Positions 1 through 64,000 of a DNA stretch of 64,000 nt are shown piece by piece. The notes below the pieces were generated by a model. The model made no database searches. It saw only the letters and a program-made list of their open reading frames with translations, and had not been told where the DNA came from. The DNA lies in contig CAYGFS010000001.1 of assembly GCA_964349305.1 (NCBI GenBank), positions 15,209 through 79,208 of the forward strand. The letters are read 5' to 3'. The DNA comes from an uncultured Pseudomonadales bacterium. Its GTDB lineage: Bacteria; Patescibacteriota; Microgenomatia; UBA1400; UBA12108. The translations under genes were made by a program, and so were the position numbers. Positions within the stretch are counted from its first letter, which is position 1; each line of letters starts with the position of its first letter.

Positions 1-1153
1 CGACAGTGGCATACTCTGGAGTGTTAATTTCGTCGACTAGACCAGTCAGGCCAGATGGAGCAGCTACGCGAGCCTGCATATTCAAAATTTTTCTGGCGGT
101 ATCACCCAAGCCATAGGTCAGCGCACCGCCACCCGTGAGGACAAGGCCAGCGGGAGTTTTGCCACCCATCCCGGCTTTGATCAGTTCAGATTTGATGAGC
201 TCAAAAATCTCGTTTAAACGGGGTCGCACGATTCCTTCCACAACTGCCTTGCGCGAGATTTTGCGCGGGGCGTCCTTGAGTCCGAGTTTGTGCAGATCTA
301 TTTCATCGGCTTGCTTTTTACTATTGACGTTTTTGGGGTCGAGTACTTTGGCGATCCGCTCATCCGGGGCCAAATTGCGTTTGATAAGCTCGGCAGAGTC
401 GAGTGAGACGCGCAGACCAATGGCGATATCATTGCTGATATTTTTGGCACCCACCGGAATCACGGCCGAGTGGGAGAGAGCCCCGTCAACGTAGACACAC
501 AAACTTGTAGTCCCCCCTCCAATATCGACCATGACCACCCCTAGTTCTTTTTCGGTGTCGTTTAAGGTAGCGACAGACGACGCCAGTCCGGCAAAAGTCA
601 CCGCGCGGGTGTCGACTCCGATTTCGCTCATGACTTTGCTCAAATTTTTGAGATTGACGGAAGAACCAGTGATGAGGTGAGCCTCGGCCTCGAGCCGGAC
701 TCCAGACATACCCACGGGGTCCTTGATCCCCTCTTGGTTGTCTACCAGGAAGAAGCGGGGGATGACATGGAGGATCTCTCTCTGGGGAGGGAGCGGGACG
801 GCTTTGGCGGCTTCGACCACGCGAGCGACGTCTTCACTCGAGATCTCGCCACCTTGATCTTGCACAGCAACTAGTCCTTTGGAGTTTTGTGATTCGATAT
901 GGAGGCCAGAGACTGAGACAGAGACGTCTTTGATAGAGAGTCCAGCCATGCGCTCGGCACTCTCGACGGCTTCGGTGACTGCTTCAATTGTGTCTTCGAT
1001 ATCGACGATTTGGCTTTTGCGGATACCTCGACTGGCCACACTGGCGACACCCACAACCCGGAGGGTACTATCTTCTTCACCTTTGACCGCAATTACGCAA
1101 GAAATTTTTGTCGAACCCAAATCGACCACAGAAAATTGGTTGGTTTTTTTCAT
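1..1153 (-). CDS. ftsA: cell division protein FtsA (actin-like ATPase); C-terminal end of gene runs off the window
   Basis: Minus-strand ATG at 1153..1151 gives MKKTNQFSVVDLGSTKISCVIAVKGEEDSTLRVVGVASV... Near coordinate 1 the same frame reads VLTGGGALTYGLGDTARKIL...PEYATV, typical FtsA C-terminal motifs. Absent from the ORF track because no stop codon lies inside the window. Confidence 0.85.
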   Translation of the reverse strand, partial: MKKTNQFSVVDLGSTKISCVIAVKGEEDSTLRVVGVASVASRGIRKSQIVDIEDTIEAVTEAVESAERMAGLSIKDVSVSVSGLHIESQNSKGLVAVQDQGGEISSEDVARVVEAAKAVPLPPQREILHVIPRFFLVDNQEGIKDPVGMSGVRLEAEAHLITGSSVNLKNLSKVMSEIGVDTRAVTFAGLASSVATLNDTEKELGVVMVDIGGGTTSLCVYVDGALSHSAVIPVGAKNISNDIAIGLRVSLDSAELIKRNLAPDERIAKVLDPKNVNSKKQADEIDLHKLGLKDAPRKISRKAVVEGIVRPRLNEIFELIKSELIKAGMGGKTPAGLVLTGGGALTYGLGDTARKILNMQARVAAPSGLTGLVDEINTPEYATV

Positions 1154-1156
1154 AAT

Positions 1157-1903
1157 TTATCTTAGCACAGGACGGCTAAAGCGCACATCAATAATCCGTG
1201 CACTCTCGCTAATTGTATCGTCGCTCAGGACCATCTGCAACAGGCGGAGCTGTTCGAGCTCGTCTTTTTTGGGAGTAAAAATGGCATTTTTACCGCCTTC
1301 GAGCGTGAGTTCGATGGTATTTTCGTCCATGAGAGTTAGCGATCTGATGGTAAAGAGCTCATCTGCCAGGCGCAACGCTAGTTTGAGTGAGGAGATCACC
1401 AGCGGATTGTCTGGAGTTTGGCCGATAATGACAGTCAGTGGACCAGGGACGATAACAGTCGGGACGTTGGGATCGGCAGACCTCGTAGCAATCACGCGGA
1501 AGCGATCGTCCATGACCACCCAGTTGGAGTCCCCCACAATTTGGAGAGCGACTACAGGATAAATGGACTGGAGGTTGACTGTGAGTGTGCCAGGCAAGGC
1601 GCGCTCGATCTTGACGTTTCTGATCGTAAAGTCGCCAGAAGTTAGGCGGGTAGTAATACTTTTAGTATCCAACGAGAAGATATTTTGCCCTTTGAGTTTG
1701 TCGAGCTCGGCCAACAAGACTGGGCTCTGACAATCCTGAAAGTCGAGTTTGCAGGTGATGGTATTGACTGCAAAAACAGGTGAGTAAAGCGTGAAGTAAC
1801 CCAGAAATAATACTCCCAGACAAATAAGCGCTGGCAAAATAAAGTCGGCAGTAATCACGAGATATTTGGATCTGGTAGGACGGAAAACTGGGGCTGTATC
1901 CAT
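1157..1903 (-). CDS. ftsQ: cell division protein FtsQ/DivIB (N-terminal TM segment + POTRA-like region)
   Basis: 248-aa ORF with one N-terminal TM helix, located between murG and ftsA as in canonical dcw clusters. Confidence 0.65.
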   Translation of the reverse strand: MDTAPVFRPTRSKYLVITADFILPALICLGVLFLGYFTLYSPVFAVNTITCKLDFQDCQSPVLLAELDKLKGQNIFSLDTKSITTRLTSGDFTIRNVKIERALPGTLTVNLQSIYPVVALQIVGDSNWVVMDDRFRVIATRSADPNVPTVIVPGPLTVIIGQTPDNPLVISSLKLALRLADELFTIRSLTLMDENTIELTLEGGKNAIFTPKKDELEQLRLLQMVLSDDTISESARIIDVRFSRPVLR

Positions 1904-1906
1904 ATA

Positions 1907-2971
1907 TTATTTTAAATCGTCTAAAAGATCGTCAACGAGGATTTTGGCGGCATTACTGGGGAGCTTCAAGGGCTTGGGTTTGAGTCCACGGACTACTTTT
2001 ACTGCTGAGATAAATTGGGCATGACTAAGCTCGCTTTGGGGCAAAATTACTCCCTGTTTGGCTTTGACTAAGATCTCGGCATTTTTATGTTGTTCGTGAT
2101 CGTGAGTAGACATAAGTGGGACTAGAATGCTTGGCAGCATAGTGACCGTCAGCTCGTAGGTGATATGGGCACCGGAGCGGCCAAAGTAGAGGTCGGTACT
2201 ATGGATATAAGTACCTATTTCACTTTCGCTGATATAGCCCACGGGGAGATATGAGTCGGCGAGGCTACCGAGGCTATTTTGGAGGGAGAGGGCGAGCTCG
2301 TAGTCGTGAGTAACTGAGCTCGTACCAGTCTGGTGGAGAATGTTAAACTCGGATATAAGCGCGCCTAGATGATTAAAAACAAATTGATTGATCACGTGAG
2401 CTCCCTGCTTCCCACCCATGATGAGTAAAGTGGGGCGGCGGCGGGTGAAAAATGATTTGGGCTTGGCACTCAGGATACCCTCCCGCAGCGGTAAGCCGAC
2501 TGCTTTCACTTTGACTCTGTCAAAATATTTGGCTGACTGAGCCCAAGTTAGGTACACCCTTCGCGCTAAGGCGCCAATCATTTTATTAGCGCGCCCGGCG
2601 GTAACGGTTTGCTCGTGGAGATAAATAGGGATACCCAGGGTTTTACCCGCGAGTGAAACTGTCCCGCCGAGATAGCCGCCAAAACTGAGGATGGCGGTAG
2701 GGCGGATTTTTTGCAATAAAGTAATCGTTTGGGCGAGGCCGCGCGGGAAGCGGATAAACTCGCGAATATCGAGCACTAGTCTGGCTGCAATCAGATCGTG
2801 AAAGGGGATTCCCGCCGCTTTGACTTCGATATATTCGGCACTATCGATGGTGTCTCCCCGACTGCTTTGGCGATGACCCAACCAAACAACCTGGTGTCCG
2901 CGGCTCATGAGTTCTTTGGCTACTACGAGGGCAGAGTTGTGGTGTCCGCCGGTAATGACAATTGTGTGCAT
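1907..2971 (-). CDS. murG: UDP-GlcNAc:MurNAc-pentapeptide-undecaprenol GlcNAc transferase MurG
   Basis: 354 aa starting MHTIVITGGHHNSALVVAKEL, GT28 fold motifs, canonical position after ftsW. Confidence 0.85.
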   Translation of the reverse strand: MHTIVITGGHHNSALVVAKELMSRGHQVVWLGHRQSSRGDTIDSAEYIEVKAAGIPFHDLIAARLVLDIREFIRFPRGLAQTITLLQKIRPTAILSFGGYLGGTVSLAGKTLGIPIYLHEQTVTAGRANKMIGALARRVYLTWAQSAKYFDRVKVKAVGLPLREGILSAKPKSFFTRRRPTLLIMGGKQGAHVINQFVFNHLGALISEFNILHQTGTSSVTHDYELALSLQNSLGSLADSYLPVGYISESEIGTYIHSTDLYFGRSGAHITYELTVTMLPSILVPLMSTHDHEQHKNAEILVKAKQGVILPQSELSHAQFISAVKVVRGLKPKPLKLPSNAAKILVDDLLDDLK

Positions 2972-2980
2972 AGCTTAATT

Positions 2981-4060
2981 CTAACCTTTTTGGTGGCGGG
3001 CGACGGAGAGGATGAGACCGACGCCGCCAAGCATAGTAATGAGAGCACTCCCGCCATAGGAAACGAGTGGGAGCGGGACGCCGGTCAAGGGAGTCAGGGC
3101 TACCATGGCTGCCAAATTGAGACAGACTTGAATACCGATCCAAGCTCCAATACCCGCAACCATAGTGGCGGCAAATTTATCTTTTTCGGCTGTCGCCACT
3201 TTAAAAATAAGCGATAAGTAATACAAAAAAGAGAGTATCAGGAGGGTCCCCCCGATAAAACCCAACTCCTCCCCTACGACTGCAAAAATAGAGTCGGTGG
3301 TAGCCTCTGGTAAGTAGGCATATTTTTGGCGGGAGCGGCCGATACCAAGACCAGAGACACCGCCAGAACCAAGCGATAACAGGACTTGGCGGATATGGTA
3401 AGAACTACCTTGGGTATCATGCAGGGGATCGAGAAAAGTTTTGACGCGCTCGAGGCGATAAGGGGCAGAGATTATGAGAATCGACCCAATGGTAAGTCCG
3501 ATCCCTCCGATAACCAGTAAATGCTTGACCGGATAGCCGGAAAGAAAGTAGAGGGTGACTGCCAAAATGGTGACTACGAGCGTCGTACCCATGTCGGGCT
3601 GGAGCATGATGAGCCCAGCTGTCAAAGCGATAAAGAACCCAAACTGGGGCAAACTAATTTTGCGTGCGTGCAACCAGGAGGAGAGATAGACTACTTCGAT
3701 TGCCTTGATTAGCTCAGATGGCTGGAGGGTCAGGCCGGGCAGGACGAGCCAGCGTCTAGCACCCTGAACCTTGGTACCAATCCCGGGGATCACGACTAAA
3801 AAAAGGAGGAGAAGTCCAACAATCATCATTAGAGGAGCAAGTTTTTCCCACGCTTTGGGGGGTATGAAGCTGGTCGCAATCATACCCAGAATTCCGACCC
3901 CTGCCCACTTGAGCTGAAGCTGCACAAAATACCATTTGTTGCCAAAATCGCGGGCACCTTCGGCGACACTCGCACTGTAAATCATAATCAGCCCAAATCC
4001 CAGCAAAATAATGGTCATAATAATAATGCGAGAAATAAGGGAAACGTGAATTTTGCGCAT
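2981..4060 (-). CDS. ftsW: SEDS-family peptidoglycan glycosyltransferase FtsW
   Basis: 359 aa polytopic membrane protein, FtsW/RodA family. Called FtsW from its position between murD and murG. Confidence 0.8.
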   Translation of the reverse strand: MRKIHVSLISRIIIMTIILLGFGLIMIYSASVAEGARDFGNKWYFVQLQLKWAGVGILGMIATSFIPPKAWEKLAPLMMIVGLLLLFLVVIPGIGTKVQGARRWLVLPGLTLQPSELIKAIEVVYLSSWLHARKISLPQFGFFIALTAGLIMLQPDMGTTLVVTILAVTLYFLSGYPVKHLLVIGGIGLTIGSILIISAPYRLERVKTFLDPLHDTQGSSYHIRQVLLSLGSGGVSGLGIGRSRQKYAYLPEATTDSIFAVVGEELGFIGGTLLILSFLYYLSLIFKVATAEKDKFAATMVAGIGAWIGIQVCLNLAAMVALTPLTGVPLPLVSYGGSALITMLGGVGLILSVARHQKG

Positions 4061-4078
4061 AATTTTAGACGTAAGACG

Positions 4079-5368
4079 CTAGATGCTAGACGCTAGTTTA
4101 CGAACAATATTGTTAAATTGGTCACCGCGATCAAATTCGTTTTTGAACAAATCAAATGAGGCAAAGCCGGGGGAAAGTAATACCGAGTCACCGGTGGTGG
4201 CTGACTGACTCGCTAGTTTGACTGCTTCCTGCATACTCGTAGCCGTGCCAATGATTTTGTCGCCGGCCACTTCCTGGATTTTGGCAATGTAGTCAGGAAT
4301 ATTTTGCGAGCCAAGAATAATTATTTTCTTTAAATTTGGATTAATTTTGACTTCAGCGATTAGCTCTTCGTAGGGTAGATTTTTGGTGTCACCGCCAGTA
4401 ATCCAGACGGTAGGGGCAGCCGCGGCCTGCAGTGCTTTGATCGCGGCAACCGGGGTGGTCGAGGTGGTGTCATTGATGTAGGTGACTCCGCCAACTACCG
4501 CTATCGTCTCCTGACGTGAGGGAACTCCTTTAAAATCCGCGATGACCTGCTTGACCAAAGTAGAATCCAGCTGCAGGACTTGGGCCAAAGCGGCGGCGGC
4601 GGCGATATTTTCTCGGTTGTGTAAACCCGGAAGTGGTGTAGTAAAAGTAGTCACATCCGATGCCGAGTAGGCAATTTTTTGGCCGGAAGAACCCCCTGAG
4701 ATGGCGAGTGATCCTGGGTTGTCGCGGTTGAACACGGTCACATCGGTCGAGTGCTGGTATGCGACGATTGCCTCTTTGTCGTGCTGGTACGCCAGCATAT
4801 CTGGATAGCGATTGAGATGATCGGGATAGAGATTGGTAATAACCGCAATACCGGGACTGACCTGGAGGTCGTGAAAATTGTGCAGCTGGAACGAAGAAAG
4901 TTCAAGGACTGCGTACTTTTTGTTTTCGAGTTGATCAAACAGAGACAGACAAGAAGTGCCCGCGATGTTGCCACCACTGATAATCTTGCCTGGATAAGCG
5001 GTTTCGAGGATGGCAGTAATTAGAGCAACTGTCGTAGATTTACCCCGAGTACCGGTTACGCCAATGGTTTTAATACCGCAATATTTAACAAAGACGGCGA
5101 TACTAGTCAGGACTGTTTTCCCCAGTGACATTGCATAGACAATTAGTTCATGACCATCGGGAACCCCGGGGTTTTTGATAAGAATATCTGCCCAATCTAC
5201 TTGCTCTTTGGTCTGTCCCTCCTGGACAAGCATGGTGTCTTTGTCAGAAAGTCGGACTATGGCCCCGTGCTTCTCGAGCCACAAGGCGTCCCCTGTCCCC
5301 CCTCCCTGCCTACCCAGGCCAAAAACAAGAACTCTTTTATCTTTGATCTCCTCTATAAATCTGTTCAT
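4079..5368 (-). CDS. murD: UDP-N-acetylmuramoylalanine--D-glutamate ligase MurD
   Basis: Mur ligase motifs (GVTGTRGKST). Start moved to the internal ATG (MNRFIEEIKDKRVLVFGLG); the 40-aa extension in the track overlaps murI and uses a non-ATG start. Confidence 0.8.
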   Translation of the reverse strand: MNRFIEEIKDKRVLVFGLGRQGGGTGDALWLEKHGAIVRLSDKDTMLVQEGQTKEQVDWADILIKNPGVPDGHELIVYAMSLGKTVLTSIAVFVKYCGIKTIGVTGTRGKSTTVALITAILETAYPGKIISGGNIAGTSCLSLFDQLENKKYAVLELSSFQLHNFHDLQVSPGIAVITNLYPDHLNRYPDMLAYQHDKEAIVAYQHSTDVTVFNRDNPGSLAISGGSSGQKIAYSASDVTTFTTPLPGLHNRENIAAAAALAQVLQLDSTLVKQVIADFKGVPSRQETIAVVGGVTYINDTTSTTPVAAIKALQAAAAPTVWITGGDTKNLPYEELIAEVKINPNLKKIIILGSQNIPDYIAKIQEVAGDKIIGTATSMQEAVKLASQSATTGDSVLLSPGFASFDLFKNEFDRGDQFNNIVRKLASSI

Positions 5369-5370
5369 AA

Positions 5371-6015
5371 CTACTTTAATCTTAACACTCTCATGACTTC
5401 TCTGACGACCGCGGCTGATGGGTCGATAAAGATGACCTTTGGCATGGCAGCGCGGAGAGCATTCAGAATGAGTGGGTAGTGAGTGCACGAAAGTCCAATG
5501 GCTTCGATTTTTTGCTTTTGCACAATGTTTTTGATCTCGTGAATATTCTTTTTCACTTGATCATAATCATTGAACTCTATGGCAAGAGCTAATCCTTTGG
5601 GTGTATAAACCTGAATATGTTTCCCGTATTGAGTAAGCAGTTTGGCGGTGGTAGTTGAGTCGGCGGTCGACTGAGTCATGAGGGCCAAAGCTGATTTGTA
5701 GATAGCTAAGGGTTTGATGACCGGTTCTACCCCGACCACAGGACAGCTGAGGTCGCTCCGGAGCTGGGTAATAATATTGGTGGTGGCGGTATTACAAGCT
5801 AGAACTAGCAACTTGGGATCCAAGGTTTTAAAGTCTGCTGCCAGCTGGGTGAAGCGCTGAGACAACCAGGCTGAGCTTTTGTCACCATAGGGGAAGTGAG
5901 CCGGATCGGAATAATAAACGATATTCTCTTTAGGTAAAACTTGTTTCAGTGGACGATAAATGCTCAGTCCGCCGATACCGGAGTCAAAGACAATAATTGG
6001 CCGGAGAGTACTCAT
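5371..6015 (-). CDS. murI: glutamate racemase MurI
   Basis: IVFDSGIGGLS signature near the N-terminus and a C-terminal cysteine motif (GLSCTHYP). Start set at MSTLRPIIVFDSGIGG; the longer track ORF overlaps mraY. Confidence 0.8.
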   Translation of the reverse strand: MSTLRPIIVFDSGIGGLSIYRPLKQVLPKENIVYYSDPAHFPYGDKSSAWLSQRFTQLAADFKTLDPKLLVLACNTATTNIITQLRSDLSCPVVGVEPVIKPLAIYKSALALMTQSTADSTTTAKLLTQYGKHIQVYTPKGLALAIEFNDYDQVKKNIHEIKNIVQKQKIEAIGLSCTHYPLILNALRAAMPKVIFIDPSAAVVREVMRVLRLK

Positions 6016-7043
6016 TACAAAAATGCTAGCCAGAGTCCAAGTAATGCCAGGATGATGGCGGCCAGCCATGCTCGGGTCACAATTTTGGGTTCCTCCCAGC
6101 CGATAGATTGCAGCCAGAGATGAACGGGCGAGAGTGGTAAGAGACGTCTACCGAGGTAGCGTTTACCAAACATTTGCAGCAAGCTAGAACAAATTTCGAG
6201 TACAAACAAACCCCCAATAATGGTGACCGCAATAATTTTGCCTAGCAAGAGCCCAATGACAGCGAGGGTGGCACCAAACGACAAGGCTCCCACATCCCCC
6301 ATCGTGATACGAGCAGGGTAAGTATTAAAGTAAAGAAAAGCTAAAATACCGCCCAACCACAGGGAGATAAAGAGCGTAATGGGAGTATCTAAAATAGAGG
6401 TGGCGAGGATAATCAGGGCAAACAAGGTAATCATGAGCAGTCCGCCCGCAAGACCGTCGAGTCCGTCAGTAATATTGACGGCGTTGCTAAAGGCAACAAT
6501 GATAAATGAGGAGAATGGGACAAAAAACCACCCTAGATTGATGACCCCAAAATAAGGCAAGTTGATAATACTGATCCCAAGTACGCGATAAAGATACCAA
6601 CCAATCCCAAGCCCAATCAAGGTCTGCACAATGAGTTTGAACCGCCAGGAAACCCCGACCAGGTGGGAGCTTTTGCCGAAAAACTTGATGATGTCGTCGT
6701 ATAAACCGAGTAGTCCAAATAAAATAAAAGTGGCAAATATAACATTGATTTCACCCCGATAATTGTAAACACTTTGGATATCGGCTCCGACTAATCTGAG
6801 CATGGCCATGACGAGCGCAAACAAGACAACGGTCGTCACAATGATGAGCAGGCCGCCGCCTACGGGCACCCCAGCTTTCTTTTTGTGGAGCTTGTTAAAG
6901 ATTGAGTTGACCGTCCCCATAAAATCGGCGGTTCCCCTGCCCGGCCGCTGGAATTTGAGGCTATAAAGCAAGTTGATAAAGGGAACAATCAGCGCGGCGT
7001 TGATGGTGAATGAAAAGAGGAGGAAGCCCAATAAATTGTTCAT
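6015..7043 (-). CDS. mraY: phospho-N-acetylmuramoyl-pentapeptide transferase MraY
   Basis: 342 aa polytopic membrane protein of the MraY/WecA family, in dcw context. Confidence 0.85.
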   Translation of the reverse strand: MNNLLGFLLFSFTINAALIVPFINLLYSLKFQRPGRGTADFMGTVNSIFNKLHKKKAGVPVGGGLLIIVTTVVLFALVMAMLRLVGADIQSVYNYRGEINVIFATFILFGLLGLYDDIIKFFGKSSHLVGVSWRFKLIVQTLIGLGIGWYLYRVLGISIINLPYFGVINLGWFFVPFSSFIIVAFSNAVNITDGLDGLAGGLLMITLFALIILATSILDTPITLFISLWLGGILAFLYFNTYPARITMGDVGALSFGATLAVIGLLLGKIIAVTIIGGLFVLEICSSLLQMFGKRYLGRRLLPLSPVHLWLQSIGWEEPKIVTRAWLAAIILALLGLWLAFL

Positions 7044-7387
7044 ATTAGCTTGGGAATAAAAACTACTAAACCAATGAGAGCAGCAAATATCGCTGAAATA
7101 AGTACAGCCCCAGCCGATACATCCTTCGCTCTTTTAATATTCTCGCTGTGTTCGAGCGTGACGGCGTCACATAAAAATTCGATAGAAGTATTGATCATCT
7201 CAGCCAACATGACGATTGAGATGGCGACCAGGAGATCTAAAATATGATCAAGGTCTATTTTGAGGTAGACAGCGGCAAAAATGACTAGCGAGGCGACGGC
7301 AAAGTGAATGCGGATATTGGCTTGGGTGGCAATAGCAGTCCAGATACCCCGAAAGGCATTTTGAAAGGAGATGGTGTGCTTTGACAT
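7040..7387 (-). CDS. dgkA: diacylglycerol kinase / undecaprenol kinase family protein (DgkA)
   Basis: 115 aa, three TM helices, DgkA motifs (EMINTSIE...). Embedded in the dcw operon. Confidence 0.7.
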   Translation of the reverse strand: MSKHTISFQNAFRGIWTAIATQANIRIHFAVASLVIFAAVYLKIDLDHILDLLVAISIVMLAEMINTSIEFLCDAVTLEHSENIKRAKDVSAGAVLISAIFAALIGLVVFIPKLI

Positions 7388-7411
7388 ATGACTATAATAT
7401 CACGCTTGTTG

Positions 7412-7489
7412 CCTGCAAGGACTGTCCTTGAAGCTGCCGCTTCGCCCTTCTCGGCTTGCAGCCGGGAATTCCTTTTAAGGACAGTCCTT
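7412..7489. repeat. structured palindromic element in the murA-dgkA spacer: CCTGCAAGG-led unit, palindromic 13-mers AAGGACTGTCCTT (7417-7429) and AAGGACAGTCCTT (7477-7489) flanking a GC-rich inner hairpin (GCTGCCGC..GCTTGCAGC)
   Basis: Direct reading: the two 13-mers are reverse complements of each other and each is self-complementary. The 3' copy overlaps the last codons and stop of murA. No T-tract follows, so this is not a classic intrinsic terminator. Confidence 0.6.
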
Positions 7490-8801
7490 AAATACGACGA
7501 ATATTTGCTGATAAATTCTGTAATCGCTCGTCGAAGCGTTCGTAGCCGCGATCGATTAGCTCAACGTTGTCGATCACAGACTCTCCCGTGGCCAAGATCG
7601 CAGCCATCACTAAAGTAGCACCGCCGCGAAGGTCTGGCACAGTCATGTGGGATCCGCGCAGAGGTGTGGGGCCCGTGACTTTGACGGCGTGGGGATAACT
7701 GGTAATTTCGGGATAGTTAAAATCGTAGAACTTTTCTGGGTTAACAGGTGAGGGATCGTAATACTCGATTTTGGCTCCCATCGCATTTAAATCTTTGGCA
7801 AATGCCAGGCGATGCTGGGTGACTGTTTCGACGATCTTGGATATACCTTGAGCTTGGGTCATCATAGTAGTCCAGAGTGGCTGCCAATCGGTCATGAAAC
7901 CGGGTTCAGGCGCAGTGGTGAGGTCGGCCGCAACCAAAGGTTTTTCATAATAAAAACGAATACCATAATCGGCAATGTCGTATTTACCGCCGATCTCGTC
8001 TAGCTTGGAGAGAAATGCCGTCAGATGGGCAGGGTTGGCACCCTCAACAATAATATCTCCGCGGGTAGCAATAGCCATCGTAGCGTAGGAAACGGCTTCA
8101 TTACGATCTGGCATGACAAAGTGGGTCGCGCCGTGGAGTTGGTTTACGCCGACGATCTCGACGTTGTCCCCTACTCTTTTGACTGATCCACCCATTTTGT
8201 TAAAGAATTCGATGAGATCATCAATTTCTGGTTCGTGGGCAGCATTCTCAATCACCGTTTTACCTTTGGCCAAGACAGCCGCGATAATGAGCGCTTCTGT
8301 TCCAGTGTGAGATTTTTTTTCAAAGCGATAGGTGGCGCCACGCAAACCATTCTCGGCGATCATTTGGATACCCTGGTCATCGCAAATAACGGTAGCTCCC
8401 ATAGCACGGAATCCGTCCAAGTGGCGGTCAATGGGGCGCTCTCCCAGAGCGCACCCGCCAGGGAGCGGGATAATGGCACGGCCTTTTTTGTTGAGGAGTA
8501 AACCGGCAAAGAGGGTGGCAGCCCGCGTCTTTTGCCCGGTGAAACTAGGGATTGTGTCGGTGGATAAACCATTACCCACAATATAGACCGTGTTATCTCC
8601 TGGCCGAGAGCATTTTACGCCGATGGCGTTTAGGGTTTGATAAGTTACGTCCACATCGCCGATTTGACTCATGTTGAGGAGACGCGATTCCCCGACCCCA
8701 CAGGCAGCCGCGATCATTAGCTTGAAACTAGCATTTTTGGCTCCTCCCAGACGAACTGCGCCTTTGAGGGGGGTACCGCCAATGATCTTAAAACTTGTCA
8801 T
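7488..8801 (-). CDS. murA: UDP-N-acetylglucosamine 1-carboxyvinyltransferase MurA
   Basis: 437 aa, MTSFKIIGGTPLKGAVRLGGAKNA... EPSP-synthase fold, catalytic Cys region (GGCALG). Confidence 0.9.
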   Translation of the reverse strand: MTSFKIIGGTPLKGAVRLGGAKNASFKLMIAAACGVGESRLLNMSQIGDVDVTYQTLNAIGVKCSRPGDNTVYIVGNGLSTDTIPSFTGQKTRAATLFAGLLLNKKGRAIIPLPGGCALGERPIDRHLDGFRAMGATVICDDQGIQMIAENGLRGATYRFEKKSHTGTEALIIAAVLAKGKTVIENAAHEPEIDDLIEFFNKMGGSVKRVGDNVEIVGVNQLHGATHFVMPDRNEAVSYATMAIATRGDIIVEGANPAHLTAFLSKLDEIGGKYDIADYGIRFYYEKPLVAADLTTAPEPGFMTDWQPLWTTMMTQAQGISKIVETVTQHRLAFAKDLNAMGAKIEYYDPSPVNPEKFYDFNYPEITSYPHAVKVTGPTPLRGSHMTVPDLRGGATLVMAAILATGESVIDNVELIDRGYERFDERLQNLSANIRRI

Positions 8802-8825
8802 GCGAACTAATTCTAACTGAGAAAA

Positions 8826-9800
8826 CTACTTTTGGCCAATAACAATGACTTCTTCCGTCAAGTCCACTCCGTATTTTGCTTTGATTTTGGTTTTAATTTC
8901 CTGAATTAATGTGAGGACGTCGGCTGAAGTGGCAGTACCATCGTTAACGATAAAATTGGCGTGGACCTCAGAGACTGAGGCGCCTCCGACCCGGAGCCCT
9001 TTGAGACCGGCTTTGTCCAGCAAATATCCAACGGATTGAATCGTATCGGGAGTGCCCAGACGCATGGCGTCGGCGAGCGGGATATTTTTGAACATACACC
9101 CAGAACTGGGAACCCCCAGCGGCTGGGTGGTGGCACGGCGTTTCACCGCGGCATTGGCGATTTCCCACAATTCACCTTTATTCCCTCTCTTCAATTGAAA
9201 TGAAGCTGAAAGAATAGTTTCTTTGGTCTTGTGAAAAATGCTGTAATCATAATCAAATTTGAGATCTTGTTGTGTATATTTTTTGATCTTTCCCTCTTGA
9301 TCAATCGCAGCTACTTCGATGATGTGGTCGCCAAAGAGCTTATCTAAATGATGGGAGTTGTTGTAGACGGCGCCCCCCACGGTACCGGGTAGCCCCAACA
9401 TATCCTCGAGTCCCTGTAAACCCTGATCTAGAGTGTAGCGGATGAGGAGATTGGCTGGGACACCTGAATCGGCTTGGACAATCGCTTCTTTAAGGTCGAG
9501 CTTGCCGTTTTCGACCCCACCAGCGAAACCTTTGAGTTGGATACCCGAAGTTTTGTTTTTGATAACTAATCCGCGAAAACCAGCGTCGGTGACCAAGATA
9601 TTGCTGCCACCACCAATGACTAGGTAGGGGACTTTGTACATAATGGCGGATTGGACCGATGCGGCAAGCTCGTCTGATGTTTTGGCTTCGTAGAGGAGGT
9701 CGGCAGGGCCGCCGAGTTTGAAATAGGTATGTTTGGCGAGCGGTTCGTCCATTTTGAGCCGATCGGAACCGAGGGATTGGATAATAAATGAGTAATTCAT
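8826..9800 (-). CDS. murB: UDP-N-acetylenolpyruvoylglucosamine reductase MurB
   Basis: 324 aa, FAD-binding N-terminal domain (YFKLGGPADLL, VIGGGSNIL) and MurB C-terminal domain. Confidence 0.85.
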   Translation of the reverse strand: MNYSFIIQSLGSDRLKMDEPLAKHTYFKLGGPADLLYEAKTSDELAASVQSAIMYKVPYLVIGGGSNILVTDAGFRGLVIKNKTSGIQLKGFAGGVENGKLDLKEAIVQADSGVPANLLIRYTLDQGLQGLEDMLGLPGTVGGAVYNNSHHLDKLFGDHIIEVAAIDQEGKIKKYTQQDLKFDYDYSIFHKTKETILSASFQLKRGNKGELWEIANAAVKRRATTQPLGVPSSGCMFKNIPLADAMRLGTPDTIQSVGYLLDKAGLKGLRVGGASVSEVHANFIVNDGTATSADVLTLIQEIKTKIKAKYGVDLTEEVIVIGQK

Positions 9801-9810
9801 AATTTACTTT

Positions 9811-9875
9811 AAGGTCAGACCTTCCCTCCTGATTGATTATGGTCGGGTTGGGCACTTCCTTCAAGGTCTGACCTT
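9811..9875. repeat. paired 13-bp palindromes AAGGTCAGACCTT (9811-9823) and AAGGTCTGACCTT (9863-9875) with a 39-bp spacer, spanning the murC stop codon and lying 10 nt upstream of the murB start
   Basis: Direct reading: the two 13-mers are mutual reverse complements. Same architecture as the AAGGACTGTCCTT/AAGGACAGTCCTT pair at 7417-7489. Confidence 0.6.
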
Positions 9876-11215
9876 GTAGCGTCGCCTATTTTCACCCATT
9901 TTTCATGGAGTTTGTAGACAAATCCCGCACCCATGGTGAGGATGAGATCGCCAGGTTTGGAGGCGGCCCAGACAATATCGGCGGCATTGTCCCACGTGAG
10001 CGCCATGGCCGCCGAGTTATGTTTAGCCACTTCGGCGGCGAAGGACTCCGGGGTAATTTGGTGAGCTACCCCTTTTTCCCTGGCTGATTCGAAAATAGGC
10101 ATGATGAAGGGAAGATCGGACAGGGCGATCGATTTAGCAAATTCGTCCAGCAATGCTTCGGTACGGCTATAGGTATGGGACTCGAACACGAGTAGAATGC
10201 GGGAGTCAGGAAAATGTGCTTTAAATGATTGAACTGTGAGCTCAATCTCGCGTGGATGATGGCCGTAATCGTCGTAAAGTAGGCGTCCAGCAACCTCTCC
10301 ATGGCTTTCCTGGCGTCTCCCTGCTCCATGGTAGGCCTTGATCGCTGCGAGTGCTTGCGATTCGCTTAAACCGGCCTCTATGGCGGCCAAGACGGCGGCC
10401 AGTGCATCCAACTTGTTTTGATCGCCAAACACGGAGAGCTGGAGTTGGGCATAGAGCGAGTGGTTTGATCCGTATGGTATCACTTTGATATCCTGCAGGG
10501 CCTGGCCCTGAAGGTCGAGAATTTGAGCGGTCAAAGGGTCGGAGGGATTACAGATCCAAGTACCACCTACAGGAATGGAGGCCACGAGGTCGGCAAACGC
10601 CTGACGGGTAGCGGAGGCGTCCGGATAAATATCGGGATGATCGTGGATGATATTGGTGGTAATCAGGATTTGGGGAGTAAGGAGCGCAAACTTTGGCCTG
10701 GAATCAGTCTTGCTAATGGCATACTCGTCTGATTCCACCACAAAGTAGGAATCATCCCCTGCATGACCGGGGGCACTGAGCCCAGCGATAGATCCAGTAC
10801 CGACATAATACCCGACATCACGCCCAGCTGCGTGAAAAAGTGCGGCCAGCATGGCGGATGTGGTGGTCTTACCCCCAACCCCAGCCACTGAGATGACTTT
10901 TTTATCACTGACAAACTCGGCCAGAGCTTCGGCGAGTGAGAGAGGGTCAGACACTCCCGGAGTGTGGGAGCCCTTCACTCCGGGAGTGATGGATGCAGTG
11001 GCTACATAAGCCCCAGAATAAATAATTTCATCAACGTCAGGGATCGGATCGGAAAAAGATTGAATTTTGATACCTCGCTTATTCAAAATATCGTCCGTGA
11101 TAAATGACTCATTTGTGTCTGACCCAGATATAGTCCAACCGGTATCTTGCATGGCGAGAGCCAGCGAACACATCCCTACACCCTTGATCCCGATATAATA
11201 CGCTGATTTGGTCAT
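9815..11215 (-). CDS. murC: UDP-N-acetylmuramate--L-alanine ligase MurC (carries two in-frame palindromic insertions)
   Basis: 466 aa, MTKSAYYIGIKGVGMCSLA..., Mur ligase P-loop (GVGGKTTTSAML). Confidence 0.9.
   Translation of the reverse strand: MTKSAYYIGIKGVGMCSLALAMQDTGWTISGSDTNESFITDDILNKRGIKIQSFSDPIPDVDEIIYSGAYVATASITPGVKGSHTPGVSDPLSLAEALAEFVSDKKVISVAGVGGKTTTSAMLAALFHAAGRDVGYYVGTGSIAGLSAPGHAGDDSYFVVESDEYAISKTDSRPKFALLTPQILITTNIIHDHPDIYPDASATRQAFADLVASIPVGGTWICNPSDPLTAQILDLQGQALQDIKVIPYGSNHSLYAQLQLSVFGDQNKLDALAAVLAAIEAGLSESQALAAIKAYHGAGRRQESHGEVAGRLLYDDYGHHPREIELTVQSFKAHFPDSRILLVFESHTYSRTEALLDEFAKSIALSDLPFIMPIFESAREKGVAHQITPESFAAEVAKHNSAAMALTWDNAADIVWAASKPGDLILTMGAGFVYKLHEKWVKIGDATRSDLEGSAQPDHNQSGGKV
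10492..10514. repeat. family-B in-frame palindromic element copy B1 (CCTGCAGGGCCTGGCCCTGAAGG) inside murC, encoding LQGQALQ
   Basis: 22/23 identical to 42573-42595 in an unrelated GT4 gene. 11-bp arms with a 1-nt loop. Confidence 0.7.
10952..10988. repeat. family-A in-frame palindromic element copy A1 (CACTCCCGGAGTG-TGGGAGCCCTT-CACTCCGGGAGTG; arms 13 bp) inside murC, encoding TPGVKGSHTPGV
   Basis: Second copy at about 36094-36130 in a GT4 gene with the same loop, stems changed in a compensatory way (T/A swaps), and an identical encoded peptide. Confidence 0.75.
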
Positions 11216-11216
11216 A

Positions 11217-11963
11217 TCATGGTTTTATTTTGGTTTGTGCTTTGGCAAAATCACTGCGATTGTTGACACCATGCCAGATAGAGTCATCTTTGACGAAGAA
11301 AGCCTCGACTTTCTTGCCATTTTTGAGCGCGATTTCGATCATGTCGGTCAAATAATATTCGCCTGAAAGCGGATTTTGTTGAATTTGGTCGATGTAGCTC
11401 TCTAGAAACTTTTTGTCAAAACAGTAAAACCCAGTATTAATTTCTTGGATCTGTTTCTCTCCGTCGGTCGCGTTTTTTTCTTCTACGATACGGAGGACTT
11501 TACCGTTTGCGTCCCGAATGATGCGACCTAAACCGGTGGGGTCTTCTTTGTGGATGGTGAGAAACAGGAGGTCGCAGCCGAGATCATTTTTCTTGGCGGC
11601 CATTTCGGAAAACAAGGCGGGGGGATAGAAAGCAGAGTCGTCGCCGTAGACTGTCAGGACTGTGGTGATATCTGAACCAAGATGTGGGATAGCGGTTTTG
11701 ATGGCGTCACCGGTGCCAAGCTGCTGATCCTGGACTGCGTAAGTTACTTTGTTGCCTAGTGCCGATCGAACTGAATCAGATTGGTAGCCGACCACGGCAA
11801 TCACCGTGGATATACCCGCCTGGTAGAGGTGGTCCACGGTACGGACAATCATTGGTTCGCCGCCGAGTTTGAAAACTACTTTGTTTTTGGTTTTGGCTTT
11901 CATCCGACTCCCACGGCCGGCGGCAAGGATGATAGCGGCGGTATTTGTTAAATCATAAATCAT
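11217..11963 (-). CDS. sugar-1-phosphate nucleotidyltransferase, GlmU N-terminal-domain-like (UDP-GlcNAc pyrophosphorylase-like); no acetyltransferase domain
   Basis: LAAGRGSRMK nucleotidyltransferase signature (as in GlmU VILAAGKGTRM), about 248 aa. Start set at MIYDLTNTAAIILAAG; the longer track ORF overlaps the murE 3' end. Confidence 0.6.
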   Translation of the reverse strand: MIYDLTNTAAIILAAGRGSRMKAKTKNKVVFKLGGEPMIVRTVDHLYQAGISTVIAVVGYQSDSVRSALGNKVTYAVQDQQLGTGDAIKTAIPHLGSDITTVLTVYGDDSAFYPPALFSEMAAKKNDLGCDLLFLTIHKEDPTGLGRIIRDANGKVLRIVEEKNATDGEKQIQEINTGFYCFDKKFLESYIDQIQQNPLSGEYYLTDMIEIALKNGKKVEAFFVKDDSIWHGVNNRSDFAKAQTKIKP

Positions 11964-11982
11964 AAATTCTTCAATTCTCAAA

Positions 11983-13269
11983 TTATTTCTTGTTGAGTGC
12001 TGCTTGTAATGCTTCGTGTTCGGACCAAGGTGTTTCAGTATATCCATCGAGGTTCATCGATTCTTCGTGTCCCTTGCCACAGGTTACTACCCAATCCCCT
12101 GGTTTGGCCAGTACATTGATAGCATAACTGATCGCTTTTTGCCGGTCGAGCTCGATCGTGACGCTCCCGCGCTTTTTCTTAGGGATACCGACCATAATTG
12201 CTTGGGCAATCTCGCCGGCATCTTCGACTCGCGGATCTTCGGAGGTCAAGACAATTTTATCCGCCAGTTCGGCGGCAGCTGCCCCCATCAAGGGGCGCTT
12301 GGAGGCATCTCTGAGTCCGGCGGAGCCAAAGACGACTATGAGCGACTCGCCCTCTCCTAGTTTGGAGCGCAAGTTGGTGAGAACCGAGCGCAAGGCATTG
12401 GGAGTGTGGGCAAAATCGACGAAGGCGTGAATACCTCTGGTATTATTAATCTCTTCGAGCCGACCGCGGACTCCGCGAAAACTAGAGAGAGCATGTTTGA
12501 TATCGATCGGACTAATCCCCAGCAGTAGTGCGGTAGAGATGGCAGCCAGAGTATTGTAGAGGTTGTACTCACCAGTGAGGGCGATCGTGTAGGTGGTAGA
12601 ACCCAGGGTAAAGACGGTCTTGTCGGCTAAGTATTCGATGTGGTCTGGCTTGATTTGTGAATCCGTCTGAATAGAATAAGTCGAGAACATTACCTTGGGG
12701 AGACGCGCATTGATGTCACCAAAAATCTCCAAATCTTTGTTGACGACGGCGTGGCGCGCATGCTTGAAAAGCTTGAGTTTAGCGTCGCGATAGGCGGCAA
12801 AGTTCGGGTGATAATCGAGATGTTCGTGAGTAATGTTGGTGAGGACAGCAATCTTCGGTCTGAGAGGGTAAACGCGGAATTGATCGAGGCCGTGGCTCGT
12901 GACTTCGAGGACTACGTAGCGGATTTTTTGTGAGCGCATGCGCCGCAGGAGCGCCTGGAGGGCAAAAGGATTGGGCGAAGTCACGTGGAATCCAGTTTTC
13001 AGGTTTTTGCGGCCTACTTTGGCATCGACGGTCGAGATGAGCGCGACCTTCTTTTTGGCAGTCTTTAAAATATGGTAAATGAGAGTAGAAGTGGTAGTTT
13101 TGCCGTCGGTCCCAGTAACCCCAATGATCTCCAAATCTCTCCCTGGATCACCGTACAGCCTCGCGGCCAAAAATGCCTTGGGAAGATGATAGGCATAATT
13201 GACGACAAACTGAGGAAAAAGCGGGCGAAGTTTTCGCGCTAAACTGAGGATAAGTCGCTTAATTTTCAT
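11983..13269 (-). CDS. murE: Mur ligase of the MurE/MurF type (UDP-MurNAc-tripeptide synthetase; MurE favoured), the only E/F-type ligase in the cluster
   Basis: GVTGTDGKTTTS P-loop, Mur ligase middle and C-terminal domains, C-terminal EDPR motif resembling the MurE DNPR. Start set at MKIKRLILS; the upstream extension overlaps ftsI. Confidence 0.65.
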   Translation of the reverse strand: MKIKRLILSLARKLRPLFPQFVVNYAYHLPKAFLAARLYGDPGRDLEIIGVTGTDGKTTTSTLIYHILKTAKKKVALISTVDAKVGRKNLKTGFHVTSPNPFALQALLRRMRSQKIRYVVLEVTSHGLDQFRVYPLRPKIAVLTNITHEHLDYHPNFAAYRDAKLKLFKHARHAVVNKDLEIFGDINARLPKVMFSTYSIQTDSQIKPDHIEYLADKTVFTLGSTTYTIALTGEYNLYNTLAAISTALLLGISPIDIKHALSSFRGVRGRLEEINNTRGIHAFVDFAHTPNALRSVLTNLRSKLGEGESLIVVFGSAGLRDASKRPLMGAAAAELADKIVLTSEDPRVEDAGEIAQAIMVGIPKKKRGSVTIELDRQKAISYAINVLAKPGDWVVTCGKGHEESMNLDGYTETPWSEHEALQAALNKK

Positions 13270-13295
13270 AGACTTTGATATTGTAACACTCTGAT

Positions 13296-15035
13296 CTAAT
13301 TTGACGGAGCGATGTTGTAACGGAGTAGCAGTTTTTTGGAGATGCCAAACCAAAGGGGGGCGGCGGTTTCGGCGGCCCACTGGCTGGTTTGGGGCTCTGA
13401 CAGTTTGACGATCATGACAAAACGCGGATTACCAGCGGGGGCAAAACCTACAAACGATGCCGTGGTCTTTTCGGAGTCGTAATGCCCTTCGACCGCGATT
13501 TGGGCGGTACCGGTCTTGCCGGCCACTTTGTACCCTTTGGGAGCGGCCCATTTGGCTTCACCCTGTTGAACGGCTTGGACCATAAGGTTGGTAATGCGCA
13601 AAGCGGACTCCTCTGAGACTACTTGTCCCCGGCTTTTGGGCGGGATCACGACCTCGGTATCGCCAATTACACTAGCGACGAGGTGTGGCTCCATGAGCTC
13701 TCCTTTGTTGGCGAGTGCCCCCACGGCCGAAAGCATTTGAATCGAGGTGACGGCGATACCCTGGCCAAAGGATGAGGTAGCGTAATCGATATCTCCCCAT
13801 TTACTGCGCAGCTTGGGGGTAATCTCCTCCTGGAGGTCGATACCCGTTTTTTGTCCGAAGCCAAACTTGTTGATATACTCGAGCATTTTCTCACCCCCAA
13901 GACGCTGCTCTGTCCACACCATCCCTACATTGTCGGAATGAACAATAATTTCTTCTGGAGTGGCATTGGGCCGATAAGTTTCGTCCCAGGTTTTGATGTT
14001 GTACTTGCCTATAGGGTAGGCCGCACTGCAAATATCGCAATGATCGTCTTCTTTGATTACCCCCTCATTAAAAGCTGCCGCCATGACCAAAACTTTAAAT
14101 GTACTGCCGGGCTCGTAAGAATTGGCGACGGCTGGATTTTTGTATAACCCGGTATCATAAAGATGAAATTTCTCTGGATCGTAGGAAGGCAAGCTGGCCA
14201 TAGCCAAGATACCACCAGTTTTAGGATCCATCACAATCACCTCTCCAGAACTGGCACCGTAGCGCTCCAAGCCCTTTTTGAGCTCCTCTTCGACGATATA
14301 TTGGGTACCACGCTCCAAGTGGAGCCGGAGTGAGCGGCCATTGCGTCCGGGCAGCAATTGAAAGTCACCGACCAGCAGCGGGTTGCCACCGGCATCTTTT
14401 TCTTGTTTTTCGATGCGGCTGCGGCCGGAGAGCTCGCGGTCATAAAAACCTTCGATTCCAAAGTAGCCAGTGGGTTTGCCCACGTCGTCCCTACCCACAA
14501 AACCAGTAAGCTGAGCTGACATGGAAGCCTCGGGATACTCCCGGACAAATGTTTGGTCAAAAGTCAGCCCTTTGATACCCTGCTGCTCGATACTGTCTTT
14601 TTCTTCCACGGAGAGGGATCTGGCCAGGACAGCGTAACCAGATCCCGTGAGCTTGTCGAGAATGGTGGATTTGGTGCTCTGTTTGAGCTCGTCGAGGGCG
14701 ACCTTGAGCTTGGCTTCATCGGTCGCGATAGCGGGATCATCGATGGTAAAACTGAGCCTGGACATGAGCTGATCGACGATCGAATTGGGCTTGTCGACCA
14801 CGGCCGGCAAGTAGACTCCGAGCGTGTAGACTGCTTGGTTGACGACGAGGGGGAAACCGTCGGATGTGATGATAGAACCACGCGTCCCCTCAACGACATC
14901 GCGGGAGGCATATTGATCATGAGCCTGGGCACTGAGCTCGTCGGTCCGGACAATCTGCCAATAGCTCAAGCGAATAATAATAAGGGCGAGGACGAATAGG
15001 AAACCGATATACAGTGTCTGAATTCGTGTATGCAT
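13296..15035 (-). CDS. ftsI: class B penicillin-binding protein / peptidoglycan D,D-transpeptidase FtsI
   Basis: N-terminal TM helix, PBP dimerisation domain, transpeptidase motifs STFK (EPGSTFKV), SDN (HSDNVG) and KTGT (AGKTGTAQ). Confidence 0.85.
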   Translation of the reverse strand: MHTRIQTLYIGFLFVLALIIIRLSYWQIVRTDELSAQAHDQYASRDVVEGTRGSIITSDGFPLVVNQAVYTLGVYLPAVVDKPNSIVDQLMSRLSFTIDDPAIATDEAKLKVALDELKQSTKSTILDKLTGSGYAVLARSLSVEEKDSIEQQGIKGLTFDQTFVREYPEASMSAQLTGFVGRDDVGKPTGYFGIEGFYDRELSGRSRIEKQEKDAGGNPLLVGDFQLLPGRNGRSLRLHLERGTQYIVEEELKKGLERYGASSGEVIVMDPKTGGILAMASLPSYDPEKFHLYDTGLYKNPAVANSYEPGSTFKVLVMAAAFNEGVIKEDDHCDICSAAYPIGKYNIKTWDETYRPNATPEEIIVHSDNVGMVWTEQRLGGEKMLEYINKFGFGQKTGIDLQEEITPKLRSKWGDIDYATSSFGQGIAVTSIQMLSAVGALANKGELMEPHLVASVIGDTEVVIPPKSRGQVVSEESALRITNLMVQAVQQGEAKWAAPKGYKVAGKTGTAQIAVEGHYDSEKTTASFVGFAPAGNPRFVMIVKLSEPQTSQWAAETAAPLWFGISKKLLLRYNIAPSN

Positions 15036-15049
15036 ACGTTAAATGTACA

Positions 15050-15319
15050 CTAGCGGGAAGCAACAGAGGCGGTGGTGGGAAGCGCGACCACTTTGGGACT
15101 CTCGACAAAGCCTAAATCGGCGAGTCTGGCACTCAAGCTGCCGAGTGACCCCGCACCGGCGACAGTGGCACGCATAATGGTGTTTTCATTTTGGATCTGG
15201 GCTATTTCGCTACTTAGCCGCGAAACCACGACTCCTTCATCAACCGCGGCATTGGTCAGGGTTACATTGCCGATCACGAGGGCAATTATGATGGCAAATA
15301 AGAATTTGATTAGTTTCAT
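15050..15319 (-). CDS. ftsL: small single-TM cell-division protein, FtsL-like
   Basis: 89 aa with an N-terminal TM helix, at the canonical position between rsmH and ftsI. Sequence is not diagnostic by itself. Confidence 0.45.
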   Translation of the reverse strand: MKLIKFLFAIIIALVIGNVTLTNAAVDEGVVVSRLSSEIAQIQNENTIMRATVAGAGSLGSLSARLADLGFVESPKVVALPTTASVASR

Positions 15320-16200
15320 GCGAGTCTCCTAGCAGCACGTAATTTAGCCGAGCGTGAGCGTGGGTTTTGACTTACCTCTTGCGAGGATGGTTCGACTGGC
15401 TTGTTGGTCAAAATTTCGATTTGGCCGGCTGACTCGGAGTCATTCATCCAGGTTTTGACAATGCGGTCTTCGAGGGAATGGAAAGCGATCGTGACTACTA
15501 CCCCACCCTCCTTTAAGCGGCTCAAAGCCGAGGGCAGTGCAGCTTTGAGCTCGCCTCTTTCGCCGTTGACGGCCATGCGAAGTGCTTGAAAAACCTTGGT
15601 AGCTGGGTGGATGCCGCGAGGTCGACCAACGACAGAGATAATGAGGTTGGCGAGTTGTTCGGTTGTTGAAATGGGGTTGATCAAGCGAACCCGACAGATT
15701 TCGTTCACAATGCGTTTGGCATTGCCATCTTCACCGAGGGTGGTGAAAAGCTCGACCAGTTCATTTTTACCTAGTCCATTGACCAGGTCGGCGGCGGTCA
15801 CCCCCAATTTGAGATCCATGCGCATATCGAGGGGAGCGTCGTAGCGGAAAGAGAAGCCGCGCTCTGGAGTATCGAGCTGATAGGAGCTAACCCCAAGGTC
15901 AAAAAGGATCCCGTCAAACTTGCCTTCTAAAGCTGGATTGTCTTTTTCCAGTGCTTCCGAAAATGCCAAGTTGATGGGCGTAAACTGCTCAATAAACCCT
16001 TCTTTAGTGATGCGCTCTATGGCAATATTTAACATGTCATTGTCGCGGTCGATGCCCACGACTTCGCTGCCGAGCTTGAGCAGCTCTAGCGTATGTCCGC
16101 CATAGCCGAGGGTGGCGTCAACATAGCGTTTACCCGGCTGGGGATCCAGGTAATGTACTACTTCGCTGAGCATGACTGGGGTGTGAATCGGATATGCCAT
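15316..16200 (-). CDS. rsmH: 16S rRNA (cytosine1402-N4)-methyltransferase RsmH (MraW)
   Basis: MAYPIHTPVMLSEVVHYL...DATLGYGGHT SAM-MTase signature, follows mraZ. Confidence 0.9.
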   Translation of the reverse strand: MAYPIHTPVMLSEVVHYLDPQPGKRYVDATLGYGGHTLELLKLGSEVVGIDRDNDMLNIAIERITKEGFIEQFTPINLAFSEALEKDNPALEGKFDGILFDLGVSSYQLDTPERGFSFRYDAPLDMRMDLKLGVTAADLVNGLGKNELVELFTTLGEDGNAKRIVNEICRVRLINPISTTEQLANLIISVVGRPRGIHPATKVFQALRMAVNGERGELKAALPSALSRLKEGGVVVTIAFHSLEDRIVKTWMNDSESAGQIEILTNKPVEPSSQEVSQNPRSRSAKLRAARRLA

Positions 16201-16202
16201 AG

Positions 16203-16634
16203 TTATATTCCTAGCTCCGACAAGGATGACTCGAGCTCACTTTCAGATGATGTTAGGCCGTCGACGTAGACGTGGTAGGCTGCTTTGCTCCAGATTTCGA
16301 CCCTACTGAGAGCCCCGGCAAAAACGACTTCTTTGGTAATACCTGCGAGGTTTATCAGATTTTCTGGTAGGTGGGTGCGGCCAAGTTTGTCGGTCTCTAG
16401 GGGCGCGGCATTGTAGGTAAGGAGACGGAGGAAATCTCGGGCAGGTTTGCTGGTGAGTGGCAAGGTTTGGAGCTTGTCGACAAGTTTGTTCCAGGACTCT
16501 GCCGTAAAGATAAAAAGACAGCCGTCTAGTCCTTTCGTGATGACTGAACCAGATGTAAGACTCTCACGGAATGATTTGGGTACAGAAACACGATTCTTTT
16601 CGTCGAGCTGATGATAATATGTACCAATAAACAT
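16203..16634 (-). CDS. mraZ: transcriptional regulator MraZ
   Basis: 143 aa, MFIGTYYHQLDEKNRVSVP... duplicated MraZ/SpoVT-AbrB-type fold, first gene of the dcw operon. Confidence 0.9.
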   Translation of the reverse strand: MFIGTYYHQLDEKNRVSVPKSFRESLTSGSVITKGLDGCLFIFTAESWNKLVDKLQTLPLTSKPARDFLRLLTYNAAPLETDKLGRTHLPENLINLAGITKEVVFAGALSRVEIWSKAAYHVYVDGLTSSESELESSLSELGI

Positions 16635-16644
16635 ATAAGACTAT

Positions 16645-16668
16645 CTCCCACATTTTCCCACTCACTTC
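16645..16668 (-). promoter_or_regulatory. putative MraZ operator: direct GTGGG repeats at 10-nt periodicity (minus-strand GTGAGTGGGAAAATGTGGGAGATAG) between the -10 box and the mraZ ATG
   Basis: Read on the minus strand 12-35 nt upstream of mraZ. Matches the E. coli pattern of MraZ boxes (GTGGG-type repeats, 10-bp phasing) lying between Pmra and mraZ. Confidence 0.45.
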
Positions 16669-16697
16669 ATTTAAGACCAAAGTGATACAGTTGTCAA
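16669..16697 (-). promoter_or_regulatory. sigma70-like promoter of the dcw operon: -35 TTGACA (16692-16697), 17-nt spacer, -10 TTAAAT (16669-16674)
   Basis: Minus-strand sequence ccgTTGACAactgtatcactttggtcTTAAATgaagtgagtggg...ATG. Perfect -35 hexamer and 17-bp spacing. Confidence 0.5.
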
Positions 16698-16781
16698 CGG
16701 TTTTGTACTAGGAAAATATGGTTTGTGCTATTTACCGAATGATACCCGAAATGTGAGTTATGGGACTATAAAATTATACCT

Positions 16782-17237
16782 TTAATTAAGCGCCTGCAAA
16801 CCATGTTCTAAAGATACGGAGATATTCAGGTGCCGGAAGTGGTCTTCGGTGCAGAAGGTGTCTCCTACCACAACTGAGAAACCCATCCTTGTTAATGACT
16901 CGAATAGTTCTCTACCGAACGCTGCTGTACTAGGGTTTCCCCCTTCAATCGTGACTGGCGGTCTTGCCCTGCCCCAAAATTCGGCTAGTTCCACTACATA
17001 TTCCGTGGCGCTTAGTGCCTGACTGGGCTCAAGATGTGTATATGTAGCTAATTTTTTTGATCTATCTAACGCAGATATGGCAAAACAACCTAAAAGATCG
17101 TTGTCAGTAATTCCCGTCCTGGGTCCCGAAAAGTCGAGTGATAGTATGTGATTTCTCCGAGTGTCGAATGAGTTATCGCTTAAAGCGCTGGCAGATATTT
17201 CCTTTACTGGATATTGTGCATGTTCACGGTGGACCAT
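16782..17237 (-). CDS. hypothetical protein; weak resemblance to RNase H-fold RuvC/YqgF-like nucleases
   Basis: 151 aa. ILSLDFSGPRTGIT resembles the RuvC/YqgF N-terminal IL(G)LD(P/L)G(S/T)(R/K)(T/V)(T/L)G motif, and PVTIEGG lines up with the RuvC catalytic AIEQVF region. Identification is tentative. Confidence 0.3.
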   Translation of the reverse strand: MVHREHAQYPVKEISASALSDNSFDTRRNHILSLDFSGPRTGITDNDLLGCFAISALDRSKKLATYTHLEPSQALSATEYVVELAEFWGRARPPVTIEGGNPSTAAFGRELFESLTRMGFSVVVGDTFCTEDHFRHLNISVSLEHGLQALN

Positions 17238-17239
17238 AT

Positions 17240-18040
17240 TTATTCCGCAGTGACAAGGAAGACATTGGCGGTGGCAGCAGCGGTGACAGTATCATCCTTG
17301 AGTTTGGAGATCAGTTTTTTCCAGGTCTTGCCGTCCCACTCGTAAATCGTGGGGTTGACATACTCGCCGGCGGGGAGCTTGAGCTCGACTGAGGCGCTAC
17401 CTTTGATTGCTGTCTGGGTGAAGTAGCCGTAGGGACCCGCGACTACCTTGGCACCGTCTGACAAGCCTTCTTTAGGGTAGCCAAAAGTTTTCATGGTAAT
17501 GATGACGGAGTCCTTTTTTAGGGCGGTCTTGGTCAGGGTCATGCTAAAACGTACATCGGTTGAACTAAAAATTGGGTCTTCGGGGTTGAAGTGGAGATAA
17601 TTCCAGCTTTCTTTAAGGCGAGTCTCGCCGTAGGTGACGGTCATACTCCCACCCGTGACGCCCTCATGATAAGTGATCTTGCCACCACCCGATTTACTGC
17701 CCAGAAGAATAGCTTTGAGAATGGGCTGCTGTTCGCTGCCCAAGAAAATGCTGCCCAGAGCCCCCTCTTGCTTGCCGCTAGCGTTGTAGATCATCTCGTA
17801 TTCGAGCTCACCCTCTGTGGGCGCACCAGAAAGCGAGATATCGAGGCTGCGGCCGGTTGAGTCAGGTGACAAAGTGATGAATGGTCGCTCCGCTAGAGGG
17901 AGAGTATTGATGGGGAGATCGAGTGGCGTATCGTCGACTACATCAGGACCTTTGTTGGATGATTTTTTGAAATAAAGCACGAGACCAACGATGATTACCA
18001 GTACGACAGCGATCGTCGCGATAAGGGCAGGTTTTTTCAT
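17240..18040 (-). CDS. hypothetical membrane-anchored (N-terminal TM) Gly/Thr-rich extracytoplasmic protein
   Basis: 266 aa with an N-terminal hydrophobic helix (IATIAVVLVIIVGLVLYF). Translationally coupled to glyS by an ATGA overlap. No recognisable domain. Confidence 0.5.
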   Translation of the reverse strand: MKKPALIATIAVVLVIIVGLVLYFKKSSNKGPDVVDDTPLDLPINTLPLAERPFITLSPDSTGRSLDISLSGAPTEGELEYEMIYNASGKQEGALGSIFLGSEQQPILKAILLGSKSGGGKITYHEGVTGGSMTVTYGETRLKESWNYLHFNPEDPIFSSTDVRFSMTLTKTALKKDSVIITMKTFGYPKEGLSDGAKVVAGPYGYFTQTAIKGSASVELKLPAGEYVNPTIYEWDGKTWKKLISKLKDDTVTAAATANVFLVTAE

Positions 18041-19428
18041 TGTTTTAGTTTAGCAGAAATATAACTTTGGAGTTTGTCGATAGATACGCGCTCTTGTTTG
18101 GTGGTGTCACGGTCACGGACAGTGACGGTTTGATCCTCGAGCGTTTGGTGGTCGATAGTCACACAAAATGGAGTCCCCATCTCGTCCTGGTAGAAGTAGC
18201 GCTTGCCGATGTTGCCGCGGTCATCCCAGGTCGTGTGATAGATAGATTTGAGAGCGTCAAAGACAGATTTAGCCTTGCCCACTAACTCCTCGTTGTTGCG
18301 TAGTAGGGGGAAAACGGCCACGGTGTAGGGAGCAAGATGTGGGGCGAGCTTGAGGACTATGCGGTGGTTCTCCTCGTCGTTCCAGTAAGCGTCGCAGAGC
18401 ACCATAAGGACTAGACGATCTATTCCTACGGCCGGCTCGATGACGTGAGGAACAAACTTTTTCAATGTGAATGGATCGGTGTAGCTCAAATCTTTGCCGC
18501 TGTGTTTGATGTGCTGACCAAGATCATAATCTGTGCGGTAGGCTAGCCCCCAAAGTTCTTTAAAGCCAAACGGAAAGTTGTATTCTAGGTCGACGGTTTT
18601 CTTGCTATAGAAGCTACGTTCCTGATCGTCGTGCTCGCGGACACGAAGATTTTTTGCTTGGATACCGAGTTTGTAGGTGACAAATCCCATCATTGCATTG
18701 AGCCACTGGTCAAATAGCTTTTCCCAGTTTTCAGTCTCGGGATTGAAGAAATATTCGATCTCTCCCTGTTCGAACTCCACGGTGCGGAAAGTTGCCTGAC
18801 CTTTGGTGATCTCATTGCGGAAACTTTTGCCCAATTGGCCTACCCCAAAGGGGAGTTTGAGGCGGGTAGAGTCCAAAATATTTTTAAAGTTGATGAAAAT
18901 GCCCTGCGCAGTCTCACCGCGCAAATATGCTAGGTCAGCGGTGGCCGCCAATATGCCCAGGTGGATAGGGAACAATTGGTTAAATGAGCGGGCTTCAGTT
19001 AAATCCTTATTGCCGCAAGTGGGACAAGGGATTTGGTTATCCTGGATAATTTGATTGAGTTCTGCCAAAGGTTTACCTTCAACCTTGGCTGGTTTACCCA
19101 CTTTTTCTAGATAATCTTCAATTAAATGATCGGCACGGGTACGAGCATGGCACGTTTTACACTCGACCATGGCGTCGGCAAAGCTAGCCACGTGACCGGA
19201 AGCCTCCCAGACTTTGGAGCTAGATATGACTGAGGAGTCAAGACCAATCATGTCATCCCGACCATTCACAAACATATCCCACCAGAGATCTTTGATTTTT
19301 TTCTTGAGCTCGGCACCGAGGGGACCGTAATCCCACGTATTGGCAAGGCCACCATAGATGTCGCTGCCGGGGAAAAGGAAGCCGCGACGTTTGGCGAGAC
19401 TGGTAATATCGGCAAGGGTAACTGTCAT
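18037..19428 (-). CDS. glyQS: glycine--tRNA ligase, alpha2 (eukaryote/archaeal-like) type
   Basis: 463 aa, MTVTLADITSLAKRRGFLFPGSDIYGGLANTWDYGPLG... class II aaRS motifs and anticodon-binding domain. Confidence 0.85.
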   Translation of the reverse strand: MTVTLADITSLAKRRGFLFPGSDIYGGLANTWDYGPLGAELKKKIKDLWWDMFVNGRDDMIGLDSSVISSSKVWEASGHVASFADAMVECKTCHARTRADHLIEDYLEKVGKPAKVEGKPLAELNQIIQDNQIPCPTCGNKDLTEARSFNQLFPIHLGILAATADLAYLRGETAQGIFINFKNILDSTRLKLPFGVGQLGKSFRNEITKGQATFRTVEFEQGEIEYFFNPETENWEKLFDQWLNAMMGFVTYKLGIQAKNLRVREHDDQERSFYSKKTVDLEYNFPFGFKELWGLAYRTDYDLGQHIKHSGKDLSYTDPFTLKKFVPHVIEPAVGIDRLVLMVLCDAYWNDEENHRIVLKLAPHLAPYTVAVFPLLRNNEELVGKAKSVFDALKSIYHTTWDDRGNIGKRYFYQDEMGTPFCVTIDHQTLEDQTVTVRDRDTTKQERVSIDKLQSYISAKLKQ

Positions 19429-19946
19429 GGACTTATTTTAGCACGGAGCGGACGCGCGACGAGGGTACCGATGTAGTCGTCGATTTCGTCAGTACTGAGC
19501 GGGCGATCGCCGTAACCCAAGATCTCCAACAGTTTCTTTTTGAAACGGTAGAGATATTCTGGTGTTTCAAAGCGGGAGAGATTGGCGAGAGCCGTCACCA
19601 GGAGCTCGTAGACTTCGGCGTGGGGATCGTGCTCGGGAGTCAGGGCGTCCACGAGCTCACCGATCTCAAATAGTCGCGAGATGTTGGCAAGCGTGGTTTT
19701 GCTCACATGGTGGCCATCGAGAAGCTCCACACTGGTCAACGTACGCCGGTCATTTTTTTCGAAAAGCTCAAACTTGATGTGGGAGAACAGATCGAGCTGG
19801 CTCCCCCGCTTGGATTTGACTGAACGCACACCGCGAGCGTAGACGGAAATTTTGCCTTCTTCCAGAGTATAGATCGTGAGGAAACGATCGGTTTCTTTGA
19901 CTACGTGTCGATTGATGATAATCCCAGAGAGTTTTTGGTACTTCAC
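19425..19946 (-). CDS. recO: DNA repair protein RecO (short form, N-terminal OB fold)
   Basis: 173 aa, MKYQKLSGIIINRHVVKETDRFLTIYTLEEGKISVYARGVRS... RecO N-terminal domain. recO-gly tRNA ligase adjacency is conserved in many Gram-positive-type genomes. Confidence 0.6.
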   Translation of the reverse strand: MKYQKLSGIIINRHVVKETDRFLTIYTLEEGKISVYARGVRSVKSKRGSQLDLFSHIKFELFEKNDRRTLTSVELLDGHHVSKTTLANISRLFEIGELVDALTPEHDPHAEVYELLVTALANLSRFETPEYLYRFKKKLLEILGYGDRPLSTDEIDDYIGTLVARPLRAKISP

Positions 19947-21898
19947 TTGGCTATTATAATCTCTTGGTCGGAGTTGAGATTGTAGACCTTGGGTTTACCA
20001 GAGCCGACTGTGATCGTGGTTTTGATTTCCTTGGTGCCGGGTTGTTTTTGAATCAACAGTTTGTAGTCGCTACCGGTAACCGTACCCGCGGGGGTGGTGT
20101 ATTCAACCTCGAGTTTTTTGACTGACTGGGGAGAGAGGGTAAAGAAGCCCTCAATGACTGTCTTGCCCAGATCTTCGGTTGTGGTCACGTCGAGCTCGTA
20201 TCCCTTGGCACTCTTGAGCACTGATCCTTTGGGGACATAAATGCGCTGCCAGTCACGCAGGATCCCGTTTAGACACAGCAGGCCAGCTTCGAGATTACAA
20301 TTGTCGCCCTTGCGCGGGTTTTTGTAGGTCAAAGTCAGTTTGGTGGTGGTAGAACCATCATCCCCGATACTCACGACAGCCTCTACCTCTTGGGTGACAA
20401 ACATGTTGGATTTGGCACCGGCAAAGTTGGTGTCGTTGATGTGGAGGTAATCGCCCACATAATCGTGGATGCGGCCGGCAGCACCCAGGACTTCTACGGC
20501 ATTTTGTTTATTTTCATCCCGGAAATACATCATTAGATGTTTTTCTTTGATCGTGTCGGTGAAGATATTGAAAAACTCAGCCCACTTGGCTTTGGGGGAA
20601 CCCATCATATTGGCTAGCATGGAGTTCATGAGTGGCCCGAGGATACTTTTGCGGCCTTCGCGAATCTCATAGGTCGGCCGGGTGATGATATTCTCTAGCT
20701 CATAGATGACTTGGGGACAGTCGCAGCGGGGATCGTTTTCGGCGGAGAATTTGCCACCATACCCAGGCACGCCAATAGGGCCTAAGACCTGGAGAATGCG
20801 GACAGGGACCTCGGTATCGATCGCAATAAGCGCATCAAACTCGGGAGCTCCCGATACTTCGCTCATATATCCCGTGAAGGTGTCCATGGAGTCTTTAAAG
20901 TCGGGGGAGAGGTTCATGTCGCGCAAGTTCCAGTTGTAGACGAGAGGGAGATATTTTTTGATGGGATCTGGGGCGGGAACTTTCTTTTTGAAGCCGGCGT
21001 CGAGCGTGTAGATATCCTCTGACACACCGGGCTCGATTTTGCCTTTGGTGATCTTCATGGTGGCATAGGCAGTCAGGAAACCGCCGGTAGGACGCAGCTC
21101 GGCATCGTTTTGGAACATGATCAAGTATTTTTTGGAGTCTGGATTGCCCAGGAGGTCGGGGAGTAATTTGACGATCGGTTGGAATTGACCGAGCGACTCG
21201 GCGGCACCGGCGACAGTAGTTTTGAGCGTAGTAATAGTTTCTCTGACTGGTTTGCCCAGAATCGATTTGGGGTAGCGCTTTTCATTGATAGCTTGGAACT
21301 CGGAACTCACTTCCTTTAATTTGGCGGACATTTGATCCATTTGGGGGGCTAATTTTTCTACCGTCTCGGCCACAAAGATAATCCTGTCTTCGGCAGTTGC
21401 CAACTGGAGATCGCCGGTTGTCGTACCAGTGAACCCCATAATGTCGGCGTAAGGTTCGATGGCCGCAATGATCATGTCGCCGATCTCCGTGCCCTTTTGT
21501 CCGGCGACAAAAACGTGATCGATATCTTTGAGGTAGAGTCCAAGCAGTGGGACGTAGCGCAGAGGCGCGGTGGATCCCCATGACTGTTTGGCGTCGGCGA
21601 GTGAGGTTTTGGTACTTTGCAGCTCCGATTTGGCGGCTTGCAGATCCCTGCTCTCAAAGGCGTTCATCATCGCCGTGGCGTGTGACTGGGTTTGCTGGAT
21701 CTTGGAGTACGTCGCACTGGCGGCAAGGCCAAGCCAAATGAGAATAGACGTAAGTAATAAGACGATAGACACCAGGATAATGAACCAGGGGCGCTTGTAA
21801 AATCTCTTTTTGGCGGGAGTTTCAAGAGATTCTGCTACGGCTTCGATTTGGGGTTCGCTACTTACCATTTCGAGATCATTGCCTGAGGTGTTTTCCAT
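19943..21898 (-). CDS. large membrane-anchored extracytoplasmic protein, DUF4012-like
   Basis: 651 aa with an N-terminal TM helix and a central QNDAELRPTGGF motif as recalled for DUF4012. This family commonly neighbours polyprenyl-P sugar transferases in Actinobacteria and CPR. Confidence 0.5.
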   Translation of the reverse strand: MENTSGNDLEMVSSEPQIEAVAESLETPAKKRFYKRPWFIILVSIVLLLTSILIWLGLAASATYSKIQQTQSHATAMMNAFESRDLQAAKSELQSTKTSLADAKQSWGSTAPLRYVPLLGLYLKDIDHVFVAGQKGTEIGDMIIAAIEPYADIMGFTGTTTGDLQLATAEDRIIFVAETVEKLAPQMDQMSAKLKEVSSEFQAINEKRYPKSILGKPVRETITTLKTTVAGAAESLGQFQPIVKLLPDLLGNPDSKKYLIMFQNDAELRPTGGFLTAYATMKITKGKIEPGVSEDIYTLDAGFKKKVPAPDPIKKYLPLVYNWNLRDMNLSPDFKDSMDTFTGYMSEVSGAPEFDALIAIDTEVPVRILQVLGPIGVPGYGGKFSAENDPRCDCPQVIYELENIITRPTYEIREGRKSILGPLMNSMLANMMGSPKAKWAEFFNIFTDTIKEKHLMMYFRDENKQNAVEVLGAAGRIHDYVGDYLHINDTNFAGAKSNMFVTQEVEAVVSIGDDGSTTTKLTLTYKNPRKGDNCNLEAGLLCLNGILRDWQRIYVPKGSVLKSAKGYELDVTTTEDLGKTVIEGFFTLSPQSVKKLEVEYTTPAGTVTGSDYKLLIQKQPGTKEIKTTITVGSGKPKVYNLNSDQEIIIAK

Positions 21899-22515
21899 AA
21901 GATTTTGAGATCATTCCAAAGTGAGCGAGTACTCACATATTGTGCGTCAAGGCCGACCCTTTTGTCAAACGTAACTTCGTTGCGACCAGAGACTTGCCAG
22001 AGGCCGGTCAAACCTGGTTTGGCGGTCAGAACAATTTTCATGAGCCTTGCGGTACCAGGGTAGCGCTTGACCTGCTCAGTCAATTCTTTTTCCAGGTAGG
22101 CACGGGGGCCGACCATGCTCATATCACCTCTTAACACGTTGTATAGCTGAGGGAATTCGTCGATCGTGAGGGCGCGCAGGATTCTACCAAGGGGTGTAAT
22201 GCGAGGATCATCCTTGGCTTCGAGTTTCCAATCCATGGCTTTGAATTTTTTGAGTAATTTCTTGTCGTGCTTGTGCAAAATATCGTCAGCGCCGATGACC
22301 ATAGAGCGGAATTTGTACATATCAAAACTCCGTCCGTTCTTGCCGACTCGCTTGTGCCGATAGACAATCGGGCCCGGAGAGCTCAAAACAATTAAAAATG
22401 GCACCGTAATCCAAATGGGCAAGAAAATAATGATCAAGAAACTGGCGACCAGAAGGTCTAGAATCCGCTTACCAGTGTCGTATGAGTACATCATAAATTT
22501 ACTGTTGAGACTCAA
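21862..22515 (-). CDS. polyprenyl-phosphate sugar phosphotransferase (bacterial sugar transferase, WbaP/WcaJ/CpsE C-terminal-domain type); initiating enzyme
   Basis: KFRSM, DE(F)PQLYNVLRGDMS(M)VGPR and LTAKPGLTGLWQVSGR motifs. The start may be the downstream Met (about 22497). Confidence 0.85.
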   Translation of the reverse strand: MSLNSKFMMYSYDTGKRILDLLVASFLIIIFLPIWITVPFLIVLSSPGPIVYRHKRVGKNGRSFDMYKFRSMVIGADDILHKHDKKLLKKFKAMDWKLEAKDDPRITPLGRILRALTIDEFPQLYNVLRGDMSMVGPRAYLEKELTEQVKRYPGTARLMKIVLTAKPGLTGLWQVSGRNEVTFDKRVGLDAQYVSTRSLWNDLKILWKTPQAMISKW

Positions 22516-23584
22516 TCATGACATAAAGATCTTTGACGAGAGGTGCTTGGCCAAGAGGAGCTACCAACATGTCGTCGTCCGTCTGGACTACGATCATCCC
22601 ATCTAGTCCGATCAGTCCCATGATGCCCGTTTTTTTGGAGACTATTAAAGAGTTTTTGACGTTAACCAGACTGGCTTGCCCAATTACGACGTTGCCGTTT
22701 TCGTCTTTGGCGAGGCCGTGATACAAAAGCTCCCAGGTACCAACATCGACCCAGCCAAACTCGGCGGGCATTTCCCACTGTGTGCTAGAAGGTAGTTTTT
22801 CATACAGTCCGTAATCGACAGATAATTTTTCAAATTTGGGATATTCGGCCTCTAAGACACTTTGGAATTTGGGGGTGTCGACATGGTTCGCAATTTTTTC
22901 GATAATTGCGTAAGTTTCTGGGGCGTACTCCCGGTAGAACTTGAGGAGGAGACTAGTTTTGGTCGCCATATAACCGGTGTGGATCAAATAATTATCCGAA
23001 CTATAAAATTCTTGGGCCTTGGTTATATCAGGCTTTTCTACCTGACGGATAAATTCGTAGACATCTGATCCTGCATGGGTAGCGATTTTTTTACCTATTT
23101 CAATCCAACCATTGTGGACACTGGGGTAAGTTGCGACCGCGTCTATTAATATCATTTTTTCATTGCTGCTGGCGAGACTGGCTGCTTTATTCAGCGCATC
23201 TAAAAAGACATCGACTTTTTTTACCAGGTGATCGGCACCCCAAAGCAAGACCATCACTGCTCCGGGATGTCGTTTTTCTATGATGGCAGTAGCAAGCCCT
23301 AGTGCGCCAAGATTGTCTCTCATGGCCGGTTCAAATATAAAATTTTCGGCTGGCACTTCTTTGGCTTGATTTTTGATCTGATCAGCAAATAAACCTGAAG
23401 TGGCAATATAGATATCTTTGGCGGCAAAAGTCTTTAATACCCGGTCAACTGTTTCACGGAACATTGAAGTATCACCCAAAATACTTTCAAACTGTTTGGG
23501 GTGAGCCATGTTGGAAATTGGCCACATCCGAGTGCCTTTACCACCACACATAATGAGTACTTTTACTTCTGGTTTGTCTGACAT
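22499..23584 (-). CDS. mannose-1-phosphate guanylyltransferase-like sugar nucleotidyltransferase
   Basis: VLIMCGGKGTRMWP nucleotidyltransferase signature and ManC-like length. Start uncertain: the track ORF extends to 23620 and overlaps the upstream GT4 gene. Confidence 0.75.
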   Translation of the reverse strand: MSDKPEVKVLIMCGGKGTRMWPISNMAHPKQFESILGDTSMFRETVDRVLKTFAAKDIYIATSGLFADQIKNQAKEVPAENFIFEPAMRDNLGALGLATAIIEKRHPGAVMVLLWGADHLVKKVDVFLDALNKAASLASSNEKMILIDAVATYPSVHNGWIEIGKKIATHAGSDVYEFIRQVEKPDITKAQEFYSSDNYLIHTGYMATKTSLLLKFYREYAPETYAIIEKIANHVDTPKFQSVLEAEYPKFEKLSVDYGLYEKLPSSTQWEMPAEFGWVDVGTWELLYHGLAKDENGNVVIGQASLVNVKNSLIVSKKTGIMGLIGLDGMIVVQTDDDMLVAPLGQAPLVKDLYVMIESQQ

Positions 23585-24654
23585 AGACTGTTGATCCTCT
23601 CCTTCATTTGTGTCGCCCAAATATTTTGATCAAACTGCTTCGCGCTGGCTACACAAACTGAGGGCACGAAAGTCATTGTATCAAACTGCTTGAGCGCTTT
23701 GGCAAATGAATCCACCGTCGCTTCCTCGAGTAAAATCCCCGCCTTGCCTGGAATAACAATATCGAGCGCACCACCCCGAGCATAAGCGATGACTGGCTTG
23801 CCGGCAGCTAACGCTTCACACATGGAGATCCCAAAATCCTCCTCATTGGCCTGGAGGTAGGCCAAACAATGCCGGTAGTAATTGGGTAATTCTGCGTCAT
23901 TGACGTGGCCGAGCAATTCGACAGTCGGACCAGCTATTTGCAGGAGACGCCCGTATTCGCTCCCCTGCCCAATAATTTTGAGCTTTACTTTCGCTTGGTT
24001 GGCAGCGCGGATCAACACGTCGATTTTTTTGTAGGGGACGAGGCGTGAGACCACGAGGAAGTAATTAGAATCTAGACTCCAGACTTTAGACTTTAGTGGG
24101 ACTGCAGAGAATTTTGTGGTATCGACAGGGGGGAATATTATTGCAGCATCACGATTGTAGATATTTTTTATACGTTTTTTCACTTGAGTACTTATTGCAA
24201 TCATTTCTTCTGGTCTACTAGCAGCGACCAAATCCCATTGACGCAAGTAATTGCCGACAAAGCGGTAGAGAGGATTTGAGAGGTATTCGCGAGCGTGTGA
24301 GTAGAGATAGCGAGTAGGAGTCAAGCAATAATATAGATGTTTGGTCCCAGGGCGAGTAATGACCCCCTTGGATTCGGCGCTGCCGATCGAGATAACTAAA
24401 TCGTAACTACGCAAATCGAAGGATTCAAAAATAAAAGGCATGAGAAACGGGATCCACTCGTGGTGCGTACGCAAGAATGGAACTCGATTAAGCCAAGAGG
24501 TATGGACGTGCCAATCTTTGGAAAAGGCCGCACGGATGGGATCCCAAACGCTGGTATACCAGTCTGCCTCAGGATACATCTTGTGAAAGGCGATCAAAAC
24601 CTGCTCGGCACCCCCTATTTTGTTTAGGCGATCATAAACTATGGCTACGCGCAT
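23563..24654 (-). CDS. glycosyltransferase family 4 (GT-B, retaining)
   Basis: 363 aa, MRVAIVYDRLNKIGGAEQV..., C-terminal E-x7-E-like GT4 region (LQANEEDFGISMCEALAAGKPVIA). Confidence 0.8.
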   Translation of the reverse strand: MRVAIVYDRLNKIGGAEQVLIAFHKMYPEADWYTSVWDPIRAAFSKDWHVHTSWLNRVPFLRTHHEWIPFLMPFIFESFDLRSYDLVISIGSAESKGVITRPGTKHLYYCLTPTRYLYSHAREYLSNPLYRFVGNYLRQWDLVAASRPEEMIAISTQVKKRIKNIYNRDAAIIFPPVDTTKFSAVPLKSKVWSLDSNYFLVVSRLVPYKKIDVLIRAANQAKVKLKIIGQGSEYGRLLQIAGPTVELLGHVNDAELPNYYRHCLAYLQANEEDFGISMCEALAAGKPVIAYARGGALDIVIPGKAGILLEEATVDSFAKALKQFDTMTFVPSVCVASAKQFDQNIWATQMKERINSLCQTNQK

Positions 24655-25708
24655 TGATCACCTCCGCAATATCTTTGGCTACATCGTCCCAGGTGCGGGG
24701 GAATTTCAGCGGGCGACTGCGTGAGACCGCTACAACGGATTTAATTTTGCTCACTAAATCGTCGACAGAATATGGATCAAAATAAGTGACTTTGTCGCCG
24801 TACACCTCGCGATATACGGGAATATTGCTGGCAATCACCGGTGTGCCGACCATGAGAGACTCTAGCCCCACGAGGCCGTATCCCTCCATCAGAGAAGGCG
24901 TGACAAGCAGCTGGGCGTGGCAATAGACTGAGACCAATTCTTCGTCGGAAAGCCCAGATAGAATGTGGATGCGGGTGCGGTCGTACGGCGCCAGGACTCT
25001 GGCTAAAAAAGGAGATTGTTGGGATACCATAACTAGCTCGTAGTCGGGAAACTGCTTGAGAGCTTCCAGTAATACCGGGAGGTTTTTGTGGGGATAAACA
25101 TTACCGACGAATAAAATATATTTGTTGGGAATCACAAATCTTAAATTCTCAAATTTCAAATTTTTGCGGAAAATCTCGTCCGGAGCCTCGGGGATAGAGT
25201 GGATATGTTCTGGTTTGAGACCCCCGAAACTGGCTAAAATGTCGTTCTTGACGGAGTTGGTCGGGACGATGATCTCTTGCGCGCTTGCTAGGGTGCGCTG
25301 GATAACCTGGTTGTAGCCAAAACGTTTGAGGGCATATAACCAAGGCGAGCGGGTAGTCGTGTCGCTGCCCGTAAAGTGGGTTTTGATCAAATCGTGAACA
25401 GTCACTATCTTGGGGATGCCCGACAAAATGGGAGTATTGAAGTGAAAAGTGTAGAGCAGATCACTCCCCAGAGATTTGAGCAATCTCGGCAGCTTGAGCT
25501 GTTCTGCCAGAGAATAATGGGGGATATCCGCATAGACCTTCTCTACGTTGTTCCCGCCCTCGAAGTGATCATATTCGGCAGTGCGAAGTAAGACCTGCAA
25601 GGTGTAACCTTGCAGGTGTTTGGGGAGGTATTTGAGGACATTGGTGGTGTAGCGGCCGAGACCCGTGTGACCGGAACCATAAAACCTGGCATCGATGGCG
25701 ATCTTCAT
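24632..25708 (-). CDS. glycosyltransferase family 4
   Basis: Start set at MKIAIDARFYG; C-terminal PSLMEGYGLVGLESLMVGTPVIAS. Carries family-B palindromic element copy B3. Confidence 0.8.
   Translation of the reverse strand: MKIAIDARFYGSGHTGLGRYTTNVLKYLPKHLQGYTLQVLLRTAEYDHFEGGNNVEKVYADIPHYSLAEQLKLPRLLKSLGSDLLYTFHFNTPILSGIPKIVTVHDLIKTHFTGSDTTTRSPWLYALKRFGYNQVIQRTLASAQEIIVPTNSVKNDILASFGGLKPEHIHSIPEAPDEIFRKNLKFENLRFVIPNKYILFVGNVYPHKNLPVLLEALKQFPDYELVMVSQQSPFLARVLAPYDRTRIHILSGLSDEELVSVYCHAQLLVTPSLMEGYGLVGLESLMVGTPVIASNIPVYREVYGDKVTYFDPYSVDDLVSKIKSVVAVSRSRPLKFPRTWDDVAKDIAEVINARSHSL
25593..25617. repeat. family-B in-frame palindromic element copy B3 (ACCTGCAAGGT-GTA-ACCTTGCAGGT) inside a GT4 gene, encoding HLQGYTLQV
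   Basis: 11-bp arms with a 3-nt loop. The outer CCTGCA..TGCAGG matches copies B1/B2, while the inner arms differ but stay complementary. Confidence 0.6.
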
Positions 25709-25715
25709 AGTTTGA

Positions 25716-26612
25716 TTATAGACTAAGTCTAGCGATCTTGAGGAGTTTGATCCCAAGATAAACGAACCAGCTCACAAAAAATGGATACTTGTTGGCGTAG
25801 TGTTTGCGATAGAAAATCTCCATCGCTTCGATTGACCAGAGTTTGACCTGGCGGGTGGTACTCCGCTCTGCTGTGGAAACCGTCCTGCTCTGCCTCGACA
25901 TGCCAGTCGTGATCCCCTTGTAGTGGAGCACAGACACAGCTGGATAGTACCAATTGCGATATCCTGCCTGTTTAAGTCGGTAACAGAGATCGAGATCTTC
26001 ACCGTAAAGGGGATAATCTTCATCCCACCAGCCAAGCTGGTTCCCGACCTCTTTGCGCACGAGCATAAACATGCCCCCAACGGCATCTATTTCATGCTCG
26101 GTCGCGTAGCCGAGATATCTTTTGGTGTAGCGATTAAATAGTGGTGTCGTGGGGAATAGCTTGGCTAATCCACTGAAATGGGTAAAGCTTGCCCAGGGGG
26201 TGGGGAAACCGCGATGGCTGGTCTCGTCGATACTGCCAGTGAGCGCCAAGTTGACCCTGGCGGTGAGGGCTCCAATCCGCTTGTCACTCCACAACTTGTC
26301 GTAACATTGTTTGAGATCATGATCCGCTTGGAAAGTCACGTCGGGATTGAGGAACAAAATAGTGTCGGCACCGGCGCGAGTAACCCCCAGATTGTTGGCA
26401 GCCGAGAAGCCGGTTGCGGTATCACGACTTACCCATATGACGGATTTAAATTCTTGTGCCACCATCAACTTGGAATCGTCAGAAGACGCGTTGTCGACGA
26501 CGATGATCTCGGTGCTAATCCCCTCTTGAGCTAAAACCGATTTAAGGGTTTCACGCAAAAAATCTTTGGCGTTGTGATTGACGATAATAACGGAGATATC
26601 GGGTTTACTCAT
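25716..26612 (-). CDS. glycosyltransferase family 2 (GT-A)
   Basis: ISVIIVNHNAKDFL...IIVVDNASSDDS and a DxD-type region. One of the few genes here with a canonical SD (GGAGA 7 nt upstream). Confidence 0.8.
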   Translation of the reverse strand: MSKPDISVIIVNHNAKDFLRETLKSVLAQEGISTEIIVVDNASSDDSKLMVAQEFKSVIWVSRDTATGFSAANNLGVTRAGADTILFLNPDVTFQADHDLKQCYDKLWSDKRIGALTARVNLALTGSIDETSHRGFPTPWASFTHFSGLAKLFPTTPLFNRYTKRYLGYATEHEIDAVGGMFMLVRKEVGNQLGWWDEDYPLYGEDLDLCYRLKQAGYRNWYYPAVSVLHYKGITTGMSRQSRTVSTAERSTTRQVKLWSIEAMEIFYRKHYANKYPFFVSWFVYLGIKLLKIARLSL

Positions 26613-26645
26613 AATTCTCCAATCTCAAATTATCAAATTCTCAAA

Positions 26646-27833
26646 TTAATTATTGAACTCGTTATAAACCGAGTCCAGCTCTTTGGCGATTATATCCCAG
26701 CTATAGCCGCGACGAACAATCTTTTGCCCGGCAGCCCCGAGCCTATTTTGAAGCGCGGTATCTTTGAGGAGTTTGACGGTGGCTCGCGACAATCCGTCGG
26801 GTGTATCGGCAATCAGTACGTCAATGCCGTTTTTGAGGTCGAGTCCCTCGGCAGCCAAAGTGGTTGCTACTACCGGGGTCCCGGTGATCATGGCTTCTAA
26901 TACTTTGTACCGCGTCCCCTTTCCGCTGCGGATGGGGGCCAGGAGGACGTGAGCGGTAGAGAAAGCCTTGCGGATGTCGTCGATACCACCGAGGACTTCG
27001 ATCGACGGTTCCTTAGCATACGCCTTGATTCTGTCGGTAGGGGAAAAACCCACAATTTTGAGCTTGGCATTTGGCAGCTCCCGCAAAATGAGCGGCCAGA
27101 TCTTTTTGACGATTTCTTCGACGGCTTCAATGTTGGGCAGCCACTTGAAAGTCCCAACAAACAAGACTGTGGGGTCTTTGGGTAAGTTCTTTTTGACCGC
27201 AGAGAAAAAGTCGAGATCGACCCCGTTGGCGACGACACTGGTATTGGTACGGGATCCCAGCTCGTGCTCAATAAAAACCTTGTCTTCGGCAGACATGGTG
27301 ATGAGCTTGTCGGCCTTTTTCCAAAAATAGCGCTCCCAATACTTGATTTTGGCGATGTCGATGGCGAGGATGGGACGCAAGAAGATGTTGGCTTTTTTCA
27401 TATAATCTTGATAGCCAAGATACTCGATGGTTTGCTCGGCCAGAATAATTGGGATGTTGGTGCTGGGGATATTGGGCATCATGTAGAAGGTCTCGGCGTG
27501 AATGAGGTCGTACTTGGCGTGCTGGAGTTCGCTCTCGACTGCTTTTTTCATTTCGAGCGGTAAATTGCGCGTGACGACGAAAGGATAAGAAGAAAAACCC
27601 GCCAAGAGGATATTGCGGAGCACAAAAGGATTTTTGGTGCGTTTGAACAGCTCGATTTTCTTACAATACTTTTGCAGCTCGGAGAGATGTTCCCGCTCGC
27701 GCTCGTCTTTGATGAGAGCAAACAAGGTAATATCGTGATTTTTGGATAAGTGCTTGAGGAGGTTGTAGGTGCGGATTTGACCGCCTGATACTAGGGGGTA
27801 CGGGAGATAGGGCGTGAGCATTAACACTTTCAT
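26646..27833 (-). CDS. glycosyltransferase family 4
   Basis: MKVLMLTPYLPYPLVSGGQIRTYNLLKHL N-terminal and GT4 C-terminal domain. Confidence 0.8.
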   Translation of the reverse strand: MKVLMLTPYLPYPLVSGGQIRTYNLLKHLSKNHDITLFALIKDEREREHLSELQKYCKKIELFKRTKNPFVLRNILLAGFSSYPFVVTRNLPLEMKKAVESELQHAKYDLIHAETFYMMPNIPSTNIPIILAEQTIEYLGYQDYMKKANIFLRPILAIDIAKIKYWERYFWKKADKLITMSAEDKVFIEHELGSRTNTSVVANGVDLDFFSAVKKNLPKDPTVLFVGTFKWLPNIEAVEEIVKKIWPLILRELPNAKLKIVGFSPTDRIKAYAKEPSIEVLGGIDDIRKAFSTAHVLLAPIRSGKGTRYKVLEAMITGTPVVATTLAAEGLDLKNGIDVLIADTPDGLSRATVKLLKDTALQNRLGAAGQKIVRRGYSWDIIAKELDSVYNEFNN

Positions 27834-29269
27834 GGATTCGTATCCCCGTTTGGAACAAGATGGACGATGGCATATAGATCGGTTTCATAAACTAGAGTGT
27901 ATTCTTTTTTGAGTCTGGCAAATTCGTCTTCCTTGCTGGTGGTGACGTAATAAGTCGCTCCGTGTTTCATGCGCATTTCGGCATCACCCCCGACCGGCCA
28001 GCCTCGACGATTAGTCTGATACAAGAAGCTGGGATCACCCTGATACGGAGCAATCACCAGGGCATCCTGGGGAGTAATTTCGTCGACTTTTTTACCTGCC
28101 TCGACGATGGCGGGATTGTTGATATTAAAGAAACCACGGACCTCGAACCAGCCAAGTGCCAAAGATAGAATTAAGAGTCCAGACACCAGAAGTAAGTTAA
28201 TAAAATATTGCAATTTGCTTTTTGCAATACCAAGCAGAGAAAAAGAGCCGATGGCAACTAGGACTACACCTGGGGCGACGATGGGTAGCTGATAATAATC
28301 GTGGTTGACGTTGCCTTTGGCGAAGATGGTCATGTAAAGCAAAATGGCGAGAGTCCAGACGAAAAAAAGCGAAGTATTTTTTTTGAGATGAGAAGTGAAT
28401 AACCCGGCAACAAAAAGTGCAAACCCGCCGGTGGCAAAAATGAGCCGGTTGAGACGATCAAAAATCAGCCAGCGGAAGAATGCACCTTTGAAACGGATGC
28501 CATCACCATTGAGGAGCCAGGTCGAGGCAAAAGACCCCTCGGGATGCAAGGAGAAGTGATATCGCCACAGCGCGAGGGGGATAAAAGATCCAAGCGCCAC
28601 GATATAGACGAGTGGTTTGCGAAAGGCTTTGGTACCCCAGTTAATCATCACCCAATAAAACATAGGGATACTCATAAAGATGGCGTAGGGTTTGACGAGC
28701 ATGGCGAGAGCAAAAGTGAACATGAGTGCGATACCGTAGCTATTTTTTTCGGTTTTGACCCACAGGACACACCAATAAAGCGAGATGATCGACAGGGCCA
28801 CGAATGAAGGATCGGGCATGAATACCCGGCTGTAGTAAATATTATATGGCAGCAATAAATAGTAGACCAGTGAAAGGAGGGCGGTGCCTCTGCCGATCAG
28901 CAGACGAACTATCCCGTAGAGCGCAAGTGCTCCCAGGATAGACATGGTAATACTGACTAGACGCCCGATGGACTCGTGAACCCCAAACTGGCGATAAAAC
29001 GAGGCGACCACGGCGTTGTAGAGCGGGAATTCGTTGATAAAGTAGCGGTTGGGGTTCGCAAGATTGTGCTCGTTGAGCGCCAGCAAACTATCGGACTGAG
29101 GATAGAGGAGGCTAAAGCCATCTTTGACAAAATTGCGCGCGACCGCAGCGGTGTCGGCTTGGCGCCAACTATGCCAATCGGCGAGGGGGGCATTGAGGCG
29201 GTATAAACGTACCAATATACCAATGGCCAACAAACTAATGACAAGGAGGATTTCAAGCTTTTTCCACAT
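27830..29269 (-). CDS. polytopic membrane glycosyltransferase, GT-C superfamily (ArnT/PMT/GT39-83-like)
   Basis: 479 aa, about 11 TM helices, ArnT/PMT-like N-terminal region (YRLNAPLADWHSWRQADTAAVARNF). Confidence 0.6.
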   Translation of the reverse strand: MWKKLEILLVISLLAIGILVRLYRLNAPLADWHSWRQADTAAVARNFVKDGFSLLYPQSDSLLALNEHNLANPNRYFINEFPLYNAVVASFYRQFGVHESIGRLVSITMSILGALALYGIVRLLIGRGTALLSLVYYLLLPYNIYYSRVFMPDPSFVALSIISLYWCVLWVKTEKNSYGIALMFTFALAMLVKPYAIFMSIPMFYWVMINWGTKAFRKPLVYIVALGSFIPLALWRYHFSLHPEGSFASTWLLNGDGIRFKGAFFRWLIFDRLNRLIFATGGFALFVAGLFTSHLKKNTSLFFVWTLAILLYMTIFAKGNVNHDYYQLPIVAPGVVLVAIGSFSLLGIAKSKLQYFINLLLVSGLLILSLALGWFEVRGFFNINNPAIVEAGKKVDEITPQDALVIAPYQGDPSFLYQTNRRGWPVGGDAEMRMKHGATYYVTTSKEDEFARLKKEYTLVYETDLYAIVHLVPNGDTNP

Positions 29270-30896
29270 GGGTATCCTCGATCTGTGTGGCTCGCACCAC
29301 TAAAGCGGCCAAAATCCAGAGTGTGTAGGCGACTTTACTGGATTCAAAGACGTCAATATACGTGGCGTTGACGAGGAGACCGACGATCGCGCCGATGGCG
29401 CCAAGGTAGATGATTTGATACAGCGGCGAGGAGGTCCGCTTGAGTTGGCCATAAACCAAGTACAGCAGGACGGCAAGAATGGAGAGGAATGAGAGGGTAC
29501 CAAGTAATCCCGTCTCGCCAAGCATGCGCAAATAATCATTGTCGGTCGACTCTGCCTGGGTAAACTCGTCGTTGAAAGTTTTGGTGAGAGTGGAATACCC
29601 TGTGCCCAAGAGCGGATTGCGTTTGAACCCTGCGATGGCGCGAGGCCAGAGGGCGTCCAAACGGATGGCCACTGAGAGACCGTATTTGAGCGCGTTTTCG
29701 CTATAGCCACCGCCGGTAGTTTTGGTGGTCGTACCGCTGGCGGTAGAGACTGTCACGCGGTTGGCATCTTCCTCAGCAGTGACATCGGGGGGTAAAGGTT
29801 TGACGGGAGAAGGCGGGATATCTGAGGGTACGGCAACAATGGCAAGCTCGTCGGTAGAAATTGCGTTTTGGGGAGGCTTGGGTTTAGCGGGGTTGAACCA
29901 ATTTCTTTGCCATGCTTGGAGAGCATACCAGCGATCTTTGACCTCAAAGATTTTTTCTTCAATTTTCCCTGTTTCCATCCAGGGAATAAACTGGTGGATC
30001 CTTTGCGCGGAATTGATAAATTGATAAAAGCGTGCGGATAAATCGCCAAAGAAAATCATAATAACCATGGAAACAGCCATGGTCAAAAACCACTGTTTGA
30101 GACTCCACTTGAACCCGCGGAACTTGACCAAGATTAAAGCGATGGCTGTGATCCCAACTAGATAGCCAATAAAGGAAGTACGGGAAGCTGTCAAAATAAA
30201 TGACCAGTAGGCCATAAGGGCTACGACAGCCAAGCCGATTTTGACAGCCTGGCGTTTGACCAACCAAATTGAAGAAACCAGGAAAGACAGCAGCATCATG
30301 AGGTAGGCACCATAGTCGTAGTGTCCGCCAAAGGTACTCATTACGCGAGAGGTCGGAGAAAGATAGAGCCGAATCCCTTTGCTAAACTCCCGATTCATGG
30401 TCGAGAATGCTGGCCAGTAGAGGTATTTTTGACCAAAGCCATAGAGCACGACAAGAACCAGGGTAATAAAACCAGTTTTGAGTAAATTGATCAGATCGCG
30501 ACGATTACGGACACCGCTATAAGCAATAAAGAATAGCGAGAAATACTCGAACCGGCGGAAAAGATGGAGAGCCAGTTTAAATAAATGCTCAGGAAAAAGC
30601 GGCACTGTTTTGGTCAGGAAAATGGCACTCAGTGAGGATAAAACCGCCACGCCCAAGTAGATCATGATCAACTTCGCTACCAAAGTACTGGGAAACTTGA
30701 TTTTGCGCCGCATGAGCTGGACTCCCCAGACTAAACAAGTGAATAGGATGAGGATGTCTTCGAGACGGAGGCGCACAATGTACCCCTCGATCAAGTCGGA
30801 CAAAGGAATCTTGGGGTAGAGCGGGATCACGACGATTAAAATGCCGGTGAGGAGCGTCAGGATGTTTTGGTCTAGCCACTTGAGTATTTTTTTCAT
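29253..30896 (-). CDS. O-antigen ligase/polymerase-like membrane protein (Wzy_C domain) with a Pro/Thr-rich insertion
   Basis: 547 aa polytopic. The TASRTSFIGYLVG and DNDYLRMLGETGLLG motifs are typical of the O-antigen ligase (Wzy_C) domain. Low-complexity segment PPSPVKPLPPD...STASGTTTKTTGGG. Confidence 0.6.
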   Translation of the reverse strand: MKKILKWLDQNILTLLTGILIVVIPLYPKIPLSDLIEGYIVRLRLEDILILFTCLVWGVQLMRRKIKFPSTLVAKLIMIYLGVAVLSSLSAIFLTKTVPLFPEHLFKLALHLFRRFEYFSLFFIAYSGVRNRRDLINLLKTGFITLVLVVLYGFGQKYLYWPAFSTMNREFSKGIRLYLSPTSRVMSTFGGHYDYGAYLMMLLSFLVSSIWLVKRQAVKIGLAVVALMAYWSFILTASRTSFIGYLVGITAIALILVKFRGFKWSLKQWFLTMAVSMVIMIFFGDLSARFYQFINSAQRIHQFIPWMETGKIEEKIFEVKDRWYALQAWQRNWFNPAKPKPPQNAISTDELAIVAVPSDIPPSPVKPLPPDVTAEEDANRVTVSTASGTTTKTTGGGYSENALKYGLSVAIRLDALWPRAIAGFKRNPLLGTGYSTLTKTFNDEFTQAESTDNDYLRMLGETGLLGTLSFLSILAVLLYLVYGQLKRTSSPLYQIIYLGAIGAIVGLLVNATYIDVFESSKVAYTLWILAALVVRATQIEDTHVEKA

Positions 30897-31810
30897 GATC
30901 TAGCTATAAAATATTTTTTGTATTCTAACACTGCCTGCCTGCGGCTAGGGATCAGGCTAAAGATCGCTATCCGCATTGTTACTCCAGTATAGATGATGAT
31001 GCGGATAATCCATAATAGAGCTGGCGAGTGCTTGCGATAGATATATTCTATCCCCTTGAGTTCGTTTAAGAGACGAGTGGCGGAAGATTTTTTGGTGCTG
31101 GCGCTGCCGAGATGAACAATTGATGAGGCAGAGACAAAATAGGCTGACCGACCGGTTGTCTCGGCCAGTCTTTGGAAGAGCTCGATCTCTTCGGCGTACA
31201 TGAAAATACTTTCGTCAAAGCCGCCAACCCGAAGGAAATCGGCACGCTTGAGCAATACGCAGGCTCCCATGAGCCAATCGACTGGACGGGAATGGGTATA
31301 CCAACGTGCGTCGTACAAGTGGTAGGGAGAAGCAAAGAGATACTTGATAAGGGGCAGTTTGTCAAAGCCCCACATCCATCCCACAACGGCCCAGGGGGTA
31401 GGGAAATAGCCGGCCGATTGCTGGAAACTGCCGTCCTCGTAGTGAAACCCTGGCCCAACAGCCGAGATTTGATCGTTTGACTGGATAGTTTTAACTAAGC
31501 TCGAGAGAGTAGTGGCCGATAAATAAGCATCGGTATTGAGTAAGAGCAGATACTCCCCCTGGGCTTGTTTAGCCCCGAGATTGTTGCCGGCACCAAACCC
31601 GAGATTGGCACGACTAGCGACTATTTTGACCTGCGGATACTTTGACTTGATGGCAGCCACGGTGCCGTCGCTGGAGTGATTGTCCACCACAATGACCTCT
31701 AATTCTTCTGATTTGAATCCGGTGGTGGCAAAAACGTGTTTGAGACAAGTTAAAGTTAGATCACGAGTATTGTAGGAAACGATTATGACAGAGACGAAGG
31801 GTTTATGCAT
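30893..31810 (-). CDS. glycosyltransferase family 2
   Basis: FVSVIIVSYNTRDLT...VIVVDNHSSDGT and a DxD-type region. Confidence 0.8.
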   Translation of the reverse strand: MHKPFVSVIIVSYNTRDLTLTCLKHVFATTGFKSEELEVIVVDNHSSDGTVAAIKSKYPQVKIVASRANLGFGAGNNLGAKQAQGEYLLLLNTDAYLSATTLSSLVKTIQSNDQISAVGPGFHYEDGSFQQSAGYFPTPWAVVGWMWGFDKLPLIKYLFASPYHLYDARWYTHSRPVDWLMGACVLLKRADFLRVGGFDESIFMYAEEIELFQRLAETTGRSAYFVSASSIVHLGSASTKKSSATRLLNELKGIEYIYRKHSPALLWIIRIIIYTGVTMRIAIFSLIPSRRQAVLEYKKYFIARS

Positions 31811-31845
31811 AATCTCAAATCATAAATTCTCAAATTCTCAAATAA

Positions 31846-32460
31846 CTATTGAAATAATTTGAAGCGGCCAAGACGATATTTTGGATTTTTGAGTCCACGC
31901 TCACCGATGAGTTTAGCTGGGACGCCACCCACAATGGAGTTTGGTGCCACGTCTTTGGTCACCACTGCCCCGGCCGCCACGACGGCACCGTCTCCAATTG
32001 TTACTCCAGGCAGGATAATGGCGCGCGGACCAATAAAGACGTAATCCCCGATGGTAACTGGCGCGCCTTGGGCGACAAAATCTGGCGAAGACAAGTCGTG
32101 TTCTTGGCTGTAAATCATGACCTGCGAGGCAATGTCGGTGTGATTCCCGATTGTGACCGGCTCCCGCCCATCGATGAAGGTGGCGTAGCCGACAATAGTT
32201 CCTTCGCCGATTTTGATCTGGCGTGGATCAAAAACTCTCACCCCGGTGTGGAGGGTGCTGTGCTGGCCGAGGTGCAGTCCGAAGGCGCGCCAAATACCGT
32301 TGCGGATAGTGTGCGAGGGAATATAGGTTGTCAGGTGTAACAACATGAGTCCAAAATCGAGAGCATAACTCTCCAGCCTGGGTAAAAACTTCTGGGTGAA
32401 GGCTTGACTCCAGGTGTATGATTTGCCGTGTTTATCGCGTAGGGGAAAGTCCATACGCAC
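31846..32460 (-). CDS. hexapeptide-repeat (LbH) sugar O-acetyltransferase, WcaF/WbbJ/maltose O-acetyltransferase-like
   Basis: Repeated [LIV]GxxxxI hexapeptide units ([31 protein letters not shown]). Confidence 0.7.
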
Positions 32461-32479
32461 ATTGTACTAGTCAGAGAGC

Positions 32480-32977
32480 TTATTTGACAATGATGGTGCC
32501 GGTTTGGGTAGAGTTTAGGTGATTGTGATATTTATAAGTTCCAGCCTTGTCAAAAGTGAGGGTCTGACTCTCCCCCGGTTTGAACATACCCAAGTTGAGG
32601 GGGGCATAGTCGGTGTGACTGGGATGAGGGTCGGAACTGACGTTGCTGGGTTTGGCAGCGCTACTGGTCCAGGTGATCGTATCGCCAACCTTGATGCTCA
32701 GGAGTGAGGGGGAATAGCCGGTGTCGGTGATGGCAATTTTGAACTCAGTGGCACCCTCAGCGGTCATGGCGGCTGGCGCGGCACTCCCAGTTACGGAGGT
32801 GGATGAGTCCGCGGGGGCTGGGCTAGCATACATCATGGTATCTGGAGTTTTTTGGTATCCGGCGTAGTAATAGTAGCCTGCATATACTGCCCCGCCAACT
32901 ACTAGATAAACGAGGAGCCAAAACCAGGGTGGTTTTTTGCTATATCCACTACTTTCATAATTCATACTGGTATCCAT
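32480..32977 (-). CDS. membrane-anchored cupredoxin-like domain protein (type-1 Cu ligands apparently absent)
   Basis: 165 aa with a TM helix, then a beta-rich region ending GTYKYHNHLNSTQTGTIIV, plastocyanin-like but without Cys. Confidence 0.35.
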   Translation of the reverse strand: MDTSMNYESSGYSKKPPWFWLLVYLVVGGAVYAGYYYYAGYQKTPDTMMYASPAPADSSTSVTGSAAPAAMTAEGATEFKIAITDTGYSPSLLSIKVGDTITWTSSAAKPSNVSSDPHPSHTDYAPLNLGMFKPGESQTLTFDKAGTYKYHNHLNSTQTGTIIVK

Positions 32978-33023
32978 ATAGGTATAAGTTAATCCATTGG
33001 CAAAACCTTGTCAACTGTACGGT

Positions 33024-34157
33024 TTACGACAGATTTTTCCATTTGAGGATGTAAAACCCGTAGAGAAGGAAGGTGTTCCAACCCACAAATAATCCAGTCA
33101 TGAGGTGCCGCTCTGCTGGTGTAAGACGGTCGTAGAGATAGGCAATGCCGATCCCAAAATAGGGTACTGCCGCAAAGGCGAGCCGCTGGCCAAACCCCGC
33201 CGTCATGGACGAGTGAGCGGACCAAAAAGACCCCAGCAGCCAGAGGGCTAGGATGGTGGCGAGGATGAGATATTTTTTCATTTTGAGGAGGCCAGACACG
33301 CCCAGTAAATAGAGCGGAGACCAGATAAACAGACCTTTTTGATAAGAAAAAAGATATTCAAACAGATGAACTAAGCGAAAGGACCATTGGTTGGAGCTCT
33401 CCGTGACATAGAAATTGCGGGTCACCGATTCATAATAGTAGGCTTGAGCCGCCATTTGGGGCGCAACCCCGACAATGATGCCCAGTCCCAGCAGCCACAA
33501 TTTGGGCACATCCCACTTCAGCAGCAGAAAAATGGGGAGGAGCAGCAAAGTGTCGGAGATCCGCGTGATATGCAGGAGCCCAAACAAGATGCCGAGCGCA
33601 ACAAGACGGAGGGGTGAATACCGAAAGTTGTAGGTCCAGGAGAGCAAAAAGGCAATGAGAAAAAATGCCAGCTGGTGAGAGAGCGCTGGCTCGAGCGCAG
33701 TGTAATAAAATACATTAGAGCCAAAAAACAACGCGAGAGTGGTGGCTGAGACAGATTTAGCGCTAAAGAAATGTCGGAGGTATTGCTCTAAAAAGTAAAG
33801 GCCTGCGAGCATGAGGATGATGCCAGTCAAACCCGGGGCGAGCTCGTGCCAGAGATCAAAGGGATTGCCACTGAAGACCGATGTGAGTGCCAGGGCAGGA
33901 AGCCAGGCCAAGCTCGTACCGACGGAGTAAGGATTGTGGGCAGGATCCCAGAATACCCGAGAAAAAACATAGTCCCGACCCGGGAAATTTTGGAGATAAT
34001 TGATGACTGGATCGGCTTTGAAGGTCCCCTCAGTCAAGAGACTGAGGCTGGTCACATAGTAACCATTGCCGTCGCCGTAGAGGGCGTGACGTGTGTAGAT
34101 GGCGTGAACGAGAAAAAGAGAGAGGGAGAGGGCGAAAAAGAAGAGATATTTTTTCAT
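33024..34157 (-). CDS. hypothetical polytopic membrane protein (possible GT-C glycosyltransferase or polymerase)
   Basis: 377 aa, about 10 predicted TM helices, no diagnostic soluble domain. Confidence 0.4.
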   Translation of the reverse strand: MKKYLFFFALSLSLFLVHAIYTRHALYGDGNGYYVTSLSLLTEGTFKADPVINYLQNFPGRDYVFSRVFWDPAHNPYSVGTSLAWLPALALTSVFSGNPFDLWHELAPGLTGIILMLAGLYFLEQYLRHFFSAKSVSATTLALFFGSNVFYYTALEPALSHQLAFFLIAFLLSWTYNFRYSPLRLVALGILFGLLHITRISDTLLLLPIFLLLKWDVPKLWLLGLGIIVGVAPQMAAQAYYYESVTRNFYVTESSNQWSFRLVHLFEYLFSYQKGLFIWSPLYLLGVSGLLKMKKYLILATILALWLLGSFWSAHSSMTAGFGQRLAFAAVPYFGIGIAYLYDRLTPAERHLMTGLFVGWNTFLLYGFYILKWKNLS

Positions 34158-34161
34158 TCGG

Positions 34162-34650
34162 TTAACCCAGAATCGGCAACGGGCGGGGCGATCTGAGGTG
34201 ATCGATATAGAGTGCTAAATCCTCACCGTGATCAAAGGCAATTTGGTCCATGGGCGGTAAATCGTCGAGCGGGAACCATTGAAGTCGTGAGATCTCGGCG
34301 TCATTTGTCCCGATTTGCTTGACTGCATCGGCAATAAAAATCATATCTACATTTTGCCGATCCTCCTTGGGACGATCTGGATTGTCATTAATGCGGAATA
34401 GACGCAGATTGGTTATTTCCCAGCCGCTCTCTTCCATAACTTCGCGTTTAACTGCGGTCTCGAGTTTTTCTCCAAACCCAAAGAACCCGCCAAGCAGCGC
34501 CCATTTGCCGGATTCCAGCATGGTCAAACCTTTGACTGGAGCACGTAATCCCATGAGCACTAGGCCATCTTTGATGACAATGGCGTTGACCGTAACGTGA
34601 CGTAATCCTGGACTGGCTAGATTACCATTTTCAAAGGTACAGGAGATCAT
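34162..34650 (-). CDS. NUDIX hydrolase
   Basis: Nudix box GGFFGFGEKLETAVKREVMEESG (GX5EX7REUXEEXGU). Confidence 0.8.
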   Translation of the reverse strand: MISCTFENGNLASPGLRHVTVNAIVIKDGLVLMGLRAPVKGLTMLESGKWALLGGFFGFGEKLETAVKREVMEESGWEITNLRLFRINDNPDRPKEDRQNVDMIFIADAVKQIGTNDAEISRLQWFPLDDLPPMDQIAFDHGEDLALYIDHLRSPRPLPILG

Positions 34651-35768
34651 TTTTGGTGTCCTCTAGCGGCAGTCATTTTGAGAATCTTGAGTGTTTCGGC
34701 GGCACATTTGTCCCAGGAGAAATGTTTGGCGCGCGCGAGGGATTTTTTGACCCATTGCTCCCGATCCCCCCTGATCTCGGTGATGGCCCGGGCAATGTCG
34801 GCCGGATCACTGGCGTTGAAGAGCACGCCAGCGTCGCCGACCACTTCGGGCAGCGAGGAGTTGCTCGCGACGGCTACCGGGGCGCCACACCCCATGGCCT
34901 CAATGGCTGGGACACCAAAACCTTCGTAAAGTGAAGGCAAAACGTAGACATCGGCGTAAGTGTAGAGAGTTTTGCGGGCTTCGTCGCTGACATACCCAGT
35001 GAGCACAATATCTTTGAATTCCGGTGAATTTTTGATTACATCGAGCGTATCGTCGGCGAGCCAGCCTATTTTGCCGGCAATGACGAGCTTGCCTTTGTAG
35101 CCCGATTGCTTGAGGAGGTGAAACGCCTGAACCAGCTTGATCGCGTTTTTGCGGGGCTGGATGGTACCTAGAAATAGAAGATAGTTTTTAGACTCCAGAC
35201 GATAGTTGGAAAGTAGTTGCGAGGATATTTTTGGACTCACGTTGAAAATATCGGAGTCGTAACCATTGTGGACGACAGAGATTTTATTTTCTGGGACTTC
35301 ATAAATAGTCATTAAATCTTTTTTGGTCGCCTCCGAAACGGCAATAACCGAGGTGGCATGATTCACGGCTGCGCGCGTCCAGTGCTTGAGTTTGTAGAGA
35401 TCGCTTGGTAGAAAAAGGTCGGGGAAATATTCGTAAGCTAAATCATGAATCGTCACTACGCTCGGGCTGCCAACATATGTAGGCATATAGTGAGCGGGAG
35501 ACCAAAATACGTCGTTTTTGGCATGAGTCATGAGATAGATCGGTAGGCCAAAACGAATCCAAGCTTTGGTAGGACCTACCTGCTGATATTGCCAATGATC
35601 AGATTCGGCGGGGAGATCGCCCTGCAAGGGATCACGGTGATAAAGGGTAAAGTCGATCTCGGTACCCTTGTACAAATGTTTGAGAATATGGAAACAATAC
35701 TGCCCAGTCCCGACCCTATTACTGGCGTTGGCTTCGTTGATGTCAATGCCGATTTGCAATCTTTTCAT
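34647..35768 (-). CDS. glycosyltransferase family 4
   Basis: Start set at MKRLQIGIDINEAN; the 30-aa TTG-initiated extension in the track was rejected. C-terminal PSLYEGFGVPAIEAMGCGAPV. Coordinates here may be off by 1 in my line counting. Confidence 0.8.
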   Translation of the reverse strand: MKRLQIGIDINEANASNRVGTGQYCFHILKHLYKGTEIDFTLYHRDPLQGDLPAESDHWQYQQVGPTKAWIRFGLPIYLMTHAKNDVFWSPAHYMPTYVGSPSVVTIHDLAYEYFPDLFLPSDLYKLKHWTRAAVNHATSVIAVSEATKKDLMTIYEVPENKISVVHNGYDSDIFNVSPKISSQLLSNYRLESKNYLLFLGTIQPRKNAIKLVQAFHLLKQSGYKGKLVIAGKIGWLADDTLDVIKNSPEFKDIVLTGYVSDEARKTLYTYADVYVLPSLYEGFGVPAIEAMGCGAPVAVASNSSLPEVVGDAGVLFNASDPADIARAITEIRGDREQWVKKSLARAKHFSWDKCAAETLKILKMTAARGHQK

Positions 35769-36849
35769 AGACCTCCAAGATATTTTTTGCGGTTGATTCC
35801 CAGGTAAATTGACTGGCTTGCTTGAGCCCACGAACTTTGAGAGTGGCATGGCTGGCAAGGGCGGTGGTGATGCCTAGTCTGATAGAGTCGATGTCGAGTG
35901 GATTGACGAGAATAGCGGCTTCGCCCGCAATTTCGGGGAGAGATGAGAGACTCGAGGTGACGACCGGCGTACCACAGGCCATGGCTTCGAGCACGGGGAA
36001 ACCAAAGCCTTCATAAAGTGAGGGGAAAGCAAAGACACTGGCGCCGCTATAGAGCCCGGGTAAGTCAGACTCGGGGACAAAACCTAACGCAATCACACCC
36101 GGTGTGTGGGAGCCCTTCACACCGGGTGTGTCGGGTACACCCCAGCCGTGCTTGCCCACAATGACAAGCGGCAGCTCCTGACCTTTGGCGGCTTCGGCTA
36201 AACGGTCAATATTTTTGCGAGGTTCTTGAGTACCTAATGAGAGAATATATTTTTCTGGTAACTTATATTTAGTTTTCACTCGATCTATTTCTTCCTTCGA
36301 TTGAGACAAATATTGTGGAGATACACCTGGATAAACTACGTCAATGCGCAGCGGTGAGAGATTGTATATTTCCACTAGATCATTTTTTGTACTCATTGAA
36401 TCTGCGATAATATGAGTGTCGGAACTGACAATCTTTTTGAGCCGTCTAGTTTGGGTTCCCAGGATGAGCGAGTCAACGGTCTCGGGATATTTGACAAATA
36501 CTAGGTCGTGAACGGTCGTGACAATTTTGGCTTTGGCACTGGGCTGGCTCCAATCCGATGCGTGTACCAAATCGACCGCGCCGGTTAAGAGCTCAAACGG
36601 AATCGAGGTATCGTTTAAGGCATAACCGGCTAGTTTAGGCGGAAGCGGGAAAATCTTCCAGGTAGCTTTGTCCCAGGGTGAGGTCTGACTGAGCCGCGTA
36701 AAAAATGCACGCTGGCGGAGCGTGCCGGCATAGAGCACAAATTCGTGAGGTGAATTTGAGTTTAATAATGCTTCGGTTAAACCCTTCACATATCTGGCTA
36801 CCCCAGTCCCTTCGTAACACATCTGAGAAACGTCGATCGCGATTTTCAT
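35743..36849 (-). CDS. glycosyltransferase family 4 (carries family-A palindromic insertion encoding TPGVKGSHTPGV)
   Basis: MKIAIDVSQMCYEGTGVARYV... C-terminal PSLYEGFGFPVLEAMACGTPVV. Confidence 0.8.
   Translation of the reverse strand: MKIAIDVSQMCYEGTGVARYVKGLTEALLNSNSPHEFVLYAGTLRQRAFFTRLSQTSPWDKATWKIFPLPPKLAGYALNDTSIPFELLTGAVDLVHASDWSQPSAKAKIVTTVHDLVFVKYPETVDSLILGTQTRRLKKIVSSDTHIIADSMSTKNDLVEIYNLSPLRIDVVYPGVSPQYLSQSKEEIDRVKTKYKLPEKYILSLGTQEPRKNIDRLAEAAKGQELPLVIVGKHGWGVPDTPGVKGSHTPGVIALGFVPESDLPGLYSGASVFAFPSLYEGFGFPVLEAMACGTPVVTSSLSSLPEIAGEAAILVNPLDIDSIRLGITTALASHATLKVRGLKQASQFTWESTAKNILEVYEKIANRH
36094..36130. repeat. family-A in-frame palindromic element copy A2 (CACACCCGGTGTG-TGGGAGCCCTT-CACACCGGGTGTG)
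   Basis: Same loop as copy A1 at 10952-10988. Both 13-bp arms differ from A1 at two positions yet remain perfectly complementary. Coordinates +/-2. Confidence 0.75.
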
Positions 36850-36852
36850 GAC

Positions 36853-38175
36853 TTATTGCTCATATATATCTACCTGGATGCCCGAGTAAACCTGCTGCTT
36901 GCTAATAGTATACCCAGAACGCTCAAAGTTTGCCCGACCGAGCCTGTGCACATCAAAGAGATCCTCGGCGTAGCGGATATAGTATACCCGCGCACCACTT
37001 AAATCCTCGTGACTGGGCTCGATGATTGGTCGAGTAATTGAGTAATAGAGTAACGGGGCAGATTGTGCACGAGAGGGCATCGCCAATGATGCCCCAACTG
37101 GTAAATCTTGAACCAGGGCCCGCCAATCTTCCCGGTGATAGCGGGGAGAAAACCAGAAGATTACCAAACATACTAACTGAATAACGACTAACATACTAGC
37201 GAATTTGGTAGATGCATGCTCAGAGCCGATTGCGAGGAGCAATAGGTAGGCGGGCAAAACAAAGAGGACGCGGAAATAGGAGTATACCGGTATTACTCCG
37301 GCTGTGATCAACCCCAAAATAACGGGGAAGACTGCCCACATGAGCAATATAAGATATTTTTTATAGTTGAGTCGGCGCAAAATATGGAGATGTAAAACCG
37401 CCATAACGGCGACGAGCGCAGCGTAGAGCCATTTGTTGTCAAAACCAATCCGACCGATATTGAATTTGACCCAAGTGAGTGGCAGTGATTTCCAGGTCAG
37501 ACCGCCGACCACTTGGCTCCACTCAGGACTACTGGTCATAGTCGAGCGGCCGATGTCCAAAGAAGCGATAAATGAAGGGAGCCAAAATAGCAGTGTAAGG
37601 GCAGAGCCTATTTGGATGGTGAGTAGATCAGAGCGCTTTTGCCAAATGACATAAATCCCTTGCGCGAGGAGAGCGAACCAAGAGAGATACGACGTCCAGA
37701 GAAATGCGGTAGTAAATAGAAGATAGGAGATAGATGCTAGTTTAGATGCATTTTTGTCTTTAACTAATTGAATAAAGTAGTAGAAGCTGGCCGTGACCAG
37801 GAAAGCCGTCAGAGCATAGGTGCGTCCCTCTTGGGAGTAGTAAATAAGGAGAGGATTGGTGGCGGCAAGGAGCCCAGCGATGAGGCCTACTTTGCGGCTG
37901 CCAACCAACTCCCCGATTTTGGCCACAAAATAAACGGTTAATACTCCGGCAAGCAGCGAGGGTAAGCGGAGGACAAGCTCGCTATAACCAAACAGCTGAG
38001 TGGTGGCGTAGCCAAGGAAATGGTAGAGCGGCGGCTGATAATCGGCCAGGGCGTACGAGAGGAGCGGGCCCATCCGACCCATGAGTGCTAGAGCCTGGAT
38101 AGCCTCGTCCAACCACAATGACTGGTTGATGAGCACTAGGCGAAGAAATAAGGCTAAAGCCAGGATATAACCCAT
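36853..38175 (-). CDS. polytopic membrane glycosyltransferase, GT-C superfamily (PMT/ArnT-like)
   Basis: 440 aa, about 11 TM helices, N-terminal LWLDEA motif (DE acidic loop typical of GT-C enzymes). Confidence 0.55.
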   Translation of the reverse strand: MGYILALALFLRLVLINQSLWLDEAIQALALMGRMGPLLSYALADYQPPLYHFLGYATTQLFGYSELVLRLPSLLAGVLTVYFVAKIGELVGSRKVGLIAGLLAATNPLLIYYSQEGRTYALTAFLVTASFYYFIQLVKDKNASKLASISYLLFTTAFLWTSYLSWFALLAQGIYVIWQKRSDLLTIQIGSALTLLFWLPSFIASLDIGRSTMTSSPEWSQVVGGLTWKSLPLTWVKFNIGRIGFDNKWLYAALVAVMAVLHLHILRRLNYKKYLILLMWAVFPVILGLITAGVIPVYSYFRVLFVLPAYLLLLAIGSEHASTKFASMLVVIQLVCLVIFWFSPRYHREDWRALVQDLPVGASLAMPSRAQSAPLLYYSITRPIIEPSHEDLSGARVYYIRYAEDLFDVHRLGRANFERSGYTISKQQVYSGIQVDIYEQ

Positions 38176-38210
38176 ACCACAATTGTACCAGGCCAGTGTA
38201 GTATTGAGTT

Positions 38211-39833
38211 ATGAAACATATCGTGAGATCGTTTGTGGCTCTGGCTATCCTCCTTATTTTGAGTTTCTTTATGCGGGACCTGGCGAGACCTGGACTCCCA
38301 ATGCTGCACGATAGCAACCCGCATATTTCGCGCATGATTGCCTTTCACACTGCCCTAGAAGACGGACAGTTCCCGCCGATGTGGGCAAAGGAAATGCTGG
38401 GTGGGATCGGCTCGCCAGTGATGATGCTCAACTACCAGCTCCCCTATTTTATGACAGAAGGCTTGGTCAGGATGGGACTGTCAGTTTTTGACAGTTACAA
38501 AGCAGTCCTTGGACTATCTTTTGTTGTGTCCGGGATACTGATGTATCTGGCGCTCGTGGGTAAGTATGGCCACCTGGCGGCCTGGGTTGGAGCCATGATC
38601 TATACGCTCGCACCCTACCGGTTTGTAGATATCTTTGTGCGGGGAGCACTGGGTGAATCCATCTCTTTTATTTTTCCTCCCCTTTTGATCTACGGTTTTT
38701 TGCACAAATCGACACCTATCATGGTTTTGGGTTGGGCCGGGTTGTTTTTGACTCACCCCGTGGCGGCTGCTACTTTTTCGGCGTTTTTCTTGGGCTATAC
38801 TTTGATGTTTGGGGGCAGTCATAGTTTGACGGCTAAACTGAAATATTTCTTTGGTCCATATTTTGTGGCTTTGGCTATCGCCATGTTCAATTTGCTGCCT
38901 ACGATCGCGCTGACTAAATATACGTATTACGATCCGAGTCTGTCAGATACTCTGCTGATGTTTCCGACACTCAATCAGTTGATATCCTCACCGTGGGGAT
39001 ACGGAGTCTCACTGCCGGGTACAAATGACGGAATGTCGTTTTCCCTAGGATTCGTAGCCTGGATAATACTGATAGGTGGGAGTATTTGGGCGATAGTTAG
39101 GAAAGATAAATTGATCGGATATTTGAGCACAGCATCCTGGCTGAGCCTGTTGCTAATCCTCCCGATCAGTCTACCGATCTATAAATTGTTCCTGGGACAG
39201 ATTATTGATTTCCCTTGGAGACTTTTGCTGTGTTTGGTATTTGCCGCAGCATGGATGGGGGCGATGCTAAGTAGCAAGATTCTAGATGCTAGATTCCAGT
39301 GGGGACTAGCTGCATTAATCACACTGATTCTCTTGGGGTCGTCACTGCCGATGGCACATACCAATACTTATTGGAGCAGCGATAAAGATACAACTTTTTT
39401 TGCGCGAGAGACAGGAGACAGCTACGGTGAGTATGCACCGCTCACGCGCGTGACCCGAGATAGTGCGCCATTTTGGCTGAGAGCGGAGTTTGTAGAAGGG
39501 AGTGGTGAGATCGCCACAATCAATAACCAATCCAATAGGCAGAAATATCAAGTACTGACTGAGACCGGCGGCAAGGTGCGGATTAATACAGCGTATTTCC
39601 CGGGCTGGAATATACCGGACAACTGCCAAGTTTCGAAGAGAACTTTGAGTCACATCGATGATTCGGGTCTAATAATCTGTGAAGTACCGCGCGGCGACTC
39701 CACTTTGGAAATTAAGTTTACGACCCCCCCTGTGCAGCGAGTCTCTAATCTGATAACATTGCTGGGAATAGGAGCATTTATATGGATTTTGTTTCGGTCA
39801 TTTTACCCACCTTTAACGAGCGCGAAGCGATAG
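38211..39833 (+). CDS. polytopic membrane protein, probable GT-C-type glycosyltransferase (YfhO/PTPS-related-like)
   Basis: 540 aa, 10 or more TM helices then a C-terminal beta-rich extracytoplasmic domain. Divergent from the 36853..38175 gene across a 35-bp spacer. 3' end overlaps the next gene by about 50 nt. Confidence 0.5.
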   Translation: MKHIVRSFVALAILLILSFFMRDLARPGLPMLHDSNPHISRMIAFHTALEDGQFPPMWAKEMLGGIGSPVMMLNYQLPYFMTEGLVRMGLSVFDSYKAVLGLSFVVSGILMYLALVGKYGHLAAWVGAMIYTLAPYRFVDIFVRGALGESISFIFPPLLIYGFLHKSTPIMVLGWAGLFLTHPVAAATFSAFFLGYTLMFGGSHSLTAKLKYFFGPYFVALAIAMFNLLPTIALTKYTYYDPSLSDTLLMFPTLNQLISSPWGYGVSLPGTNDGMSFSLGFVAWIILIGGSIWAIVRKDKLIGYLSTASWLSLLLILPISLPIYKLFLGQIIDFPWRLLLCLVFAAAWMGAMLSSKILDARFQWGLAALITLILLGSSLPMAHTNTYWSSDKDTTFFARETGDSYGEYAPLTRVTRDSAPFWLRAEFVEGSGEIATINNQSNRQKYQVLTETGGKVRINTAYFPGWNIPDNCQVSKRTLSHIDDSGLIICEVPRGDSTLEIKFTTPPVQRVSNLITLLGIGAFIWILFRSFYPPLTSAKR

Positions 39834-40480
39834 TTCCCCACGCCCAGCACGTATCCAAAGTGCTGAGCAAAGCTGGATACAAACATGAAGTGCTGGTGGT
39901 AGATGATGACTCTCCCGATGGTACTGCCGAAGTGGTGAGAGCAGCGGGTAAAAAAAATCCCAATATCAAAGTGCTCGTGCGCAAATCCAACCACGGTTTG
40001 GGCCTATCGATTGGGGACGGAGTAAGGAAAGCTAAAGGCAATATCATAATTGGGATGGATGCCGATGGCAACCATGATCCCGAGGATATGCCCAATATGC
40101 TCAAGCATTTGACTGGAGAACGACGACTAGTGATCGCCTCGAGGTTTAAGGGTAATGGTGGTATGTCTGGGTGGCGGATGCTGCCGACTTTCCTGTTTAA
40201 CGGCATGTTTAGATTGTTTGGGCTGCCTATCTGGGACAACACCAGTGGTTATTACGCTGTCCGTAAAACTGACTTAGAACAGCTTGGGTTAGCGCGAATT
40301 TACTACGGCTATGGTGATTACCATTTGAGACTTGTATTTTATGCCGCCCAGGCCGGATGGAAAATGATCGAGGTGCCAACTACCTACCAGGCCAGGCTGG
40401 GAGGACAGTCAAAATCGAAACTGCTCAAGATGGCGGTAGAGTACACCAAGGAGGCTGCGAGATTGAGATTTGGTCAGTGA
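39782..40480 (+). CDS. GT2 polyprenyl-phosphate glycosyltransferase (DPM1/ArnC/GtrB-like)
   Basis: VSVILPTFNEREAI...VLVVDDDSPDGT...MDADGNHDPEDM, about 230 aa, DPM1-like architecture. Confidence 0.8.
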   Translation: MDFVSVILPTFNEREAIVPHAQHVSKVLSKAGYKHEVLVVDDDSPDGTAEVVRAAGKKNPNIKVLVRKSNHGLGLSIGDGVRKAKGNIIIGMDADGNHDPEDMPNMLKHLTGERRLVIASRFKGNGGMSGWRMLPTFLFNGMFRLFGLPIWDNTSGYYAVRKTDLEQLGLARIYYGYGDYHLRLVFYAAQAGWKMIEVPTTYQARLGGQSKSKLLKMAVEYTKEAARLRFGQ

Positions 40481-40497
40481 ATGATATAATATAGGAC

Positions 40498-41010
40498 ATG
40501 AGTTTAGATCTTAGGGAAGCGAAAGCACAATTAAAACAGTCTTTGCATAATGAAGAGTTGGTTGCTGGATTATCAAATTCTTGCGAAGATCTCGACCCAT
40601 TATTGTTCTGGATTATGGGGGATGCAATCGGAATGGCGATGCTAAAGTCAGATTCAAAAGAAATATATAATTTTGTGGTAGGTTTGCAAGGTACTTTATT
40701 TAGTGGTAGCTGGGATTCACCAAAGAATATACATGAAGAGCAAATTGAACTTTTTTCAGATCAGGCAAAACAACGAATCGGTGCGGATAGGATCACTAGA
40801 GAAAATGTAGAAATTCGCTTATCTGAGATGAACTTAACTGATCTGTTGGTAATATTATATGAGCTAAGAACTTTTTCTATAGAAGATAGTACAAGAAAAA
40901 GAGTGGTTAGAAATATCGGTAAAACTATTAGAAATGAAAAAGGGCTTGAAAAATTAAGTGTACCCATTAAATACCTCAAGAAGATTATAGGTGACGAAAC
41001 TTATAACTAG
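40498..41010 (+). CDS. hypothetical protein, AT-rich orphan gene
   Basis: 170-aa ORF whose DNA is clearly more AT-rich than its flanks. No recognisable motifs. Confidence 0.4.
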   Translation: MSLDLREAKAQLKQSLHNEELVAGLSNSCEDLDPLLFWIMGDAIGMAMLKSDSKEIYNFVVGLQGTLFSGSWDSPKNIHEEQIELFSDQAKQRIGADRITRENVEIRLSEMNLTDLLVILYELRTFSIEDSTRKRVVRNIGKTIRNEKGLEKLSVPIKYLKKIIGDETYN

Positions 41011-41021
41011 TGCGCCACTAA

Positions 41022-41882
41022 TTATTTTGATAGTTTTCCAGTTAACAACATCTCGGTAATCCCAACAAAGCGACCGAAATCGTAGATTATTTTATAAATT
41101 AAGAAGAGAGGCTCATTGGGAGATTTGATCATTCCTAGGACTAGCGAAATGGGCATGGACGTGCGGGTGAGGGCGTAGAAGCTACCAAGGAGTCCGTATT
41201 TGTATGGCCGCTTGGCAGACCAGCGAGCCTGGCGGAAGACGGCTCCGAGCGTACCGGGATTGTGGTGGTAACAGATAGCGCGGGTGGCCAGTGGGCGCAC
41301 GCCGAGCTTATTAAACAAGCTCCAGGTATCGGTATAGCCGATGTTATCGAACCCCCCTACCCTGTCAAATTCGGATTTGAGGATGGCGCGAAAATCGGTG
41401 CCGTACGTGGGAGGGCCTGCCTGCGCAGGCAGGTTCGGTGGAAACCTTTTTTTGTCTTCCCACCCCTCTTCAATATTGAGACAGCGCGCCCAGACGTTGT
41501 CCCAATTGGCTACTCGCTCTTCCATGGTATATGTCCCGATCGCTTTCTTTGACTGAATTGGCTGGATTAAATCTTTAACATAATCTTTATCAAAAACCAT
41601 GTCGGCATCGACAAATAATAGGATGTCTGATTGCGCATGACTAGCACCCAAGTTGCGGGCGAGGGCCGGACCGCCATGGTTTTGTTTAATTAAAGTATAT
41701 TTGCGATCACCCATTACTTCGATAATTCGAATTATCGTAGTATCGGTACTACCATCGTCGACGACGATGACTTCGATTGGGACGGACTGCATAAGTAAAG
41801 ACTCTAGACAGGCTTGAATCGTTGACTCTGAGTTGTAAGCCGCGAGGATAGCAGAAGCAACTAATTTATTTGATGAGGTCAT
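41022..41882 (-). CDS. glycosyltransferase family 2
   Basis: ASAILAAYNSESTI...[12 protein letters not shown]...FVDADMVF. Contains the 18-bp perfect palindrome CCTGCCTGCGCAGGCAGG (41413-41430) in-frame (NLPAQAGPP). Confidence 0.8.
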   Translation of the reverse strand: MTSSNKLVASAILAAYNSESTIQACLESLLMQSVPIEVIVVDDGSTDTTIIRIIEVMGDRKYTLIKQNHGGPALARNLGASHAQSDILLFVDADMVFDKDYVKDLIQPIQSKKAIGTYTMEERVANWDNVWARCLNIEEGWEDKKRFPPNLPAQAGPPTYGTDFRAILKSEFDRVGGFDNIGYTDTWSLFNKLGVRPLATRAICYHHNPGTLGAVFRQARWSAKRPYKYGLLGSFYALTRTSMPISLVLGMIKSPNEPLFLIYKIIYDFGRFVGITEMLLTGKLSK

Positions 41883-42933
41883 GAAACTCCTGACTAATTT
41901 GTTTGACCACTGATTTTAACGCGTATGGTTTGAGCTGTGCGCCATAGTCGATTTTGCTGAGTGAGTGAGCTTGCTTGATCCCCTCGACGATGGCTGTGAT
42001 ATTGTGCGGATCGACATAGATACCCTGGTTGCCGATGATGTCACGACGGATGGGGTCGTCTGAGGCCACGATGGGGAGACCGGCAGCCATCGCTTCAAGG
42101 TACACCATCCCAAATGCTTCTTGAGGATCTGGTACAAAACAAAAGATATCACTGCCGCGATAGTAATCAGCTATCTCGCTATGTTCGACTTGTTTGATCC
42201 ATTTGAACTCACCGGGATAGTGACTGAGTTGCCTGGCAATATGACCCTGCTCTTCCCCGTCCCCCACTAAACAGAGTGATACTGACAGCTGGGAAGTGGC
42301 GGCAATCACCGAATCCACATTTTTGTATTTGGAAAGGGCGGAAACAGTGAGAACGACGGGGGACGGGAGTCCAGTAAGGGGTTTATGCTTGCCTCGGAAA
42401 GGTGTTGGATCGAACGGATTGGGGATATAGACGACTTTGGTGGATGAGGGAGCGATCCCACGAGCCCACACCTCTGCATCTGGTGTCAGAGCAACGAATA
42501 AATCTGGTATGGCGCGCAGGCTAGATTTGTCGTGATGACCAATACCGGCATGGCCAAAAGTGATTATCTTGGCCTGCAGGGCCTGGCCCTGCAGGATACG
42601 AACTTGGAGTGGACCGTTAATGGCTACGATAATGTCGGGCTTAAATAGAGCCAGCTGGGGAATGGAGGACTGGGTAAACTGGGCGACCAACCCACTCTCC
42701 TGGTCGACGTGGAGACGAAAAAGTAATTTCTCCCACATATTGCGGGGGGCAGAGGGCGGGATTTGACTAAGTGGGTTAACTCGTTTGACTAAGTAGGGCT
42801 TGGGCGATACAGGGCCTGATTGGATCATGAGGACGTCGTGATGTTTGGATAGTTCACTGGCGAGTTGATCGACCACGACCTCGCTACCTCTTTCGATAAG
42901 TCCCATGGTCATGTGCAAAAAAATTATTCTCAT
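41866..42933 (-). CDS. glycosyltransferase family 4
   Basis: C-terminal FGMVYLEAMAAGLPIVAS. Carries family-B element copy B2 encoding ILQGQALQA. Confidence 0.75.
   Translation of the reverse strand: MRIIFLHMTMGLIERGSEVVVDQLASELSKHHDVLMIQSGPVSPKPYLVKRVNPLSQIPPSAPRNMWEKLLFRLHVDQESGLVAQFTQSSIPQLALFKPDIIVAINGPLQVRILQGQALQAKIITFGHAGIGHHDKSSLRAIPDLFVALTPDAEVWARGIAPSSTKVVYIPNPFDPTPFRGKHKPLTGLPSPVVLTVSALSKYKNVDSVIAATSQLSVSLCLVGDGEEQGHIARQLSHYPGEFKWIKQVEHSEIADYYRGSDIFCFVPDPQEAFGMVYLEAMAAGLPIVASDDPIRRDIIGNQGIYVDPHNITAIVEGIKQAHSLSKIDYGAQLKPYALKSVVKQISQEFHDLIK
42573..42595. repeat. family-B in-frame palindromic element copy B2 (CCTGCAGGGCC-T-GGCCCTGCAGG), perfect 11-bp arms
   Basis: Near-identical (22/23) to copy B1 at 10492-10514 in murC. 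Confidence 0.7.
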
Positions 42934-43769
42934 AATTTTTTAGAATTAAGATTCAAGATTTTAGACGAAAGAAATCTTTTTGTTTGTTTGATTGGTGTAA
43001 TAATATAGGCTAAAGCTTCATATAGCATACTGCGATGAACCAGAGGATCTGGAACCAAATCAGGTCGAGGAAGTTTAAAAACTTCGGGCAGTGAACCCTC
43101 AATATTTATCCCCCGCTCAATTTTGTATTTACTGCGATTGAACATGGGCAGATTACCACCCATACTCGAGCGTTTTAAATACATGGCGTGATAGAGATAG
43201 GTCTGAGTGATATACCATTCTTTTGGATCATGGCTCAAAATAGAATAACCCTGTCCATCGTAAAATCCTTCGTTTGGGTAATCTCCCTGGTAAGCCAGTC
43301 CTTTGATTTTAGTTTTGTTGACTAGTCTGACGAGTAGGTGACCGTGATGACCAAACAAATTGTAACTCCCAACTGATTCGATTTGGCGGTGATAAACATC
43401 ACCCAGGAGATCAAACCGACGAACCACAATACCTTCATAGCGATCGGATTTGATGGCGGCAAGACATTCCTTGGCAGTATTATCGGGATAAACTTCGTCA
43501 CCGTCGACAATCCAAATCCATGATGTAGTCGTGAGGTCGAGCTGCTGTGATCTGATCGCTGTGACCTCTGCTGGTGTATTGGCAGTTGTTTGAGTGAGTT
43601 GGATTTTAGAAGACTTGATAGATTTAATCACTGCCACGGTATGGTCGGTAGAACCAGTATCGGTAATGAGAAACTTATCTACGTACGGAAGGATCGATTG
43701 GATCGCAAACCATACCCATTGATCTTCGTTTTTGACGATCATGTGAGCCGTGATTTGGGTAGCTGTCAT
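42930..43769 (-). CDS. glycosyltransferase family 2-like (GT-A)
   Basis: HMIVKNEDQWV...ITDTGSTDHT...WIVDGDEVY. GT-A/DxD architecture. Confidence 0.65.
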   Translation of the reverse strand: MTATQITAHMIVKNEDQWVWFAIQSILPYVDKFLITDTGSTDHTVAVIKSIKSSKIQLTQTTANTPAEVTAIRSQQLDLTTTSWIWIVDGDEVYPDNTAKECLAAIKSDRYEGIVVRRFDLLGDVYHRQIESVGSYNLFGHHGHLLVRLVNKTKIKGLAYQGDYPNEGFYDGQGYSILSHDPKEWYITQTYLYHAMYLKRSSMGGNLPMFNRSKYKIERGINIEGSLPEVFKLPRPDLVPDPLVHRSMLYEALAYIITPIKQTKRFLSSKILNLNSKKL

Positions 43770-45037
43770 AGCCTTTTATGACCCAGAAACTCTAGGTAAG
43801 TTTGGCGCACGTATAAAAGAGTAAAGGTGGTAACTGTGAGGCGGACGACAATCCTTACCATAGCAGCCCCGACCAGTCCATACTGCGGAATAAATAAGAG
43901 ATCTCCCACAATTAACACAACGGTTTGGATAATCCCTGTAATGGCATAGTACTGAGGTTTATCGAATAAATAGAAAAGCGCGATATAGGGTGAGGTCGCT
44001 CCGCTGATACCGGTGGCGAGCAACAATAATTGGAGCGGGAATGTACCAGAGAGATAAGCCGGCCCAATGGTCAAGTTAATGGCGAGACCCGCAAAGGGAA
44101 TGGTACAAATGAGCACAAACAAAACTAAGAGTGACAGCCGCCAAGCTTTGGACATATATTCTCTGAGATGTTTGGGATCACTGTACCGCGCCACCCGGAC
44201 ACTGAGAACCGAGCCGATCGACCAACCAATCACGCTGGCAAAAGTGGCAATGCGAGCGGCTCCAGACCAAATCCCGGTATCGTAGCTGCGCATAAAAGAC
44301 TGGACTATGAGCGTATCAACGTTGTCGGCGAGAGTAGCAGCGATGGCCGCAATGCTAGTCCATTTGGCAACACTCAGAATAATCCGCAGGTCTTTTTTCC
44401 AGGTATTTGGGAGCCTAAATGAAGAGAGGATCTGCCGATTCCATCCTAGTAAAGCACCAATGCCTGGCAGGAGACCATAAATCAAAAGCGCGCTCGTGGC
44501 GTGCAGCACTCCCTGCCAAATCAAAATCAACCCAAAGATAAGTTTGCCCAGTGCTTGGGCAATAGTAATCCGAGCCACCAGGGCAAAGCGGTGAGTTGAT
44601 TGCATGAGGGCCGTAGAATACTCAAAGAAGACCGTGCCAAGTGAAAGGACAAAGGCCAAACGGATTAAACTAATGTTCTCGAAATGGAGCAAAGTGTGAC
44701 TGATCCAGGGGGCTAGTATCCAGGCTGAGGTAATGGCGAGAGTAAAGCTAGCCAGTTTGAACCAAAGCGCGACTCGCATGAGCCTGTCAGCCAAGTCTCC
44801 GCTTTGATCGTGCACTCTCGCCACGGCCCGTTCAACGGCCATGTTGGTACCCAGGTCGGAGAGTCGTACCACAATTTGCATGGCCGCAAAAGCAGCGGAA
44901 AATAGTCCAAACTCCGTCGGCCCCATATAGCGCGAAAAAAGAATAAGGGCAATGGCGGAGGCGACCGTGCCAATAACATTACCAGACCCAAGCACAAAAA
45001 TGGATAATAACCCCGTCGATTTTACAAGTTGGGACAT
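43766..45037 (-). CDS. oligosaccharide/polysaccharide flippase, Wzx-like (MOP/PST family)
   Basis: 423 aa, about 12 TM helices, PST-family N-terminal pattern. Confidence 0.7.
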   Translation of the reverse strand: MSQLVKSTGLLSIFVLGSGNVIGTVASAIALILFSRYMGPTEFGLFSAAFAAMQIVVRLSDLGTNMAVERAVARVHDQSGDLADRLMRVALWFKLASFTLAITSAWILAPWISHTLLHFENISLIRLAFVLSLGTVFFEYSTALMQSTHRFALVARITIAQALGKLIFGLILIWQGVLHATSALLIYGLLPGIGALLGWNRQILSSFRLPNTWKKDLRIILSVAKWTSIAAIAATLADNVDTLIVQSFMRSYDTGIWSGAARIATFASVIGWSIGSVLSVRVARYSDPKHLREYMSKAWRLSLLVLFVLICTIPFAGLAINLTIGPAYLSGTFPLQLLLLATGISGATSPYIALFYLFDKPQYYAITGIIQTVVLIVGDLLFIPQYGLVGAAMVRIVVRLTVTTFTLLYVRQTYLEFLGHKRL

Positions 45038-46134
45038 ACAGCTCTTATTGTCTCACAGACAGTCCCTATTTGGTCATCGGTGATAGCCAAGCCAGATGGC
45101 AGGTAGCAGCCGTCCCTGGCAATCCTCTGTGTGACCGGGAATGACCCACCTCCCAAGCCTTTATCGGTGAGGGCTGGCTGGGTGCTGGGAGCATAAAAGA
45201 AATCGCGGGTATCGATCCCTTTGGACAGTAATTTGGCGCGAAACTCATCTTTATTGCAGCCAAATTTGGACTCGTCAATCAGGATGGCGTACATCCAGTA
45301 CACGTGAGTCGCCCAATTTCTTGTAGTAGGGAGGGTGATTCCAGGAATATCTTTTAATCCTGCTAGGTAAAGTTTGGCCATATGCTGTTTGGTGGCGAGA
45401 AATTCGCCGATGTGCTGGAGCTGACCGCTGCCGAGGGCTGCCTGCATGCTGGTCATGCGGTAGTTGTAGCCGAGGGCGTCGTGGATAAAGCGCTTGGCTG
45501 TACTGTGGGCTAAATCTTTCATCCTCCCCGCAAGTTCCGCCATCTGATCATTGTCGGTTGTCACCATGCCACCCTCGCCGGTGGTAATTATTTTGTTGGC
45601 GTAAAAACTAAAGGCATTCACGTCTCCGATAGATCCAGTCAGTTTGCCTTTGTAGGTAGCCCCGTGAGCTTCGGCGGCGTCTTCGATGACTACCAGGTCG
45701 TGTTTTTTGGCGATCGCCAAAATGGGATCCATATCGGCGGGATGACCGTAGATATGCACTGGCATGATGGCTTTGGTTTTAGCAGTAATTGCGGCCTCGA
45801 TGAGAGCAGGGTCAATCGTGTAGATATCCGGCTCGACATCGACAAAAATGGGAGTGGCCCCGGTATGCATGACCGCCATCCATGAGGCGGCCATGGTAAA
45901 TGCCGGTACGATGACTTCGTCCCCCTCGCCAATCCCGGCCGCCAGTAAGGCAATGTGGAGCGCAGCAGTACCGGTATTGACCGTGATGGCGTGTTTGACT
46001 CCCAGATACTCTGCAAATTCGTGCTCGAATTCGCTGAGGTAGGGTCCGGCAGAGGAGATCCAACCCTCTTCGAGTGCTTTGGCGACCAAGGACTTTGATT
46101 CTGGGGTAATGACGGGGGCGTTGACGGGTATCAT
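45022..46134 (-). CDS. DegT/DnrJ/EryC1/StrS-family PLP-dependent sugar aminotransferase
   Basis: 370 aa, VNTGTAALHIAL...VIVPAFTMAASW... and the conserved Lys region (SFYANKIITTGEGG). Confidence 0.85.
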   Translation of the reverse strand: MIPVNAPVITPESKSLVAKALEEGWISSAGPYLSEFEHEFAEYLGVKHAITVNTGTAALHIALLAAGIGEGDEVIVPAFTMAASWMAVMHTGATPIFVDVEPDIYTIDPALIEAAITAKTKAIMPVHIYGHPADMDPILAIAKKHDLVVIEDAAEAHGATYKGKLTGSIGDVNAFSFYANKIITTGEGGMVTTDNDQMAELAGRMKDLAHSTAKRFIHDALGYNYRMTSMQAALGSGQLQHIGEFLATKQHMAKLYLAGLKDIPGITLPTTRNWATHVYWMYAILIDESKFGCNKDEFRAKLLSKGIDTRDFFYAPSTQPALTDKGLGGGSFPVTQRIARDGCYLPSGLAITDDQIGTVCETIRAVCPNL

Positions 46135-46568
46135 AGGGCGATAGGGGGATCTTCCCGATAAAATTTCATCAGTTTGTCACCGGGGAATGGCCCTTGCTTG
46201 ACTTCAATCAAATAACATTGCTCGAGGACTTCAAAACCATGACCGCCCGATACCTGGAGGAGAATGTCTCCCTGCTCCAGCATAACTTCCTGCAAAATAT
46301 TCCAGCCGTAATCGTAGATGGTGGCTTTGATCTTGCCTTTTTCGACGTACAAAAACTCTTGGGTAGTATCTACTTTGTAATGGATGTGTGGGTTGTGGAC
46401 GTGATCGCGGATTCGCTTACCTGAGGGATGCCCAATCATACCGACCTGCAAGGTATAGTCGTCGGGGGTTAAAAAATTGACACCGTCAGGACGATGAGCT
46501 TTGCGGAAAACGAGGGCGAATATTTGGCCGTTGCGCTCGATGACTTCTTTGCCTTTTTCCATAGCCAC
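46131..46568 (-). CDS. small cupin-fold protein, possible NDP-sugar isomerase/epimerase (WxcM/FdtA-like)
   Basis: 145 aa beta-rich, immediately downstream of and overlapping the DegT aminotransferase. Contains a half-copy of the family-B element (GACCTGCAAGGT, encoding YTLQV). Confidence 0.4.
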   Translation of the reverse strand: MAMEKGKEVIERNGQIFALVFRKAHRPDGVNFLTPDDYTLQVGMIGHPSGKRIRDHVHNPHIHYKVDTTQEFLYVEKGKIKATIYDYGWNILQEVMLEQGDILLQVSGGHGFEVLEQCYLIEVKQGPFPGDKLMKFYREDPPIAL

Positions 46569-46581
46569 ATTTTACACTAAC

Positions 46582-46872
46582 TTAAACAAAGTTGATTTGG
46601 AGAGTTTTACCTAGAGCTCTGGCGATCCTGGTCGCCATTTGGAGGGTGGGACTGACACTGCGTGATTCGATACGAGAGATGACTGCCTGGGTAGTATTGG
46701 CCCTTTTGGCTAGTTCTTTTTGAGATACTTTGTGATCAATTCTGGCTTGGATGATTTGACGTCCGAGCTGATAGTCAGCTTCACCGTCTTCCCATATCTT
46801 GCGGAAGCCAGGTTCTTTCATCAATCTATCAATTGTCTTATCTAAGTCGTCTTTCTGCGGTTTTTTTATCAT
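46582..46872 (-). CDS. XRE-family helix-turn-helix transcriptional regulator
   Basis: HTH_3 signature VSQKELAKRANTTQAVISRIESRSVSPTLQMATRIARALG in a 96-aa protein. Confidence 0.75.
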   Translation of the reverse strand: MIKKPQKDDLDKTIDRLMKEPGFRKIWEDGEADYQLGRQIIQARIDHKVSQKELAKRANTTQAVISRIESRSVSPTLQMATRIARALGKTLQINFV

Positions 46873-46984
46873 GCACGTATGATATCTTATTAGATATATT
46901 TAGTCAATAGTCATTGCCTGTTTTTGGCCGAAAATTAAATCTCTCTTACTAGTATGATTGGATTTTTTCTTAAAAAGGTGGAGT

Positions 46985-47065
46985 ATGTATACGGTATTTC
47001 CTTTTTGGAGACAAAATATTCTTATATTATTTTTACCCAATATTCTGACCTCCCAAAAGTCGTAA
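46985..47065 (+). CDS. candidate small ORF (26 aa, hydrophobic: MYTVFPFWRQNILILFLPNILTSQKS) with a strong Shine-Dalgarno sequence, divergent from the XRE gene
   Basis: AAAAAGGTGGAGT precedes the ATG (GGTGGAG 3 nt upstream of it), a rare canonical SD in this window. Lies in a 275-bp AT-rich spacer. Below the ORF-track size cutoff. Confidence 0.25.
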   Translation: MYTVFPFWRQNILILFLPNILTSQKS

Positions 47066-47148
47066 CCATTTAATTTCTTCAGGTCAATAACTGATGATCG
47101 ATGTAAGTATCTATATCTATGAGGTATTTGATGTTATACATAAGAGGA

Positions 47149-47754
47149 TTATCTAAACTGAGCAATGAACTGCCAAATATTATCCCAAACAGAGCGAGGC
47201 GGACTGAGTGTTGCAGGAGTTTGGGGCAAATCGAGCTGACTGTAGGGAGTGAGACTTTCTACGCTCAAGACATTGGATGTGGCATGGTAAGTACCTACTA
47301 CGACGACTGGTTTCTCAGCCAATCTAGTGGTGTGGTTAAAACCGCCCGCGTAATCGATCACGTACACATCGGAGGTGGGCAAAACTAAAATGTCCCGTGG
47401 CGTACCCCCCATATTGACTTCGTGAATTACCCCTAGCTTGGACATGGGAATGTTCGCTCCCCTGCCCTGCCAAAGCAAATAAAGAACATAAAGAGCGATG
47501 GGTAAAACGAGTAGGGGTATGGTAAAGCGGAGAGAGATGATGGTATTTTGTGATTTCCAAATGCGTTTGAGCGCGAGCCACAGCCGCCCAATCGGATTGT
47601 TTAACTTGAGATTGATATCCACAATGGGATCGTTCAGGTTTTCTGATTGCTTTAAATCCAGATCAATGGCGTGAACCCCGTTGATCGACACTGAGCGGCC
47701 AATGGTCTTTTTACTTTCACTGGCGCGGTCTGAGAGATCGAGAGGATTGGGCAT
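47149..47754 (-). CDS. hypothetical membrane-anchored protein
   Basis: 201 aa with one internal TM helix (IPLLVLPIALYVLYLLW). No known domain. Confidence 0.4.
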   Translation of the reverse strand: MPNPLDLSDRASESKKTIGRSVSINGVHAIDLDLKQSENLNDPIVDINLKLNNPIGRLWLALKRIWKSQNTIISLRFTIPLLVLPIALYVLYLLWQGRGANIPMSKLGVIHEVNMGGTPRDILVLPTSDVYVIDYAGGFNHTTRLAEKPVVVVGTYHATSNVLSVESLTPYSQLDLPQTPATLSPPRSVWDNIWQFIAQFR

Positions 47755-48841
47755 GAATTAACTGTAGCAAATTTGGGAGAGTATGCAAGAGATAAACTAG
47801 GAAGAGGTAGAGACTAGGGAGTACTGGCAGCAGGTAGCGCGGGAACATGAGTCGGGAGGAGATAAAAAGCAGTAATACCGCGATGGTAACTAAGTGGATG
47901 AATACCCCTTGGTGTTGGCGCAGGTGGCTCAGACCTGTGACAAAGCTGGCGATAATTGCTGCCGGCCAGGCTACAGAATAAAAAGGCGAGGGAATTAACT
48001 CCTTGTTCCCCCACCAAGTCTGCCACTGTCCGCTAAATATGAGCCGAAAAATCTCCCCCTTGGGATACTCTGGGACATAGTCCTTGTACAGCCGCAGTGT
48101 TTGGTAGTGCAGTAAGAAGAAATCAGATAGGGTATGACCGTGCACAAAAAACATGATGTACCCTGCCAGATAGGTCAGGCCAGCGACTGCAAAAATTTTG
48201 AGGAGAATCTGAGTGAGGCGGGGTGTGTGGTAGCGGTACAAAATAATAATCGTAATCACGCCAAAGAGAACGCCGTAGGAGAAAGACTTGGAAAGGGCGA
48301 GTAATCCTAGGACCAGTCCGCCCCACCAAAAGTCTAAGCGATATTTATTACGAGTGAGAAACAACAGATAAAGTAAAGTCCAGAAGGTCAGCGAGAGATC
48401 CACGAAGGGGCGCATTAGTTGGTCACGAAAGAGTGGGTCGAGCGCGAGCAAGATAGGCGGGAACATGGCAGCGAAGCGACCCAGGATGGGCAGGGAAAGA
48501 TAATAAAGTAAGACAAGACTGAGGGCACCAAACACTAGCTGGGCGGGCAAAGCATTGCCCCACAATGTTGTGGATATACCAAAGAAATATTTAGTGAGAG
48601 GCTGGACTTCTGGACTGATCAGGGTTGGATCATTCCCCTGTATTGACCTGTAACCAGCAAGCGTAAACAGCTCCGGGTCGTCGATATTACCGCGGAATTC
48701 ACACTGGGGCACACAATATTGCGAATGATCATAAACCTCTTGCCAATGATCAACGTCAAATTTGGTTTGGTAGATCCCTTGATTCAAAAATAGATGGCCG
48801 ACAATAAAGATCGAGAGGATAAATATAAATATATTTTTCAT
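47717..48841 (-). CDS. hypothetical polytopic membrane protein (possible GT-C-type)
   Basis: 374 aa, about 9 TM helices. Confidence 0.4.
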   Translation of the reverse strand: MKNIFIFILSIFIVGHLFLNQGIYQTKFDVDHWQEVYDHSQYCVPQCEFRGNIDDPELFTLAGYRSIQGNDPTLISPEVQPLTKYFFGISTTLWGNALPAQLVFGALSLVLLYYLSLPILGRFAAMFPPILLALDPLFRDQLMRPFVDLSLTFWTLLYLLFLTRNKYRLDFWWGGLVLGLLALSKSFSYGVLFGVITIIILYRYHTPRLTQILLKIFAVAGLTYLAGYIMFFVHGHTLSDFFLLHYQTLRLYKDYVPEYPKGEIFRLIFSGQWQTWWGNKELIPSPFYSVAWPAAIIASFVTGLSHLRQHQGVFIHLVTIAVLLLFISSRLMFPRYLLPVLPSLYLFLVYLLHTLPNLLQLIHAQSSRSLRPRQ

Positions 48842-48843
48842 GC

Positions 48844-50400
48844 CTAACTAGATTTTCTTTGTATTTTAAAAGCAGAATACAGGAGAAAACAGAGCGAGAT
48901 CGCATAGACAATAATCCACAAATACCAAAAGTCTCCTTTGGCAAAAAATGGCTTGTACTGGCTGATTTGGGTAATGAAAGCGGTAAACGAGCTCAGATCG
49001 TAGTAACTGGAGAGCAGCCGCCACAATCCTCCCAGCTGCATCCAGATGATAAAAACTGTAACTCCCCGCAACAGCCAAGTACGTACTTTGCCCCTGCGGC
49101 TGAGGGAGAGAATCCCGATGAGTAACAATGCCATGTGTGAAGCAATGGTGGGGAAGAGGTAGCGCGCTTGGACACCGATAGAGTAGCCAACCGATTTGAC
49201 GTATTGGTAATCAAAATAATAAATCGCAGAGGCATATACAAGGCTGGCCAAAAGGAGAAAGATTACATTGGGCCAGGGAGTGATTACTTTGATACGACGG
49301 ATAACCTTGGATAAATAGAGCGCTAAACCAGCCACAGAGAGGAGAACTAAACGGTTGGCTACCTGCCAATAAACGCTCGGCAATACTACCCCTAGCCATT
49401 TGAATACTCCCCAATACCACACAATATTTTGTGCTACTAGTTGATTGAGGGAGAAGCGGAGATACTCGACCACACTAGCACCGTGGATATTACTCGACAT
49501 CAACCAACCCTTGTAGCGATTGCCGGGGCCAAAAATAACGGCGAGGCCGATTAGCGCCATCACAGCGAAGGAAAGAAGCAGCCGCCACTTTTTGTGCGCG
49601 ACTATGTGTACGAGTAATGCCAGAATAATTACAGGAATGGCGAGATAACCCTGTGGTTTGGTGAGGATATCGAGCGCGGCAACCAAAACGCTGATGGCAC
49701 CTAATCGCAGGGTGGGGCCGGAGCGAACCAGTCTTAACCCTAGATAGATCACCATGGCAAAGATTAGATTGTGGAGGTTATCGGAATTGATCCCAGCTGA
49801 GAGAAAACTATACATAGGCTGGAGCATAACTAAAAGAGTCAGCACAATGGCGGACTGGGTGGACGCAAATAAAATGACGCCCAGCCGATACACGATAATT
49901 GCGGTCAGCACGGCAATCAGACTATTGCCGATCCGCAAGACAAAGATGCGGGTGATAATATCGGAGCTGCCAACCACCCGGTACCAAACACTCAAATAGT
50001 CGTAGTAAAGCCGCGGGTAATGGGCGGCTTCCTGACCCACATAGAGACTACGGGACTGGCTAGTGTTGAGTGCTATGATGTCCGCTTCGTATTTACCTCT
50101 CAGTGAGTCAGTAAAATCGAGGCGGAACTCTGGGTGGTATGTCAGCTGGTTATGACCCAGCCCATCGCGTAACACTCCCAGATATTGCTGAGTCAAATTC
50201 ATCTCCTCTGTCATGTCCAGTTCTTGACCGCGGGGTGATCTCCCCTCTTGCACCAGGAAATTGACGGTGCCAACGTGAGCTTGCTCATCGGGGAACTCAA
50301 ACAGTGGGGTAGCTAAACTCCAGAACAAAATCGCGCCAAAAATGGCCAGGAAAAATTTAAACTTGCCGCTGAACATAGCTATTCCATCCATCACGAACAA
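48844..50400 (-). CDS. polytopic membrane protein, DUF2142-like (putative GT-C glycosyltransferase)
   Basis: 518 aa. N-terminal FPDEQAH motif after the first TM helix, as in DUF2142-type membrane proteins. Start may be a downstream Met, since the track ORF overlaps the galE 3' end. Confidence 0.45.
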   Translation of the reverse strand: MFVMDGIAMFSGKFKFFLAIFGAILFWSLATPLFEFPDEQAHVGTVNFLVQEGRSPRGQELDMTEEMNLTQQYLGVLRDGLGHNQLTYHPEFRLDFTDSLRGKYEADIIALNTSQSRSLYVGQEAAHYPRLYYDYLSVWYRVVGSSDIITRIFVLRIGNSLIAVLTAIIVYRLGVILFASTQSAIVLTLLVMLQPMYSFLSAGINSDNLHNLIFAMVIYLGLRLVRSGPTLRLGAISVLVAALDILTKPQGYLAIPVIILALLVHIVAHKKWRLLLSFAVMALIGLAVIFGPGNRYKGWLMSSNIHGASVVEYLRFSLNQLVAQNIVWYWGVFKWLGVVLPSVYWQVANRLVLLSVAGLALYLSKVIRRIKVITPWPNVIFLLLASLVYASAIYYFDYQYVKSVGYSIGVQARYLFPTIASHMALLLIGILSLSRRGKVRTWLLRGVTVFIIWMQLGGLWRLLSSYYDLSSFTAFITQISQYKPFFAKGDFWYLWIIVYAISLCFLLYSAFKIQRKSS

Positions 50401-51325
50401 TTAAGCGAAGGGTGCTGACTGGTTCCCAACCGAGGGTAGACTGGGCGAGGCTAATGTCAGCGAGAGAGTAGCTAATATCGCCAGCCACTCTGGGCCCATA
50501 AACGACCGGGACTTTTTGGTTGGTTACGATCTCGACTTCTTTGATGACCTCCCCGATGGTACGACCCTCCCCGGATCCGAGGTTGAGAGTAAAAGAGGGT
50601 TTGCCTGCACGCAAATGGTGGATGGCGAGGATAAAAGCCAGAGCAATATCTTCGACGTGTACATAATCCCTGACTACCGTCCCATCCTGAGTATCATAGT
50701 CGTGGCCGCTAACAATGACTGATTCATCTTCCCCACCCGCAACTGCGAACAATCGCTGCATAATAGCTCGGCTGCCGCGGCTCTGACCCAGCCGACCTTC
50801 TGCCTCCGCTCCTCCGACATTGAAAAAGCGGAAAATCCCATACGAGCCAGTTGGTTCAACTAATTCTTTAAGCGAATATTCTCCCGCTAGTTTGGTTTGA
50901 CCATAAACATTGGTCGGAGAACAGGGGTGTGATTCTTTAATTGGTGCTACCCCGCTGGGGGTACCATAAACTGCCGCCGAGCTGGCATAAAGAAACCGCT
51001 TAACCCCGACTTTGACCCCAGCCTGCCAAACATTGCGTGAACCCTGATCGTTGACCTCTGTGTAGAGCTCGGCGAGACTATTGCTTTCGGCCGCATTGAC
51101 GAGCGCGGCCAAGTGGATGATCTCGGTAATATCATGAGAGGCAAAAAGATTGTCCAAGGCGGCGATGTCTCTGATGTCACCAACCACCAGTTCTTCACTA
51201 TAAAGTAGCGCCTGCTTGTTGCCCTGAGTCAGATTGTCAAATACCACAACCTGCTCACCGGCCTCACTGAGGGCTTTGACCACATGGCTCCCGATATACC
51301 CACATCCACCCGTCACTAAGATCAT
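50357..51325 (-). CDS. galE: UDP-glucose 4-epimerase / NAD-dependent epimerase-dehydratase (GalE-like)
   Basis: [16 protein letters not shown] Rossmann motif, SAAVYG and YGQTK catalytic region. Confidence 0.8.
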
Positions 51326-51352
51326 GGAGCCATTATACGGTACAATATCCTC
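51326..51352. promoter_or_regulatory. compact divergent promoter region: TATAAT 6 nt upstream of the galE ATG (minus strand) and TACAAT 6 nt upstream of the GT2 ATG (plus strand), implying leaderless transcripts
   Basis: 27-bp spacer ggagccattatacggtacaatatcctc. Minus strand reads gaggatattgtaccgTATAATggctccATG. Confidence 0.4.
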
Positions 51353-52051
51353 ATGAAACAGTACGGCAGCGTGTCGATCGTAATCCCGGTTTATAACGAG
51401 AAAAAATCCCTACCCAAAATAATTACTAAAGTATTAGAAGCGCCAGTTGCGGGACTGAGTAGGCAAATCGTGGTGGTAGATGACGGGAGTACCGACGGTA
51501 CGTCAGAGCTGCTAAAGAAAATGCGAATAAAGGGGCTTAAAAAGATTTTTTTACCCACCAACAAAGGTAAAGGAGCCGCACTGCGCGCAGGATTTGCGGT
51601 TACAACGGGCGAGATCGTGATTGTGCAGGATGCAGATCTCGAATACAACCCGCAAGACTATCCCGTGCTCTTGTCGCCTATTTTGGCCGGGAGCAGCGGG
51701 GTAGTTTATGGGTCGCGCGAGCTGACAATTAATACCCATTCTTATCCGATATTTTTTTTGGGCGGCAAGATTGTCACGCTCGCCACTAAACTCTTATTTG
51801 GCGGGAAGCTAACCGATGTGCCGACGGGTTACAAAGTGTTTGACCGCCAAATCCTGATGAAACTGCCCCTGCGGTGCGTACGATTTGAGTTTTGCCCAGA
51901 AGTGACGGCGCTCTTATTGCAGCGAGGGATCCCTATTGTAGAGGTACCAATCCGCTATGCTCCTCGCACTATTACAGAAGGTAAAAAAATCAAATGGCAG
52001 GATGGCATTGAAGCAATCACGACACTGCTGCGAGTGAGGATTGGTTTATGA
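51353..52051 (+). CDS. GT2 polyprenyl-phosphate glycosyltransferase (DPM1/GtrB/ArnC-like)
   Basis: [14 protein letters not shown]...[12 protein letters not shown]...[12 protein letters not shown], 232 aa. Confidence 0.8.
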
Positions 52052-52614
52052 GACACCTAGCGTTTGGGGAAAGCAAAAGATCATGGCTAGACCATATCAT
52101 TGCCTACGTTCGCATCTCAGCTATCAAGCGTGAGATAGTCCAGGGCGGTAAGCTGCTAGACCTAGGATGCGGATACAACGGTGAGCTACTCCAAGAACTA
52201 AGCGGACAGATCAGCGGCGGAACAGGGATAGATTTGAGCGTGAACCCCAAAACAAAATTGATGAAAGGGAGAGTCGATCAAAAACTGCCGCTTGAGAGTA
52301 ATACGTTTGACGCGGTCTCGGCTCTAGCCATTATTGAGCACGTGGACTACCCGGAGATTATGCTGAATGAAAGCTACCGGGTACTCAAACCGGGCGGCAA
52401 ACTGCTGATTACTACCCCGTCGCTCATGGGTAAACTGCCTCTAGAAATCATGGCCTATTTAGGACTGATTAGTAAAGCTGAGATCGATGACCACAAACGC
52501 TATTACACGAGATCCTCACTTCGCCAGGCTTTGATGGATGTTGGGTATAAACAAGTAAAAGTAAAACATTTTGGGATCTTGTGGCTCAATTTGTTGGCAA
52601 AGGCAACCAAGTAA
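52048..52614 (+). CDS. class I SAM-dependent methyltransferase
   Basis: [16 protein letters not shown]-binding motif I and [12 protein letters not shown] post-I region. Translationally coupled to both flanking genes. Confidence 0.75.
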
Positions 52615-54462
52615 ATGTCGATCAGCGAGCTGGTGCAAGTGAGTGGATATTTTTTACTTTTTTTGTCGTGTGTAACTGGGCTAGGTATTTTTACCGTATC
52701 GATTATCACTAAACGGATCAATTTGGCGGATATCGGGGTGTACATTCTGATTGGCCTAGGCATGTTGGGCAACCTAGCTTTAGTCCTGGGACTTGGTGCT
52801 AGCTTCACTCGGACAAACATCCTGATCATCGCGAGCTTGGGGATAGTGCTGGGGGCTTGGCAGCTAGTCAGATTGCGACGGTTGACTGTTATACCTGGGA
52901 AGAACTTGATCAAAGCCATAAAAACAGATTTGCTGGCTACATTGTGCTTGGTATTTGCGGTGATCTCTACAGCGACCTTGTATTTCTCAGCCATGCAACC
53001 ACCCCATGCGACCGACGAACTGCATTATCATTTCCCCCAAGCTAGGCAAATTGCGCAAACCGCGACAATAAACTGGTCATTTGACGGACACTATTTTTAC
53101 GGCAATATTCCCAAGCTGGTAGATGTGCTGTTTGGAGTAGGTCTAACTGTGCAAGGATATCAGTTAGCACACTTGCTCAATTACACTTTTTTAATCGGCT
53201 TTGTCTTGTTAGTCATGTTGGTGGTTTACCGGAGATACGGATACCGCAGCGGCGTATTTGCCGTCCTACTATTGCTATTGTTTGAAGATTTTACCTGGAA
53301 CGCGACTGTCGGATTTGTGGACTCGGCCACGTCTACACTAGAGATAGGCTCACTCCTGTTACTCATAACCTGGCTAGACAAAAAGAAAAATGATCTGCTG
53401 CTGATGTCGGGACTCCTGATTGGATTCTCCCTGGGAGCCAAGTATTCTCCCCTCCCCACAGCCCTCTTCATGACCATAATCGTCCTGAGCGTGAGCATCC
53501 GTGATAAAACCGGAAAATATATGATGGTGTTCAGCGTGCCGGCACTCCTAGCTGGTGGTTATTGGTATGTCAAAAACTGGATTTTATTTGGTAATCCTTT
53601 TTATCCCATGTATTTTGGCCACAAAGGAGTAAGTGAAGAATCGTATCAGAGTCTAATGGAGGCGATCTGGCAATGGGAAGCCAAAACTGGATCTGTCTTT
53701 TTGGCTAAACTGAGCAGGTGGCGGACATATTCTGAGCTCAGTACTTATCTCGCGATTTGGGTGTCCCCGCTGGCGATATGGTGGGGTAAGAAAGATAAGT
53801 TTTTGGCCCTTCTGTCTCTATACTTTATGCTGTATGTGCCCTACTGGTTCTTTTTTGCTACACACCAAACACGATTTCTCTTGACCGCGTTGCTGGTGGC
53901 CAATATTGTCTTGGCGATCATGCTGGCCAAACTCCCCGCCAAGATAATTGGCTTGGGAATAATGGGGCTACTGGCGACTTTACTCTATATCCGCCCTTAC
54001 CCTGGTAGAACTTTGTTAGAGCATTACATCTGGATGAAACTACATACCGTCGAGCGACAGTACGGCCTAGGAAATGTCACTGAAACCGAGTATTTGCATA
54101 GGGAGTTTGGGTGTCAGTACGACGCCATCAACTATTTAAATCATCTAGAAGGAAAAGAAAAAGTCATCGATAATTGGAGCGTGTGGCATGCTCCGAGTCT
54201 AGGTTACTTTGCCGCTAAAAATAAATTTGTTATTTATACCCCCAGCGATACAGACTTAGATGAGATTTTCGCTGACTTGAAAGCAAATTCAATCGGATAT
54301 TTGTACGTGAATACCAATATCAGGAGCCAATATTTACAGAACACTGATTCGATAGTAGAGAAAACCAAACCGGGCAAACTAAGGGCAGATGAAGTATTTA
54401 TACCCAGATCTCAACTCGTTTTTGAAGTCGATACCTGCAAAGTATACAAATTGGTGTACTAG
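52615..54462 (+). CDS. polytopic membrane glycosyltransferase, GT-C-like
   Basis: 615 aa. About 12 TM helices followed by a C-terminal soluble domain. TDELHYH acidic motif in the first large loop. Confidence 0.5.
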   Translation: MSISELVQVSGYFLLFLSCVTGLGIFTVSIITKRINLADIGVYILIGLGMLGNLALVLGLGASFTRTNILIIASLGIVLGAWQLVRLRRLTVIPGKNLIKAIKTDLLATLCLVFAVISTATLYFSAMQPPHATDELHYHFPQARQIAQTATINWSFDGHYFYGNIPKLVDVLFGVGLTVQGYQLAHLLNYTFLIGFVLLVMLVVYRRYGYRSGVFAVLLLLLFEDFTWNATVGFVDSATSTLEIGSLLLLITWLDKKKNDLLLMSGLLIGFSLGAKYSPLPTALFMTIIVLSVSIRDKTGKYMMVFSVPALLAGGYWYVKNWILFGNPFYPMYFGHKGVSEESYQSLMEAIWQWEAKTGSVFLAKLSRWRTYSELSTYLAIWVSPLAIWWGKKDKFLALLSLYFMLYVPYWFFFATHQTRFLLTALLVANIVLAIMLAKLPAKIIGLGIMGLLATLLYIRPYPGRTLLEHYIWMKLHTVERQYGLGNVTETEYLHREFGCQYDAINYLNHLEGKEKVIDNWSVWHAPSLGYFAAKNKFVIYTPSDTDLDEIFADLKANSIGYLYVNTNIRSQYLQNTDSIVEKTKPGKLRADEVFIPRSQLVFEVDTCKVYKLVY

Positions 54463-56765
54463 TTAGCTTGCGACTCACGGACATATATCTCCCAGATATT
54501 ACCGGGCGAGACAGCAATATCTTTACGAAAATATTTTGGATTTTTAATGAACTGGACGAGACGGGTATTACTATCAAGCAAGTCAAATTTCGTAAGGGAT
54601 AAATCGTCCTGCGCTATCACAAGATAATCGACCTGATTGTCCACAAAGTATTGCATGATCTCAGCATCCGAAGAGTTTAGAATAGGAAATAGCTCTTTGA
54701 CACCATAGCCGGAATACATATTCCACGCGATTAATGCGGTTTGATAGGCAGTAGAGGTGGGTGGACCAAAGATTAATATTTTAGAACCTAGCCTAGCATG
54801 TGACTTGAGATAGGGTGAAACAAATTCTATTTCACCGGAGTTACCAAACAGCATTAGCTGTTCCCGTCTGGCAAAATCCCATGGTCTATAATGAGAGACG
54901 CGCACAATGATAAACAAATAAGGTAAAAGTAAAAAAACCAAGGCAGCGATAGATAGACTGACATATGTGGGTTTAATGTTTTTGATACGAAGAATGGTAT
55001 ATACCAAAAAGCTTGCGCCTAACCCTACAGCAATCATGAGCGGATATGGATTTTGCCCATCAGTGTGACCGGCAACCTGGCGAAGCCAGTAGTTGATTGT
55101 CTGTAGTGAATTTTTTACGACTTCTTCACTATTTTGAGTACTCACCACGACCGGATTGGCATTATTTAGTGTAGCTTGTAGATGGGAAAACGAGGGACCA
55201 AAGTTCCAGCCGATAAAATCAGATTGTGTCAGGGATAGTGCAGCAAAGGCGATAACTCCTACGAGTATTTTCTTGGGTTTTGTGGCAAACTTGACGATGC
55301 CAGATGTAATTGTAATTGCTATGATCGGGAATATGATCAGTAAATAGCGGTTGTTGGCACCCCCAAAAAAAGTCAAAGTGAGGAAGTATAGATAAAGTGA
55401 CCAAAATAGTGGGATTAGTAATAGTTTGTTCGTGATCAGCGAAAAAAAGCCAATTATTTTGGGAATGAGGTAAACAGTGCCAAATGTAGGTGCGAGCAAT
55501 AGTGCTAGAAAATCAGTGGCGGACAATTGCTCTACTTGGGTTTGCACAAGTCTTTGGATGACATAGAACTGGTGATAGTCGGAAGTGAGGGGAGTTGTTC
55601 CGCTCCCGTAGAGAGCGATGTTGCGGTAGAACCACGCCAAGCCAAGCCATGAAAGAGCTAGCGGAGCGAGACAGCAGAGAGCTGTCCAGCTATAGTGTCG
55701 TGCTTGATTCTTAGATATTGAAAACAAGGCAAGCGCGAGAGACAGTAGGGAAAAAATTACGAGCGCTGATAGGCTAGGGACGGCGTAGCCAAAGCCGGTG
55801 AGTCCGGTGAGTGGATGTCTGGTCAAGTAATAAGGAGCAATAATAAAAATTCCAAGAGGAAACCGAAGCCAAGCCCTAGCCCACGCCAACTTGATCGCAA
55901 TAATTATTAAGGAGATATAAACCAGCACTAATCCCTGACTTTTCAGCAGAATGCTGGCAGCTAAGATAATTCCGAGTGCAGCACTGAGATAAACCTGGCT
56001 GCGGGCTGATGATAAATTAAAATAGATGTATTCGAGGAAGTAGAATGTGGTGAGTCCGATAAACCCGTATATTACGTCAGGATATAGGCTCCAGTTGAAG
56101 AGCAAGCCGTCGATCCCTGGTAATGACAGTAAAATAATAATTGTGACAATTGAATTGAATTTAGATAAGTACTTTCGGGCATATAAATAGGTGAGCAGTA
56201 ATATCCCTATGAAAGCTGGCAAAGTCAAAAAGCGGAAATTTTCGGTAAATAGGGAATTTGAAAGGATATAGTTAGAGGCATACAAAATAGGTCCCCCAAT
56301 GGGGGGGATTGTCATGGGGTCGGCAGTATAGACATCTTTGAACGGGGCATGACCAGTTGTCACGATACTCCTGGCATAGGGTAAATACGAGTTAATTATG
56401 TCTGGATCAATGATTGGATGAACTGCGTATATAGTAATAACCTTAAATATCATAATAATGGTTATTAGCACGGCAAATTTTTCGATCCGCGATAATTTGG
56501 CTAGGTACAATACTTTGGATCTAAAAATTGTGCGAATACTTTGGAGAGTCAATATTCCTCCTAGTGTAGTGAGAATATAAACCGCCAATCGTATGTTAAT
56601 TTGCGAGAAAAGACTGCTCCAAGAGGCTAATACGATAAATAGACCCGAGCTAAGCGCCATGGAAAAAACTATTTTCTCAAAATTGTGCCACCCCTGTACC
56701 AATTTTGAATTCCAAATTACCCCAGTGAGAGAAAAGTAGAGAATAAGCGGGAAAATCAGACCCAT
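54459..56765 (-). CDS. large polytopic membrane protein (768 aa), probable GT-C-type glycosyltransferase/polymerase
   Basis: About 20 TM helices plus a C-terminal soluble domain. AT-rich gene. Tail-to-tail CTAG overlap with the 52615..54462 gene. Confidence 0.4.
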   Translation of the reverse strand: MGLIFPLILYFSLTGVIWNSKLVQGWHNFEKIVFSMALSSGLFIVLASWSSLFSQINIRLAVYILTTLGGILTLQSIRTIFRSKVLYLAKLSRIEKFAVLITIIMIFKVITIYAVHPIIDPDIINSYLPYARSIVTTGHAPFKDVYTADPMTIPPIGGPILYASNYILSNSLFTENFRFLTLPAFIGILLLTYLYARKYLSKFNSIVTIIILLSLPGIDGLLFNWSLYPDVIYGFIGLTTFYFLEYIYFNLSSARSQVYLSAALGIILAASILLKSQGLVLVYISLIIIAIKLAWARAWLRFPLGIFIIAPYYLTRHPLTGLTGFGYAVPSLSALVIFSLLSLALALFSISKNQARHYSWTALCCLAPLALSWLGLAWFYRNIALYGSGTTPLTSDYHQFYVIQRLVQTQVEQLSATDFLALLLAPTFGTVYLIPKIIGFFSLITNKLLLIPLFWSLYLYFLTLTFFGGANNRYLLIIFPIIAITITSGIVKFATKPKKILVGVIAFAALSLTQSDFIGWNFGPSFSHLQATLNNANPVVVSTQNSEEVVKNSLQTINYWLRQVAGHTDGQNPYPLMIAVGLGASFLVYTILRIKNIKPTYVSLSIAALVFLLLPYLFIIVRVSHYRPWDFARREQLMLFGNSGEIEFVSPYLKSHARLGSKILIFGPPTSTAYQTALIAWNMYSGYGVKELFPILNSSDAEIMQYFVDNQVDYLVIAQDDLSLTKFDLLDSNTRLVQFIKNPKYFRKDIAVSPGNIWEIYVRESQAN

Positions 56766-57847
56766 GGCGAGCCGTTAATAGCATGTGCGATTTGGACGAC
56801 CTCAGCTTTGGACAAATACGGACCACAAGGAATGGAGAGTATTTCTTTAGTCAGCTGACGCGAAACCGGCAAATTGAGATCTGCGTATTCACGATTAAAA
56901 AGAGGCTGGTCTGGGATCAGGATGGGATAATGAACGAGGGTGGGAATATTTAATTGTTGCAAATATGTTTGTAATTCATTACGCTTTTTGACTCTGATGA
57001 CAAACTGATGGTAATTGGCCTGGGTAGAGGGTAGTGGCAAAATTGGATCTATTTTGGATTTATCTAGGTTTTCTAGATAAATTTTGGCATTGGCGGATCG
57101 GCGACCATTGAGCTCGTTTAAGTGCTTGAGCTTTTCCCTCAGTAGGGCTGCCTGGAGTTCATCTAACCGACTATTTAAGCCATAGACGACGTGCTCGTAT
57201 TTCTTGGCCTGACCATAGTCACGGATTTGGCGGCATTTGGTGGCCAAAGCATCATCATTCGTCGTAATACATCCGGCGTCGCCAATGGCACCAAGATTTT
57301 TGGTCGGGTAGAAACTAAAACAACCAAGCTCACCAATCGTGCCAAGCATTTGCTGCTTGTACATTGAGCCGTGCGCCTGTGCAGCATCCTCGATGACGAA
57401 TAGGTTGTGGGTCTTCGCTATCTCTCGAATTGGCTCAATTGCACAAGCATTGCCATAGAGATGGACGGGCAAGATCGCACGGGTTTTAGGTGTAATGGCC
57501 GCTTTGATTAATGCTTCATCAATTTGTCCATCAAGCTTGGTGTCGACAAAAACTGGAGTGGCTCCGACCGCGATAATAGCCAAGGTTGTGGCAATGGCTG
57601 AAAGCGGAGTAGTAATAACTTCGTCCCCCGGCCCGATGCCGAGCGCCATCAGCGATATTTGGATGGCTTCTAAACCGTTTGATACGCCGATGACGTGCTT
57701 TGAACCCAAGTAGTCAGCAAATTCGGCTTCAAATGATTCGACCTCTTTGCCTAAAATATACCACCCTGAGTCGAGAGTCCTAGTAAAGGCGGCATGATAC
57801 AACTCGGAAAATTCCTTGGCTTCGGCTTTAAAATCGACAAATTGCAT
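56756..57847 (-). CDS. DegT/DnrJ/EryC1/StrS-family sugar aminotransferase
   Basis: 363 aa, VSNGLEAIQISL..., conserved Lys region (SFYPTKNLGAIGDAG). Confidence 0.85.
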   Translation of the reverse strand: MQFVDFKAEAKEFSELYHAAFTRTLDSGWYILGKEVESFEAEFADYLGSKHVIGVSNGLEAIQISLMALGIGPGDEVITTPLSAIATTLAIIAVGATPVFVDTKLDGQIDEALIKAAITPKTRAILPVHLYGNACAIEPIREIAKTHNLFVIEDAAQAHGSMYKQQMLGTIGELGCFSFYPTKNLGAIGDAGCITTNDDALATKCRQIRDYGQAKKYEHVVYGLNSRLDELQAALLREKLKHLNELNGRRSANAKIYLENLDKSKIDPILPLPSTQANYHQFVIRVKKRNELQTYLQQLNIPTLVHYPILIPDQPLFNREYADLNLPVSRQLTKEILSIPCGPYLSKAEVVQIAHAINGSPWV

Positions 57848-57852
57848 AGTAG

Positions 57853-58287
57853 TTATTTGTTTTTTAGATCGACTTGCTTCTTAAATTCGGCGTACTGCCG
57901 GATATAGTCAGACTCCTCATACTTGTCTGAGGCCAGTATAAGCATCACGGTGTCGCTGCCAATGTCGTGCATCTCGTGCCAGACCATAGGACGGAGAATG
58001 ACACCAATTGAGGGGTCGTCTAGGACTACTTCTTCCCGGTTGTAACCATTGTCGAGGATCATTTTCATACTCCCACGAATACAGAAAAAAACCTGTTCGA
58101 GTTTTTTGTGAGTATGATAACCTCTGGGTAAATTGGGCGCGTTATCGACCATGTAGTAAACCCGTTTAATCACGAAGGGGATCTGCTTGCCAGTTTCGGC
58201 CACACACATGAGACAATCATCATTGATTGTTTGCAAGATTACTTTTTCGATTAAGGGTTTTTTTGCCATAAGCCACGAACGTGCCAA
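57853..58287 (-). CDS. FdtA/QdtA-like (WxcM C-terminal domain) NDP-sugar 3,4-ketoisomerase, cupin fold
   Basis: 144 aa. IPFVIKRVYYMVDNAPNLPRGYHTHKKLEQVFFCIRGS matches the FdtA-family core. Adjacent to the DegT aminotransferase (FdtA-FdtB-type pair). Confidence 0.65.
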   Translation of the reverse strand: MARSWLMAKKPLIEKVILQTINDDCLMCVAETGKQIPFVIKRVYYMVDNAPNLPRGYHTHKKLEQVFFCIRGSMKMILDNGYNREEVVLDDPSIGVILRPMVWHEMHDIGSDTVMLILASDKYEESDYIRQYAEFKKQVDLKNK

Positions 58288-59234
58288 TATAATGGACCCA
58301 GATGCTTTGAGATCTTACTTCTGAGTATAGCAGATAGTTTCCTCTGCGGAGGATCGAGCTTAAAGGTTGGATCAATGGTTTGGACCAGTTTGAGTTGTTT
58401 ATTTAATTCTTGAATATATGGCTGATAAATATATTTGACGGTGTGTTTGTCAAATTGATATCCGTGTGCATAGTCGTAATTGGACGGATTCCAATATTCT
58501 AGTTGGTGGAAGTGATACACGACTAGTTTATCGCGATTGATATATACCTCGCCTTGGTTTTTGGTTACCTGGTACTGAGCAATATTCCAGGGGGCTGCAT
58601 TGACGCCTAAATTCTGGGAAATGGAGATACTCTGATATTTCTTGGGCCACTGGTTGAGATAAAGCTGATCGCCAAATCGCCCTGGTTCCTCTTTGAGATA
58701 GCACCACTCGTTACACCGCTCTCTCCACCAATTGATGCAAGCCCTCCCCTCTTTGTCATTTTTCCAAAACTGGACTGCGACATTAAATCGCCCCGAGATA
58801 TTGTCTCGGTATTTTTGATCTTGAGGATACCGATGCTCCACCATATAGATGGATTTGTCACCCATTTCTTGGATAATTGCACCAGGTGAGGAGTAAAAAT
58901 ACAGATCTGCGTCAAGATAGGAGACAACATCGATATCTTTATGGTGAGCCAAGACATATCGCGGCAGAGAGGGAGTACAAGTCCAAAAATATTCGACCAG
59001 ACTGCGATTAGATTTGGCCTTTTTCAAGGCAGAATCTTCAAAATCTGACAGGGCAATGGTGGTGACCCCTTTGAGATGCAAAGTATCCAAAATGTTCTGG
59101 GTATATGGGTCCATACACAGTACATCGAGTTTGGCGGTGGGATCGTGCCTAAGTAGGGAGGCGTGGAGTGCCAGTCCTTTGAGAAGGTAGTTTTTGTTAA
59201 AATAGGTACTATAGCGCAACTTGGGTGACTTCAT
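58251..59234 (-). CDS. nucleotide-diphospho-sugar transferase, GT-A fold with DxD (family uncertain)
   Basis: 327 aa with VVSYLDADLYFYS DxD motif. No further assignment possible. Confidence 0.4.
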   Translation of the reverse strand: MKSPKLRYSTYFNKNYLLKGLALHASLLRHDPTAKLDVLCMDPYTQNILDTLHLKGVTTIALSDFEDSALKKAKSNRSLVEYFWTCTPSLPRYVLAHHKDIDVVSYLDADLYFYSSPGAIIQEMGDKSIYMVEHRYPQDQKYRDNISGRFNVAVQFWKNDKEGRACINWWRERCNEWCYLKEEPGRFGDQLYLNQWPKKYQSISISQNLGVNAAPWNIAQYQVTKNQGEVYINRDKLVVYHFHQLEYWNPSNYDYAHGYQFDKHTVKYIYQPYIQELNKQLKLVQTIDPTFKLDPPQRKLSAILRSKISKHLGPLYWHVRGLWQKNP

Positions 59235-59236
59235 AA

Positions 59237-60109
59237 CTAATGATTGTACTGCGCTTTGATCCGCTTAAGCAATTTGTGAACCCCTGGGAATGGTAAGGTT
59301 AACAAGTAAGCCGTCTTAAGTATCAGTCTGAGGTAGTTGATTGTGCGGAATCTCGCCGGGCAAGCGAGGGTAATAAACCAGAATTGATCAATGATATTGA
59401 GTTTTGACCTCCGATCAAACATGAGTTCGAGTGATTGTTTGAGGCTAATTGTTTCTGAGAGAGAATCACCAATCCCAGTATTCCTGACGTCGTTGGTAAC
59501 TACACAATCATCTCTGACAACAAGGGTATAGCCTAGTCTTTTCGCGCGAATCGTCAGCTCGTAATCTGAGATATAGTGGGGAAGATGATGAGACAGGAGT
59601 CCGATGTGATGAAACATGGACACTGGGTAGAGCGTACCTTTGGTGGTGATCGCGTCGAGTGGATCAGATGACTTGGTTCTGCCCGCGATCTTCCCCCGAG
59701 ACCAATCGATCATAACGCCCAAGTCCCACAATTTGCCAGTCTTTTGATCGATTATTTTTGAGCCAACCACCATTTTCTCTTTGGCATACTTGGAAATCTG
59801 AGCAAGATATGATTCATCAATTTGACAATCGTTGTTAATAGTTAGGATATAGTCGTTGCCACTAGCATGCTGCAAAATGTATTGAATACCGATGTTGAGT
59901 GATCCTGTCCACCAGAGATTGCCGCTGCCTGTGATCACTTTGACTTGGGGGTAGTGCTGTTTGAGATAATTACCAGTACCATCGGTTGAGCCGTCATCAA
60001 CTACCACAATTTGAAAATTCTGATATTTTTGCTTTGCTAAACAGGTTAATAGCTGTTTGAGATTGGTCAAATCGTTGTGGACTGCGGTCAAAACGTAGAG
60101 TTGGTTCAT
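59237..60109 (-). CDS. glycosyltransferase family 2
   Basis: YVLTAVHNDLTNL...[12 protein letters not shown] and a DxD-type region. Confidence 0.8.
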   Translation of the reverse strand: MNQLYVLTAVHNDLTNLKQLLTCLAKQKYQNFQIVVVDDGSTDGTGNYLKQHYPQVKVITGSGNLWWTGSLNIGIQYILQHASGNDYILTINNDCQIDESYLAQISKYAKEKMVVGSKIIDQKTGKLWDLGVMIDWSRGKIAGRTKSSDPLDAITTKGTLYPVSMFHHIGLLSHHLPHYISDYELTIRAKRLGYTLVVRDDCVVTNDVRNTGIGDSLSETISLKQSLELMFDRRSKLNIIDQFWFITLACPARFRTINYLRLILKTAYLLTLPFPGVHKLLKRIKAQYNH

Positions 60110-61104
60110 TTGGTCGTTTTCTTTTGCAAAATAATCAAATAACTTTCTCCCATGCCAAGTGCATCAACCAGGCGGTTAATCGGCATCACTATCCAGACGG
60201 AGAAACGAACAGCTGCCACGATTACTCTGTGAAGCAAGGAGGTGGCTGTGGGAAGATTTTTTTTAGCCTTGTCACCTGTTGAGACAGCTTGTGTCCAGAT
60301 TGGATTTTGCCTCCCCTCTTGTATGGGTGTAAAGAGAGCTCGCAGCTGCATAATAGTCCACAAGTTAGGGGTAATCGTACGACAGGTGACAACTTCCAAT
60401 CCTGCTTGATCTGCAAGTAGCGATAATGATTTCCGAGTAAAAAAATTGAGATGATAGGGGATGTGCCAATGAATCCAACGTCGTCTAAAAATATGCCGGT
60501 AAAGGGCGTCGTAGTTTGGCAAACTCAAGACAAGTTGACCGGAAGCTACCAGCTTTTTACCCGCTGATCGCAAGAACTTTTTGGGGTCTGGCTCGTGTTC
60601 TAGGACTTGGCTACCGGTGATTAGATCAAACTGAATATTCTGGAACGGCAAATCGGTAATAAAACCTTGATGGACATTTAGTTTAAGCTGACGTGCAACA
60701 CGCGCACCATGTGGATCTGGCTCTACACCGTAAGCGATACCCCCTAGGGCTTTGATCTCCAGTAGTGAGACGCCGGAGGCAGAACCGATATCCAAGACTT
60801 TTTGACCTTTGCGGGTTTGCCAGTGGGTCGTATTGTCGACACCCTCAAACCAGGCTCTCCACGGGGAGATTAACCTTATCTGAGATTTGAGTGTTTTGGC
60901 ATCAACGACCGACAAGGGGTAATGGTCGGTATAGAACTGCCCTATTTTGGCGCGAGTGAGTCCCGGAGCTGTTTTGCCAAACCCACACGCAATGCAGCGG
61001 TAAATGTCATGCAATCCCGGGGCACCGTATCTATCGTCAAATAAACGTGATTGATTGAGCCGCATCGGCTGATGGCAAATCTGACAGGTCATTTTTTTAG
61101 CCAT
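60106..61104 (-). CDS. class I SAM-dependent methyltransferase with an N-terminal Cys4 zinc-ribbon
   Basis: CQICHQ...CIACGF zinc ribbon, then VLDIGSASGVSLL (motif I) and a Methyltransf_11/23-like core. Confidence 0.7.
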   Translation of the reverse strand: MAKKMTCQICHQPMRLNQSRLFDDRYGAPGLHDIYRCIACGFGKTAPGLTRAKIGQFYTDHYPLSVVDAKTLKSQIRLISPWRAWFEGVDNTTHWQTRKGQKVLDIGSASGVSLLEIKALGGIAYGVEPDPHGARVARQLKLNVHQGFITDLPFQNIQFDLITGSQVLEHEPDPKKFLRSAGKKLVASGQLVLSLPNYDALYRHIFRRRWIHWHIPYHLNFFTRKSLSLLADQAGLEVVTCRTITPNLWTIMQLRALFTPIQEGRQNPIWTQAVSTGDKAKKNLPTATSLLHRVIVAAVRFSVWIVMPINRLVDALGMGESYLIILQKKTTK

Positions 61105-62309
61105 ATTTTTTGACGAAAATTCAAGTAATTAGTGGATAAATAGTATAGGTAAAATAGCACGGCAACACTGGTCGAGAGATTGATGAACGATAAACTCATG
61201 CCGCTATCTACAAAAAGGTAATTAACAAAATCAACTGAGACACCCTGACCGAAGCGATAGAAGAGAAATAGATTTAAAAAGAGAATTGTCGAGATTCCGT
61301 AGTACCAAAATCGTGACTGTTTAGTCGGATACGCATGATACATAATCAGTGAGAGCATAAACGCGGGAAATAAGTGATTTTCGTGAGCTCCGGTAAACAA
61401 CATGGCATAGCTAAAGAGGATGGTTAGACTAGTTTTCATTACTCCTATCACCTTATCTTTAGTAATCATCATATTTAACAATGAAAGACCGGAGACTAGT
61501 ATAAACATAATTTTGCTCAGGTTGGAAATCCAGGATGGAGTAAGATTCTCTGGAATAAAAATCTGCCGAATGAGCCAGTGGAAGTTCATCGCATTGATCG
61601 AGAGGTACTTGCCATGACCTGCAGACATGATAATAATATTAACAAAATCTCTCAAGTCATACACCAGAAATACAATGGCTACCGTGAGTAAGCACCCTAG
61701 AGCAAATACTATGCCATGGCGAAATTTAAACTTTAACCGCAGCGGATTAAAACTTATTTCTACAAATGAAAGTAGGAATGCAGGTACCAGGAATATGGGA
61801 ATCAACTTGATAAGAAAAGTGATGGCCAAGTTGATACCAGAGAGAAAATATCGTTTTTGCTGGTAAAAATAATACGCAAGAATTAGAGAAGGGACAACAT
61901 AAATGTCGATGTATCCCAAGACCAGGGTGATCCAAATGAGGGCGGGATTGAGGAGGATTAGCAGTTTGTTGGTAACCGACGTTTTGAGCAGTAATACTGA
62001 GATAAGGAGGAAGAACAAAATACTATATTTAATCGGCAAATACTCCCTGCCAATAACTTCTGGTTTTTGATAATCTTCGAGCCAACTCTGATCATAATGG
62101 AAATCAGAAAGTTTGGCTGTGGACCAAATAATAAGCGACGATAAAGGTGGGTAGTACATGTTGTAGACCTTATATGCTCGGGTAGGGCCGTATTCTAGAT
62201 TGACCGATGCGCTACGGACCCAGGCGGCCATATCGGATGTGCCAAATAGTGGAAAACTAAAATAAATGGTCAAGCATGCCAATAAACCTAGTAGAACAGT
62301 GTGTTTCAT
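61089..62309 (-). CDS. hypothetical polytopic membrane protein (possible GT-C-type)
   Basis: 406 aa, about 11 TM helices, AT-rich. Confidence 0.4.
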   Translation of the reverse strand: MKHTVLLGLLACLTIYFSFPLFGTSDMAAWVRSASVNLEYGPTRAYKVYNMYYPPLSSLIIWSTAKLSDFHYDQSWLEDYQKPEVIGREYLPIKYSILFFLLISVLLLKTSVTNKLLILLNPALIWITLVLGYIDIYVVPSLILAYYFYQQKRYFLSGINLAITFLIKLIPIFLVPAFLLSFVEISFNPLRLKFKFRHGIVFALGCLLTVAIVFLVYDLRDFVNIIIMSAGHGKYLSINAMNFHWLIRQIFIPENLTPSWISNLSKIMFILVSGLSLLNMMITKDKVIGVMKTSLTILFSYAMLFTGAHENHLFPAFMLSLIMYHAYPTKQSRFWYYGISTILFLNLFLFYRFGQGVSVDFVNYLFVDSGMSLSFINLSTSVAVLFYLYYLSTNYLNFRQKIWLKK

Positions 62310-62881
62310 AAGTCTTTCTTTAACATAGTATTCCCATACGACGCGTAGACCTTATGATAACCGTTTTTGAGATAAAAATTGATGGCTTTAGTGTTGGATG
62401 TATAAGTATCAACATAAATGCAGCGCGGGATGTCCACAATAAACTTGTCGATAGATTGAATTAATTTTGAACCAATATTCTTCCTGCGATAGTTTTCGTC
62501 GACCGCGATAGTCATAATGCCGGGATACGACTTTGGCAGATATTTATTGCTCTGCAGCATGAACAGCCGATGATTGACTTGCAAAATGATCGTCCACGGG
62601 TGGATACACATACCCAGGACAACTTTACATAGTTCGGCTGGAGAAAATCGCTTGGCGATTTGGTCAACTACTGTAGGCAAATCGAGAGCGAAGGAAATAA
62701 TTCCAATTACTTGATTATGCTCTTTGTAGAGGATGACTTTGGCGGCTTTTGACTTGATGGTGCTTTCATAAAGCTTGCGGATCAGCCAGCTGCCAATCTG
62801 AGAGTTGGGAGTATTGCCGAGCGCCTGGAGATGGAGCTTGGTAATTTGATCTAAATCCTTGAGACTCGCTGTTACGATCAT
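62306..62881 (-). CDS. GNAT-family N-acetyltransferase
   Basis: Motif A IAVDENYRRKNIGSKLIQ. Start set at MIVTASLKDLD to avoid overlapping the upstream gene. Confidence 0.65.
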   Translation of the reverse strand: MIVTASLKDLDQITKLHLQALGNTPNSQIGSWLIRKLYESTIKSKAAKVILYKEHNQVIGIISFALDLPTVVDQIAKRFSPAELCKVVLGMCIHPWTIILQVNHRLFMLQSNKYLPKSYPGIMTIAVDENYRRKNIGSKLIQSIDKFIVDIPRCIYVDTYTSNTKAINFYLKNGYHKVYASYGNTMLKKDL

Positions 62882-62885
62882 AAAA

Positions 62886-63527
62886 TTACTTGGTGAGAAA
62901 TACCGCTGTACTAGCAAAGAGGTTGGGATAATTTTTGAGGACTATCTTGGTGCTACCGAATAAACTTTTTGGGAAAATATGGGATTCCTTCAATATTTTG
63001 AATTTGTTCCGGTCGCAAAAGTTGCGGAAATCCTGGATAGATAATTGATGGATATGACCGGTAGAATACCAGTCGTAACTAGGTATCATAGTTTTGGGCA
63101 TCACCCCTTTTATAAGCAGTTCTAACCGATTGAGTGCAAACGCAAAATTGGGAAAAGTCACAATTTGAAAGCGACTAATGCGGTGCATTTCTTGGAGGAG
63201 AATTTCTGGATACATGACCATCTGCAAGGTGACGTTACAGGTGGCATAATCAAATTGCTTGTCTTTGTAGGGCAGGAGTGTATCAATTTTGCCCTGCCGA
63301 ACTTTTAGACCTTTCTGCAGGGAAACTTTAACCCCGCTCCGGCTGATTTCTACCCCTTCTCCCTGAACTTTCTTGGAGTTTTTTAACAATAAAAGCAGGG
63401 AGCCATCCCCAGATCCCAGGTCAATAACTTTAGCGCGTGGTTTGTCGATCAGGTCAGCGATAATGGGATATTCATCGCGACTCGCGGTAGAGTCTGCGCT
63501 AAAATGATAATTGCGATTGTCATTCAT
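62886..63527 (-). CDS. class I SAM-dependent methyltransferase (MetW-like small MTase)
   Basis: VIDLGSGDGSLLLLL motif I, about 210 aa. Confidence 0.65.
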   Translation of the reverse strand: MNDNRNYHFSADSTASRDEYPIIADLIDKPRAKVIDLGSGDGSLLLLLKNSKKVQGEGVEISRSGVKVSLQKGLKVRQGKIDTLLPYKDKQFDYATCNVTLQMVMYPEILLQEMHRISRFQIVTFPNFAFALNRLELLIKGVMPKTMIPSYDWYSTGHIHQLSIQDFRNFCDRNKFKILKESHIFPKSLFGSTKIVLKNYPNLFASTAVFLTK

Positions 63528-64000
63528 AGATATTTTGCCAAGATATTACTTAGTTCCTGCATCCTATGTGTATAGGTATGTTCCTTCAAAGTGCGCTCCT
63601 GACCTGCCTGAGCAATCGAAGTTCGCTTTGCTGGGTTTTCCAGGTAGTATTGTAGGCTCCCAATCAGGTCTTGGCTATCTTTGTAAGAAACCAGTTCTTT
63701 GCCGACTTTAAATAGCTTGGAGAGATTTGATTTAGTGTCGGTGATAAGCATGGCTTCCATCCCGGTTGATTCGTACAATCTCATGTTGTTGGCATTGTTA
63801 AGCGCAGAACTGATATGTCGATTAATGACTATTTTGCTGCTGGCGAGGATTTGATACATGTCCCTGCCCCAAGCTTCGCCGTGGTAATGCTTGCGCAAGG
63901 GGGAGCGTGGCGACAAAAATTCTAGACCCTGTCCCCAAACATGAATGGGTACGTGCCTCGCAACTGTTTCAAGAACCTTAGTCCCACTCAAGTGGTACGG
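63524..64000 (-). CDS. C-terminal part of a GT-B glycosyltransferase (CgeB/GT1-4-like C-domain); N-terminus beyond window end
   Basis: The frame stays open to the window edge. The C-terminal region resembles glycosyltransferase Glyco_trans_1_2-type domains. Confidence 0.45.
   Translation of the reverse strand, partial: PYHLSGTKVLETVARHVPIHVWGQGLEFLSPRSPLRKHYHGEAWGRDMYQILASSKIVINRHISSALNNANNMRLYESTGMEAMLITDTKSNLSKLFKVGKELVSYKDSQDLIGSLQYYLENPAKRTSIAQAGQERTLKEHTYTHRMQELSNILAKYL

Follow-up and report, generated by a model that had tools for sequence, protein, structure and literature searches.

Rickettsia palindromic elements (RPEs) are short hairpin-forming repeats without coding capacity of their own, which are found between genes as well as in frame in many unrelated genes, where their open frame adds a peptide to the host protein (PMC10969869). 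They are about 100–150 bp long and specific to Rickettsia. REPINs consist of two inverted (nearly) palindromic units that, together with a spacer, form one long hairpin; they are often found at the 3' ends of genes and are conserved in structure over sequence (PMC3116915, PMC3337134). By definition they are extragenic, and their spacer is variable. Bacterial MITEs (Correia/CREE, ERIC and SPRITE) have terminal inverted repeats, lie at gene boundaries, form hairpins in the mRNA and can supply promoters (PMC10969869). Among them, Correia elements bear promoters and are substrates of RNase III; where Correia and ERIC elements stand at the ends of genes, RNase III or RNase E cleaves them (PMC10969869). 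A search of the literature for palindromic elements or MITEs of CPR/Patescibacteria yielded nothing relevant and no description of the family reported here, whose members were found from an element, E1, at the junction of murA and dgkA.

Structure of the element between murA and dgkA

The window, by which we mean the whole stretch of 64,000 nucleotides that was analysed, derives from a Microgenomates-group CPR bacterium; the best relatives of its MurA (68–82% identity) belong to MAGs labelled Woesebacteria or Microgenomates. On the minus strand it carries the cell-wall genes murC (9815–11215), murB (8826–9800) and murA (7488–8801; EPSP_synthase) and the gene dgkA (7040–7387), the product of which matches DAGK_prokar; the cell-wall genes mraY, murI and murD come after dgkA. 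The spacer between murA and dgkA is exactly 100 nt long (7388–7487). The complete E1 covers 73 nt of the minus strand (7417–7489) and consists, in the mRNA sense, of a 5' arm, a junction, a first hairpin, a linker, a second hairpin and a 3' arm. The 5' arm (AAGGACTGTCCTT, 7477–7489) forms 13 bp with the 3' arm (AAGGACAGTCCTT, 7417–7429), and its first two bases finish the stop codon of murA (TAA, 7488–7490, minus strand), which is at the same codon position in the relatives. An earlier note on this DNA had described two mutually reverse-complementary 13-mers, the second overlapping the murA stop, and the sequence is exactly so: on the forward strand, positions 7417–7429 read AAGGACTGTCCTT and positions 7477–7489 read AAGGACAGTCCTT, which are perfect reverse complements, and the overlap amounts to two bases. 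The pairing is perfect over 13 nt and reaches 16 nt if one mismatch is allowed. Each arm is also self-complementary apart from its centre base and is thus a 6-N-6 palindrome.

For the interior, a single hairpin closed by GCTGC/GCAGC had been proposed; instead there are two, both supported by covariation, and E1 is a three-way junction of three helices, not one nested hairpin. The junction strand (AAAAGGAA, 7469–7476) is conserved, purine-rich and single-stranded, with the consensus AAMAGGAA in alignments A1 and A2. Hairpin 1 (UUC-C-CGGCU GCA AGCCG-A-GAA, 7448–7468) has eight base pairs, a conserved C.A mismatch and a GCA loop; changes on both sides were found at three of these eight pairs (UUC/GAA to AAC/GUU or GAC/GUC; CGGCU/AGCCG to CGAGU/ACUCG). 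It is followed by the linker GGGC (7444–7447), of which GGG is conserved in both alignments, and by hairpin 2 (GAAGC GGCA GCUUC, 7430–7443), which is always GC-rich and varies in sequence among the copies, with changes on both sides at four of its five pairs (variants UCGCC/GGCGA, UCGUC/GACGA and CCCCG../..CGGGG). The flank GCAGG (7412–7416) lengthens the 3' arm to a 23-nt unit resembling the single palindromes described below; arm plus flank (CTTCAAGGACAGTCCTTGCAGG) agree with the consensus of these, CCTKCARGG-N5-CCYTGMAGG.

The minimum-energy folds obtained with RNA and with DNA parameters are identical and equal the covariation-supported structure. The RNA fold has an energy of −39.1 kcal/mol, with z-scores of −4.3 for the mRNA strand and −5.9 for the plus strand, and none of 200 shuffles folded as well. 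When the three-helix structure was tested on alignment A1 (seven sequences), 95.6% of the cells were paired and 13 of the 26 base pairs showed compensatory changes on both sides; these values were reached by none of 500 shuffles, and slid controls were 34–53% paired. The seed search pattern fixed the invariant arm positions only, and the three free positions were complementary although the pattern did not demand it. Perfect inverted repeats of at least 13 nt with a gap of 15–90 nt occur twice in the 64 kb (E1 and 9811–9875), against a chance expectation of ∼0.07 by our own estimate. With one mismatch allowed, the window has 11 inverted repeats of at least 12 pairs versus 1–4 in shuffles.

E1 as a probable insertion, absent from most relatives

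Comparison of the spacer among close relatives, as suggested in the earlier note, gave a divided result. In 12 of 13 relatives murA and dgkA are separated by 10–40 nt without any element; the remaining one (L006) has a hairpin of ∼70 nt at this place, with a recognisably homologous interior and quite different arms (GGGAGTCTTCCTC / GAGGAGACTCCC). This 'orthologous' copy resembles E1 of the window less than copies at unrelated loci do. Since the spacer of most relatives is short and without the element, we infer that E1 is an insertion, which would have taken place at the murA stop codon.

The murC/murB junction is equally variable. It is minimal (tttaagctaaaaTAAgaccATG) and without an element in L003, L006 and L021, carries a second element of the window, E2, in the window and in L004, L005 and L007, and contains a full E1-type element in L015 and P0131; L002 has a short 18-bp hairpin, the two mismatches of which are G.U only on the mRNA strand. 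In L015 (1659–3974) and P0131, MurC and MurB form one ORF of ∼770 residues, in which the E1-type element is a 24-residue linker; this fusion via an E1-type element is found in two different lineages.

A dispersed family with copies inside protein-coding genes

A metagenome scan with the pattern AAGGNCNGNCCTT-N30-60-AAGGNCNGNCCTT returned many unrelated palindrome pairs together with homologues of the E1 interior (L085, L095, L170 and, twice, L171) and one homologue of E2 (L141). A covariance model derived from E1, R1, scored 96.8 bits on E1 of the window (7412–7494, minus strand) and gave full-length matches of 67–102 bits in L006, L015, L095, L085, L170, L171 and L202. Outside the seed it matched L015 (72.8 bits), a third copy in L171, the NCBI MAG L202 (91 bits) and E2 of the window. 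The E1 homologues are 73–79 nt long and occur in intergenic DNA too; copies are frequent at gene junctions, often exactly at stop or start codons. Two contigs that carry the element, L157 and L095, derive from groundwater and sediment samples. The 64-kb window contains two related elements (E1 and E2), and L171 has three copies within one ORF of 462 residues.

Many copies lie in frame within ORFs. The element has an open frame of the form RSDL/RTVL-NRNSRLQAEKG...-RSDL, and the coding copies measure 73 or 79 nt, which is 1 mod 3; the frame xxA-AGG-NCN-GNC-CTT is used in all of them except a divergent one in L171 (1583–1655). An exhaustive HMMER profile search with the encoded peptide, from which P0123 was left out as an unrelated low-complexity repeat protein, gave 13 further proteins of unrelated families, including O-antigen-ligase-type (Wzy_C), Citrate_bind and integrase-SAM-like proteins. 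A word-indexed search with a 48-aa concatenated element peptide returned two small ORFs only and was too insensitive for a census. The hosts of in-frame copies comprise ClpB, a Wzy_C O-antigen ligase, a Citrate_bind (ATP-citrate-lyase-like) protein, an integrase-like protein and the MurC–MurB fusion. At least three protein families within one lineage carry an identical version of the element peptide. The peptide predicted for the copies in ClpB and the Wzy-type ligase includes NRNSRLQAEKGSPAGER. The link between intergenic and in-frame palindromes drawn in the earlier note is thereby borne out: E1-type copies stand in frame in ClpB, the O-antigen ligase and other proteins, and the 3' arm with its flank fits the single-palindrome consensus, which is enriched in the clade (10 observed vs 0.45 expected). 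Translational bypass of the gene-60/byp-like kind had been raised by the identical arm-encoded RSDL...RSDL, but was dropped, there being no need for it: no coding copy interrupts the reading frame, and the lengths of 1 mod 3 are consistent with read-through.

The ClpB-like gene of L095 has an in-frame copy (9274–9346) that can be compared with filled and empty counterparts. A single AAA_2 match (459–646) spans the copy and ClpB_D2-small then follows in frame; the insert is absent from the Beckwithbacteria orthologues P0006 and P0007 (27-residue gap), and P0015 (L203, 11758–11811), from another Beckwithbacteria lineage than L095, carries at this codon position a mini version of 43 nt with which the full element shares its 3' arm and junction. 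A decayed older arm is located just upstream of the full 73-nt element in L095. Judged from these sequences, one element appears to take the place of another where an arm is present. In L141, an E2-type copy lies antisense within TatD, and a single Pfam match (3–257) spans it. Two other predicted proteins, P0124 and P0127, agree in every one of their first 100 residues, as far as the element peptide, and beyond it turn into Citrate_bind and a membrane protein, respectively; this divergence, expected of a multi-copy repeat, likely reflects a contig mis-join or recombination at the repeat.

Patchy occupation of orthologous sites, different members at one site, a window copy nearer to those at unrelated loci and the large number of host genes together indicate an insertion-type family. 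E1 is therefore, in our judgement, probably a copy of an undescribed family of small non-coding palindromic repeats of a selfish, insertion type in Microgenomates-group CPR bacteria (Woesebacteria-/Beckwithbacteria-like). The unit of such a family would be 73–79 nt long, with two 13-nt terminal inverted arms around a purine junction, a GCA-loop hairpin and a variable GC hairpin, and its in-frame copies would be translated through the one open frame as a surface-loop-like peptide.

The second element and a possible role for the host

E2 is 65 nt long (9811–9875, minus strand) and is located at the 3' end of murC, just ahead of the murB start. Its arms (AAGGTCAGACCTT and AAGGTCTGACCTT) differ from those of E1 by compensated changes at two positions (5 and 9) and by a flipped centre base, and model R1 scored 28.2 bits on it (E = 1.5e-5). 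E2 provides murC with its last ∼20 codons and its stop codon, the Mur_ligase_C domain of its product ends at residue 431 of 466, and murB begins 10 nt after the element. Orthologous copies in L004, L005 and L007 are 84–94% identical, versus 62–76% for the flanking coding DNA and 36–47% for third codon positions; such conservation would be explained by purifying selection, and hence a host function, no less well than by recent spread. Inside E2 (9836–9864, minus strand) we noticed a promoter-like TTGAAG-N17-CATAAT followed by AGGAGG ∼25 nt before the murB ATG, both of which are conserved in the E2 orthologues of L004, L005 and L007. Expression signals of murB may come from E2.

That the E2 orthologues are far more conserved than neutral sites speaks for a different explanation, in which E1 and E2 are a domesticated cis-acting RNA that punctuates the mur operon, the 13-bp stem serving as an RNase III-type processing site, a 3' stabiliser or an attenuator that uncouples murA from dgkA and murC from murB. 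The very stable, covariation-supported fold points the same way, with six G.U pairs against two A.C pairs on the sense (mRNA) strand, as do the TTGAAG-N17-CATAAT and AGGAGG just 5' of murB and the orientation of the E1-type copies: all of those with an interpretable context (9–10) are in sense, although an antisense frame (RSDLSPAGEPFSACSREFLLRSDL) is also open. Correia and ERIC elements at gene ends, which are cleaved by RNases (PMC10969869), offer a precedent. However, E1 is missing from the murA–dgkA junction in 12 of 13 relatives, the arm sequences vary from site to site, and the in-frame copies in ClpB, the Wzy-type ligase and elsewhere would, if cleaved, cost these genes their mRNA. We consider a domesticated operon RNA unlikely.

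Some of these observations nevertheless bear on the nature of the insertion-type family. The restriction of E1-type copies to the sense orientation is not predicted for a purely DNA-level selfish element. The structure of E1 has been kept through many compensatory changes between the window and L006, which could reflect selection on the RNA. Conservation of E2, its promoter-like box and the sense bias would fit a role at the level of the host or the RNA, or else a strand-specific mechanism. A more far-reaching proposal is that the elements are a functional, strand-specific nucleic acid, a conserved three-way-junction RNA or single-stranded DNA for which CPR bacteria have a dedicated enzyme (RNA-processing or -ligating, or a hairpin-specific HUH-type recombinase), that they spread in sense via an RNA or lagging-strand single-stranded intermediate and that hosts have co-opted them as operon punctuation and for joining or splitting genes such as murC–murB; we give this proposal only an outside chance.

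Promoter and termination signals around E1

An extended −10-like box (TGATATTAT, TGaTATTAT; 7394–7402, minus strand) is present 6 nt 5' of the dgkA ATG (7385–7387) and is located outside E1. Its TATTAT (7394–7399) has TG-n ahead and is of the extended −10 type; the distance to the ATG had earlier been given as 4 nt and is in fact 6 nt. A TATAMT-type box 6–7 nt before the dgkA ATG was found in L002, L003, L004, L005, L006, L008, L010, L011, L013, L016, L017, L021 and L028, that is, in every relative that keeps murA and dgkA adjacent. Because all such relatives have it, the leaderless-type dgkA promoter that the earlier note had considered possible is supported, and it would be independent of E1. 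A −35 element contributed by the 3' arm was also considered and rejected, as there was no consistent spacing.

The GC-rich hairpin directly 3' of the murA stop could suggest a non-canonical terminator, either without a U-tract and acting on murA, or on the plus strand, where hairpin 1 and TTCCTTTT would block antisense transcription into the mur operon. A scan of the plus strand gave one terminator-like site, namely hairpin 1 (7448–7468) followed by TTCCTTTT / TTCCTTTTAA, and the promoter-like box of dgkA itself is compatible with termination after murA. Against this, there is no U-tract (T-run) 3' of the E1 stem on the transcribed strand, the sense strand of which goes on as GCAGGCAAC; a terminator scan of the minus strand between 6900 and 10100 found none; and the plus-strand tail of most family members (TTCCTGTT) is a poor U-tract. 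In-frame copies in essential genes would moreover stop their own hosts, and the relatives do without the element. A terminator function is improbable. The absence of these canonical features, at the sequence level, together with the homologues at many unrelated loci, agrees with the initial description of E1 as a repeat element and not a canonical terminator.

Other palindromes and the origin of the compensatory changes

Several other palindromes were noticed. A 37-nt in-frame mini-palindrome, CAC[T/A]CCCGG[A/T]GTG-AAGGGCTCCCA-CAC[T/A]CCGGG[A/T]GTG, occurs at 10952–10988 and 36094–36130, with the change in the arms compensated. Both copies encode TPGVKGSHTPGV, one in MurC and the other in a glycosyltransferase-like ORF; the former is a 12-residue insertion specific to the window as compared with 11 relatives. 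Single 23-nt in-frame palindromes of the type CCTKCARGG-N5-CCYTGMAGG are present at 10492–10514, 25594–25616 and 42573–42595 and encode LQGxxLQ. At the murC site, L002, L006, L007, L015, L017 and L019 have retained a palindrome, the centre of which covaries. The 23-nt singles are not enriched in distant CPR loci (3 vs 0.7 expected), as they are in the close clade (10 vs 0.45). The 5' part of murC contains a 12–14-nt inverted repeat, GAGGTCCGTCCCCT-N17-AGGGGACGGACCTC, in L004 (1777–1821), L015 (1893–1937) and L021 (1885–1925), which corresponds to a protein segment RNLEVRPL that is missing from MurC of the window. Unrelated metagenomic elements with AAGGNCNGNCCTT-type arms around a DnaA-box-like TGTGGATAA / TTATCCACA were found in L121, L094, L134, L125, L178 and L091; L121 has three identical such copies (1195, 1769 and 3946) in 5 kb. 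Another repeat family, in L082, L108 and L172 (1822–1890 and 7383–7453), has AAGGTCAGACCTT arms around a perfect long hairpin, the tip of which differs by compensated changes between copies on one contig.

Template-switch correction of quasi-palindromes during replication is established in E. coli, and the compensatory changes in E1 could be mutational in this sense, E1 being a self-perfecting DNA palindrome without structural function. The occurrence of several unrelated types of in-frame palindrome in the window, all with compensated arms (the 37-nt CACNCC-type minis and the 23-nt singles), suggests a genome-wide process. Template switching leaves unexplained, however, the conservation of the unpaired junction and loop and the near-identity of copies across genomes and loci, and we hold it to be very improbable. 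The remaining possibility, that the 13-mers are operators 60 bp apart through which a dimeric regulator loops the DNA at the dgkA promoter (candidate site AAGGWCNGWCCTT), draws on the 6-N-6 palindrome as the classic form of a dimer site, the adjoining promoter-like box and the second pair upstream of murB, but is rejected as close to refuted because the arm sequences are not conserved: they differ between E1 and E2 in one genome, are unrecognisable in L006 (GGGAGTCTTCCTC / GAGGAGACTCCC) and form mutual inverted repeats without self-palindromes in L085, L170 and the RTLL/RRVL copies, while copies lie inside coding regions far from promoters and it is the pairing of the arms, and no fixed motif, that covaries.

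Mode of spread and local effect

We return to E1 as a member of a selfish, insertion-type repeat family. No target-site duplication was seen in the 5-nt flanks of about 9–10 copies, the boundaries of which are uncertain to a few bases, nor in comparisons of filled with empty sites at murA/dgkA, murC/murB and ClpB. No transposase was recognised by eye among the ORFs of the 64-kb window or among eight ORFs compared with Pfam. The mobility of the family is inferred, since neither a target-site duplication nor, in the window, a transposase was found. The missing duplication favours copying over cut-and-paste transposition, and the repeated reuse of arm-bearing sites suggests arm homology or hairpin intermediates. 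In the most tentative part of our proposal, the elements would spread by copying between sites that already bear arm-like palindromes, via a single-stranded hairpin intermediate or by recombination at homologous arms. Duplication of a palindromic target site as the origin of the arms was rejected; the two arms have complementary, not identical, centre bases, and some copies show three differences between their arms when these are read as direct repeats.

E1 is presumably co-transcribed with murA and would fold as a stable three-way junction (∼−39 kcal/mol), with dgkA retaining its own conserved leaderless-type −10 box downstream. Locally it is most likely neutral, or it serves the murA message as a modest stabilising or insulating hairpin at the 3' end.

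CPR/Patescibacteria genomes are tiny and thought to be streamlined, and in these genomes structured repeats would be colonising essential genes in frame (ClpB, MurC/MurB, O-antigen ligase). If this interpretation is correct, the family is a second, independent case of Rickettsia-like selfish DNA in protein-coding genes. The repeat lengthens or fuses ORFs, as in the murC tail and the MurC–MurB fusions; it can also cause mis-joins of MAG contigs and mislead predictors of terminators and sRNAs. The covariation-backed three-way junction and the sense-strand bias provide a testable handle on how such elements move.

Comparison with known systems

The whole window was compared with all 4227 Rfam families and gave no match at the gathering threshold; permissive local Rfam scans yielded sub-threshold hairpin look-alikes only. 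E1 of the window aligns with RAGATH-21 (RF03097) over its full length and on the correct strand, with the CCUUAAnAGnAA junction, a hairpin and GAG in common. Its score is 21.3 bits, however, versus a gathering score of 70.3, and other family members do not match; as the copies of L171 gave no match, this identity was dropped and the similarity treated as chance. No mention of RAGATH-21 was found in the literature. Searches for tRNA and tmRNA found none, and a viral collection contained no exact match to the E1 core or the 5' part of E2.

E1 shares with an intrinsic terminator the GC-rich stem-loop straight after a stop codon, but it has no U-tract on the transcribed strand, its stem encloses two more hairpins, and copies occur inside ORFs. 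Its perfect 13-nt terminal inverted repeats, the pairing of which is conserved across copies, its position at gene boundaries, the hairpin predicted for the mRNA and the possible promoters are those of bacterial MITEs such as Correia/CREE, ERIC and SPRITE; unlike these, the family is much shorter, has no visible target-site duplication and no known parent IS with the same ends. The likeness to REPINs lies in the two inverted palindromic units of E1 and E2, the long hairpin at the 3' end of a gene and the conservation of structure over sequence. The family differs from them in that its members are often intragenic and in frame, that the interior of E1 is conserved and structured instead of variable, and that self-palindromic arms are not universal (L085, L170 and the RTLL/RRVL copies lack them); no gene for a RAYT (Y1 HUH transposase) was seen in the 64-kb window. 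Of the defining features that were tested, one is lacking for each of these classes: the U-tract of a terminator, the visible target-site duplication of a MITE, the extragenic location of a REPIN and a match to an Rfam family at threshold.

RPEs, with which the family was compared by description, differ in being ∼100–150 bp long and specific to Rickettsia, versus 73–79 nt in Microgenomates/CPR, and the three-way junction, the perfect 13-nt arms and the sense orientation of all coding E1-type copies set the E1 family apart. The two have in common that they are short hairpin-forming repeats without their own coding capacity, that they are found in intergenic DNA and in frame in many unrelated genes, to which their open frame adds a peptide, and that their hosts have small, reduced genomes. 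By this analogy, RPEs are the closest counterpart of the E1 family, which also carries architectural echoes of REPINs and of gene-end MITEs.

Follow-up and report, generated by a model that had tools for sequence, protein, structure and literature searches.

What is the pair of self-complementary 13-mers that lies across the end of murC and just upstream of murB, and what is it doing there? On the minus strand of the window (the whole 64-kb stretch of DNA that was analyzed), AAGGTCAGACCTT (9875-9863) is followed, after a gap of 39 nt, by its exact reverse complement, AAGGTCTGACCTT (9823-9811). Homologues of MurC indicate that the window comes from the Microgenomates, within the Patescibacteria (CPR). 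According to open reading frames and Pfam matches, the genes concerned are, all on the minus strand, murC, which encodes UDP-N-acetylmuramate--L-alanine ligase (9815-11215), murB (8826-9800), murA (7488-8801), and dgkA (7040-7387). An initial annotation had pointed out the two 13-mers, their separation, and the murC stop codon within one palindrome. An inverted-repeat search agreed, giving arms that are complementary at 13 of 13 positions (100%); the stop codon, TGA at 9817-9815, is inside the 13-mer that comes first on the plus strand, which on the mRNA is the 3' arm.

The element is 65 nt long. On the minus strand the order is GCTAC, the 5' arm AAGGTCAGACCTT, the spacer GAAGGAAGTGCCCAACCCGACCATAATCAATCAGGAGGG (9862-9824), the 3' arm AAGGTCTGACCTT (9811-9823), 10 further nucleotides, AAAGTAAATT (9801-9810), and the murB ATG at 9800. 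The spacer has two parts. The first, a 15-nt junction, GAAGGAAGTGCCCAA (9848-9862, minus strand), is near-invariant in 13 copies of the same type (A1) from unrelated loci. The second (9824-9847, minus strand) consists of CCC and GGG, which pair in a short helix (P2), around an 18-nt loop; in copies at other loci P2 is longer (CCCCG..CGGGG or CCCGCC..GGCGGG). It also holds the GGAGGG that had been noted 24 nt upstream of the murB AUG and that we place at 9829-9824. The 3' arm is followed by AAAG... in 8 of the 13 A1-type copies, and a 12-nt stretch there is identical in an unrelated locus, L023b.

AAGGTCWGACCTT occurs exactly twice in the 64 kb, compared with the 0.06 occurrences expected from shuffled sequences. 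When perfect inverted repeats were counted (arms of at least 11 nt, loops of up to 80 nt), there were 7 in the window versus a mean of 0.7 in the shuffles, an approximately ten-fold enrichment. All told, the family to which the 13-mers belong contributes two doublets (four cores) and one possible variant singlet to the window, and a scan with a covariance model of the A1 type matched only the two known elements there. The second doublet, which is 73 nt long, belongs to another type (A2), and folds as a three-way junction, lies between murA and dgkA (7417-7489, minus strand). The TAA stop codon of murA is completed by the two bases with which the 5' arm of this doublet begins. The initial annotation had claimed that the architecture recurs at this junction, and it does. 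The element is absent from the same murA/dgkA junction in a related locus, L001.

The murC/murB element also overlaps the coding sequence of murC. It supplies the final 19 codons of murC (RSDLEGSAQPDHNQSGGKV) and the stop codon, close to the 20 or so codons first estimated, and in the murC frame its 5' arm encodes R-S-D-L. This tail lies beyond the Mur_ligase_C domain, for which the Pfam match stops at residue 431 of the 466 in MurC. In an alignment of 18 MurC orthologues, the tail RSDL[EDK]GSAQ[PT]D...GGKV was present in 6 sequences; it was absent from the majority, and most of the 18 end in ...KLHxxFKLK.

Are there more copies elsewhere? We scanned 185,579 genomes, one per species, with the pattern AAGGWCWGWCCTT-N30-55-AAGGWCWGWCCTT and found at least 118 loci with the same 13-mer pairs. 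The chance expectation was estimated to be less than 1 locus, and all of the matches read the same on both strands. The suspicion that these pairs are a repeated class of element was thus well founded. Among the matches listed, 77 of the 118 loci have CPR/Patescibacteria labels, and these span Kaiser-, Adler-, Campbell-, Beckwith-, Woese-, and Yanofskybacteria, Parcubacteria, Paceibacterota, Saccharibacteria, and Microgenomates; several others are unlabeled or doubtfully labeled metagenome-assembled genomes (MAGs) with the same elements. A single genome can have many copies: the Kaiserbacteria MAG JACPGH01 has at least nine loci, and locus L063 has four copies within 3 kb.

The copies fall into subfamilies that have arms in common but differ in their spacers. 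The A1 type has the 15-nt junction and the CCC...GGG hairpin, and the A2 type is 73 nt long. There are also types of 70, 74, and 63 nt, a 60-nt perfect hairpin, and a type from Kaiserbacteria in which the 19-nt stems are constant and the centers vary. The centers of the two arms of a doublet are 37 to 66 bp apart, and in 38 of 43 oriented doublets the arms are perfectly complementary. No universal flanking motif was found, and some subfamilies have G[TCA]AGG after the arm. Further A1-type copies, at unrelated loci, came from a metagenome scan and a motif search; L023 and L130 each have two on one contig. One A1-type copy is at the operon junction of two genes for ATP-grasp/CoA-ligase subunits, with an in-frame copy 290 nt further on.

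A candidate for the enzyme responsible came from loci in which two near-identical copies are only about 0.7 to 0.9 kb apart, with an open reading frame for a Y1 transposase between them. Two such reading frames, L028:1083-1841 and L014:839-1525, scored 49.2 and 36.3 bits against Pfam Y1_Tnp (cutoff, 23). The best NCBIfam match of both was REP_Tyr_transpos, the REP-associated tyrosine transposase (RAYT), with NF047646 scores of 41.3 and 27.8 bits, which are below the equivalog cutoff of 80. A profile of the CPR proteins had no match among PDB sequences at an E value of ≤0.01. The CPR proteins are divergent Y1 transposases, and calling them RAYTs rests on the Pfam match and on the flanking REPs, not on the score. 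A tblastn search with the two reading frames found homologues in 15 loci that had been selected by their arms. In at least 10 loci the 13-mer is within about 125 nt of both ends of the gene; these loci were picked by DNA pattern alone and belong to several phylum-level lineages. In 10 of the Y1 proteins the NHxH (HUH) motif is invariant, as is a tyrosine.

Around the Y1 genes the repeat has the form of a perfect palindrome of 21 to 25 nt with a constant 13-nt core. Its outer 4 to 6 bp vary in a compensatory manner by lineage (TGCG/CGCA, AGATT/AATCT, TGTG/CACA, CCGG/CCGG, or TTACA/TGTAA). The murC/murB element has a corresponding, imperfect outer stem on its 5' side, formed by the first 5 nt of GAAGGAAGTGCCCAA and the 5' flank, GACGCTAC (9876-9883, minus strand). 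This flank corresponds to GACCCTGC, a conserved sequence that other copies have before the 5' arm. Because the same 13-mer directly flanks RAYT-like genes on both sides, we take it to be a REP core, and the 65-nt element and the element at 7417-7489 to be REPIN-like doublets. The proposed kinship with a second set of palindromes in the window, the in-frame family B, also appears plausible, as B-like arms flank a RAYT homologue in locus L126.

We conclude that the 65-nt element is very probably a REPIN-like doublet, i.e., two 13-nt REP cores (AAGGWCWGWCCTT) inverted around a 39-nt spacer, and a member of a RAYT-associated REP family that is dispersed through the Patescibacteria. REP/REPIN-RAYT systems are reportedly known in E. 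coli, Pseudomonas fluorescens, and Neisseria, from work attributed to Nunvar in 2010 and to Bertels and Rainey in 2011. A RAYT binds the folded single-stranded REP and cleaves it beside a conserved guide tetranucleotide, which in E. coli is GTAG. By analogy with REP/RAYT and IS200/IS605 systems, copies of the CPR element would be made in trans by a RAYT, with the element, folded into a hairpin of single-stranded DNA, as its substrate. The present copy either landed or was inherited at the extreme end of murC, so that murC translation continues into it, gains 19 codons, and terminates at the TGA of the 3' arm. Once transcribed as part of a polycistronic mRNA, the element should form a 13-bp stem that would be melted by ribosomes finishing murC. 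In this way the element probably influences mRNA stability and the coupling of murB to murC, either as a side effect or through later co-option.

The orthologous junction varies among relatives. A full element of 65 to 68 nt is present between murC and murB in the window and in L001, L091, L116, L135, and L136, i.e., in at least six Microgenomates lineages. It is of the same subfamily in all of them, and the murB ATG is 9 to 12 nt after the 3' arm. At the same junction L132 has a single REP, the perfect 23-nt palindrome CCTGCAAGGTCAGACCTTGCAGG, L131 and L133 have a pair of degenerate arms around a short spacer that forms a hairpin, and L134 has an empty site, TAA-AAAA-ATG, with only 4 nt between the genes. 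Doublet, singlet, degenerate, and empty sites are every state that is expected of a REPIN population. In a neighbor-joining tree of MurC, the carriers are scattered.

The carriers' elements are better conserved than their surroundings. Between lineages, the interior of the element is 83 to 95% identical, whereas the 300 nt of murC and murB that flank it are 69 to 75% identical and murB third codon positions, which are near saturation, are 43 to 60% identical. A purely selfish, slowly decaying remnant, without more, does not explain this. In L116 a 1-nt indel shifts the frame of the tail and gives MurC an early stop, yet the nucleotides are still conserved; therefore, the constraint is on the nucleotides and not on the peptide.

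Could the element, then, be mainly a cis-acting mRNA device of the mur operon, a hairpin that is opened by ribosomes and couples murB or that protects the upstream mRNA? The constancy of subfamily, position, and interior sequence at this junction, including the L116 case, favors such a role, and so does the predicted fold. As RNA, the A1 element folds into the 13-bp stem plus the CCC/GGG helix at -27.8 kcal/mol (z = -3.3); both of its DNA strands also fold well, at -14.1 and -15.6, and with the RNA included the z values ranged from -3.3 to -4.5. In addition, copies are oriented in the same direction as the surrounding genes 32 times versus 4. That murB has no Shine-Dalgarno sequence had been noted early on. 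The absence is real, but it is no special argument for murB, since most genes in the window also lack one; for the same reason, structure near a start codon should matter here, and sequestration of a Shine-Dalgarno sequence for murB, or one bridged by the hairpin, was rejected. Set against a dedicated mRNA device are the close relatives that manage with a single REP, degenerate arms, or a 4-nt gap, the scatter of the carriers on the MurC tree, and the presence of the same type in another operon junction and in frame within genes. Furthermore, the spacer of the A1 type has no conserved helix beyond CCC/GGG. On balance we consider it unlikely that the element is mainly such a device. Any mRNA device at this site would be a co-opted REPIN, and hence this explanation overlaps with the one we prefer.

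The sense-strand bias can be read in more than one way. It could also mean an RNA-level function, and together with the nucleotide conservation it leaves room for co-option. RAYT-dependent maintenance and replication-strand-biased insertion would also account for both, given that 50 of the 58 genes in the window are on one strand.

Many copies are not between genes but within them. Of 146 doublets, 33 are inside open reading frames, and the antisense frames of copies are often open as well. The most striking case is tsaD in L063, which has three in-frame copies; when its product was aligned with the solved TsaD of Thermotoga (6n9a_D), the alignment split into four blocks exactly at the copies. 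MurC has one internal in-frame copy and one at its C terminus. The peptides predicted from in-frame copies include ITPGVKGSHTPGV (MurC) and GQSLTGDPANGRVGTAKPEGLSL (TsaD). Intercistronic copies often provide the stop codon of the upstream gene, either as a TGA in the arm or as a T joined to the AA at the 5' arm, and they stop 1 to 30 nt short of the start codon that follows. We considered whether the copies are excised like introns or bypassed in translation from one arm to the other and rejected both: excision in silico merged the flanking reading frames at about the rate expected by chance. Bypass is also unneeded, as ribosomes can simply read through the intragenic copies, the frames of which are open.

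Insertion in frame within genes is also a behavior of Rickettsia palindromic elements (RPEs), and the element is short, noncoding, and bounded by inverted repeats. It might therefore be a MITE- or RPE-like element whose movement depends on recombination or on a different transposase, of the DDE type, and whose association with RAYTs is incidental. No RAYT homologue was found within the 64-kb window, which would agree with this. However, the flanks of 23 copies had no target-site duplication, and about 1 Mb of loci contained neither a longer element with matching inner inverted repeats nor a composite insertion sequence with these termini. Furthermore, the same 13-mer flanks the RAYT genes at the 10 or more independent loci described above. 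We regard this explanation as very improbable, and the REPIN-like doublet remains our reading.

The structures of the larger types raise another alternative. In the 10 copies of the A2 type, 99.6% of cells were paired and 12 of 26 pairs had two-sided changes, and in the 7 copies of the 70-nt type, 99.4% of cells were paired and 5 of 25 pairs had two-sided changes; neither type had any one-sided changes. The two types have one architecture, consisting of an outer stem, a purine-rich junction, a hairpin of 3 + 5 bp with a conserved C×A mismatch, GGG, and a second hairpin. The A2 RNA is predicted to fold as a three-way junction at -38.1 kcal/mol (z = -3.8). In half of the A2-type copies, and in the A1-type copy L130a, the arms lack self-complementarity, yet each pairs perfectly with its partner; the long-range stem, and not two local hairpins, is therefore the conserved feature. 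The initial annotation had allowed for both folds, and the long-range stem is the one that the compensatory changes uphold.

The conservation of a three-way junction and of unpaired bases in it, together with the sense orientation, might be the mark of a structured noncoding RNA or a ribozyme that acts as RNA and is related to Rfam RAGATH-21. Copies of the A2 and 70-nt types do match that family over its full length and have the same junction, CCUUAAnAGnAA, and the same P2 mismatch. But the scores were 21.3, 22.8, and 17.2 bits, whereas the gathering score is 70.3; for the A1 element there was no match at all, and no Rfam family reached its threshold in the window. Copies within essential genes also speak against self-cleavage. 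Finally, there was not one G-U pair in the 435 cells of the A2 and 70-nt types. The absence of G-U pairs is unlike typical functional RNAs; it fits a constraint on a DNA hairpin or template-switch correction of quasi-palindromes. A RAGATH-21-like RNA thus seems to us highly improbable.

Each 13-mer is palindromic with a free center base, as is typical of the site of a dimeric protein, and Patescibacteria are believed to rely on the uptake of DNA, but the chance that the pair is an operator for a dimeric DNA-binding cell wall regulator, or a DNA uptake sequence, is very small: copies are in unrelated genes and operons (tsaD, CoA-ligase subunits), the arm spacing varies from 37 to 66 bp, the arms of half of the A2-type copies pair with the partner arm instead of being self-palindromic, and four 13-mers in 64 kb are far too few for an uptake signal. 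Two further candidates were dismissed. A pattern scan of IMG/VR for a viral origin gave six matches, all of which were tandem repeats or chance, and integron attC-like sites, with constant ends and variable centers, were ruled out by the copies inside essential genes.

Identification of the element as a probable REPIN-like doublet gives an odd pair of palindromes both a name and a candidate enzyme. The kind of element, REP/REPIN, is already well known, but REP/RAYT in the Candidate Phyla Radiation has apparently not been described in the searchable literature. The literature that we searched contained no description of one 13-nt core common to phylum-level CPR lineages and no report of frequent in-frame intragenic copies of REP type, a behavior otherwise known from RPEs. 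Patescibacteria have genomes of about 1 Mb, and strong streamlining is believed to act on them. Nevertheless, these repeats are tolerated between and inside essential genes, where they make up a tail and an internal loop of MurC and three loops of one TsaD. Gene callers may consequently give odd C termini and "insertions" in CPR proteins, and the repeats may explain the origin of insertions that are specific to CPR proteins.

A broader proposal can be made, although we hold it only tentatively and think that it is rather less apt to be right than wrong. According to it, the Patescibacteria have an ancient, vertically kept REPIN-RAYT system with a core that is constant across phylum-level lineages, the in-frame copies of which, routinely translated within essential proteins, would be a general source of the protein insertions in this radiation and some intercistronic copies of which would have been co-opted as mRNA devices. 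If this is true, co-option at murC/murB would explain why the nucleotides there are conserved far above synonymous sites. Apart from this proposal, the finding of these repeats bears on the debate about whether REPIN-RAYT systems are simply selfish or instead beneficial and long-lived.

How does the CPR element compare with known systems? The more distant likenesses concern position and form. Like the CPR element, MIRUs are intercistronic, with ends that overlap the upstream stop codon and adjoin the downstream start codon, but they are direct tandem repeats with small open reading frames and not palindromic doublets. MITEs of the Correia/ERIC type are nonautonomous, bounded by inverted repeats, and cotranscribed, and they form hairpins in mRNA; they differ in having longer terminal repeats and TA or other target duplications, neither of which was seen here. 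The resemblance to RAGATH-21 (RF03097 in Rfam) lies in a length of about 75 nt and the succession of an outer stem, a purine-rich junction (CUUAAnAGnAA), and a hairpin. RPEs have a host with a reduced genome and are found in frame in essential genes, where they are translated into additional stretches of peptide, as would be the three copies in tsaD and the two in MurC. The likeness lies in this in-frame insertion behavior. RPEs are 100 to 150 bp long and have no known cognate transposase, whereas the elements described here are associated with RAYTs and have Patescibacteria as hosts.

The closer parallels are with REP-based systems. The BIMEs of enterobacteria are mosaics of REPs in alternating orientation with a limited set of linkers, and the A1, A2, 70-, 74-, 63-, and 60-nt subfamilies can be viewed as such linker classes; the sequences are unrelated, and the copies described here are also intragenic. 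Classical REPINs are inverted doublets of REPs with variable but still foldable spacers, their singlets are decaying remnants, and RAYT genes are flanked by REPINs (PMC3337134). REPIN-RAYT systems are vertically inherited and "almost exclusively" extragenic (10.1101/2021.07.10.451892), whereas many of the CPR copies are genic and in frame (the 33 of 146 noted above). The CPR doublets are also shorter, 50 to 80 nt versus about 100 nt, their 13-nt core is common to phylum-level lineages with only the outer stem being lineage specific, and some of their spacers form a conserved three-way junction. In the remaining respects the two agree: both have a repeated palindromic core, inverted doublets with a foldable, variable spacer in several spacing classes, singlet remnants, a Y1/HUH gene flanked by the repeats, a location at the ends of cistrons in operons, and vertical persistence at orthologous sites.

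Family B, the twin palindromes that lie in frame within genes, is probably a second REP family. There are two copies in the window, one inside murC (10952-10988) and the other inside the glycosyltransferase (GT4) open reading frame (ORF) at 35743-36849 (copy at 36094-36130), and both have the doublet layout CAC[T/A]CCCGG[A/T]GTG-AAGGGCTCCCA-CAC[T/A]CCGGG[A/T]GTG. A compensatory T/A swap in the arms distinguishes one copy from the other. When translated, the murC copy gives the MurC segment ITPGVKGSHTPGV, which is missing from most MurC orthologues. Among the loci from other genomes, the family-B doublet is also present in L091 (in murC), L078, and L082, and the homologue of the REP-associated tyrosine transposase (RAYT) in L126 is bracketed on both sides by B-like arms (CACACCCGGGGTG).

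Other palindromes and inverted repeats also lie inside genes. A solo 25-nt palindrome, ACCTGCAAGGT-GTA-ACCTTGCAGGT, occupies positions 25593-25617 within the minus-strand ORF 24632-25756. The lone REP between murC and murB in the related locus L132 matches its outer parts, CCTGCAAGGT...ACCTTGCAGG, exactly, and the palindrome looks like an intragenic REP singlet with an altered center. The murC gene of another relative (L001) carries a twin palindrome, GAGGTCCGTCCCCTAAG...CTAAGGGGACGGACCTC, with an 11-nt spacer (5145-5189), at a murC position that differs from that of the family-B copy in the window. Inside ORF 29253-30896 of the window there is an inverted repeat with 18-nt arms that are 83% complementary and 40 nt apart (30180-30255); it has an 11-nt perfect core, GCTGTCAAAAT, and shows no sequence relationship to the REP cores.

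Further forms and placements of the REP occur at loci from other genomes. The RAYT homologue at L048 1625-2170 has a variant REP, GCGTAAGTCWGACTTACGC, on its flanks, the core of which (AAGTCWGACTT) resembles the AAGGTCWGACCTT core minus one base pair per half. The RAYT gene at L028 1083-1841 has its own in-frame REP arm at 1609; in the alignment it shows up as inserted sequence around GQGQSLS, which the nine other RAYTs lack. Eight loci (L009, L021, L022, L024, L040, L075, L098, and L100), all belonging to the metagenome-assembled genome (MAG) CAMNLW01, labeled Verrucomicrobia, hold arrays of AAAAGGTCTGACCTTTT-like units with a 22-nt period. The core of these units is the same as that of the REP, but the arrangement is tandem and not in doublets.

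The window shows a marked strand asymmetry. Across the whole window, the minus strand carries 50 of the 58 long ORFs, and the GC skew of the plus strand is positive in 30 of 32 two-kb bins (slightly negative only in bins 22001-24000 and 50001-52000), which makes the coding strand C rich. In the 30 nt upstream of the 58 ORF starts, mostly A/T rich, a recognizable Shine-Dalgarno sequence was found for very few genes, which suggests that initiation here is largely independent of Shine-Dalgarno pairing.

The two genes at the junction are joined in one relative, in which the 767-amino-acid protein P0119, with Mur ligase domains together with FAD_binding_4 and MurB_C, is a MurC-MurB fusion. Computed deletion of the whole element from L091, L116, or L135 would likewise bring murC and murB into one frame.

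Among known RNA families, Rfam RAGATH-21 matched elements of the A2 type and the 70-nt type, subfamilies that share the REP arms (window 7417-7489; L063 5268-5340 and 5532-5601). The matches were full length but below threshold (17 to 23 bits versus 70.3); they recurred, and the junction motif that they aligned was the same each time. Possibly, RAGATH-21 is itself a repeat of the REPIN kind in other organisms.

Follow-up and report, generated by a model that had tools for sequence, protein, structure and literature searches.

Background

The closest described counterparts of the element reported here are the Rickettsia palindromic elements (RPEs; Ogata et al. 2000, 2002, summarised in PMC10969869), with those of the RPE-1 type being ~100–150 bp in length and confined to Rickettsia. 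An earlier note on this DNA had held that short palindromic repeats inserted into open reading frames (ORFs) and translated are known mainly from Rickettsia, a view at odds with the intragenic GTAG/CGTC REPs described in several bacteria (Di Nocera et al. 2013, PMC3733652), and in Xanthomonas a REP lies at about the same site of recB in the orthologs of two species (PMC3733652). Coding palindromes have also been described in organelle genomes, with those of Nematomorpha mitochondrial DNA reaching up to 284 bp (PMC6649704), and palindromes are likewise known from the mitochondrial DNA of Volvox (PMC2670323).

The locus examined here holds two copies of a 37-bp palindrome in a window of 64 kb (the whole stretch of DNA analysed), one in murC and one in a GT4-family glycosyltransferase gene. 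As in RPEs, both window copies lie in frame in ORFs that remain open, as do 112 of 170 copies of the wider family, and a clean indel of 12 aa (36 nt) separates them from orthologs; the positions occupied in MurC and GT4, loops in the predicted models, also appear permissive in the manner of RPE sites. The length of 37 bp and the occurrence in CPR/Microgenomates and other metagenome-assembled genomes (MAGs) set the element apart from RPEs by description. The element also falls within the 20–40-bp size of the multi-copy REP stem-loops, with at least 8 perfect copies in the closed 1.05-Mb genome CP011210.1 and 6–10 in other MAGs. Membership of the GTAG/CGTC REPs was nevertheless rejected, with neither terminus showing the tetranucleotide consensus in the flank profile of 148 copies.

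Two copies of the palindrome in the window

The host genes and both copies of the element are as follows.

9815..11215, minus strand: murC, UDP-N-acetylmuramate--L-alanine ligase, 466 aa (Pfam Mur_ligase domains on the identical protein P0001)
10952..10988, minus strand: element copy 1, T/A arm type (pattern match; covariance model 59.1 bits, E 4e-17)
10976-10988, copy 1 on the coding strand: 5' arm
10965-10975, copy 1 on the coding strand: loop
10952-10964, copy 1 on the coding strand: 3' arm
35743..36849, minus strand: GT4-family glycosyltransferase, 368 aa (Pfam Glyco_transf_4 and Glycos_transf_1 on the identical protein P0121)
36094..36130, minus strand: element copy 2, A/T arm type (pattern match; covariance model 58.3 bits, E 7e-17)

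On the plus strand of the window copy 1 reads CACTCCCGGAGTG-TGGGAGCCCTT-CACTCCGGGAGTG and copy 2 reads CACACCCGGTGTG-TGGGAGCCCTT-CACACCGGGTGTG, with the coding (minus) strand reading CACTCCCGGAGTG-AAGGGCTCCCA-CACTCCGGGAGTG and CACACCCGGTGTG-AAGGGCTCCCA-CACACCGGGTGTG respectively. The palindrome claimed in the earlier note is borne out, both 37-base copies forming a perfect hairpin in which a 13-bp stem carries an 11-nt loop, identical in murC and GT4, and the element pattern matching the window twice against 0.00 matches expected from 100 dinucleotide shuffles. The family covariance model, run with filters off, recovers these two copies and no others in the 64-kb window, and Rfam 15 gives no match in the window at the gathering threshold.

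Both copies are read in the same frame and orientation within minus-strand ORFs that are intact through the element, and either encodes the peptide TPGVKGSHTPGV, at residues 77–88 of MurC and residues 241–252 of the GT4 protein. Two differences separate the copies in either arm, ACT versus ACA and GGA versus GGT; all four are synonymous and keep both stem pairs. Each arm is, however, itself a 13-bp palindrome with a central C or G (CACNCC-S-GGN'GTG), so that the four differences between the window copies are mutually correlated and do not amount to two independent pairs. Folding of the RNA predicts a stable hairpin, with a free energy of approximately -25 to -35 kcal/mol and z-scores of -3.8 to -5.4 (copy 1, -25 to -28 kcal/mol).

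Insertion sites in MurC and GT4

The MurC of the window matches MurC structures in the PDB at E 1e-48. Comparison with orthologs upholds the view that the 12 residues are a lineage-specific insertion: the GT4 protein is 368 aa when filled and exactly 12 aa shorter, at 356 aa, where the element is lacking, with a close pair whose proteins are 91% identical separated by a 36-nt gap between the filled and empty forms. The element is missing from ~100 of 120 GT4 orthologs and, among the 120 closest MurC proteins, is filled in 3 and absent from 117. This indel and the intact ORFs likewise agree with the proposal of an in-frame, RPE-like repeat that is presumably translated.

The insertions in MurC and GT4 are predicted to sit in disordered surface loops, with residues 77–86 of the MurC AlphaFold model and residues 234–248 of the GT4 model having a pLDDT below 50 and no secondary structure, against mean pLDDT values of 87.5 and 89.6 respectively; the surface-loop location suggested earlier is thus matched by the models. 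The accompanying statement that other MurC proteins have no such stretch is true of close relatives, but fails for distant MurCs such as that of E. coli, in which a helix/strand of similar length occupies the place of the insertion, and HMMER aligned the 12-aa insert to this genuine MurC helix.

Empty GT4 alleles carry a conserved DKTQT motif, and the flanking residues of filled alleles differ systematically from those of empty ones, even at 91% overall identity. This difference is more readily explained by recombination bringing in a diverged allele than by a simple new insertion. The empty sites of murC and GT4 match the arm at just 7–8 of 13 positions, and a pre-existing arm at these sites is, on this count, unconvincing.

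A dispersed family in CPR and other genomes

The family was sought with a pattern leaving the loop and the variable arm positions free and fixing 11 of the 13 arm positions and, because most copies were retrieved in this way, the conservation of the arm across phyla is partly built in. The dispersed family that the earlier note had foreseen is substantial, other genomes and metagenomes together holding at least 170 copies after removal of redundancy, against a chance expectation for the pattern far below 1. Approximately 80 copies occur in species-representative genomes, and at least 120 further metagenome loci were found. The carriers are nearly all Microgenomates and other CPR MAGs, or MAGs labelled Omnitrophota. 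Two Streptomyces hits (L040, L056) have non-complementary arms within high-GC, TPGV-rich repeat proteins; these were excluded as chance or peptide-level matches. A scan of viral contigs with the family pattern gave no matches, leaving a phage vector without support, and Rfam searches around the copies returned either nothing or chance sub-threshold eukaryotic matches. Searches of open-access papers and bioRxiv preprints found no earlier account of the arm sequences or of CPR coding palindromes, and the palindromic repeats in housekeeping genes of these ultra-small CPR/Microgenomates bacteria constitute a large and apparently undescribed family.

The host genes are diverse, including those encoding Obg, TsaD, RNR, MgsA, ComEC, a TsaC-TsaE linker, ComM, and LeuRS in addition to MurC and GT4. 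At least 70% of copies lie inside long ORFs, with 112 of 170 in ORFs of at least 150 aa that have an assignable frame, and intergenic copies also exist. Frame and orientation counts are 66 for K2, 17 for K0, 16 for W0, 10 for W2, 3 for W1, and 0 for K1, with the element DNA in other genes reading HSRSE.., HTRC.. or LPEC... Copies within one genome resemble one another, with a loop identity of 0.80 within genomes versus 0.50 between them, and the same arm type in 0.81 of within-genome pairs versus 0.28 of between-genome pairs; each genome therefore has its own subfamily. Flanking conservation is weak and independent of frame, being C-rich at -5 to -3, A/T at -1, and T at +1 (148 oriented copies; G at 3–9% from -1 to -4, T at 62% at +1).

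Maintenance of the inverted repeat

Complementarity is retained at 335 of the 340 free stem positions across 170 copies and, in the family alignment, 99.7% of cells pair, with double changes at 6 of the 13 stem pairs and none of 500 shuffles matching this. Variant arms, namely AACTCC..GGAGTT, CACCTCSGAGGTG, CACTCCCGAGGTG/CACCTCGGGAGTG, and those with a T:A central pair, are perfectly paired in every case, and perfect stems are kept even where orthologs have otherwise reached saturation at synonymous sites. The two-fold self-symmetry of the arm is present in 163 of 170 copies, and mixed arms lacking it keep inter-arm complementarity (L010, L046, L051, L032:303). Approximately five of the single-mismatch copies are informative on a G·U preference in the sense strand, too few to separate an RNA from a DNA hairpin, with L014 and L055, both having clear gene calls, pointing in opposite directions.

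This covariation demonstrates family-wide maintenance of the inverted repeat, and to that extent the earlier claim stands; host selection for the hairpin, which had been read from it, does not follow, because close relatives carry alleles in which the element is decayed, collapsed, or absent, and the same pattern would arise from templated correction of the arms or from gene conversion.

Turnover of the element

Several states of the element can be distinguished. The loop is inverted at an orthologous site in L009 compared with L047, and a 24-nt collapse, in which an arm and the loop are lost, leaves a solo arm encoding TPGV in both GT4 and murC. The converse, a 24-nt tandem expansion to arm-loop-arm-loop-arm, is seen at L115:7797-7857, and relatives that are 89–93% identical carry decayed (point-mutated) or empty alleles. 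Across 588 kb of loci, 82 arm pairs are spaced at 24 nt and 16 arms are unpaired, several of the latter being halves of decayed pairs. With lone arms this rare, the candidate of a DNA uptake sequence (DUS/USS-like) was rejected.

Target-site duplication is not seen, with identical flanks of 2, 3, and 4 nt in 13.5%, 0.7%, and 0% of copies, compared with 6%, 1.6%, and 0.4% expected. A MITE was considered, as the arms are inverted repeats, but was rejected given this result and a unit shorter than usual MITEs. An unsystematic look at the 8–21 kb around copies identified no mobilising gene, whether a transposase, a nuclease, or other. Ongoing mobility is an inference rather than an observation of filled/empty polymorphism within a single population.

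Nature and spread of the element

The element is probably a short, non-autonomous palindromic repeat of selfish type, REP/RPE-like, which has dispersed both within and between genes in Microgenomates and other CPR bacteria. Insertion within a gene adds 36 nt net, equal to 12 codons, with the ORF staying open, and the sites correspond to disordered surface loops or inter-domain linkers of the protein models. Copies turn over by loop inversion, 24-nt collapse, 24-nt expansion, and decay through point mutation, with the element presumably translated and tolerated, not useful to the host gene. The excess of TPGV-K..-TPGV may represent those readings of the palindrome that give an acceptable Gly/Pro-rich loop, and phase 1 of the K orientation, which introduces a TGA stop, is never seen; the 55% preference for a single frame and orientation, however, exceeds what a pure stop-codon filter predicts and counts against the selfish-repeat explanation. 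Arm complementarity may be kept by either or both of two routes, with the hairpin or palindromic duplex recognised by a putative propagation machinery, or an arm re-copied through intra-element template switching and inter-copy gene conversion. Exchange or regeneration of filled, solo, and empty alleles between lineages could produce the patchy distribution at identical sites.

A bolder and rather doubtful proposal is that the 37-mer, a translated palindrome of 36 nt, is the smallest known homing-type mobile element, with the self-symmetric arm CACNCCSGGNGTG being the recognition site of a putative dimeric nuclease, transposase, or recombinase across CPR and Omnitrophota-labelled MAGs. In orthologous essential genes the element would enter one and the same codon position time after time, or be driven there by recombination after natural transformation, and sites would pass in 24-nt steps through empty, full, double, and solo-arm forms; the general richness of these genomes in palindromes would be due to the lack of a hairpin-cleaving repair system such as SbcCD. 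It is unlikely that the element spreads by homology instead of transposition. On that view, natural transformation and homologous recombination would carry filled alleles from one lineage to another, and within a genome the 13-bp arms, almost identical as direct repeats, would provide homology for ectopic gene conversion. Solo arms or arm-like Thr-Pro-Gly-Val codon strings would thereby become full copies, a drive resembling homing that needs no dedicated transposase. Such spread by homology would account for the identical codon position filled in non-sister lineages for both MurC and GT4, for the flank features common to filled alleles (YPAPL...F in L041, L073, and the solo L201; xPx upstream of the element in GT4), and for divergence that rises in the ±45 nt around the element in a pair with 83% nucleotide identity elsewhere. 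Further points in its favour are the exact 24-nt steps separating solo, full, and double forms, the fit of any T-P-G-V coding string to 8–9 of the 13 arm positions by sequence logic, and the competence genes ComEC and ComM, which are present in carrier genomes and even host copies. However, copies outside the TPGV frame and intergenic copies are left unexplained, as is the first arrival at a site without an arm-like sequence, with the empty murC and GT4 sites resembling the arm no further than noted above, and the sliding-window identity at the GT4 element (window, L075, and L076) rises weakly and is confounded by the element itself.

The self-symmetry of the arm is needless for hairpin pairing, yet is needed by a dimeric DNA-binding protein, and together with the CCSGG core of the arms, the asymmetric loop found in both orientations, and the non-random flanks, it could suggest that proteins bind the 13-11-13 unit or that it is a lox/FRT-like scar of site-specific recombination, either marking an excised larger mobile element or bound at CACNCCSGGNGTG by a dimeric nuclease, methylase, or recombinase. 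We consider this very unlikely. The core spacers of tyrosine recombinases are typically 6–8 nt, shorter than the 11 nt here; mixed arms lose self-symmetry yet keep inter-arm complementarity; viral contigs hold no copy; and an unsystematic look beside the copies revealed neither a recombinase nor a larger element bounded by two of them. It is highly improbable that the hairpin or peptide is instead a module of benefit to the host, acting in mRNA regulation or stability or as a TPGVKGSHTPGV protein motif and kept by selection in each gene, although the perfect stems at saturated synonymous sites, the strongly favoured TPGV-K..-TPGV reading, and the very stable predicted hairpin would be in keeping with this. 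The element is missing from most of the closest MurC and GT4 orthologs (117/120 and ~100/120), genes tolerate copies that have decayed or collapsed, the DNA of the element is read differently in other genes and is also intergenic, the peptide is predicted to be disordered, and the host genes are unrelated in function. All genuine matches are metagenome-assembled, and the two isolate matches, from Streptomyces, form no hairpin, as might be expected of a chimeric hairpin or adapter-derived sequence arising in assembly or sequencing; with CPR almost without isolate genomes, however, occurrence solely in MAGs is expected. Such an artefact is extremely improbable given the agreement of independent projects and assemblers (IDBA-UD Rifle/GW2011, MEGAHIT, SPAdes, and Logan unitigs), including the closed CP011210.1. 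Copies are, moreover, always in frame in long ORFs and occupy orthologous sites, and they include variants peculiar to single lineages as well as decay states and solo arms.

Implications

CPR/Patescibacteria have gene-dense genomes of ~1 Mb that are regarded as streamlined. Even so, a dispersed repeat places the same 12 residues in MurC, Obg, TsaD, LeuRS, RNR, ComEC, and other core proteins. For annotation and phylogenomics, a recurrent, homoplasious 12-aa indel may mislead alignments, and for protein engineering the element maps naturally permissive insertion sites. For mobile-DNA biology, it offers a very small, sequence-defined element with visible states of gain, collapse, expansion, and inversion, in organisms whose mobile-element biology is so far almost wholly undescribed. 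In practice, the element could serve as a marker for strain-level tracking, and the 13-bp arm as bait for a protein that recognises it.

Comparison with known systems

Yeast mitochondrial GC clusters are organellar hairpin elements. The palindromes of organelles resemble the present family in being perfect inverted repeats in coding sequence with both arms translated, GC-rich relative to their host, apparently selfish, and found in a small genome; they differ in being organellar, often much longer, and without members common to distant lineages. The architecture of the element, a short asymmetric spacer flanked by 13-bp arms in perfect inversion, matches that of lox/FRT sites, but its spacer is 11 nt rather than 6–8 nt, spacers vary within one genome, and copies are dispersed singly in genes.

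The REPs of the GTAG/CGTC superfamilies, including intragenic REPs and the short RPE-4 and RPE-6, are 20–40-bp stem-loops in genome-specific families and are regarded as non-autonomous mobile DNA, as here (PMC3733652). REPs lie mostly downstream of genes and typically have bulged stems, whereas at least 70% of element copies are in long ORFs and the stem is perfect. The likeness to RPEs lies in a palindromic repeat that is in frame and presumed translated in many unrelated, often essential genes of a reduced-genome bacterium, at fold-compatible positions (here predicted loops of pLDDT <50), with intergenic copies too and no known transposase. In contrast to RPEs, the element is 37 bp in length (36 nt net), has a near-invariant, self-symmetric arm of 13 bp, occurs in CPR/Microgenomates and Omnitrophota-labelled MAGs, and undergoes 24-nt collapse and expansion as well as loop inversion.

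Two copies of the element and their host proteins

The 37-mer, a palindromic element of two 13-bp arms separated by an 11-nt loop, occurs in the window at exactly two sites (pattern scan, up to 3 mismatches; 0.00 expected from shuffles), with a covariance model run with its filters off giving no further window copy better than E about 1.5. The two copies and their host genes are as follows.

10952-10988, + strand: murC copy, CACTCCCGGAGTG TGGGAGCCCTT CACTCCGGGAGTG
9815..11215, minus strand: murC ORF hosting copy 1, intact, 466 aa
36094-36130, + strand: GT4 copy, CACACCCGGTGTG TGGGAGCCCTT CACACCGGGTGTG
35743..36849, minus strand: GT4 glycosyltransferase ORF hosting copy 2, intact, 368 aa

On the coding strand both read C ACN CCC GGN GTG AAG GGC TCC CAC ACN CCG GGN GTG and encode the peptide TPGVKGSHTPGV, at residues 77-88 of MurC and 241-252 of GT4. 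In both arms the copies differ only in the third base of Thr and Gly codons, with all differences synonymous and every affected stem pair compensated, confirming by pattern scan and ORF reading what the earlier note had described. Each single arm is palindromic too (CACNCC-S-GGN'GTG). RNA folding, which that note had proposed, returned a stable 13-bp stem and 11-nt loop, with energies of -25 to -35 kcal/mol, varying with strand, and z-scores of -3.8 to -5.4.

The expected loop location is supported by mapping onto AlphaFold models, with both inserts in segments of pLDDT below 50 and no secondary structure, namely residues 77-86 of the MurC model (mean pLDDT 87.5) and 234-248 of the GT4 model (mean pLDDT 89.6), the latter between two predicted strands. 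Other host sites include the switch-region hairpin of Obg, the loop ahead of LLVSGGHT in TsaD, variable loops of LeuRS, and the linker joining TsaC to TsaE.

Insertion into GT4 and MurC

Amongst the 120 closest GT4 homologs in the matches listed, proteins of 356 aa (GWG-DKTQT-LGF) and 368 aa (GWG-xPx-TPGVKG[SA]HTPGV-xx-LGF) differ by exactly 12 aa, with proteins of 360-363 aa carrying one TPGV only, and decayed full-length forms (TPGSLGAHTPGV, IPGLKGDHKPGM) and decayed solo (single-arm) versions also present. In DNA of loci fetched from related genomes and metagenomes (L numbers), the GT4 hairpin is perfect in L078, as in the window, L075 has arm 1 destroyed by clustered changes, L077 has the solo arm CACACCCGGGGTG, and L076 lacks the 37-mer. 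The filled (element-bearing) protein P0134 and the empty P0160, at 91% identity, are separated by a single clean 36-nt gap. The ortholog alignment thus bears out the proposal that the 12 residues are an insertion, and the 37-mer is dispensable in close relatives.

Amongst the 120 MurC homologs listed (65-77% identity), only three (window, L041, and L073) are filled, the remainder having a short PKPVTDIKSL-type linker. At this site the free stem positions (arm type) are A/T in L073 and T/A in the window, and L201 murC retains the 5' flank of the filled allele followed by a decayed solo arm. The earlier statement that other MurC proteins have no such stretch holds for close relatives only, because HMMER places the insert against a real helix/strand of distant MurCs.

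A GT4 paralog (34647-35858) adjoins the element-bearing GT4 gene downstream; it lacks the 37-mer and has DDTLDVIKNSPEFKDIV as its equivalent loop. As called mechanically, the two ORFs share about 116 nt, an overlap probably due to the start codon of the downstream gene being placed too far upstream.

A dispersed family

In the search pattern CACNCCCGGNGTG-N11-CACNCCGGGNGTG, 22 bases are fixed, and the loop plus two of the stem pairs may vary. Amongst GTDB representatives, one genome per species, it found 72 loci with about 80 copies, in Beckwith-, Curtiss-, Shapiro-, Woese- and Roizmanbacteria, the 'Microgenomates group', Paceibacteria, Berkelbacteria, unclassified Patescibacteria, and two MAGs labelled Omnitrophota, with the same pattern giving at least 120 loci in JGI metagenomes. 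The genome-wide family suspected from two copies is therefore a family dispersed across genomes, with at least 170 non-redundant copies in these scans once duplicates are removed. The window loop AAGGGCTCCCA is the commonest (33 of the 170 copies among the matches listed). Viral contigs gave 0 matches to the pattern, Rfam held no family matching the 37-mer, and the arm sequences were absent from the open-access papers and bioRxiv preprints searched. Two Streptomyces matches, with non-complementary arms in TPGV-rich repeat proteins, were set aside.

MAGs titled 'uncultured Pseudomonadales' or 'Gammaproteobacteria' also carry this CPR element (L022, L023, L032, L036, L047, L054, and L060, CAYFZD, CAZGNX, and CAYICL; L004, L012, L031, L050, and L052, CAZUWK and CAZWLF). 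These labels look wrong, and are at least doubtful, because the genes share 59-73% identity with their Microgenomates orthologs.

Judged from the copies among the matches listed, the family is divided into genome-specific subfamilies, with loop identity of 0.80 within genomes vs 0.50 between them, and the same arm type in 0.81 of within-genome and 0.28 of between-genome pairs.

Reading frames and flanks

Orientation was set by the loop, the 'K' strand being that on which it starts AAR.

Frames of copies in ORFs of at least 150 aa, among the matches listed
K, phase 2: TPGV-Kxxx-TPGV, 66 copies
K, phase 0: HSRSE..HSGSV, HTRCE..HTGCV, 17 copies
W, phase 0: 16 copies
W, phase 2: TPGVWEPFTPGV, 10 copies
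W, phase 1: LPECGSPSLREC, 3 copies
K, phase 1: would create a TGA stop, 0 copies
Ambiguous loop orientation: 7 more copies

Clearly intergenic copies also exist, in several of which the stem runs on into the flanks. Among the matches listed, flanks are C-rich at -5..-3, with A/T at -1 (G 3%), T at +1 (62%, C 3%), and G at +4, and no target-site duplication was seen in them. As this bias is alike in every frame class, the signal is a property of the DNA, either part of the unit or a target preference, and the 37-mer is an element of the DNA rather than a motif of the peptide.

At L115:7797-7860, L115:8898-8937, L133:6502-6541, and L145:4129-4168, ...TPGVKGSHTPGV is followed immediately by an in-frame stop (GTG TGA or GTG TAA); here either the 37-mer can serve as a protein's C-terminus, or an overlapping ORF reads these copies in a different frame.

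Stem maintenance and turnover

Among the matches listed, 335 of 340 free stem positions (the two pairs left open by the pattern) are complementary, with arm types A/T in 62 copies, T/A in 61, C/G in 36, and mixed or imperfect in 11; mixed arms without internal symmetry still pair arm-to-arm (L010, L046, L051). Compensated variants beyond the search pattern comprise AACTCCCGGAGTT, CACCTCSGAGGTG, CACTCCCGAGGTG with CACCTCGGGAGTG, and a central T:A pair. Across 91 distinct sequences among the matches listed, 99.7% of cells pair, compared with 35-65% in slid registers, and double-sided changes occur in 6 of 13 stem pairs, a level reached by 0 of 500 shuffles; the seven invariant pairs are uninformative either way, because the search pattern fixed them. 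At the sequence level, the inverted repeat is maintained across the family.

Read as direct repeats, the two arms are almost the same, and slippage or recombination from one to the other would therefore remove or add an arm plus loop (24 nt). Such losses are seen as solo arms in GT4 and murC, and a gain as the arm-loop-arm-loop-arm array at L115:7797-7857. L009 and L047 carry mutually reverse-complement loops at the same ComEC codon and frame, arm 2 of L199 has decayed by two synonymous mismatches, and at three loci the loop contains a second, nested palindrome, CCTGCCTGC(N)GCAGGCAGG:

L029:1184-1238
L045:5054-5110
L062:1392-1449

The three filled MurCs are not mutual nearest relatives, with the nearest relatives of P0010 (85% identity) and of P0001, which is identical to the window MurC, being empty. 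Filled GT4s are likewise dispersed over the tree, often with empty alleles that keep the conserved DKTQT as their nearest neighbours (83-93% identity), for which reason empty alleles look ancestral and filled ones gained or imported repeatedly. Filled alleles also have flank features in common, and in the P0134/P0160 pair the 45 nt either side of the 37-mer show higher divergence than the remainder of the gene, which suggests that whole-allele exchange by recombination may contribute to the patchy distribution. At one orthologous site, frame and spacing to conserved anchors differ between L015 and L034 on one side and L064:4760 on the other, favouring independent events or flank indels.

Other palindromes

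About 235 perfect hairpins outside the 37-mer family (stem of at least 10 bp) occur in 1.38 Mb of fetched loci, several-fold richer than window shuffles (about 1.2 per 64 kb), and these CPR genomes therefore seem generally palindrome-permissive or palindrome-generating. Examples lie at L029:3149, L053:6239, and L044:2233, and another 13-12-13 family, AAGGTTACGAACT-cgaacttcttaa-AGTTCGTAACCTT, is among them. Two window hairpins are unrelated to the 37-mer in sequence.

25593-25617, in a long minus-strand ORF: ACCTGCAAGGT-gta-ACCTTGCAGGT, read HLQGYTLQV
42573-42595, in a long minus-strand ORF: CCTGCAGGGC-ctg-GCCCTGCAGG, read ILQGQALQA

Comparable palindromes, having arms of 10-12 bp and a centre of 3 nt, recur in L007, L015, L024, L055, and L133 and may form a second class of coding palindrome. 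The perfect 12-nt palindrome AACCCCGGGGTT at 5162-5173, encoding NPGV in a 493-aa minus-strand ORF, looks like a solo arm of the type with AAC..GTT seen at L019:744; the likeness may be due to chance (E about 1.5 with the covariance model).

Propagation and relation to known systems

On the best-supported reading, the 37-mer is a selfish, non-autonomous palindrome that is translated and that disordered loops tolerate. Translation is presumed, and the frame bias may reflect tolerance of the Gly/Pro-rich peptide. The earlier note took covariation to mean that the hairpin is under selection; pairing is indeed kept, but re-copying of one arm from its partner, by template switching or gene conversion, could give the same perfection. 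Arm perfection may alternatively reflect recognition of the hairpin, or of a symmetric duplex, by the propagation machinery. New sites may arise by transposition or by homology-driven conversion.

Unlike MITEs, the 37-mer lacks a target-site duplication. Its 13-11-13 layout is similar to recombinase core sites, but its 11-nt spacer exceeds the 6-8 nt typical there, and no recombinase was noticed beside copies. The 'coding palindromes' of organelles (PMC6649704, PMC2670323) are analogous in function only. The 37-mer lacks features that define the RPE and REP families, differing from RPEs in length and in its non-Rickettsia host, and from REPs in lacking the GTAG/CGTC tag and in not being mostly extragenic. 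In behaviour, however, its closest counterparts are the Rickettsia RPEs and the intragenic REPs reported by Di Nocera et al. (PMC3733652).
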